Part shown: positions 1 through 28,994 of the stretch, piece after piece | Numbering within the stretch: position 1 is the stretch's first letter | Layout of the letters: every line of letters begins with the position of its first letter | Assembly: GCA_010093815.1 (NCBI GenBank) | Contig: ML996578.1 | Strand: one strand, 5' to 3' | Source of the DNA: Pseudovirgaria hyperparasitica | Taxonomy: Eukaryota | Length of the DNA: 28,994 bases | Translations under genes and position numbers: made by a program | Notes under the pieces: generated by a model | What the model was told of the DNA's origin: nothing | Databases searched by the model: none | The model's input: only the letters and a program-made list of their open reading frames with translations

Positions 1-754
1 CGCGACTGGCGCGTGTTATGTCCATGGACTGTGTTCTGCTTGGTACCATCGTTTTGGGGCTGACGCTCACGGTCCTTTCCCGTTCTCTCTGTGTAGTATA
101 TTCTGACCCGTTCCTCTCCGCTTGCGGACTAATATTGTCGTACACGGCCGGCGATTCTGGTACTAGAACAGGTGGCCGCCCAGATACTGGGGTATTCGAC
201 TGAGTATTGTATGAGGTGCTAGATGGTGTTCGCTGTTGATTGTATGGGCTTGCAGGTTCTCTTGATATATAGCTTGAGCTCCGCGGTAGCGAGGGTGGCG
301 GACCGAGAGGTGTCGACGGGTGTGACTGCAGCGCGTGGTTGTATGGCGGTGGATGTGAGAATGACGACGCGGACAGAGGAGATTCTCTATGTGAGTGTGG
401 AGTATGTCCGCGCGCGGACGCCGATGAAGGCGACTGTGAGGGATGTCCTTGGGGCGCATTGTAGCTAACTCCAGCAGTTGTTATTGGATATGGTGAGGCT
501 GAAGGTCTATTGAAGGGCGCTGGAGGAACATGTCCCGTAGGTGTGGTCGCAGAGTATAGCTCTCTCTGGGGATATGAATGAGGATTTGGAGGGTACGGTC
601 CGTGATTGTAGGCTGTTGTAGGAGAAGCGAAGCTATGCGGTGGTGGACGAGGATTGTGAGGAGAACTGTGGATAGGAGAGTATCTGGGCGCAGAGGACTG
701 CGACTGTTTGGGTGTGGTATCCGTCTCTTGCGTGAGCATGGACTTGATATCCAT
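1..754 (-). CDS. CET1: 5' part of a host gene, probably mRNA-capping enzyme subunit beta (RNA 5'-triphosphatase, Cet1-like); runs off the left edge
   Basis: Stop-free minus-strand frame from ATG at 754 to the window edge (251 codons), absent from the ORF track because it has no stop. MDIKSMLTQETD... Pro/Ser/His-rich, with SHPSTPLGPPP and RERERTVSVSPKT motifs that I recall from the disordered N-terminus of filamentous-fungal Cet1. The catalytic domain is outside the window, so the CDS is well supported but the name less so. Confidence 0.65.
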   Translation of the reverse strand, partial: MDIKSMLTQETDTTPKQSQSSAPRYSPIHSSPHNPRPPPHSFASPTTAYNHGPYPPNPHSYPQRELYSATTPTGHVPPAPFNRPSASPYPITTAGVSYNAPQGHPSQSPSSASARGHTPHSHRESPLSASSFSHPPPYNHALQSHPSTPLGPPPSLPRSSSYISREPASPYNQQRTPSSTSYNTQSNTPVSGRPPVLVPESPAVYDNISPQAERNGSEYTTQRERERTVSVSPKTMVPSRTQSMDITRASR

Positions 755-1903
755 CCTGCAAAGGATATGTACTATCCAGACGGCAAACGTCGATGGGAAC
801 AAGGCATTCCGAAAGCTCGCGAGGCGCTCGAAGTTCTGTGCCAAAGTCGCGATGCAGATCGCTTAAGTTACTCAGTCGTAAGCTGTAAGATTCGTAGGCA
901 CGGTCACCATGCTCACTCGAAGGGAATAACTTATATCTGGGTCGCGGATTTCACAATTTGCGAGAATATGTCTAGATTCGTCAACAGGAAGGGAAACGAG
1001 CTTTCTCTATAAACTGCGAAGTCATTCGTGTTTGAAGCAGTGCAATTCTTTTGACTATCTGGCGTGCATATTACACTGGATTAGTGAGAGGCCCTATATT
1101 CCTAAATACCGCTAGCGAGCCTGTAATGTAACACACAGCTTACTGCTCTAGCCTCTTCTTAGGTAGGGGGTTCTCCTACAGAGATATTAGAGCATCCGAT
1201 CTTTTCCTTGGGCTATTAAAAATATCATTCCAATTAGGTAAATACATCTCCCATTATCGACATAATCATATAGAACCTAAACATCTTCATGAATGAAAGA
1301 AGCACTAAATATTCTATATGCTGTCTATCAAGCGTGGCGCTCTCCTCTATATGGGAGCCATCTCGTGGCCCCTTTCAGATCTAGACACCTTCATAATCGA
1401 CGGGCATTATCCGTGGACCGAAAGCAGGAAGAAACTACGGTGACACCTTTTCACTTACTTTTTTCTTAGAGTCGTTAAGCGAAAGTCACAAGGTGAAGCG
1501 CTCTGCGTCCAGGCTCTTTCGTAGCGAGACATATGTATGTGATAAGCAAGATATTGTTTTTGTGACTGGTCATAAAAGGTGTAGTATGCTATGGTAAATG
1601 GTCTAGATGTTTGACAGCGTGATGGGGGTGATATGCTCGTCCCCTTGGTAATACCAGAGTATTAAGCAAGATTAATGATTCGTCGTTTGCCTAGAACCTA
1701 ACTCTCTTAGCATTCGGATGTCGCGCTATATCTCCCCTACCTAAATTTATATAAGATAGATATATTCTAGTATTTTATTATATACTTGTCGCTAATATAT
1801 TACTATTACTAATTATATATATTTAGTAGATTATTAAGGCTATCTAGTAGTTAGTATATCTATTATATAATATATTTCTAGTATTTTTAACTTATAGTTA
1901 TAT

Positions 1904-2206
1904 ATAGTAGGCCTACCTAGTAAGGTATATAATATAAGTATCTATTACTAAATTAACTTTCTTCTTAAGTATAATATACCCTCTACTATTACTATAGAGA
2001 AGTCTTAAGTATCTATCTTAATAGTTAATCGTATAAGGTATAATCTTACTATATATAGCTAGCGAAATAAGTCTCTATCTATAAAGATATATAGTTATAA
2101 GACTATCCTTAGTAATTATATAATAGAATTACTATTTAAGTATCTACTCTAAGAGAGATAGCTATATCTTAATAAGATAGTAAAATAGATATATAAAGAG
2201 CTTAAG
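1904..2206 (+). pseudogene. Tc1/IS630-like (DD34E) transposase, fragment 1 (N-terminal HTH region)
   Basis: ATA (RIP'd ATG) at 1904 opens 101 codons; de-RIPed reads ..VSISTVNRIRHNL.MYG...EYLLQEGWLYLDEMAKWMYEEL. The frame resumes exactly at 10401 after removing the insert and one TTAAG. Confidence 0.8.
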
Positions 2207-2358
2207 TGTTAGGCACGTAAGGAGCACGTGGCCTGCTAGTTAATTATACATGTATGTAGTAGTCGTATATAAGTAGTGTGCTCCACCCTTGAAGTAGTAG
2301 CTTCAAGATTCGGTCCTTTTAGTATAGTTGGTTGGTACGTAGAGCCCGCCTCCTTATA
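2207..2358 (+). mobile_element. Solo LTR, family A, copy 1 (152 bp)
   Basis: TGTTAGG...CCTTA(C>T)A termini, internal TATATAAG; near-identical to 18087-18240. Confidence 0.85.
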
Positions 2359-2362
2359 TAAA

Positions 2363-2602
2363 TGTAAGGATTATAGACGTAGAATAGTAGTCTAATAGAT
2401 TATAGGAGGATTCGGGAATATATTTAAAAGGGTAGTCTACTCTCCTAATAAGGTTAATTTCTAAAGAGTAGGAATCAAGTATATGCGGCCTACTTATATA
2501 GTAGTCTCGCTTATTCTAGCTAACTTACCCTAGGTCCACCTATTACGGACCGTACTAGACCATAGTATTCTAGTTAAGTCTATCCTAGTATTAGCCCTAA
2601 TA
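2363..2602 (-). repeat. B1 3' LTR
   Basis: 240-bp repeat (also at 10156, 19515, 27120); plus strand TGTAAGG...CCCTAATA; adjacent to the polypurine tract AAAAAGAAGAAGGATA on the element strand. Confidence 0.95.
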
Positions 2603-2765
2603 ATATCCTTCTTCTTTTTATACTTCGCCCCGAAGTACTTAGCTATATATAAATCCGTAATTCTATAAGCGTTATATTTATATACGTATCTAATTAAATC
2701 TATATAACATTATTAATAGTCTTTATATTAGTAAACTTAAGCTCTAGTTTACTTTTATTTATATA

Positions 2766-2890
2766 NNNNNNNNNNNNNNNNNNNNNNNNNNNNNNNNNNN
2801 NNNNNNNNNNNNNNNNNNNNNNNNNNNNNNNNNNNNNNNNNNNNNNNNNNNNNNNNNNNNNNNNNNNNNNNNNNNNNNNNNNNNNNNNNN
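2766..2890. other. Assembly gap (others at 19932-19941 and 21507-21671)
   Basis: Runs of N; the first two lie at the homologous position of B1 and B2. Confidence 0.99.
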
Positions 2891-3112
2891 TTTTCTTCTC
2901 TAGTATATCTACCTTACTCTTAAGGTAAGTCATTAATTTATATACTATCTTCTTTAGTTTAGATCCGTTCGGGTCTAGAGTAGTCCATTTTTATTAGAAC
3001 TAGTCCTATATAATCTATTCGCGTTATTACGGTCACTAATTTAGCTTCTTTAATCGCCTTAAGGCTAAACGAGTATTCTACTCTTAGATCTCTAGCTAAT
3101 ATATATATATAG

Positions 3113-4416
3113 ATATCTAATACTAGTTCTATTCCTAAGCCTACCTCCTCCTCTCGTAAGACTCGCTCTAAAGGGATTACCTCTACCCTAGCTATACCGG
3201 CTAAGAAATCTACTTATTATAGTAGTATAAAGGCGCGCTCTAAGTTAGAGAAGAAGGTAGCTAAGGCTACTACTACTATTACTACTAACGTGGCCACTAG
3301 TCGCTCTAATCTAGGTAATTCTAGTACTAGTATTACGGAAGAGGTAGCTATAAAGTCTATCTATATCTACTCGCGCTATCTATCTACTCTACCTTCTTTA
3401 GAGGATAAAGAAGATCTTATTATAGATAATAATCGAGAGTTCACGCCTTCGCCGCCTCGCTCTAAACGCCGTTCCTCTTTTCGGTCTAATATAGACTAGC
3501 TTAGTTACTCTAGGTCCTTTTAGGACCTTAATATTTACTCTAAACCTAGCCCTAGTAATAATAAGGCCTAGGTTACTAAAGATACTAAACGTGGTCGCGG
3601 TTTACGCTATAGGAAAACGGTGAACTATAGTTTAATATACTTTAAGTATATTAAGGCTCACGCTACCGGCTATAAATATCTCTTCCGCTCTAACTCTAGT
3701 ATTAGCTACTACTCTACTAACCGTGATAGGCCTATACGCCTAATCTTTAAGCTTCCTACCCGCTACCACCGCTATACCATAACTAGTAAGACTTATCTAT
3801 AGGTAAGTATAATAGGCTATCTTAATCTAGTATAATCTAAAGTAGTCCGCGCTAATATATTCTTAGGTTCCTATATATATATAAGATATATATAACGATC
3901 TTCGCGTCCGTGAGACCCTCGGGGGTCCTTATAGCCGCCTACCTACTATATAGAGGGAGTTTAGAGAGCGCTATAAGCTCTTCCTAGAGATTATTAAAGT
4001 ATAAGTTACGAGCACGTTAATTATTTTTAACACCTATTGATTTTTCTAGCCGCCGCGAGATCCCTAGCGCCTAGGCTACCTATTCTAGGGAGTCTATTCT
4101 AGCTATAGAGGCCGTAGAGAGAATTCACTCTATCCCCCCCCGTCTATCTCGCGCTACTAATAGATCTTATAAGAGGTCTACTATTTCTCCCTCTAAGTCG
4201 CCTCGTAAGAGGGTATATATTCTATTCTAGATTATTCTAGACCGCGTTAGCTAACTTTAGGTCTAGTCGCTCCGCTCTAGCGCTTAGTTATTATCTTACT
4301 AGGCTCTAACCGAGCGCGTGGTTACTCTAGAGGATAAGGTCTCTAACCTCCATCACTCTATTACTTAGTTAGTTTATTCGCTACGCTCTAAGAGTAATAA
4401 TAAGATAGAGGAGTAG
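3113..4416 (+). pseudogene. Antisense intron-containing accessory gene inside B1 (exons 3113-3802, 3867-4000, 4050-4416; ~396 aa, function unknown)
   Basis: One frame interrupted only by RIP-type TAG/TAA codons; it includes track ORFs 3290-3499 and 3620-3802. Intron 3803-3866 reads GTAAGT..GCTAAT..TAG; intron 4001-4049 reads (G>A)TAAGT..CTAG. Splicing restores the frame, and B2 has the same structure. Confidence 0.72.
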
Positions 4417-4733
4417 CTCTATAGCTCTGTTTACTAGGGTTTCTATATAGTGTATGTTAGCTCTATCTACCTGGTTTCTATCCGTTTTAGTCCTTTTTAG
4501 ACCGTTTAGATACCTATCTACTAGTTTTCTAGTAATTTAATTCTTAACTTAATAATATTATGTACGTTCTTATTTATTCTATAACTATTAAATTTTAGAT
4601 TCTAATTTCCTTTAAGTTACTTAAGTATAGGCATCGTATATAAATTAGTTTATCTCTCTAAATTATATTAGAGCACCCGAACTAGTAGCCTAGTAGTTAT
4701 CGGTTCGGGTACTCTAACCTTTTATATTATATA

Positions 4734-7700
4734 TCACGAGTTTAATTCCGTAGTAGGGTACCTTTTTAGTTTCTTAGTCCCATGTTCTTCTCGTGTACAA
4801 TAGTCCATGTTAGTCTATTCTAGACTTCTCTATATTATTCTATTATAATATGTCGCGTCGCGTGCCTATAACGGTTATTTACGTTTTCTTCGCGTTTAGT
4901 AACCGTGTATCGCTTGAATTATAGGGCTGCCTTATAGAGTTTTCCTAGTGTGCGTTTAGGATTCGTAATTTAACACTTCGTTCTCTACGGTATCCTTCTT
5001 CTTTTTACGACGACCGCGACGTTACTATACTTATATTAATAATACGCTATTCTATATCTTTTACTTATACGCAGCCATTATAGAACTTAAGATATATACC
5101 GCTAGTTCCTAGGTGTCCTTGTCCTTAGTATAGTCCTTCTAACGGATTCTATATTTCTAAATACCGTCTTTATCGATCCTATGTTTAATAATATAGTCCA
5201 CTTCGAACACGCCTAGTCTATCTTAGGGTATAATAGAGTATAACTATACGTTCGTGCGGCTATACACGTTAGGTCGAAATCTTTCGAGTAGTAAGACGTG
5301 GAATACGTTATAGATTCTTATATCGCTTCCTAAGTCGAGCTCGTAGGCTCTTATACCGATGCGACGTTTAATTTAGAAAGGACTAGCTATTTTATAATCG
5401 AGCTTCTTATTTACTCGCGACGTTTATATATTATAGATATTAAGAAGGACCTCGTCGCCCTCCTTATACGTCTAATCCTTAGCTAACCTATTATAGTACT
5501 TCGTATACGAGTCGTTTACTTATTAGATTATAGCGCGATAGTTACGTGCGGTTTCGAAGATTTTAATCGCTAATTCCTAAGCGTAGACGTTCACGTCTAT
5601 TATTCGATTAAATTAGACCGTCTAAGGCTTAAAACCTATCCTTAGACTATGTCCGAGGTTCGCCTAGAAAGGTATAATACCTATTATACTATAATGACTA
5701 TTATTATATACGAACTCTACTATACTTAGTAGGGAGGCCTAGTCGTCCTACTTAAAATTATAGAATACACGTAGGTAGGCCTCGAGCGTCTGGTTCTATC
5801 GCTCTATCTAGCTATCCGTCTAAGGATAAAATACTATAGACATGTTTCTATTTATACTTACCATTTCGTAGAATAACGTCTAGAATTTAGACATGAAGGT
5901 ACTTCCTCGGTCCGTAACGATCCTTTTTAGTATACTATAGACCTTAATAATCTTATTCTAGAACACCTATGCTAGTTCTTTAGATATAATCGTCTTCTAT
6001 ACCGGGATATACCTAGATATCTTTATAAGTCTATCCACGATAATAAGAATAGAATTATAACTTATCCTAAGCATCTCGCTTAGAGGTAAGTTAACTATAA
6101 AATCTATAGTAACGTCTTCCTATATAAAGAGGGGGGCTAAAAGAGGCTGTAAATTCCTATATAGCTTATATCTAGGGGCCTTCGTTCTTTAATAAATCGG
6201 ATAAGTAGCTATCTATTCTTTAATGTACTTAGGTATATCTTCCTAAAAATAGTACTAACGAATTAAGCTTAGGGTACGTATATATCTAAAGTATCCTACT
6301 AGGTTAGCGTTATAGTATCGGCTAACTACGTTAAATCGCGCGTTACCCGTCGGTATATAGTACTTTCTATTATAGTAAAGTAAGCCGTCTATAAAGGTCT
6401 ACTTATAGTCTACTTTAGTCCGTAATAACCTATCTTACTATATTTTATGTAACTTTAAAACTATTAGGTCTATCTTCTATAGATCTATAATTAACTAGGC
6501 GAGGTTAATTAGATATTCACGCTAGGCATTATCGCCCTTCCTAATAGCGCTAATAAACGGCCTACTAGGGACTTCGGTACCGCGTCTTTAGTTACCGGCT
6601 TTAGTCTTAGAGATTCGATTACTAGTATCGATGTTAGTATCTCGCTAATCGCCTAATAACTTAAAATCCAACCTCGTCCTTAAGAGTTAGGCCTATAGCT
6701 ACTCTAGGACCCTATGGCTACTATAATCCTAGGCGCCTTCTTTATAGTTAGGTCTTCTTAACATTCTATTAGCTAGGTTTATACTTCTAGGTTAATAGTA
6801 GATTATAAAGTAAAAGTTCGTAAGCTACTTAGCCTATTAGATCTATTAACGGTTTAAAACCGTTATGCTTATAAACCCCTTTAAGTTATAGTAATTAGTT
6901 AGTAACTTAACGTTATATATAGTACCTTTAAGATAATATCGCTACTACTTAAACGACTCTACTATTACTAGTAGCTCTTAGTTATAAATAGTATATCTAG
7001 TCTTAATATCGGCTATCTTACGCGAGAAGAACGTAACTAGATACCATTAGACCTTTTTAGACTCTATTAGTCTAGGCTAGGAGAGTATACCTAAGATTAT
7101 AAATCCTAATATATTAGTCTTAACGTAAATAGATTTGATTAGGTCGAAGTACACTAGGAATAGGGCGGTTATAAATGCTTCTTTAATCTTCTCGAAGGAT
7201 ATTCTTTCGACCTTAGTTAATTTAATAGATTATAATTTAATATTACGCTATTTCTATCTACCACGGACCATAATAGACGAGTCGGTAGTAGTAGTACGCG
7301 TATTAAGTAGTGCGGCTAAACGGGAGAAGTGCTTAACGAATTTTCGGTAGTAATTGGCGAATCTAATAAAGACACGTATATCTTAAACCGATTTTAGTTT
7401 AGGCTAGTCTATAATAGTAGCGACCCTATCTCTTTCTATGGTTATATCTTAATTAGTAATAACGAAGCTAAGGAAGTTAATATAGTCCTAGTAGAACTCG
7501 CATTTAGATAGCTTAATATATAGCTTATATTTTTCTAGCCTATCTAGGACTACGCGTACGTACTAGATGTATTCTTCTTCGTTATTAGAGAAGATAAGAA
7601 TATTATTAAGGTATATAATGCACGTTATGTCGAGTAGACCTACTAGCGCGTTATTAATATACGCTTAGAAGGTTCCTAGCGCGTTAGTTAGTCTAAAAGG

Positions 7701-8735
7701 GACTACTATGTACTCGAAGTATCTATAACGGGTCCTAAACGCCGTTTTCCACTTATCGCCCTTCTTAATACGTAGGCGGTAGTAGGCGTTACGTAGATTA
7801 AGCTTAGTAAAGATCTTCGCGCGCCCTAGTCTATTAATAGACTTAGAGATAAGAGGTAGTAGATAACGATTCTTTCGTATAATGTTATTTAGGCCACGGT
7901 AGTCGATATATAGATAGAGACTCCTATCCTTCTTCTTTATAAAGAGGATTAGAGCTCCGGCTAGGGATATACTAGGTCTAATCTATCCTCGCGTAAGGTT
8001 CTTTTCGATATATTCTTAGAGGACCTATAGCTCGGGTTCTAATAGAGGGTAGATGGGTCCGTGTAGGGGTTATTAACCGTTTTCGAGGTTAATAGTAAGG
8101 TCGGTAGGTTGGTATTAAGGTAATTCGGACGAGTCGATCGCTAACGCGATATATTAGTATATTTTATACTAATGTAGTAGGTTTTCGTCTACTTTAATAC
8201 TAAGCTCTCTATTTTAAGTAAGTAAAAGGACGTAGATAGCGGAGATTACCTTTTCGTAGTCCTTCTAGAATTATTCGTCGTCGACTAGCTATACTAGGTT
8301 CTATTATAGTAGGTATATACGCTAGCCAGCTATTTTCTAGATGAAGTCTAGTTTCGGGTTATGTTTTTTAAGCTATGGTATACCGAGGATTATATCGAAG
8401 GGACTATCTACCACGATAAAGGTTAAGTAGCAGGGTTTCTACTTCCCCCTACTATCCTAGATAGGGTATTTAATAGTATAGGTACCCTACGATTTAATAG
8501 AACCATCGATACTATGGAAGGTAGCACCTATTAGTACTTAAATATCGACGTTAAGTTCTCGTGCTCGTTAAGTTAATATAACGTTAGTAGCTAAACCGCT
8601 ATTAAGTATTACGGTCTAATGTTATCCACGAGGGACCTTAATAGGTCTAGTCTATAGTTTAATATACTATTTAGTAGATTACCCCTCTATTATAGTCGCG
8701 TCTATAAGTCGCGAGGGTTTCTCGTAGACTATTAG
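4734..8735 (-). pseudogene. pol: B1 pol (protease, RT, RNase H, integrase, chromodomain, basic tail)
   Basis: IL(D>N)SG at ~8596-8610; [20 protein letters not shown](DD>NN) at 7602-7613; integrase core ~5550-6330; chromodomain FEVD.IIKHR..KYRIRWK.Y..DTWE at ~5100-5210; RRGRRKKKKD tail. The 3' end (TGA at 4734-4736) is approximate. Confidence 0.92.
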
Positions 8736-8741
8736 TTTTTT
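8677..8741 (-). promoter_or_regulatory. -1 ribosomal frameshift signal at the B1 gag/pol junction (B2 heptamer at 25699-25705)
   Basis: Slippery heptamer AAAAAAC (8735-8741) directly before the gag stop, then a 5-nt spacer and a possible pseudoknot. Confidence 0.8.
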
Positions 8742-10114
8742 ATATTCTATGCTAGATAGTTAGGCGCGATATATCCTAGCTACTAGCACTTATAGTATAT
8801 AACTAGTTAGTTAGTTATATTAGCACTTAGTAGCTTCCCTAAACGGTACTTAGGTACTATATAGTCTATTCTACTATAGGTATAGTAAGTAACTTTAGGT
8901 TATTTATACGAGTTAGTCCTCGTATCTCGATATATTAATTGGTAGGGAGATCTACGATACGATCCGCGTGGTTTTAAATTCGAGGCGTGGTAGTAGCCTT
9001 ATAACGTCCCGCGAGATCTATTACTAAATCGGTTTTAGTTAGATAATTTTACGTTAGATTAGATCGTTAGGGATAGTCGTATACTAGCACGGCGTTAATT
9101 ATTTATTATACGCTAGTATCGCTCCGCGAGGTTTATAAGAGCTTAGAGATCTATAGGGATTATCGTTATAAGGTCGAGACGGTTCTTTATATTTAGGGCG
9201 AGGGACCGTTTAAAGTTATCGTACTATTAAATTATACGATCTTCTTCGGCTTCTCTCTAGAGGGGCTGAAGGTATTTAAGGAGTTATAACGGTAACTAAT
9301 TATCTCGTTATCGAGTCTTAAAGATATAGCCCTAGGCCTAGTCGTGTTATTTAGCCCTATTACTAAAACATTAGAGGAGAAATTCGGTGAACGTGTCCTA
9401 GTTATAGGTATCCTTAGGATATTCGATTTAGTATACTATCTAACGTTCTAAAGGCGTCGGGTCGAGATAGTTCTAGGCGAATCTAATTTTATCGCTATCG
9501 TTCGTAAATAGATAGAAGAATTAGCTATATTAGTAAGCCTATATATGGAAACTCTTTCTACTTTTACCATCGAAGTAAGGTAGTTTCTTAGGTCGGGGTA
9601 ATTAGGATAGTAGTAGACTAGAATAGATCGTTTCAGTTAGTATAGATCCATATAAATATAGATTAGTCGTTACTAGAACTAAAGCGCGTAATATAGCTTT
9701 AAGTCTCGTAGTACGTTCTCGAGCTTCGTCGAGTTTGCGTAGTTATTACTTAAGTTAAACCTATCGTTACCTCTCTTTATATAGTCTAGTATACACGTCG
9801 TTATAAGGTATAGTTAACGTTAGGCGATTCTAACGGATTAACTCGTTAACGTTAATAAGGTCTAGCCTTATATTAAGGTTAGGTCTAGTATAGTTCGAAC
9901 TAGACTAAGATAGAGTATAATAGACTCTATCCTCGTATTCTATAATATCTTCTATAGTTATACGGAATATCGTGCGAGTTATTAGTGCGATAGCCTATAA
10001 GGTATAGTTATTAGTAGGGGTAGTTATAGGTAGACTATTCTCCTCGTTTAGGTTAGGAGAAGGTCTACCATAAGAGGCGGTGCCACGAGTGTTATGACGA
10101 GTAGTTAGAGCCAT
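8732..10114 (-). pseudogene. gag: B1 gag
   Basis: ATG at 10114; C-terminal zinc knuckle de-RIPed CYKCQQPGHIAPNC (~8755-8800); ends A AAA AAC TAA. Confidence 0.85.
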
Positions 10115-10155
10115 TTCTATAAACTACCGTCGTGCTATATAAAGAGGAATTAAAA

Positions 10156-10395
10156 TATAAGGATTATAGACGTAGAATAGTAGTCTAATAGGTCATAGGA
10201 GGATTCGGGAATATATTTAAAAGGGTAGTCTACTCTCCTAACGAGGTTAATTCCTAAAGAGTAGGAATTAAGTATATACGGCCTACTTATATAGTAGTCT
10301 CGCTTATTCTAGCTAACTTACCCTAGGTCTACCTATCACGGACCGTACTAGACCATAGTATTCTAGTTGAGTCCATCCTAGTGTTAGCCCTAACA
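10156..10395 (-). repeat. B1 5' LTR (TATA box at 10286-10293)
   Basis: Element strand TGTTAGGG...CCTTATA; followed by TT, the PBS and the gag ATG at 10114. Confidence 0.95.
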
Positions 10396-10400
10396 TTAAG

Positions 10401-10716
10401 ATAGTAACCTTACTATCTACTATCTTAAAGTAGCTAAAGAAGAGAGAGTAGACTAGAAGTCTACTATAGCGTATTTATTTCTAATACTCTAAGGTTATAT
10501 ATTATTCCTATTATAAGAATATTACTTAGCTATCTACTAATTACCTTATATTTATTAATAAGATTATCTTTAATAAGAAAATAGAATAGAGAAGATAAGG
10601 TAGAGCTTCTTATAGAGAGACTCCTAGGTAATTTATAAGGATTAATTAAGGCCCTATATATAGTATATATAGTACTATCTCTATTAATAGCTTTATTATC
10701 TATAGTATTAAGAAAG
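10401..10716 (+). pseudogene. Tc1-like transposase, fragment 2 (first catalytic Asp)
   Basis: De-RIPed ..STISKQLKKRGW..LMFIDE..FNEKTGWRRQGRAP.G..YSI..AISIDGF..IKKG. First D at 10557-10559 (now AAT). Joins in frame to 16024 across the LINE TSD. Confidence 0.85.
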
Positions 10717-10997
10717 AAATCTTAAGCAAACTCTAAACTAGAGGCCTAACGGACTAAACTAGTCAATTCGGGGTAAAACAGCGATTTACATACATCAAAC
10801 GATAGAGTATACTAAGTATAATAACCTCCGACACACGTGCGTACGTGCAGCGTATAATACACGACGATACTAACGTGTAGAGATACTATATATATACGCT
10901 CGAAGACTCTTTAATAATATAAGTATAGACTATATCTAATAAACGCTAATACGCCGACCCCCTTTTATTAGTTAAGGGCTACCCTTAACTAATAACC

Positions 10998-12449
10998 ATG
11001 GCGGCCTTAGGCATCGTAATACCCCGGTAGATGCCGGATATACCCCTACTAGTATAGTAGAAACGGCTATATAGCGACATTAATATAGATAGCTAGACAC
11101 CTATCTAAAATATAGGAACTAACTAAGAGTATAAAGTACTATAGATAACCTAGACCGAGGGGACCCCGAGAGGGGAGACCCTCCTAGATAAAATTAAATA
11201 CCAGGTAATACGTATAGAGAGGGACGCCGAGGAGGGAAAGAAGACCCTCCTTTATATATTCCGGGACCTTATCTAGAACCTAAGAGAAATTATAGAGGAA
11301 GAAAGGAAGTCGCTACGAGAGAAACCTAGTAGTAGGCTCGACTAAATAGAAGCTAGCCTATAGAGAATCTAGGAAGAGCTATCCTAAGGTAAGTACCCTA
11401 ATACGTGGGCTTAGATTATAGTAATACCCGGAGCCACCGTACTAAGGACTACTAGAACTATAGATAGAGTATATAGTATACGTATCGTAATCTAGGATAA
11501 GAACACGCTAGTATAGGTCTAATAGGTATCCCTAAAGGAAATTATAAATAAGATTAATAAATAGAAAGGAATGTAGTTAAGCGTCGTAGCTACTAAAGTT
11601 ACGCTAGGTAGGGTAGTACTTACTACTATAACGAATACTACGTAGTAAAACATCTCGCGAGATCCGAACGCGATAGATAGTATCTTCCCTAGCGCGTCTA
11701 TTAGGGTAGCTATATACCTAATTATAGTATATATAGTACCCATATAGGGATAGGCTATCGGAGCGGAGGATATTACGCGTATAGAATAATCCAACACGCG
11801 AAAATACCTAGGGATTAAGATTATAAAAGCGTGGTAGAAGAACCTATAGGCGATTAAGACGACGGCGAAAAAACACTCTACTATAATTATAGAGCTCCGA
11901 GACCCCGCCCTCGTATAATATATTATATAGGAGAGATTCCTAGTAGAAGGAGAGCTTCTTATAGCCGAGCCATAGGATAGAGTATAGGTAATAATATAGT
12001 GCTTTAACTATTAAGGGTATAGATATACTATACAAAGGTACTTATAGAAGACTAAGTGCGGATAGTACCGTAGGGACCACGCTACCTAGAAGTACTCTTA
12101 TAAACCGCGAGGAGACGGACTAAGAAATAGAGATATAGTATAGTATTTAAACTACGACGGGAAACACCCGTTATAGTTATTAACGTGTATAAAATATAAA
12201 TAGGTCATAGAATATATTCGTACGATAAAAGCGAGAGGCGCGAGATGGTTATAGAATATAATACCTACCACGGGCCCTTCCTTTATAATACCCCTAACCT
12301 CCCCTCTAGAAGATAGTTAGGTAGGATAGTAGACTATCCTAAAGACGATAGGACGACTAAAAGGTATAGTTAAAGCCGCTACCGCGCAAGGATAGTCGCG
12401 CCTCCGAGAAATAAGTATATAGATATATATACTCCCTAGTACCTAATAA
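10998..12449 (+). pseudogene. LINE ORF1 (gag-like, CCHC knuckles)
   Basis: accATGG start at 10998, in frame with de-RIPed QCFNCQGYGH...C at ~11997-12050; in-frame TAA TAA at 12444-12449. Confidence 0.75.
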
Positions 12450-15400
12450 GGGACTAGAATATACTCTAAATTATATAGATAAATATATAATATAAAAGAG
12501 AGAACTAGGCGACGCTCCTCGAAGAGACCGGGGCTATAATACTTACTATCTAGGAACCCTATAAACACTACTAGACGAGTAAACTAACTATACACCCCGG
12601 ATACTATACTATATACCCTCTAGGACTAGAAAGACGAGTCCTCTTCTACATTTATAGGTTAATACTACTCTTATTATGGTTATATACCGAGCGCGATAAC
12701 CTTAGGATAATACTACACCTATAAATAGATATAGGCCCCCTATATATATATAATATATATAACTAATAACGTATACTTATACTAGACGAGATGCTCGAGG
12801 GTACCACGGAACTAGGGTAATACATCCTCCTAGGAGACTTTAACCTCTACTACTAATAGTAGGGAGGTCTAGCCGTAGTAAGGGAAGAACTTAGAGTAAG
12901 GGAACTACGCACCCGCTACCACGACTTTCTATACCTACTTACACCTATAGAATAAGTTATATAGAAAAAATATAAATAGGATAAAGACGGGTCTACGCTT
13001 AACCTTACCTTTACTACGGAGTATATTAGTTACCGGATCTAATACTACCGCCTAAGCTAGGTATAGACAGATTCTAACCATGAATATATGGAAACCGTAA
13101 TAAACGTATATACCCCGAATAAATAATAGGGATAATAGATATAGAAGGACACTAACTAGGAAAAGTACCTGAAGAACCTAGAATCGGCGATCCTAGATCC
13201 CTCTATAGTCGATATATCTAACGACCTAGCCATAGACTAGGCCGTATAGATACTTCTATAAATATACTAGAATGCGAGAAATAAACACGTACTATACTAA
13301 ATATACCGGTCCCCGGAAGTAAAGGGGATTCCTCGAGTATAGGAAAGTAGATAAGACGCCCGAAGGCTATATACACGCGTATACCGTACGAGAATACCCG
13401 AGTTATAGAAAGAATAGAAGAAAGCGATACGATAACGCGATAAAGTCCTCTATAACGAAAGGCGTAAATAGTAGCGTATAATTACTAGTTAATAGACACG
13501 ATACGTAATAGGGCTATGGCGTATAGCGAAATAGGCTAAGGGCGTAGACACTCCGACACCCCCGCTACTTATACCTCCCCTAATATATTAGGGGAGAATA
13601 TACTCTATGAGCCTTAAGAAAACTAAGGCCCTACGGGAGGCTATATTCCCTCTCCTAGAACTAGTAGACCTATTAGACGTTCACGGCGCTAAATACCTAT
13701 ACGCGGTAGATATCCCCGAAGAAGTTACGGAGGAGGACATACTTAATATTATTAAGATACTCCCAAATAATAAAGCACCCGGACTAGATGGAATTCTAAA
13801 TCGATACCTAAAAAGCACTATAAAAGCGACTCTACCACTTATTACTTATATATTCTAAGCATGCGTCACGCAGGGGTACCACCCCTAGAGCTTCCGAGTC
13901 GTCTATACTATTATACTCCCGAAACTAGGAAAGAGCCCTAACTCCCTAAAGGGATAGAGACTAATCGCCCTTCTCTTCTACCTAGGTAAGATACTAGAGG
14001 CTATGGTAGCGAAGAAGATAAGTACCGTAGTATAGAAATATAATCTCCTCCCTCCGAACCAGAAGGTAAAGATAGATAGCTCCCTAATAATAGCTATCTA
14101 ATATATTATTGAAGTCGTCTAGGCCGTATAGAAATAGGGACGGGTAGTATCGCTCCTCTCCCTTAATATAGCCGGAGCGTTTAATAAGGTAAACCATATA
14201 AGACTTATTTATAACCTCCGGATAAGACGAATACTAGAATAGATTATACGCTTTATATAGTTATTCCTTATAGGAAGAATAACTTAGATATATATCTCTA
14301 GATACTAGAGCGAATATAAAGAGACGGTATACGGCATCCTATAAGGGAGCACTATCTCTCTAATCCTATTCCTCTTCTTTACGGTAGACCTTCTTTAAGG
14401 AATAAAGTATATAGAGGTAGTCGGATACGCCGATAATATATACCTCCTAGCTATTAATAATAATACTAACCGAACGTATAGACGACTAGAACAGGACCAT
14501 AAGAGGTACCTCTAGTAGATAAAACGCCACAGAGTAAAGTTCGCCCCAGAGAAATACTAGCTTATACACTTTATTAACCATTAAGGGAAATAGGTAACTA
14601 GAGAAGGCGAACAACGCCCCCGAATCAACGCATTTAACAAACTACTAGTATAAAGTATATACGCGCTCGGAGTTATACTAGATAGTAAGCTTAAATAGGG
14701 ACCATAAGTAGTATACGCCGTCTCTAGGGCCCTCTAGATAGAAGCCGCTATATAACGGATTATAGCCTCTACGTAGGGAACCGCCTAGGATAAGGTACGC
14801 TAGCTATATATATCTATAGCACGACCCGCCTTCACGTACGGACACGAGTGCTAGTACACGGCCCTTATATAGACTAGGCGAATGAAGCTTAAATCCATAT
14901 AGAACCGTATACTCCGTCTTATATTAGGCGTATATAAAGCTACTAACACGGTACTACTACGACGCGAGATAGACGTTATAAGTATATATAACTTCTACTA
15001 GATATAGAGGGTAGTATACTTTACTAAATAATAAGTATAGGAACGCATAGGAAACGTAGAATATACCTTCGCCGCACTACGTATACAAATTAGTATATAT
15101 TACCGCGTACTCCTATATATAGGCCGGAATTAAATACGGTATAGGTGCTTAATAGAAGCCGACTCTAGCTAAGTAGTATAAGAAGTCTAAGATAACCCGG
15201 ACGCTCTCCTAGACCGGTAGAGCCTTTAAGAACTCGTGAAAAATATATGGTTATAGACTTAAGATAAGTAGAAAGAGATACTCCGTGCCTACTAGACCTT
15301 CTAGTAGAATAGATACCTAGAGTAGATTTAAGAACTATAGAAGGAACCGAGTAAATAGATATATAAAGGGCTAACGAAAGCCTAAGTATCTATACTTATC

Positions 15401-15832
15401 TAAGCCCGAACGGGCGCCATAGAACTTCTATACTATATCTATAAGAGAGGCGTTCCCGACACCTCCCTATGGTATAAGGCGTGCGGCCGGAGAGGTATAA
15501 TACACTACTATCTAGCTATATGCCCTAACCTCTATATATAACGGTAATAGCTTATCTACGTTACGAAGACTTTAGATATTATATAATAGCTTAATAAGTA
15601 CTCTAAGGACGTCTCCTAATAGATGCTTATATATCTACTACTCCTCTAGTACTAGTAGACCCGGAAATATATACCGGAAGAGACCCGGTATACGCCGGTA
15701 GTAACCCGATATATACCGAAAGAACCCCGGGAGAACCCCGATTATTAGTTAAGGGCAGCCCTTAACTAATAACCTCCGCACCTATACGTGCTACCTAAGG
15801 ACGAAATAACGGTAATATAGGCTATAGGCTAA
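12446..15832 (+). pseudogene. LINE ORF2 (AP endonuclease + reverse transcriptase + C-terminal Cys/His motif)
   Basis: IQIN, LAIQEP, LLGDFN (GDFN at 12833-12844), KAPGLDGI (track ORF 13607-13858), QGS.ISPILF, YAD(D>N) at 14426-14437, FAPEK and LGVILDSKL.W are all in one frame. End position is approximate. Confidence 0.92.
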
Positions 15833-16023
15833 TAGGCGTACCCTATAGCTATATACTTAAGACGAAATAGAGGTTTAACGAGATGTAGTTATAGACATAA
15901 GGAAGTTTTTCTCTATAGGGTTTCTTCTTATATAGTAGCTTAGACTAGAGGAGGCATAGGCCTATAGAGTACTACTCTACCTAGTTATATAATATTATTA
16001 TTATTATTATAGTATTAAGAAAG

Positions 16024-16487
16024 GTTACTATAATAAGTAAGAGTTTATTAACTAGCTAGAGATATACCTATTCCCTAGCCTATAAGAGAAGTACCCTAAT
16101 TAGACTATAGTTATTATTATAGATAATCTCTCTCTTTATACTAATAATAATATTACTTCTATAGTTACTATAGCTAGTTATACTCTTTAATATATACCGC
16201 CTTACTTATCTAATTATAATTCTATTAAGTTAGTATAGGTAGTTCTAAAGGTATAGATTTAAAGGTAGTATCTATTTATATATAAGTAGTTATATAACTT
16301 TAAGGAGTTCTTATACCGCGCCTTTAAGAATAGCTACTATAATTAGTTTACTCTCCGCTTCTTTAAGTATACGGCTAATAGTTAGTATATTAATAAAACG
16401 CTATAAGAGTATATTATTATAGATTTAAAGTAGTTTAAGTATAGTAGAAGGTATGGTTTTATAGTAGAAGTAAGAGATATTAGTTAA
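16024..16487 (+). pseudogene. Tc1-like transposase, fragment 3 (D34E catalytic core and C-terminus)
   Basis: De-RIPed YYN.QEFINWLE..LFP..VIIMDNLSLH..AGH.LQYIPPYSPDYNPIELVWAVLKAWI. D at 16122 and E at 16227 (now AAG) are separated by 34 residues. The three fragments total 361 codons. Confidence 0.9.
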
Positions 16488-16972
16488 CTTTTTATAGTAC
16501 TCTTTACTAACTAATATTATATTATTCTTACTTATATTTATAGAGAGAAGGTATACTTATTTATATATATACATATTTAATATAAACTTTATAGTATCTC
16601 TACTTAAAAACCTTATATAGCTCTAGAAGCGAGTCCATAGAGTGCCTTCGCTACTTTCTTCTACTCTACTATCTTAAGATTACCCTTATACTTATAAAGA
16701 TAGTAATAAGTATCTAATACTATACTTAATAGGACGCTATATACCTTTACTATCTTATAATAAGTAGTTCTAGAACGAGTAATCTCTTTAATCTACCTAT
16801 ACTAATAATAGTTATTAACTACGTACTTACGGAGTAATCTAATCCCGTCCTTTATCCTTATATAAGTTTCCTTTATATATTACTATTTAAGTACTAACTA
16901 AACTATATTAGTCTAATAAAGTTCTAGTTAAGTAGGGCTACTATATAGTACTAGATTTATTATCTCTAGTAG

Positions 16973-17179
16973 TGTTAATAGATAAGGGTATTAACTCTTA
17001 ACCTTATAAGTTAGTTATAGTAACGTATAGGGCGGTAGAATACCTAGTAGATATAGAGGTATACGTAATATAAATATAGAATTAAATCTAGTCTATTAAA
17101 GTTAAGTCTATCTTATCTACTTATTAAAACGTTAATACTTAGCCCTTTTCTTATTCTTTACTCTTCTATCTTCTTAATA
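16973..17179 (+). repeat. Candidate 5' LTR of element C
   Basis: Starts TGTTAA, contains TATAAATA (~17069), and ends in TTAA(C>T)A at either 17137 or 17179. No second copy in the window to confirm. Confidence 0.4.
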
Positions 17180-18086
17180 GTACTAAAGCTTATTAATTAC
17201 TACTTAAACCTTCTAAGTCTAGAGTTACTTAGTGTAATGAATTACTAGCTAGAGCCATAGAAGAATATATAGACTCTAGTATAAGTAGTATAAGAAATAG
17301 CATAATATATAGAAGAGGTACCTATAATATAATAGATAACCTTAGATAATAATCTAAGGCTAAGATAGACACCTATAGAGAGAGCTAATTATAGGTACTT
17401 AGAATAGGTATTCTAAGTAGCCTACCTAGTAATTAGAAATAGAATATTAGTATTCTAAGTAATATACTAAATACTTAGAATAAGTATTCTAATTAGAGGA
17501 CCTTAGTAGAACTATATAGACCCTTTAGACCTAACCTCTAGAGATAGTTCTATAGTAATTAATTTAAACTTATACTAATATAATTACTACTTTACTTACC
17601 TACTAGCTAGTTACTATTTATACCCTATTAATACTTACTATAAATCTATTTATATCTCTTAGAGCCTTCTAAGTACCTTTATCTTTAGAAAAGCTAGAAT
17701 ACTCTATAGAACGGACTACTTTAGAAATAAGCCGCACCCTTATTAAGGAAGGTTTATTATAGTTTAATTACTTATCTTAGACTCTAAAGTAAGTATTTAC
17801 ACTATCTATTTCAATATAAAATAGTAAATAATAGATAATCCTTATCTTTATAAACTATCTTATAAGTACTAACTATAGAATAAGTTAGATATCTTATTAC
17901 TAAATTAGAGAAGTAAGTTATAGAGCTCTAAAGGGAAAATATTAAACTTAGAAAAGCTAAAGAGGGCTTTAAAAGAAAAATCCTAGAACCTTTTAAAGGT
18001 AAGCGAAGTAAACTCTAAGGATTCCTAATATAGATTAGAATATACCTCTAGATCTATTAAATTTAGAACCTAGAAGAATAGGTTAT

Positions 18087-18240
18087 TATTAGGCACGTAA
18101 GGAGTACGTGGCCTACTAGTTAATTCTACATGTATGTAGTAGTCGTATATAAGTAGTGTGCTCCACCCTTAAAGTAGTAGCTCTAAGATTCGGTCCTTTT
18201 ATAGTATAGTTGGTTGGTGCGTAGAGCCCGCCTCCTTATA
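18087..18240 (+). mobile_element. Solo LTR, family A, copy 2 (154 bp), inserted in element C gag
   Basis: 5-bp TSD GTTAT at 18082-18086 and 18241-18245; removal restores the gag frame. Confidence 0.92.
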
Positions 18241-19514
18241 GTTATATTCGCCGCTAGACTACTAAAGAGAGATATACTTATATGGTTCGAACCCTATCTA
18301 AGGGACTTTATAGAAAATAATCTATAGAATTAATAGAATAATACTACTAAGGTCTTTAAACGCTTCGAAGAATTTAAGAAATATATTAAGATAACTTTTA
18401 GAGATATAGATAAATAAAAGATAGCTAAGAGATAGATCTAGTAAATAGTCTAGATAAAATCTATATCTAACTACGCCTCTAAATTCTAATAAATCTCTAG
18501 TTAGCTAGGATAGGACGATAAACCTCTAATTCTCTAGTTCTATACTAGATTATATAATAATATTAAGGATAAAATCTCTAGAGAGAGAGACTATTCTACT
18601 AACCTCTAGGAGTATATTAAGCTTATAGTCTAGATTAATAACTAACTATATAAGAGATAATATAAGAAAAGAGGGAAGAAGATCTTTTAATCTATACTTA
18701 AATAAGATATAAGAAAGGGCTACGTTAATAAAGCTCTAAACTACTTATATAAGAGATTCTATAATAGACCCATATCTATAGAACTTAGCGCCTTATAAAT
18801 AAAATAACTATCTAATAAAGAAAAGAAGTAACTAAAGAAGGAAGGTAAGTATCTCTACTATAAGAAAAAGGGATACTATATACGCGAATATCTAAAAAAT
18901 AAGAATAAGAAAAGTTAGATTAAAGACCTAGTACTAAGATAAGGGAACTTTACTATAGAAAAGGAAGAAGTACCTTACATAACTATATTATAGACTAGTT
19001 ATACTAATAACCTCTATTTTATATATAAGTTAGAAAAAGATAGTATAGATTAGTATCTAAAGAAAAGAAATATCTTAATAGCTAGTAAATAACCCCTATT
19101 ACTTCACGAAAAAGTAGAACTATAGAAATACTTAGAAGTAATAAGAAGATCTAAACTAACTAAAGAAATAGTATCTAAAGAAGTAATAATTAAAGAAAGT
19201 ACTATAGAGGAGGATAGTAAGAAAGAAACCCTTACTATAGAAGAACTATATAATAAGTTAATAATAATATAAGACTCTATTACTTACTATATTATCTATT
19301 ACTATAGAAAGTATATAAATAAGAATAATAGAGACCTATCTAGAAGAGACGCGGAAATCTAATTAGAAGATAACTAACTTATTTTACCCTACCACGAGGA
19401 ATATAGTAAGACTTTCTAGATTACTTATATCTATAATAACTATCTTCGCTATCTCTATAAGAAGTAAACCTAGAAATAGTTTCTATAATAGTATTAAAAT
19501 TAAGTGATTCTAAA

Positions 19515-22500
19515 TATAAGGATTATAGACGTAGAATAGTAGTCTAATAGGTCATAGAAGGATTCGGGAATATATTTAAAAGGGTAGTCTACTCTCCTAA
19601 TAAGGTTAATTTCTAAAGAGTAGGAATTAAGTATATACGGCCTACTTATATAGTAGTCTCGCTTATTCTAGCTAGCTTAACCTAGGTCCATCTATTACGG
19701 ACTATACTAGACCATAGTAGTCTAGTTAAGTCTATTCTAGTATTAGCCCTAATAATATCCTTCTTCTTTCTATGCTTCGCCCTAAAGTACTTAGCTATAT
19801 ATAAATCTATAATTCTATAAGCGTTATATTTATACGCGTATCTAATTAAATCTATATAACATTATTAATAGTCTTTATATTAGTAAACTTAAGCTCTAGT
19901 TTACTTTTATTTATATATACACTTATCCCTTNNNNNNNNNNTTTTCTTCTCTAGTATATCTACCTTACTCTTAAGGTAAGTCATTAATTTATATACTATC
20001 TTCTTTAGTTTAGATCCGTTCGGGTCTAGAGTAGTCTATTTTTATTAGAGCTAGTCCTATATAATCTATTCGCGTTATTATAGTTACTAATTTAGCTTCT
20101 TTAATCGCCTTTAAGGCTAAACGAGTATTCTACTCTTAGATCTATAGCTAATATATATATATAGATATCTAATACTAGTTCTATTTCTAAGTCTACCTTC
20201 TTCTCTCGTAAGACTCGCTCTAAAGAAATTACCTCTACCCCGGCTATACTAGCTAAAAAATCTACTTATTATAGTAGTATAAAGGCGCGCTCTAAGTTAA
20301 AGAAGAAGGTAGCTAAGGCTACTACTACTATTACTACTAATATAGCTACTAATTACTCTAATCTAGGTAATCCTAGTACTAGTATTACGGAAGAGGTAGC
20401 TATAAAGCCTACCTACACCTACTTACGCTATCTATCTACTCTACCTTCTTTAGAGGATAAAGAAGATCTTATTATAGACGATAATCGAGAGTTTATACCT
20501 TCGCCGCCTTACTCTAAATACTATTCCTCTTTTCGGTCTAATATAGACTAGCTTAGTTACTCTAGGTCCTTTTAGAACCTTAATATTTACTCTAAACCTA
20601 GCCCTAGTAATAATAAGGCCTAGGTCGCCGAAGATACTAAACGTAGTCGCGGTTTACGCTATAGGAAAATAGTAAACTACGGTTTAATATACTTTAAGTA
20701 TATTAAGGCTTACGCTACCGGCTCTAAATATCTCTTCCGCTCTAACTCTAGTATTAGCTACTACTCTACTAACCGCGATAGGCCTATATATCTAATCTTT
20801 AAGCTCCCTACCCGCTACCGCTACTATACTATTCTTAGTAAAGTTTATCTTTAGGTAAGTCTATTAGGCTATTTTAGTCTAGGGTAATCTAAAGTTATCT
20901 ATGCTAATACGTTTTTAGATTTCTATTTATATATAAGATATATATAACGATCTTCGCGTCCGTAAGACTCTCGGCGGTTCTAGTAGTTATCTAGCTTCTA
21001 TACGTAGGGAGTTTAGAGAGCGCTATAAGCTCTTCCTAGAGGTTATTAAAGTATAAGTTTAGAAACTATTAATTATTATTAATCTTAGCTTATAATCTTT
21101 AGTTACTATAAGATTCCTAGCGCTTAGGCTACCTATTCTAGAGAGTTAGTTTTAGCTACTAAGGCCGTAGAAGAGATTCGTACTATTCCTTTCTACCCGC
21201 CTTATACTACTAACGGGTCTTATAAGAGATCTACTAGTTCTTCTTCTAAGTTACCTTATAAGAGGATATATATTCTATTCTAGATTATTCTAGACCGCGT
21301 TAGCTAACTTTAGGTCTAGTCGCTCCGCTCTAGCGCTTAGTTATCGTCTTACTAGACTCTAACTAAGCGCGTGGTTACTCTAGAGAATAAGGTCTCTAAC
21401 CTCCATCACTCTATTACTTAGTTAGTTCGTTCGCTATACTCTAAGAGTAATAATAAGATAGAGGAGTAGCTCTATAGCTCTATTTACTAGGGTTTCTATA
21501 TAGTATNNNNNNNNNNNNNNNNNNNNNNNNNNNNNNNNNNNNNNNNNNNNNNNNNNNNNNNNNNNNNNNNNNNNNNNNNNNNNNNNNNNNNNNNNNNNNN
21601 NNNNNNNNNNNNNNNNNNNNNNNNNNNNNNNNNNNNNNNNNNNNNNNNNNNNNNNNNNNNNNNNNNNNNNNGGTACTCTAACCTTTTATATTATATATTA
21701 CGAGTTTAATTCCGTAGTAGGGTACCTTTTTAGTTTCTTAGTCCTATATTCTTCTCGTGTATAATAGTCTATATTAGTCTATTCTAGACTTCTCTATATT
21801 ATTCTATTATAATATATCGCGTCACGTGCCTATAACGGTTATTTATATTTTCTTCGCGTTTAGTAACCGTGTATCGCTTAAATTATAGGGCTGCCTTATA
21901 GAGTTTTCCTAGTGTGCGTTTAGAATTCGTGATTTAATACTTCGTTCTCTACGGTATCCTTCTTCTTTTTATAGCGGCCCTAATAGCGCTAGGTTTACGA
22001 TAGTAACGTATTATTCTATAACGTCTATTTATATATAGCTATCGCGGTACTTAAGATATATACCGTAGGTTTCTAGGTATCCTTATCCTCGGTATAGTTC
22101 TTCTAATAGATTTAATACTTTTAGATACTATTCTCGTTAAGCCTATATTTAATAATATAGTTTACTTCGTATACGTCTAGTCTATCTTAGAGTATAATAG
22201 AGTATAATTACACGTTCGTGTATTTATATACGTTAGATCGAAACCTTTTAAGTAATAAGACGTAGAATACGTTATAGACTTTTATATCATTTCCTAGGTC
22301 GAGCTCGTAGGCTCTTATACTAATATAACGTTTAATTCGGAAGGGACCAGCCATTTTATAATCGAGCTTTTTATTCACTCGTGATATTTATATATTATAG
22401 ATGTTAAGGAGGACTTCGTCTCCCTCCTCGTACGCTTAATCTTTAACTAATCTATTATAGTACTTTATATACGACTTATTTACTTACTAGATTATTACGC

Positions 22501-25500
22501 GATAGTTACGTACGGTTTTAAAGATTTTAATCGCTAGTTCCTACGCGTGGATGTTAATATCTATTATTTAGTCGAACTAGACCGTGTAAGGTTCGAAACC
22601 TATCCTTAGACTACGTTCTAGGTTCGCCTAGAAGGGCGTGATATCTATTATACTATAACGACTATTATTATACGCGAATTCTACTATACTTAGTAGAGAG
22701 ACCTAGTTATCTTATTTAAAATTATAGAATGCACGAAGGTAGGCCTCGAGCGTTTAGTTCTATTACTCTATCTAACCATCTATTTATAGATAGAATACTA
22801 TTAACATGTTTCTATTTATACCGGCCATTTCGTAGAATAACGTCTAGAATTTAGACGTGAATATACTCCCTCGGTCTATAATAATCCTTTTTAATATACT
22901 ATAGACCTTAATAATCTTATTCTAGAATACTTATACTAGTTCTTTTAATATAATCGTCTTCTATATAGGGACGTATCTAGATATCTTTATAAGTCTATCC
23001 ACGATAATAAGAATTAAATTATAACTTATTCTTAGTATCTCGCTTAGAGATAAGTTAACTATAAAATCTATAGTAATATCTTTCTATATAAAGAGAGTGA
23101 CTAGTAGAGACTATAAGTTCCTATATAGCTTATGCCTAGATACCTTTATTCTTTAATAAATTAGATAAGTAGCTATCTATTCTTTAACGTACTTAGGTAT
23201 ATCTTTCTAAAAATAGTACTAACGAATCGAGCTTAGGGTGCATATATACCCGAAATATTCTACTAGGTTAGCGTTATAGTATTAGCTAACTATAGTAAAT
23301 CGTGCGTTATCTATTAGTATATAGTACTTTCTATTATAGTAGAGTAAGCCGTCCACGAAGGTCTACTTATAGTCTACTTCGGTCTATAATAATCTATCTT
23401 ACTATATTTTACGTAACTTTAAAACTATTAGGTCTATCTTTTATAGATCCGCGATTAACTAGGCGAGGTCTACTAAATATATACGCTGGGTACTATCGCC
23501 CTCCCTAATAGCGCCGATAAATAGCTCGCTAGGGACTTTAGTACCGCGTCTTTAGTTACCGGCTTCGGTCTTATAAATTTAATTACCGGTATTAGCGTTA
23601 GCATCTCGCTAATTATCGGATAACTTATTATCTAACCTCGTCCTTAAGAGTTAGGCCTATAGCTACTCTAGAACTCTATGGCTACTATAATCCTAGGCGC
23701 CTTCTTTATAGTTAGGTCTTCTTAATATTCTATTAGCTAGGTTTATACTTCTAGGTCAATAGTAGATTATAAAGTAAAAATTCATAAGCTACTTAGCCTA
23801 TTAAACCTATCAACGATTTAAAACCATCGTACTTATAAACCCCTTTAAGTTATAGTAATTAGTTAGTAACTTAACGTTATATATAGTACCTTTAAGATAA
23901 TATCGCCACTACTTAAACGACTCTACTATTACTAGTAGCTCTTAGTTATAAATAGTATATCTAGTCTTAATATTAGCTATCTTACGCGAGAAGAACGTAA
24001 CTAGATACTATTAGACCTTTTTAGACTCTATTAGTCTAGGCTAGAAGAGTATACCTAAGATTATAAATTCTAATATATTAGTTTTAACGTGAATAGGTTT
24101 AGTTAGGTTAAAGTATACTAGTAATAGGGCGGTTATAAATACTTCTTTAATCTTCTCAAAGGATATTCTTTTAACCTTAGTTAATTTAATAGGTTATGAT
24201 TTAATATTACGCTATTTCTATCTACTACGGACTATAATAGACGAGTCGGTAGTAGTAGTACGCGTATTAAGTGGTACGGCTAAACGGGAGAAGTGTTTAA
24301 TAAATTTTTAGTAGTAGTTAGCGAAGCTAATAAAGACACGTATATCTCGAATAGATTTTAGTTTAGACTAGTCTATAATAGTAGTAACTCTATCTCTCTC
24401 TATGGTTATACCTTAATTAGTAATAACGAAGCTAAGAAAGTTAATATAGTTCTAATGGAACTCGTATTTAGATAGCTTAATATATAGCTTATACTTTTCT
24501 AGTCTATCTAGAACTATACGTACGTGCTAGATATACTCCTCCTCGTTATCTAAGAAGATAAGGATATTATCTAGGTATATAATATATATCGTGTCGAGTA
24601 GGCCTACTAGCGCGTTATTAATATACGCTTAGAAGGTACCTAGCGCGTTAGTTAGTCTAAAAGGGACTACGGTATACTTAAAGTATCTATAACGGGTCCT
24701 AAAAGCCGTTTTCTATTCGTCGCCTTCCTTAATGCAAAGGTAATAGTAGGCGTTACGTAGATCGAGCTTAGTAAAGATCTTTACGCGTTCTAGTCTATCG
24801 ATAGACTTAGAGATAAGAGGTAGTAGATAATAATTCTTTCGTGTAATATTATTTAGGCTATAGTAGTCGATATATAGACGGAGGCTCCTATTCTTCTTCT
24901 TTATAAAGAGGATTAGAGCTCTAGCTAGGGATATACTAGGCCTAATCTATTCTCGCGTAAGGTTCTTTTCGATATATTCTTAAAGGACTTATAACTTAGA
25001 CTCTAAAAGAGGGTAGATAGGTCTATATAGAGGTTACTAGCCGTCTTTAAGATTAATAGTAAGGTCGGTAGATTAGTATTAAGGTAGTTCGGAGGAATCG
25101 ATCGCTAACGTAATATATTAGTATATTTTATACTAATATAGTAGGTTTTCGTCTACTTTAATACTAAGCTTACTATTTTATATAAGTAAGAGTATATAGA
25201 TAGTAGAGATCGCCTTCTTATAATCTTTCTAGAATTATTCATCGTCGATAAGCTATACTAGTTCCTATTAAGGTAGGTTTATACGCTAGCTAGCTATCTT
25301 CTTAAGGAAGTCTAGTTTTAGATTATATTTCTTAAGCTATAGTATACCTAGAATTATATTAAAGGGACTATCTACTACGATAAAGGTTAAGTAGTAGAGT
25401 TTCTATTTCCCTCCGCTATCCTAGATACTATATTTAATAGTATAGGTGCCGTATAACTTAATAGGACCGTTAATACTATAGAATATAGTATCTATTAGAG

Positions 25501-27359
25501 CTTAGATGTCGGCGTTAAGTTCTCGTGCTCGTTAGATCGACATAACGTTAGTAGCCGACCTACTATTAAGTATTATAGTCTAATATTATCCACGAGGGAC
25601 CTTAATAGGTCTAGCCTATAGTTTAATATACTATTTAGTAGATTACCCCTCTATTATAGTCGTGTCTATAAGTCGCGAGGGTTTCTCATAGACTATTAGT
25701 TTTTTATATTCTATACTAGGTAGTTAGGCGCGATATATCCTAGCTACTAGCACTTATAGTATATAACTAGTTAGTTAGTTATATTAGCACTTAGTAGCTT
25801 CCCCGAATAGTACTTAGGTACTATATAGTCTATTCTACTATAGGTATAGTAAGTAACTTTAGGTTATTTATACGAGTCGGTCCTCGTATCTTAATATATT
25901 AATTAGTAGAGAGATCTATAATATAATCCGCGTGGTTTTAAATTCGAGACGTAGTAGTAGCCTTATAATATCCCGCGAGATCTATTACTAAATTAGTTTT
26001 AGTTAGATGATTTTATATTAGATTAGATCGTTAGGGATAGTCATACACTAGCGCGGTATTAATTATTTATTATACGCTAGTATCGCTCCACGAGGTTTAT
26101 AAGAGCTTAGAGGTCTATAGAGATTATTATTATAAGGTTAAGACGGTCCTTTATATTTAGGGCAAGGGACCGTTTAAAGTCGTCGTACTATTAAATTATA
26201 TAATCTTCTTCGGCTTCTCTCTAGAGAGGCCGAAGGTATTTAAGGAGTTATAACGGTAACTAATTATCTCATTATTAAGTCTTAAAGATATGGCCCTAGG
26301 CCTAGTCGCGTCGTTTAGCTCTATCGCTAAAATATTAGAGGAGAAATTTAGTAAACGTGTCCTAGTTATAGACATCCTTAGGATATTTAATTCGGTATAC
26401 TATCTAACGTTCTAAAGGCGTCGGGTTAAGGTAGTTCTAGGCGAATCTAATTTTATTGCTATCGTTCGTGAATAGATAGAAGAATCGGCTATATTAGTAA
26501 GCCTATACGTGGAAACTCTTTCTACTTTTACTATTAAAGTAAGGTGGTTTCTTAGGTTAGGGTAATTAGGATAGTAGTAGACTAGAATAGATTATTTTAG
26601 TTAGTATAGGTCTATATAAATATAGATTAGTCGTTACTAGAACTAAAGCGTATAATATAGCTTTAAGTCTTATAGTACGTCCTTAAGCTTCGTCGAGTTC
26701 GTGTAGTTATTACTCGAGTTAAATCTATTATTACCTCTCTTCGTGTAGTCTAGTATATATATTATTATAAGGTATAGTTAACGTTAGGCGATTCTAACGG
26801 ATTAACTTATTAATATTAATAAGGTCTAGCCTCATGTTAAGGTTAGGTCTAGTATAGTTTAAACTAGACCGAGATAGAGTATAATAGACTCTATCCTTAT
26901 ATTCTATAATATCTTCTATAGTTATACGGAATATCGTGCGAGTTATTAGTACGATAGCCTATAAGGTATAGTTATCGGTAGGGGTAGTTATAGGTAGACT
27001 ATTCTCCTCGTTTAGGTTAGGAGAAGGTCTACTATAAGAGGCGGTACTATAAGTATTATAACGAGTGGTTAGAGCTATTTCTATAAACTACCGTCGTGCT
27101 ATATAAAGAGGAATTAAAATATAAGGATTATAGACGTACGATAGTAGTCTAATAGGTTATAGAAGGATTCGGGAATATATTTAAAAGGGTAGTCTACTCT
27201 TCTAACGAGGTTAATTTCTAAAGAGTAGGAATTAAGTATATACGGCCTACTTATATAGTAGTCTCGCTTATTCTAGCTGGCTTAACCTAGGTCTACCTGT
27301 CACGGACCGTACTAGACTATAGTAGTCTAGTTAAGTCTATCCTAGTGTTAGCCCTAATA
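19515..27359 (-). mobile_element. Full-length chromovirus, family B, copy 2, inserted in element C gag
   Basis: 240-bp LTRs at 19515-19754 and 27120-27359; TSD CTAAA at 19510-19514 and 27360-27364; colinear with B1 (gag 25696-27078, pol ~21698-25699). Confidence 0.95.
20165..21469 (+). pseudogene. Antisense intron-containing accessory gene inside B2 (introns 20855-20918, 21053-21102)
   Basis: Colinear with 3113-4416; splice signals conserved while intron interiors diverge; a 1-nt length difference falls inside intron 2. Confidence 0.72.
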
Positions 27360-27628
27360 CTAAAAGCCTTTAGGGATAAAGATATATAATAGTATAAAAT
27401 AATTACTAAGAAAGCTAATAAAAACTACTTTATATTAAAACGGGTAGAAAATAAGATTTATCTAGAGAATTAATATACCTAATACCTGGATATTATATAC
27501 CGAACTTATTTAATATCTAAGGCTATTATATAGTATAACCTTTAAGTAGACTTAGATAAAATTAAGAAATAAGTTTAATCTATAATCTAACTTATATAAG
27601 AAACGGAATAAGAACTTAGTAAGCTATA

Positions 27629-27638
27629 AAAAAACTAG
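27629..27638 (+). promoter_or_regulatory. -1 frameshift slippery site of element C
   Basis: A AAA AAC TAG; the -1 frame continues into the protease motif. Confidence 0.75.
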
Positions 27639-28994
27639 GAAGGCTAGACGCCCTAAGAGAAACGGCTAAGCTAAAAAGAAAATCTCTTATATCTATTAGT
27701 AGCTTAGATAATAAAACACGAATATCTCTTAAAATTTAGCTCTATTAAAAATACTCTATTAAAGTACTAATTAATAGCGGAGTATAGTCTAATTTTATCT
27801 CTCTAACTATAGTAGATAAACTAAAAATACCCTATAATAGTAAAGAAGAACTATATAAACTATCTACGTTTAAAGGACTCGATATAGAATATACTAATAG
27901 AATAGTATACTTAGAAATAGAACCTCTAGATTTAGTCTTAATAGTAGAATACTAATAATTATAACTAGATATAGCGGAGCTAGAATAATATAACTTAATT
28001 CTAGGAACACTATAGCTCGAAGAAGTTAACTCTATAATTAACTAGAAAACTAAAGAAATTATACCCTAGAAAACGTTAAGACCCTTAGAAACTATTAAAG
28101 AAGAAGTAGAGATTAATAAACCTATAAAGGCGCTAATAACTAGAAAGTCTATCTACTATATTCGGAAGCTTAATGATAAGTAAGGTAATATAAAGAGCGG
28201 ACCCTTATATAAGAAATATATAGTATAATAAAGTATATCTACGGACGAATAGATTTAAAAAATAAATAATATACTTATACTAAAGGAATACTACTAATAC
28301 TATATTATCTTTAAAGAAGAACTTAAGACGGGACTACTAAAGTATAGTCTATATAATTATATAATAATACTCTAACTAGGAATAGTACCCACGTTTAAAA
28401 GTATATACTAACTTACTAAAAAATAACTAGAGATAACACGATAATATATTAAGAAAATAGAAATAAAGGGATATATCCAACCCTCTAAATTACCTATAGA
28501 ATATCTAATACTCTTTATACTAAAGAAGACGGGAGTAAACGACCCTATATAGACTATTAATACTTAAATAATATTACCATTAAAAATAGATACTCTCTAC
28601 CCTAAATTAATAAATTATAGAACTAACTTATAGAAGCTTAGTACTTTACTATAATAGACTTATAAGGAGCCTATAACCTTATATATATAATAGAAGAAGA
28701 TAAATAGAAAATAGCTTTTTAGACTTAATACGGCTACTATAAATATCTAGTAATACTATTTAGGCTAACTAATATACTAGCTATATTCTAAGTACTAATT
28801 AACGATATACTAAGGGGATACCTTAACTACTTTATAATAGTATACCTAGATAATATATTAATTTATTTAAGAAACCTATCTAAGTATAGAGAACACGTAT
28901 ATAAGGTACTTTAGAAATTATAAATAGTAAATCTACTAGTAGAATTAAAGAAGAGTATCTTCTATATATAGAAAGTTATATTTTTAGAATTTAA
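27635..28994 (+). pseudogene. pol: Element C pol (protease and RT; cut by the window edge)
   Basis: K.LI(D>N)SG.QSNFI at ~27761-27800; LILG..WL; KNRY.LP; KIAF.T.YG.YEY.V.PF.LTN; YLD(D>N) at 28843-28854. One apparent 1-nt frameshift near 28528. Confidence 0.92.

Follow-up and report, generated by a model that had tools for sequence, protein, structure and literature searches.

A probable RIP-inactivated accessory gene antisense to gag-pol in a chromovirus of Pseudovirgaria hyperparasitica

The region between pol and the polypurine tract of a Ty3/gypsy chromovirus of Pseudovirgaria hyperparasitica probably holds the remnant of a real accessory gene of the element, which lies antisense to gag-pol and was inactivated by RIP. 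It is a probable addition to the known class of antisense extra ORFs, in an inactivated state here. The analysis covered a stretch of 28,994 nt of contig ML996578.1 (the window). Two copies of the element, B1 (2360–10399) and B2 (19511–27363), were found by self-BLAST; both lie on the minus strand and they are ~88% identical. They are RIP-saturated Ty3/gypsy chromovirus copies. The TpA/ApT and (CpA+TpG)/(ApC+GpT) indices are 1.76–2.39 and 0.12–0.18 in the element, compared with 0.88 and 1.12 in the single-copy flank (1–1400). The landmarks around the region in B1 are as follows.

2360..2605, minus strand: 3' LTR of B1, with TG..CA ends partly mutated to TA (self-BLAST, edges read)
2607..2619, minus strand: polypurine tract, AAAAAGAAGAAGG on the element sense strand (read from the sequence)
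2766..2890, no strand: run of 125 N, masking part of the region where the promoter and first exon of the antisense gene are presumed to lie
4417..4990, no strand: T-rich spacer from the antisense gene to the pol end, without periodicity, where both convergent units presumably have their 3' ends
5091..5207, minus strand: chromodomain at the pol C terminus (Chromo, E = 0.0035, below the Pfam cut-off)
7461..7940, minus strand: reverse transcriptase domain of pol (Pfam RVT_1, E = 3.1e-19)
10153..10399, minus strand: 5' LTR of B1 (self-BLAST, edges read)

Other pol domains detected by Pfam on the minus strand were RT_RNaseH_2 (E = 1.3e-12), SH3_Tf2-1 (1.2e-11), and a weak Integrase_H2C2 (0.0094). 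In the consensus, the chromodomain is followed by an RRGR..KK tail reaching ~5000, and pol relatives at ~50% identity have PF00385. From the pol end (~5000) to the polypurine tract, the distance is ~2.2–2.4 kb across copies (~2.4 kb in B1, including the 125 N); the first-pass annotation had rightly noted this interval in both copies and had put it at ~2.1 kb. Contigs of sequencing runs X1 and X2 (7448 and 2731 pieces) span all 30 bins of 2891–5400, and runs X3 and X4 contained next to nothing of the stretch (one 193-nt contig). The element family is very abundant, and the pol-to-tract region appears to be present throughout it. The antisense region occurs in B1, B2, and the X1 and X2 contigs, and all copies seen (for the contigs, at 40 of 213 variant positions) are mutated.

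The ORF falls in the interval that separates the pol stop from the polypurine tract and is oriented opposite to gag-pol, an arrangement shared with the aORF-3R genes. The parts of the antisense gene were assigned as follows.

2891..2924, plus strand: possible end of a noncoding first exon, with ..AAG preceding the GTAAGT and no difference between B1 and B2; its role is presumed
2925..3112, plus strand: putative 5' UTR intron of 188 nt, weakly supported (GTAAGT at 2925, branch-like GCTAAT at 3095–3100, AG at 3111–3112)
3113..3802, plus strand: coding exon 1 of 230 codons, the core of the gene and well supported by openness and periodicity
3803..3866, plus strand: intron 1, 64 nt in B1 and B2 (GTAAGT at 3803, GCTAAT, TTAG with AG at 3865–3866), fully canonical in both
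3867..4000, plus strand: putative exon 2, 134 nt, phase 1, weak on its own
4001..4049, plus strand: putative intron 2, with a length of 49 nt (B1) or 50 nt (B2), donor now ATAAGT, acceptor TTTTCTAG
4050..4416, plus strand: putative exon 3 of 367 nt in phase 2, with its closing TAG at 4414–4416
20165..21469, plus strand: B2 copy of the antisense gene (exons 20165–20854, 20919–21052, and 21103–21469)

Within the mutated part of the window, no other frame is as open as that of exon 1. The exon 1 frame contains 4 stops in 230 codons, compared with a window median of 22 and with 6 in the best pol window. In 2000 dinucleotide shuffles, the six-frame minimum stop count never fell below 7, and the observed openness was reached in 0/2000. 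Composition differs among codon positions in both copies (chi-square p = 3.7e-14 for B1, 3.2e-11 for B2). TA dinucleotides are distributed 79/22/21 over the codon phases with the peak at the codon 3|1 boundary, and pol exhibits the same pattern more weakly. If there were no gene, the openness and periodicity would be RIP by-products on a compositionally odd noncoding spacer, and the splice motifs would have arisen by chance in TA-rich DNA. Counting both strands, the window indeed has 26 GTAAGT motifs, every stop can be excused as RIP, the searches described below found no homolog, and a codon model trained on pol gave no positive score even for exon 1 and did not separate coding from noncoding sequence. 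This explanation is nevertheless highly improbable, since none of the shuffles matches the observed openness, the periodicity exceeds that of pol, and tandem repeats, which were looked for as its source, do not account for it. Moreover, RIP adds stops and does not remove them, and the ancestral frame would therefore have been at least as open.

The TAG codons of exon 1 (codons 129, 137, 153, and 230, the last being the exon end) are identical in B1 and B2, and the internal stops of the whole three-exon reading number 14 (B1) and 13 (B2). The claim that the frame is broken only by RIP-type stops does not amount to a test, because any TAA or TAG can be called RIP-type. Sharing of stops between the two antisense frames is also expected, because 133 of the 170 gag-pol stops are common to B1 and B2. 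Coding on the minus strand was rejected: the best minus frame at exon 1 has 10 stops versus 4 in the plus frame, and the three minus frames contain no Pfam family. An inverted gag copy as the origin of the antisense frame was rejected as well, because the antisense gene has no similarity to gag or to the rest of the window. The frame was very probably once an open antisense coding frame, as judged from its sequence, and a property of the element family rather than of one copy.

Spliceosomal introns in this gene are likely. The window has nine matches to the full intron-like pattern, seven on its plus and two on its minus strand; four of them are the two sites in each copy of the antisense gene, and one begins immediately after codon 230. 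Intron 1 would take the reading from phase 0 into phase 1, in line with the periodicity. The exon model of 690 + 134 + 367 nt gives 397 codons with the frame kept in both copies, in agreement with the ~396 codons of the first-pass annotation, and it needs the ATAAGT donor of intron 2. This donor may be a GTAAGT mutated from TpG to TpA; the alternative GT at 3999 leads to a stop-rich frame (23 stops). Intron 1 has GTAAGT and AG in both copies; intron 2 begins with ATAAGT in both and has no GT donor at the position that keeps the frame. The required exon phases 0, 1, and 2 agree with a codon model trained on exon 1, and the TA phase counts are 11/6/6 in 3867–3998 and 7/17/5 in 4050–4250 (p = 0.014), these phase tests not being mutually independent. 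Exons 2 and 3 alone are no more open than shuffles (P = 0.45), and enumeration of all GT..AG pairs gave 303 frame-compatible two-intron models with no discrimination among them.

The antisense gene could also be shorter, ending at the TAG at 3800–3802 (229 residues from a single coding exon) or, after intron 1, at the TAA at 4002–4004 (~275 residues); the downstream part would be untranslated, and intron 2 and exon 3 would be unreal. The TAG at the end of exon 1 is also present in the consensus of the other copies (loose ends), including copies that keep nearby CpA or CpG, and because it ends exon 1 in every copy seen, it may be a true stop. The non-GT second donor, the shuffle-like openness downstream, and the TAA into which the phase-1 exon 2 runs within the supposed donor point in the same direction. 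We consider a shorter gene possible but unlikely, because GTAAGT follows right after the TAG, with a branch site and an acceptor at fungal spacing (a chance of ~6e-4 for a start within 3 nt of the ORF end), and because the phase 2 periodicity in 4050–4250, the zipper-like stretch in the phase 2 frame, two synonymous changes among the four exon 3 transversions, and exon lengths that stay constant despite the intron 2 indel all argue for coding downstream of intron 1.

The comparison of B1 and B2 gives modest signs of purifying selection on the antisense frame. Because 14, 2, and 25 events underlie the selection, indel, and divergence tests, respectively, with P values of 0.03–0.04 each and the tests chosen after seeing the data, they are read here as indications. 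Among the exon transversions, 6 of 14 are synonymous versus 18.8% expected (P = 0.033, dN/dS ~0.3), and shifted frames give 3 and 1. In pol, which served as the control, 35 of 61 are synonymous (P = 7e-14), and the wrong frames give 9 and 7. The CTA/CTT and GGG/GGC synonymous transversions cited in the first-pass annotation are present, and its view of a selected gene is supported to the modest extent that these 14 events allow. A codon-position count of all B1/B2 differences was uninformative (21/21/24 in exon 1), being swamped by RIP transitions. The transversion-only synonymy test with a pol control may serve for other RIP-mutated repeats.

Exon lengths are the same in B1 and B2, whereas intron 2 differs by 1 nt. 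Two indels separate the copies over 1561 aligned bases, and both are inside putative introns, whose share of the length is 19% (chance ~0.04); one of the indels, at 3058, is inside the putative 5' UTR intron. The B1/B2 differences amount to 23% in intron 1, 41% in intron 2, 9.6–16% in the exons, and 3.7% in the 5' UTR intron. Strong divergence of the intron interiors, as claimed earlier, is thus seen in introns 1 and 2 and fails for the 5' UTR intron, whose GTAAGT, GCTAAT, and AG are in place and which is the most conserved part, above the exons. The divergent patch (3780–4130) takes in exon 2 as well. Intron 1 has 4 transversions in 64 nt, and 10 of the 49–51 positions of intron 2 are a transversion or indel. 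Counted together, 13 transversions occur in 113 bases of introns 1 and 2 versus 12 in 237 neighboring exon bases (Fisher p = 0.043).

Homologs were sought with heavily RIP-mutated queries. For exon 1, the search covered Pfam, collections of 5.8 billion and 1.84 billion proteins, the PDB sequences, and two scans of contigs. Exons 2 and 3 were run through Pfam alone, and all three exons were also compared with 79 related metagenome loci. Pfam identified no family in the exon readings, including no zinc, PMD, or transposase-28 domain. Word-indexed protein searches with exon 1 gave no homolog at near or shorter lengths. A full HMMER search of the 1.84 billion representatives with a B1 + B2 exon 1 profile gave a match (E = 1.4e-4) in eight stretches of a 677-residue repeat protein, which was judged spurious, and otherwise none. 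PDB sequences yielded two chance matches only (E ~0.7), and the metagenome and viral contig scans with exon 1 yielded no homolog. No relative was detected by tblastn with all exon readings among the 79 related chromovirus loci, nor after in-silico RIP saturation of the query and loci, under which the reverse transcriptase control gave 84 matches. The similarity of exon 3 to an antisense ORF of locus L063 (z = 3.5, p = 0.005 among nine comparisons) was treated as chance. These results, obtained with a heavily mutated query, are consistent with the uncharacterised family proposed earlier, in that the protein, Pfam, and contig searches contained no relative. Genes of this kind are missing from protein databases because repeat masking and RIP hide them, which is relevant to annotation.

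The sequence might also be a passenger, that is, a fragment from a host gene or a different mobile element, captured in reverse by the family ancestor, open at capture and useless to the retrotransposon. A captured cellular gene would show antisense introns, and no relative was found in the other 79 chromovirus loci. Antisense extra ORFs are also uncommon in the related-locus set, where only L001 and L063 of 17 loci have one (loci in which a repeat pair accompanies a pol ORF of at least 700 residues, scored for an antisense ORF of at least 130 codons and no longer sense-strand ORF in the pol-to-LTR stretch). However, no cellular homolog was found among the 1.84 billion representatives, nothing similar occurs in the element gag or other window parts, the frame was still open, and shows a synonymous excess, after the split of the B1 and B2 lineages, and the region appears to occur throughout a very abundant family. 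A passenger origin is improbable in light of these points, and an accessory gene of the element itself is the preferred reading.

The readable product has a low-complexity front half rich in Ser, Thr, Arg, and Lys, followed by a short acidic patch and a C-terminal zipper-like stretch.

4306..4371, plus strand: leucine-zipper-like stretch with four Leu at 7-residue spacing and V, V, and I at a positions

The acidic patch and the coiled-coil-like C terminus with the heptads LTERVVTLEDKVSNLHHSI, already recognized in the first pass, were confirmed in the sequence. In the six-frame translation of the window, the zipper pattern has four matches in ~58,000 codon positions, two of which are the copies of the antisense gene. 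The predicted coiled coil suggests a dimer. The 27 residues ahead of the zipper contain five stops and no recognisable basic motif, and Pfam gave no bZIP family match; the product does not have the basic region directly preceding the zipper that is found in bZIP and HBZ-like regulators. Residues were calibrated by comparing the mutated pol of the element with nine unmutated relatives. Among 85 Tyr residues of pol, 41 were formerly Tyr, 28 His, 10 Cys, 4 Arg, and 2 Gln, and the Tyr differences between B1 and B2 in the antisense frame are mostly R/Y. A Cys-rich, zinc-binding protein, as first proposed, is not supported. The proposal depends on taking Tyr for a mutated Cys: the 397-codon reading has zero Cys codons, Pfam detected no zinc domain, and a former Cys accounts for only 10 of 85 Tyr residues in pol. 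The description of the product as basic and nuclear is weak because 20 of 52 Lys residues in pol were formerly Glu. This calibration of residues on pol against unmutated relatives may likewise serve for other RIP-mutated repeats.

HBZ of HTLV-1 is expressed from an antisense unit that starts at the 3' end of a retroviral element and has a spliced leader, and its product has a leucine zipper. The window gene resembles it in the antisense start at the 3' end, the spliced leader, and the zipper, all of which are predicted features here. It differs in having no bZIP match or basic region by the zipper and in residing in a fungal retrotransposon. A fungal counterpart of the retroviral antisense regulators, which would dimerize on the LTR or chromatin and control its own transcription or blunt host silencing, is a further but improbable reading. 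If true, a self-encoded zipper regulator would help explain the very high copy number reached before RIP inactivation.

Here, we propose how the gene may have worked in the active ancestor. Transcription would have started from its own promoter in the internal region beside the 3' LTR, now partly under the N run, and would have run toward pol. Two short fungal-type introns (64 and ~49 nt), and perhaps the 188-nt leader intron too, would have been removed, and translation of the mRNA would have yielded a protein of ~396 residues. In the genomic RNA of the element, the introns are reverse-complemented; they would therefore not be spliced out and would be copied into every new insertion. The product would most likely have been a helper or regulator specific to the element, with nucleic acid or chromatin as its binding target; the roles of regulator, targeting factor, or anti-silencing factor suggested in the first-pass annotation are speculative.

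LTR retrotransposons with an extra antisense gene have been described but are rare, and for no such gene is the function proven. The brtn gene of Boty-like elements was reportedly described by Zhao et al. in Virology in 2011. In the accessible parts of PMC8365987, PMC7264820, PMC4227169, and PMC5987419, brtn is cited as a gene that Boty-like Gypsy elements in Botrytis and Sclerotinia carry in antisense, so that the precedent named in the first-pass annotation does exist in print. As far as those parts describe it, the arrangement is the same as in the window: a Gypsy element with a chromodomain has an additional gene in antisense, placed between pol and the 3' LTR. No brtn-like match to the window gene was found in the protein collections, including NCBI proteins, which were searched with a RIP-degraded query, and literature searches found no fungal antisense extra gene other than brtn. 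In plants, the available text of PMC7264820 lists maize Grande, rice RIRE2, Silene Retand, and Phaseolus PvRetro13 as examples of aORF-3R, antisense between pol and the 3' LTR, and that of PMC4408406 reports that some Tat-lineage eORFs end in a coiled coil. According to these excerpts, the aORF-3R genes and Tat eORFs are like the window gene in their pol-to-3' LTR place, opposite orientation, and, as far as the copies seen here indicate, presence across family copies. The hosts are different: those are plant Tat elements, whereas this is an ascomycete-type chromovirus whose antisense product has no PMD or transposase-28 domain in Pfam. Moreover, the window gene has two or three putative spliceosomal introns, and a mention of introns in antisense aORFs was not found in the accessible text of the same two papers. 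If the window gene is a second fungal case, unrelated to brtn and with introns, it would point to repeated acquisition of opposite-strand genes by chromoviruses, and it would also show that the antisense position lets genes keep introns through reverse transcription.

A locus of a similar kind was found in the metagenome data. The chromovirus locus L001 has an unmutated pol of the same clade as the window element. Its antisense ORFs have no Pfam family and no similarity to the window gene, even after in-silico RIP saturation of both (z = 0.9 and -0.7). These two putative ORFs overlap each other (234 and 132 codons) and are placed like the window gene, downstream of pol on the opposite strand. 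They can be joined into a reading frame of ~300 codons by a candidate intron of 44 or 47 nt that has CTGAC as its branch site.

The window is repeat-rich fungal DNA, and its self-comparison delimited two copies, B1 and B2, of one Ty3/gypsy chromovirus, which share 88% identity across aligned stretches of 1570 and 5692 bases and carry LTRs of 244–246 bp.

About 2360–10399, minus strand: element copy B1
About 19511–27363, minus strand: element copy B2
2607–2619: polypurine tract of B1
Near 5000: pol tail of B1, with an RRGR..KK motif also found in the consensus of relatives

The minus-strand translation of B1, with stops written as X, was searched against Pfam. Its pol matched RVT_1 (3.1e-19), two RNase H families, and a Tf2-type SH3 domain (1.2e-11), together with weak matches to the integrase zinc-binding domain and to Chromo (0.0035, under the Pfam cut-off). 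The nearest pol proteins in a collection of 5.8 billion are chromoviruses at about 50% identity, mostly metagenomic, with Parastagonospora and Aspergillus among the few named fungal sources. From the LTR ends, the polypurine tract, and the pol tail, the distance from pol to the tract in B1 is about 2.4 kb, including 125 N.

RIP has heavily mutated the element, in which TpA/ApT reaches 1.8–2.4 (flank 1–1400, 0.88) and (CpA+TpG)/(ApC+GpT) is down to 0.12–0.18 (flank, 1.12). Pol now consists of about 7% stops, and 133 of the 170 stop positions in gag-pol are common to B1 and B2. The 37 unshared positions (5041–10151, minus strand) are mostly CGA/TAA pairs; thus, CpA and TpG sites in gag-pol look saturated, and CpG appears to be still converting to TpA in two steps. 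The CpG density of the element (0.045–0.053 per base) is near that of the flank (0.059). The divergence between the copies is a mosaic, with zero transversions in 8650–10150, 6700–7150, and 4150–4900 and peaks of up to 6–8% in 3780–4130 and 8200–8350. This pattern suggests that element lineages recombined before RIP, and uneven divergence alone is therefore no sign of constraint.

In the stretch between pol and the polypurine tract, the first-pass annotation had placed an antisense gene of three exons and 396 codons, with a further putative intron in its 5' UTR. The parts of this model in B1 are as follows.

2925–3112, plus strand: putative 5' UTR intron
3113–3802, plus strand: exon 1, a frame of 230 codons
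3803–3866, plus strand: putative intron 1, 64 nt
3867–4000, plus strand: putative exon 2, 134 nt
4001–4049, plus strand: putative intron 2, 49 nt
4050–4416, plus strand: putative exon 3, 367 nt

The exon 1 frame contains TAG at codons 129, 137, 153, and 230, and the same four are present in B2, as expected of RIP-made stops from the sharing seen in gag-pol. When 230-codon windows were slid along all six frames, the number of stops had a median of 22 and a fifth percentile of 11, and no pol window went below 6; both antisense copies, with 4, have the fewest of any such window in mutated DNA. When exon 1 was shuffled 2000 times with its dinucleotides preserved, the six-frame minimum had a mean of 17.4 and was at least 7 in every shuffle. 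Base composition varies strongly with codon position (B1, p = 3.7e-14; B2, p = 3.2e-11), a periodicity exceeding that of pol, and TA dinucleotides favor the boundary between codon positions 3 and 1 (79:22:21), a pattern that pol shares in weaker form. Tandem repeats were rejected as the source of this periodicity, the largest being a 21-nt (CTA)7. Coding on the opposite strand was also rejected: even the most open minus frame contains 10 stops, compared with 4 on the plus strand, and no Pfam family was matched by any of the three minus frames, which indicates that the plus strand is the coding strand. A codon model trained on pol was uninformative. Exon 1 very probably coded for protein in the active element.

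The exon lengths of the three-exon model fit both copies, B2 having the same three lengths with introns of 64 and 50 nt, but the donor of intron 2 is not GT. The spliced reading has 14 internal stops in B1 and 13 in B2, all 13 of which are common to B1; at the single extra stop of B1, B2 has an Arg codon. In B1 and B2 alike, intron 1 has canonical signals (TAG/GTAAGT, GCTAAT, and TTAG). For intron 2, the frame is kept only with the present ATAAGT donor at 4001, and a GT two bases upstream was rejected because the frame then holds 23 stops. The donor was plausibly T/GTAAGT ancestrally and became T/ATAAGT by a TpG-to-TpA change, which is near saturation in this region; the donors at 2925 and 3803 are out of the reach of RIP since G precedes both. 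The pattern GTAAGT..CTAAY..YAG occurs seven times on the plus strand of the window and twice on the minus strand, and four of these nine matches are two sites in each antisense copy. The model requires phases 0, 1, and 2. When a codon model was trained on exon 1, it favored phase 1 over 3852–3971 and phase 2 from 3972 to 4452, and the TA phase, a measure mutually dependent with it, favored phase 1 over exon 2 (11/6/6, not significant) and phase 2 over part of exon 3 (7/17/5, p = 0.014). Putative exons 2 and 3 are not more open than shuffles (P = 0.45), and with pol at a similar level, their 5–6% of stops argues neither against nor for coding. The TAG closing exon 1 could instead be a true stop, as the loose-end consensus of further copies has it too, including copies that retain CpA or CpG 17 bases away; one match to the splice pattern starts immediately past this codon 230. 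Intron 1 is probably real, and the full three-exon model is somewhat favored.

Between B1 and B2, only two indels occur in 2891–4451, at 3058 and 4041, both within putative introns (19% of the compared length); among the thousands of other copies, the sole indel listed is that at 3058. Transversions cluster in 3780–4130 and are nearly absent in the rest of the gene; the 113 intron bases carry 13 of them and the 237 exon bases alongside carry 12 (p = 0.043). The proposed divergence of intron interiors thus holds for introns 1 and 2 but not for the 5' UTR intron, where 3.7% of sites differ, below every exon. Since transitions are RIP noise, synonymy was evaluated on transversions only. Of 14 exon transversions, six are synonymous, where 18.8% would be expected (P = 0.033); the frames shifted by 1 and 2 give three and one. 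The dN/dS on non-RIP sites, a check proposed in the first-pass annotation, is about 0.3. The pol control gave 35 of 61 (P = 7e-14, dN/dS 0.14; wrong frames, 9 and 7). Exon by exon, the counts are too low to decide. Each positive splicing or selection test is small and was picked after the data were seen.

The exon readings matched no Pfam family, and no relative of the protein was found in two word-indexed protein searches, PDB sequences, metagenome and viral contig scans, or a direct comparison with 79 related metagenome chromovirus loci. HMMER, run in full against 1.84 billion representatives, likewise gave no relative, its one match being a spurious repeat protein. When query and the 79 loci were equally mutated to RIP saturation, there was still no relative (RT control, z = 55 with 84 matches). 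An origin as a copy of gag or another part of the window was rejected, as no similarity was found. The ancestral residues were calibrated by aligning mutated B1/B2 pol with nine unmutated relatives, using columns in which at least eight of the nine agree. Present Tyr (n = 85) corresponded to Y 41, H 28, C 10, R 4, and Q 2; Lys (n = 52) to K 24 and E 20; Asn (n = 43) to N 19 and D 17; and stops (n = 49) to W 22, R 12, and Q 11. The antisense reading has no Cys codon, and its Tyr differences between B1 and B2 are mostly R/Y, for example, PPRSKRRSS and PPYSKYYSS. The Cys-rich, zinc-binding character assigned earlier is therefore unsupported, and a zinc-binding product is very improbable at best. 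How basic the product was is uncertain: its Arg content of 10% can be relied on, but its Lys content is doubtful given the calibration. The acidic patch and a leucine-zipper-like pattern stand as observations. In the exon 3 frame (4306–4371), four Leu lie at 7-residue spacing with V, V, and I between them in charged surroundings. Translated in all six frames, the window contains this zipper pattern four times, twice in the antisense copies and twice in hydrophobic junk.

The region is part of a very abundant family. Among indexed public runs, one sample (runs X1 and X2) carries the stretch, with 7448 and 2731 short contigs, respectively, at 80% likeness covering 30 of 30 bins of 2891–5400; they differ mainly by transitions. 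The listed carriers include no RNA run. Runs X3 and X4, of the same species label and unrecorded kind (RNA or DNA), contain next to nothing of the element; the sole match in X3 is one 193-nt contig (4327–4481) that runs into unlike sequence past 4481.

Plant elements are known to carry extra antisense ORFs between pol and the 3' LTR (PMC7264820; PMC4408406), and Boty of Botrytis and Sclerotinia has one in this position, brtn (PMC7264820; PMC8365987); both are described there as of unknown function. Full-text literature searches, in which subscription journals are mostly not included, turned up no account of an antisense gene with introns in a fungal chromovirus. The present gene is probably a new, sequence-orphan case of these ORFs; it is dead in B1 and B2. 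It likely served the element, and retroviral antisense genes, such as HBZ, may offer a functional analogy.

In the metagenome survey, 17 of the 79 loci combined a repeat pair with a pol ORF of at least 700 residues, and only two of these 17, L001 and L063, had an antisense ORF of at least 130 codons with no longer sense ORF in the pol-to-LTR stretch. In L001, overlapping antisense ORFs of 234 and 132 codons (6063–7009, minus strand) lie downstream of an unmutated pol and contain several CxxC-like motifs; a candidate intron of 44 or 47 nt with a CTGAC branch could join them into about 300 codons. They matched no Pfam family, had no relative in the other 78 loci, and showed no sequence relationship to the antisense gene of the window.

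N runs of unequal length lie at corresponding or nearby places in both copies (2766–2890, 19932–19941, and 21507–21671), and the first hides what is probably the antisense gene's promoter region. One copy of a 150-bp repeat (2209–2358) adjoins the outer edge of the 3' LTR of B1; the second copy (18089–18240), at 94% identity, lies 1.3 kb from B2, and the repeat is probably a separate family. Between B1 and B2 are RIP-mutated remains of a non-LTR-type reverse transcriptase (13946–14569, plus strand; RVT_1, 4.6e-11) and of a DDE_3 transposase (16017–16259, plus strand; 6.4e-7). The flank 1–1400 is GC-rich (46–53%) and free of RIP mutation, and a fully open minus-strand frame at 14–703 gives a Pro/Ser-rich reading that matched no Pfam family.
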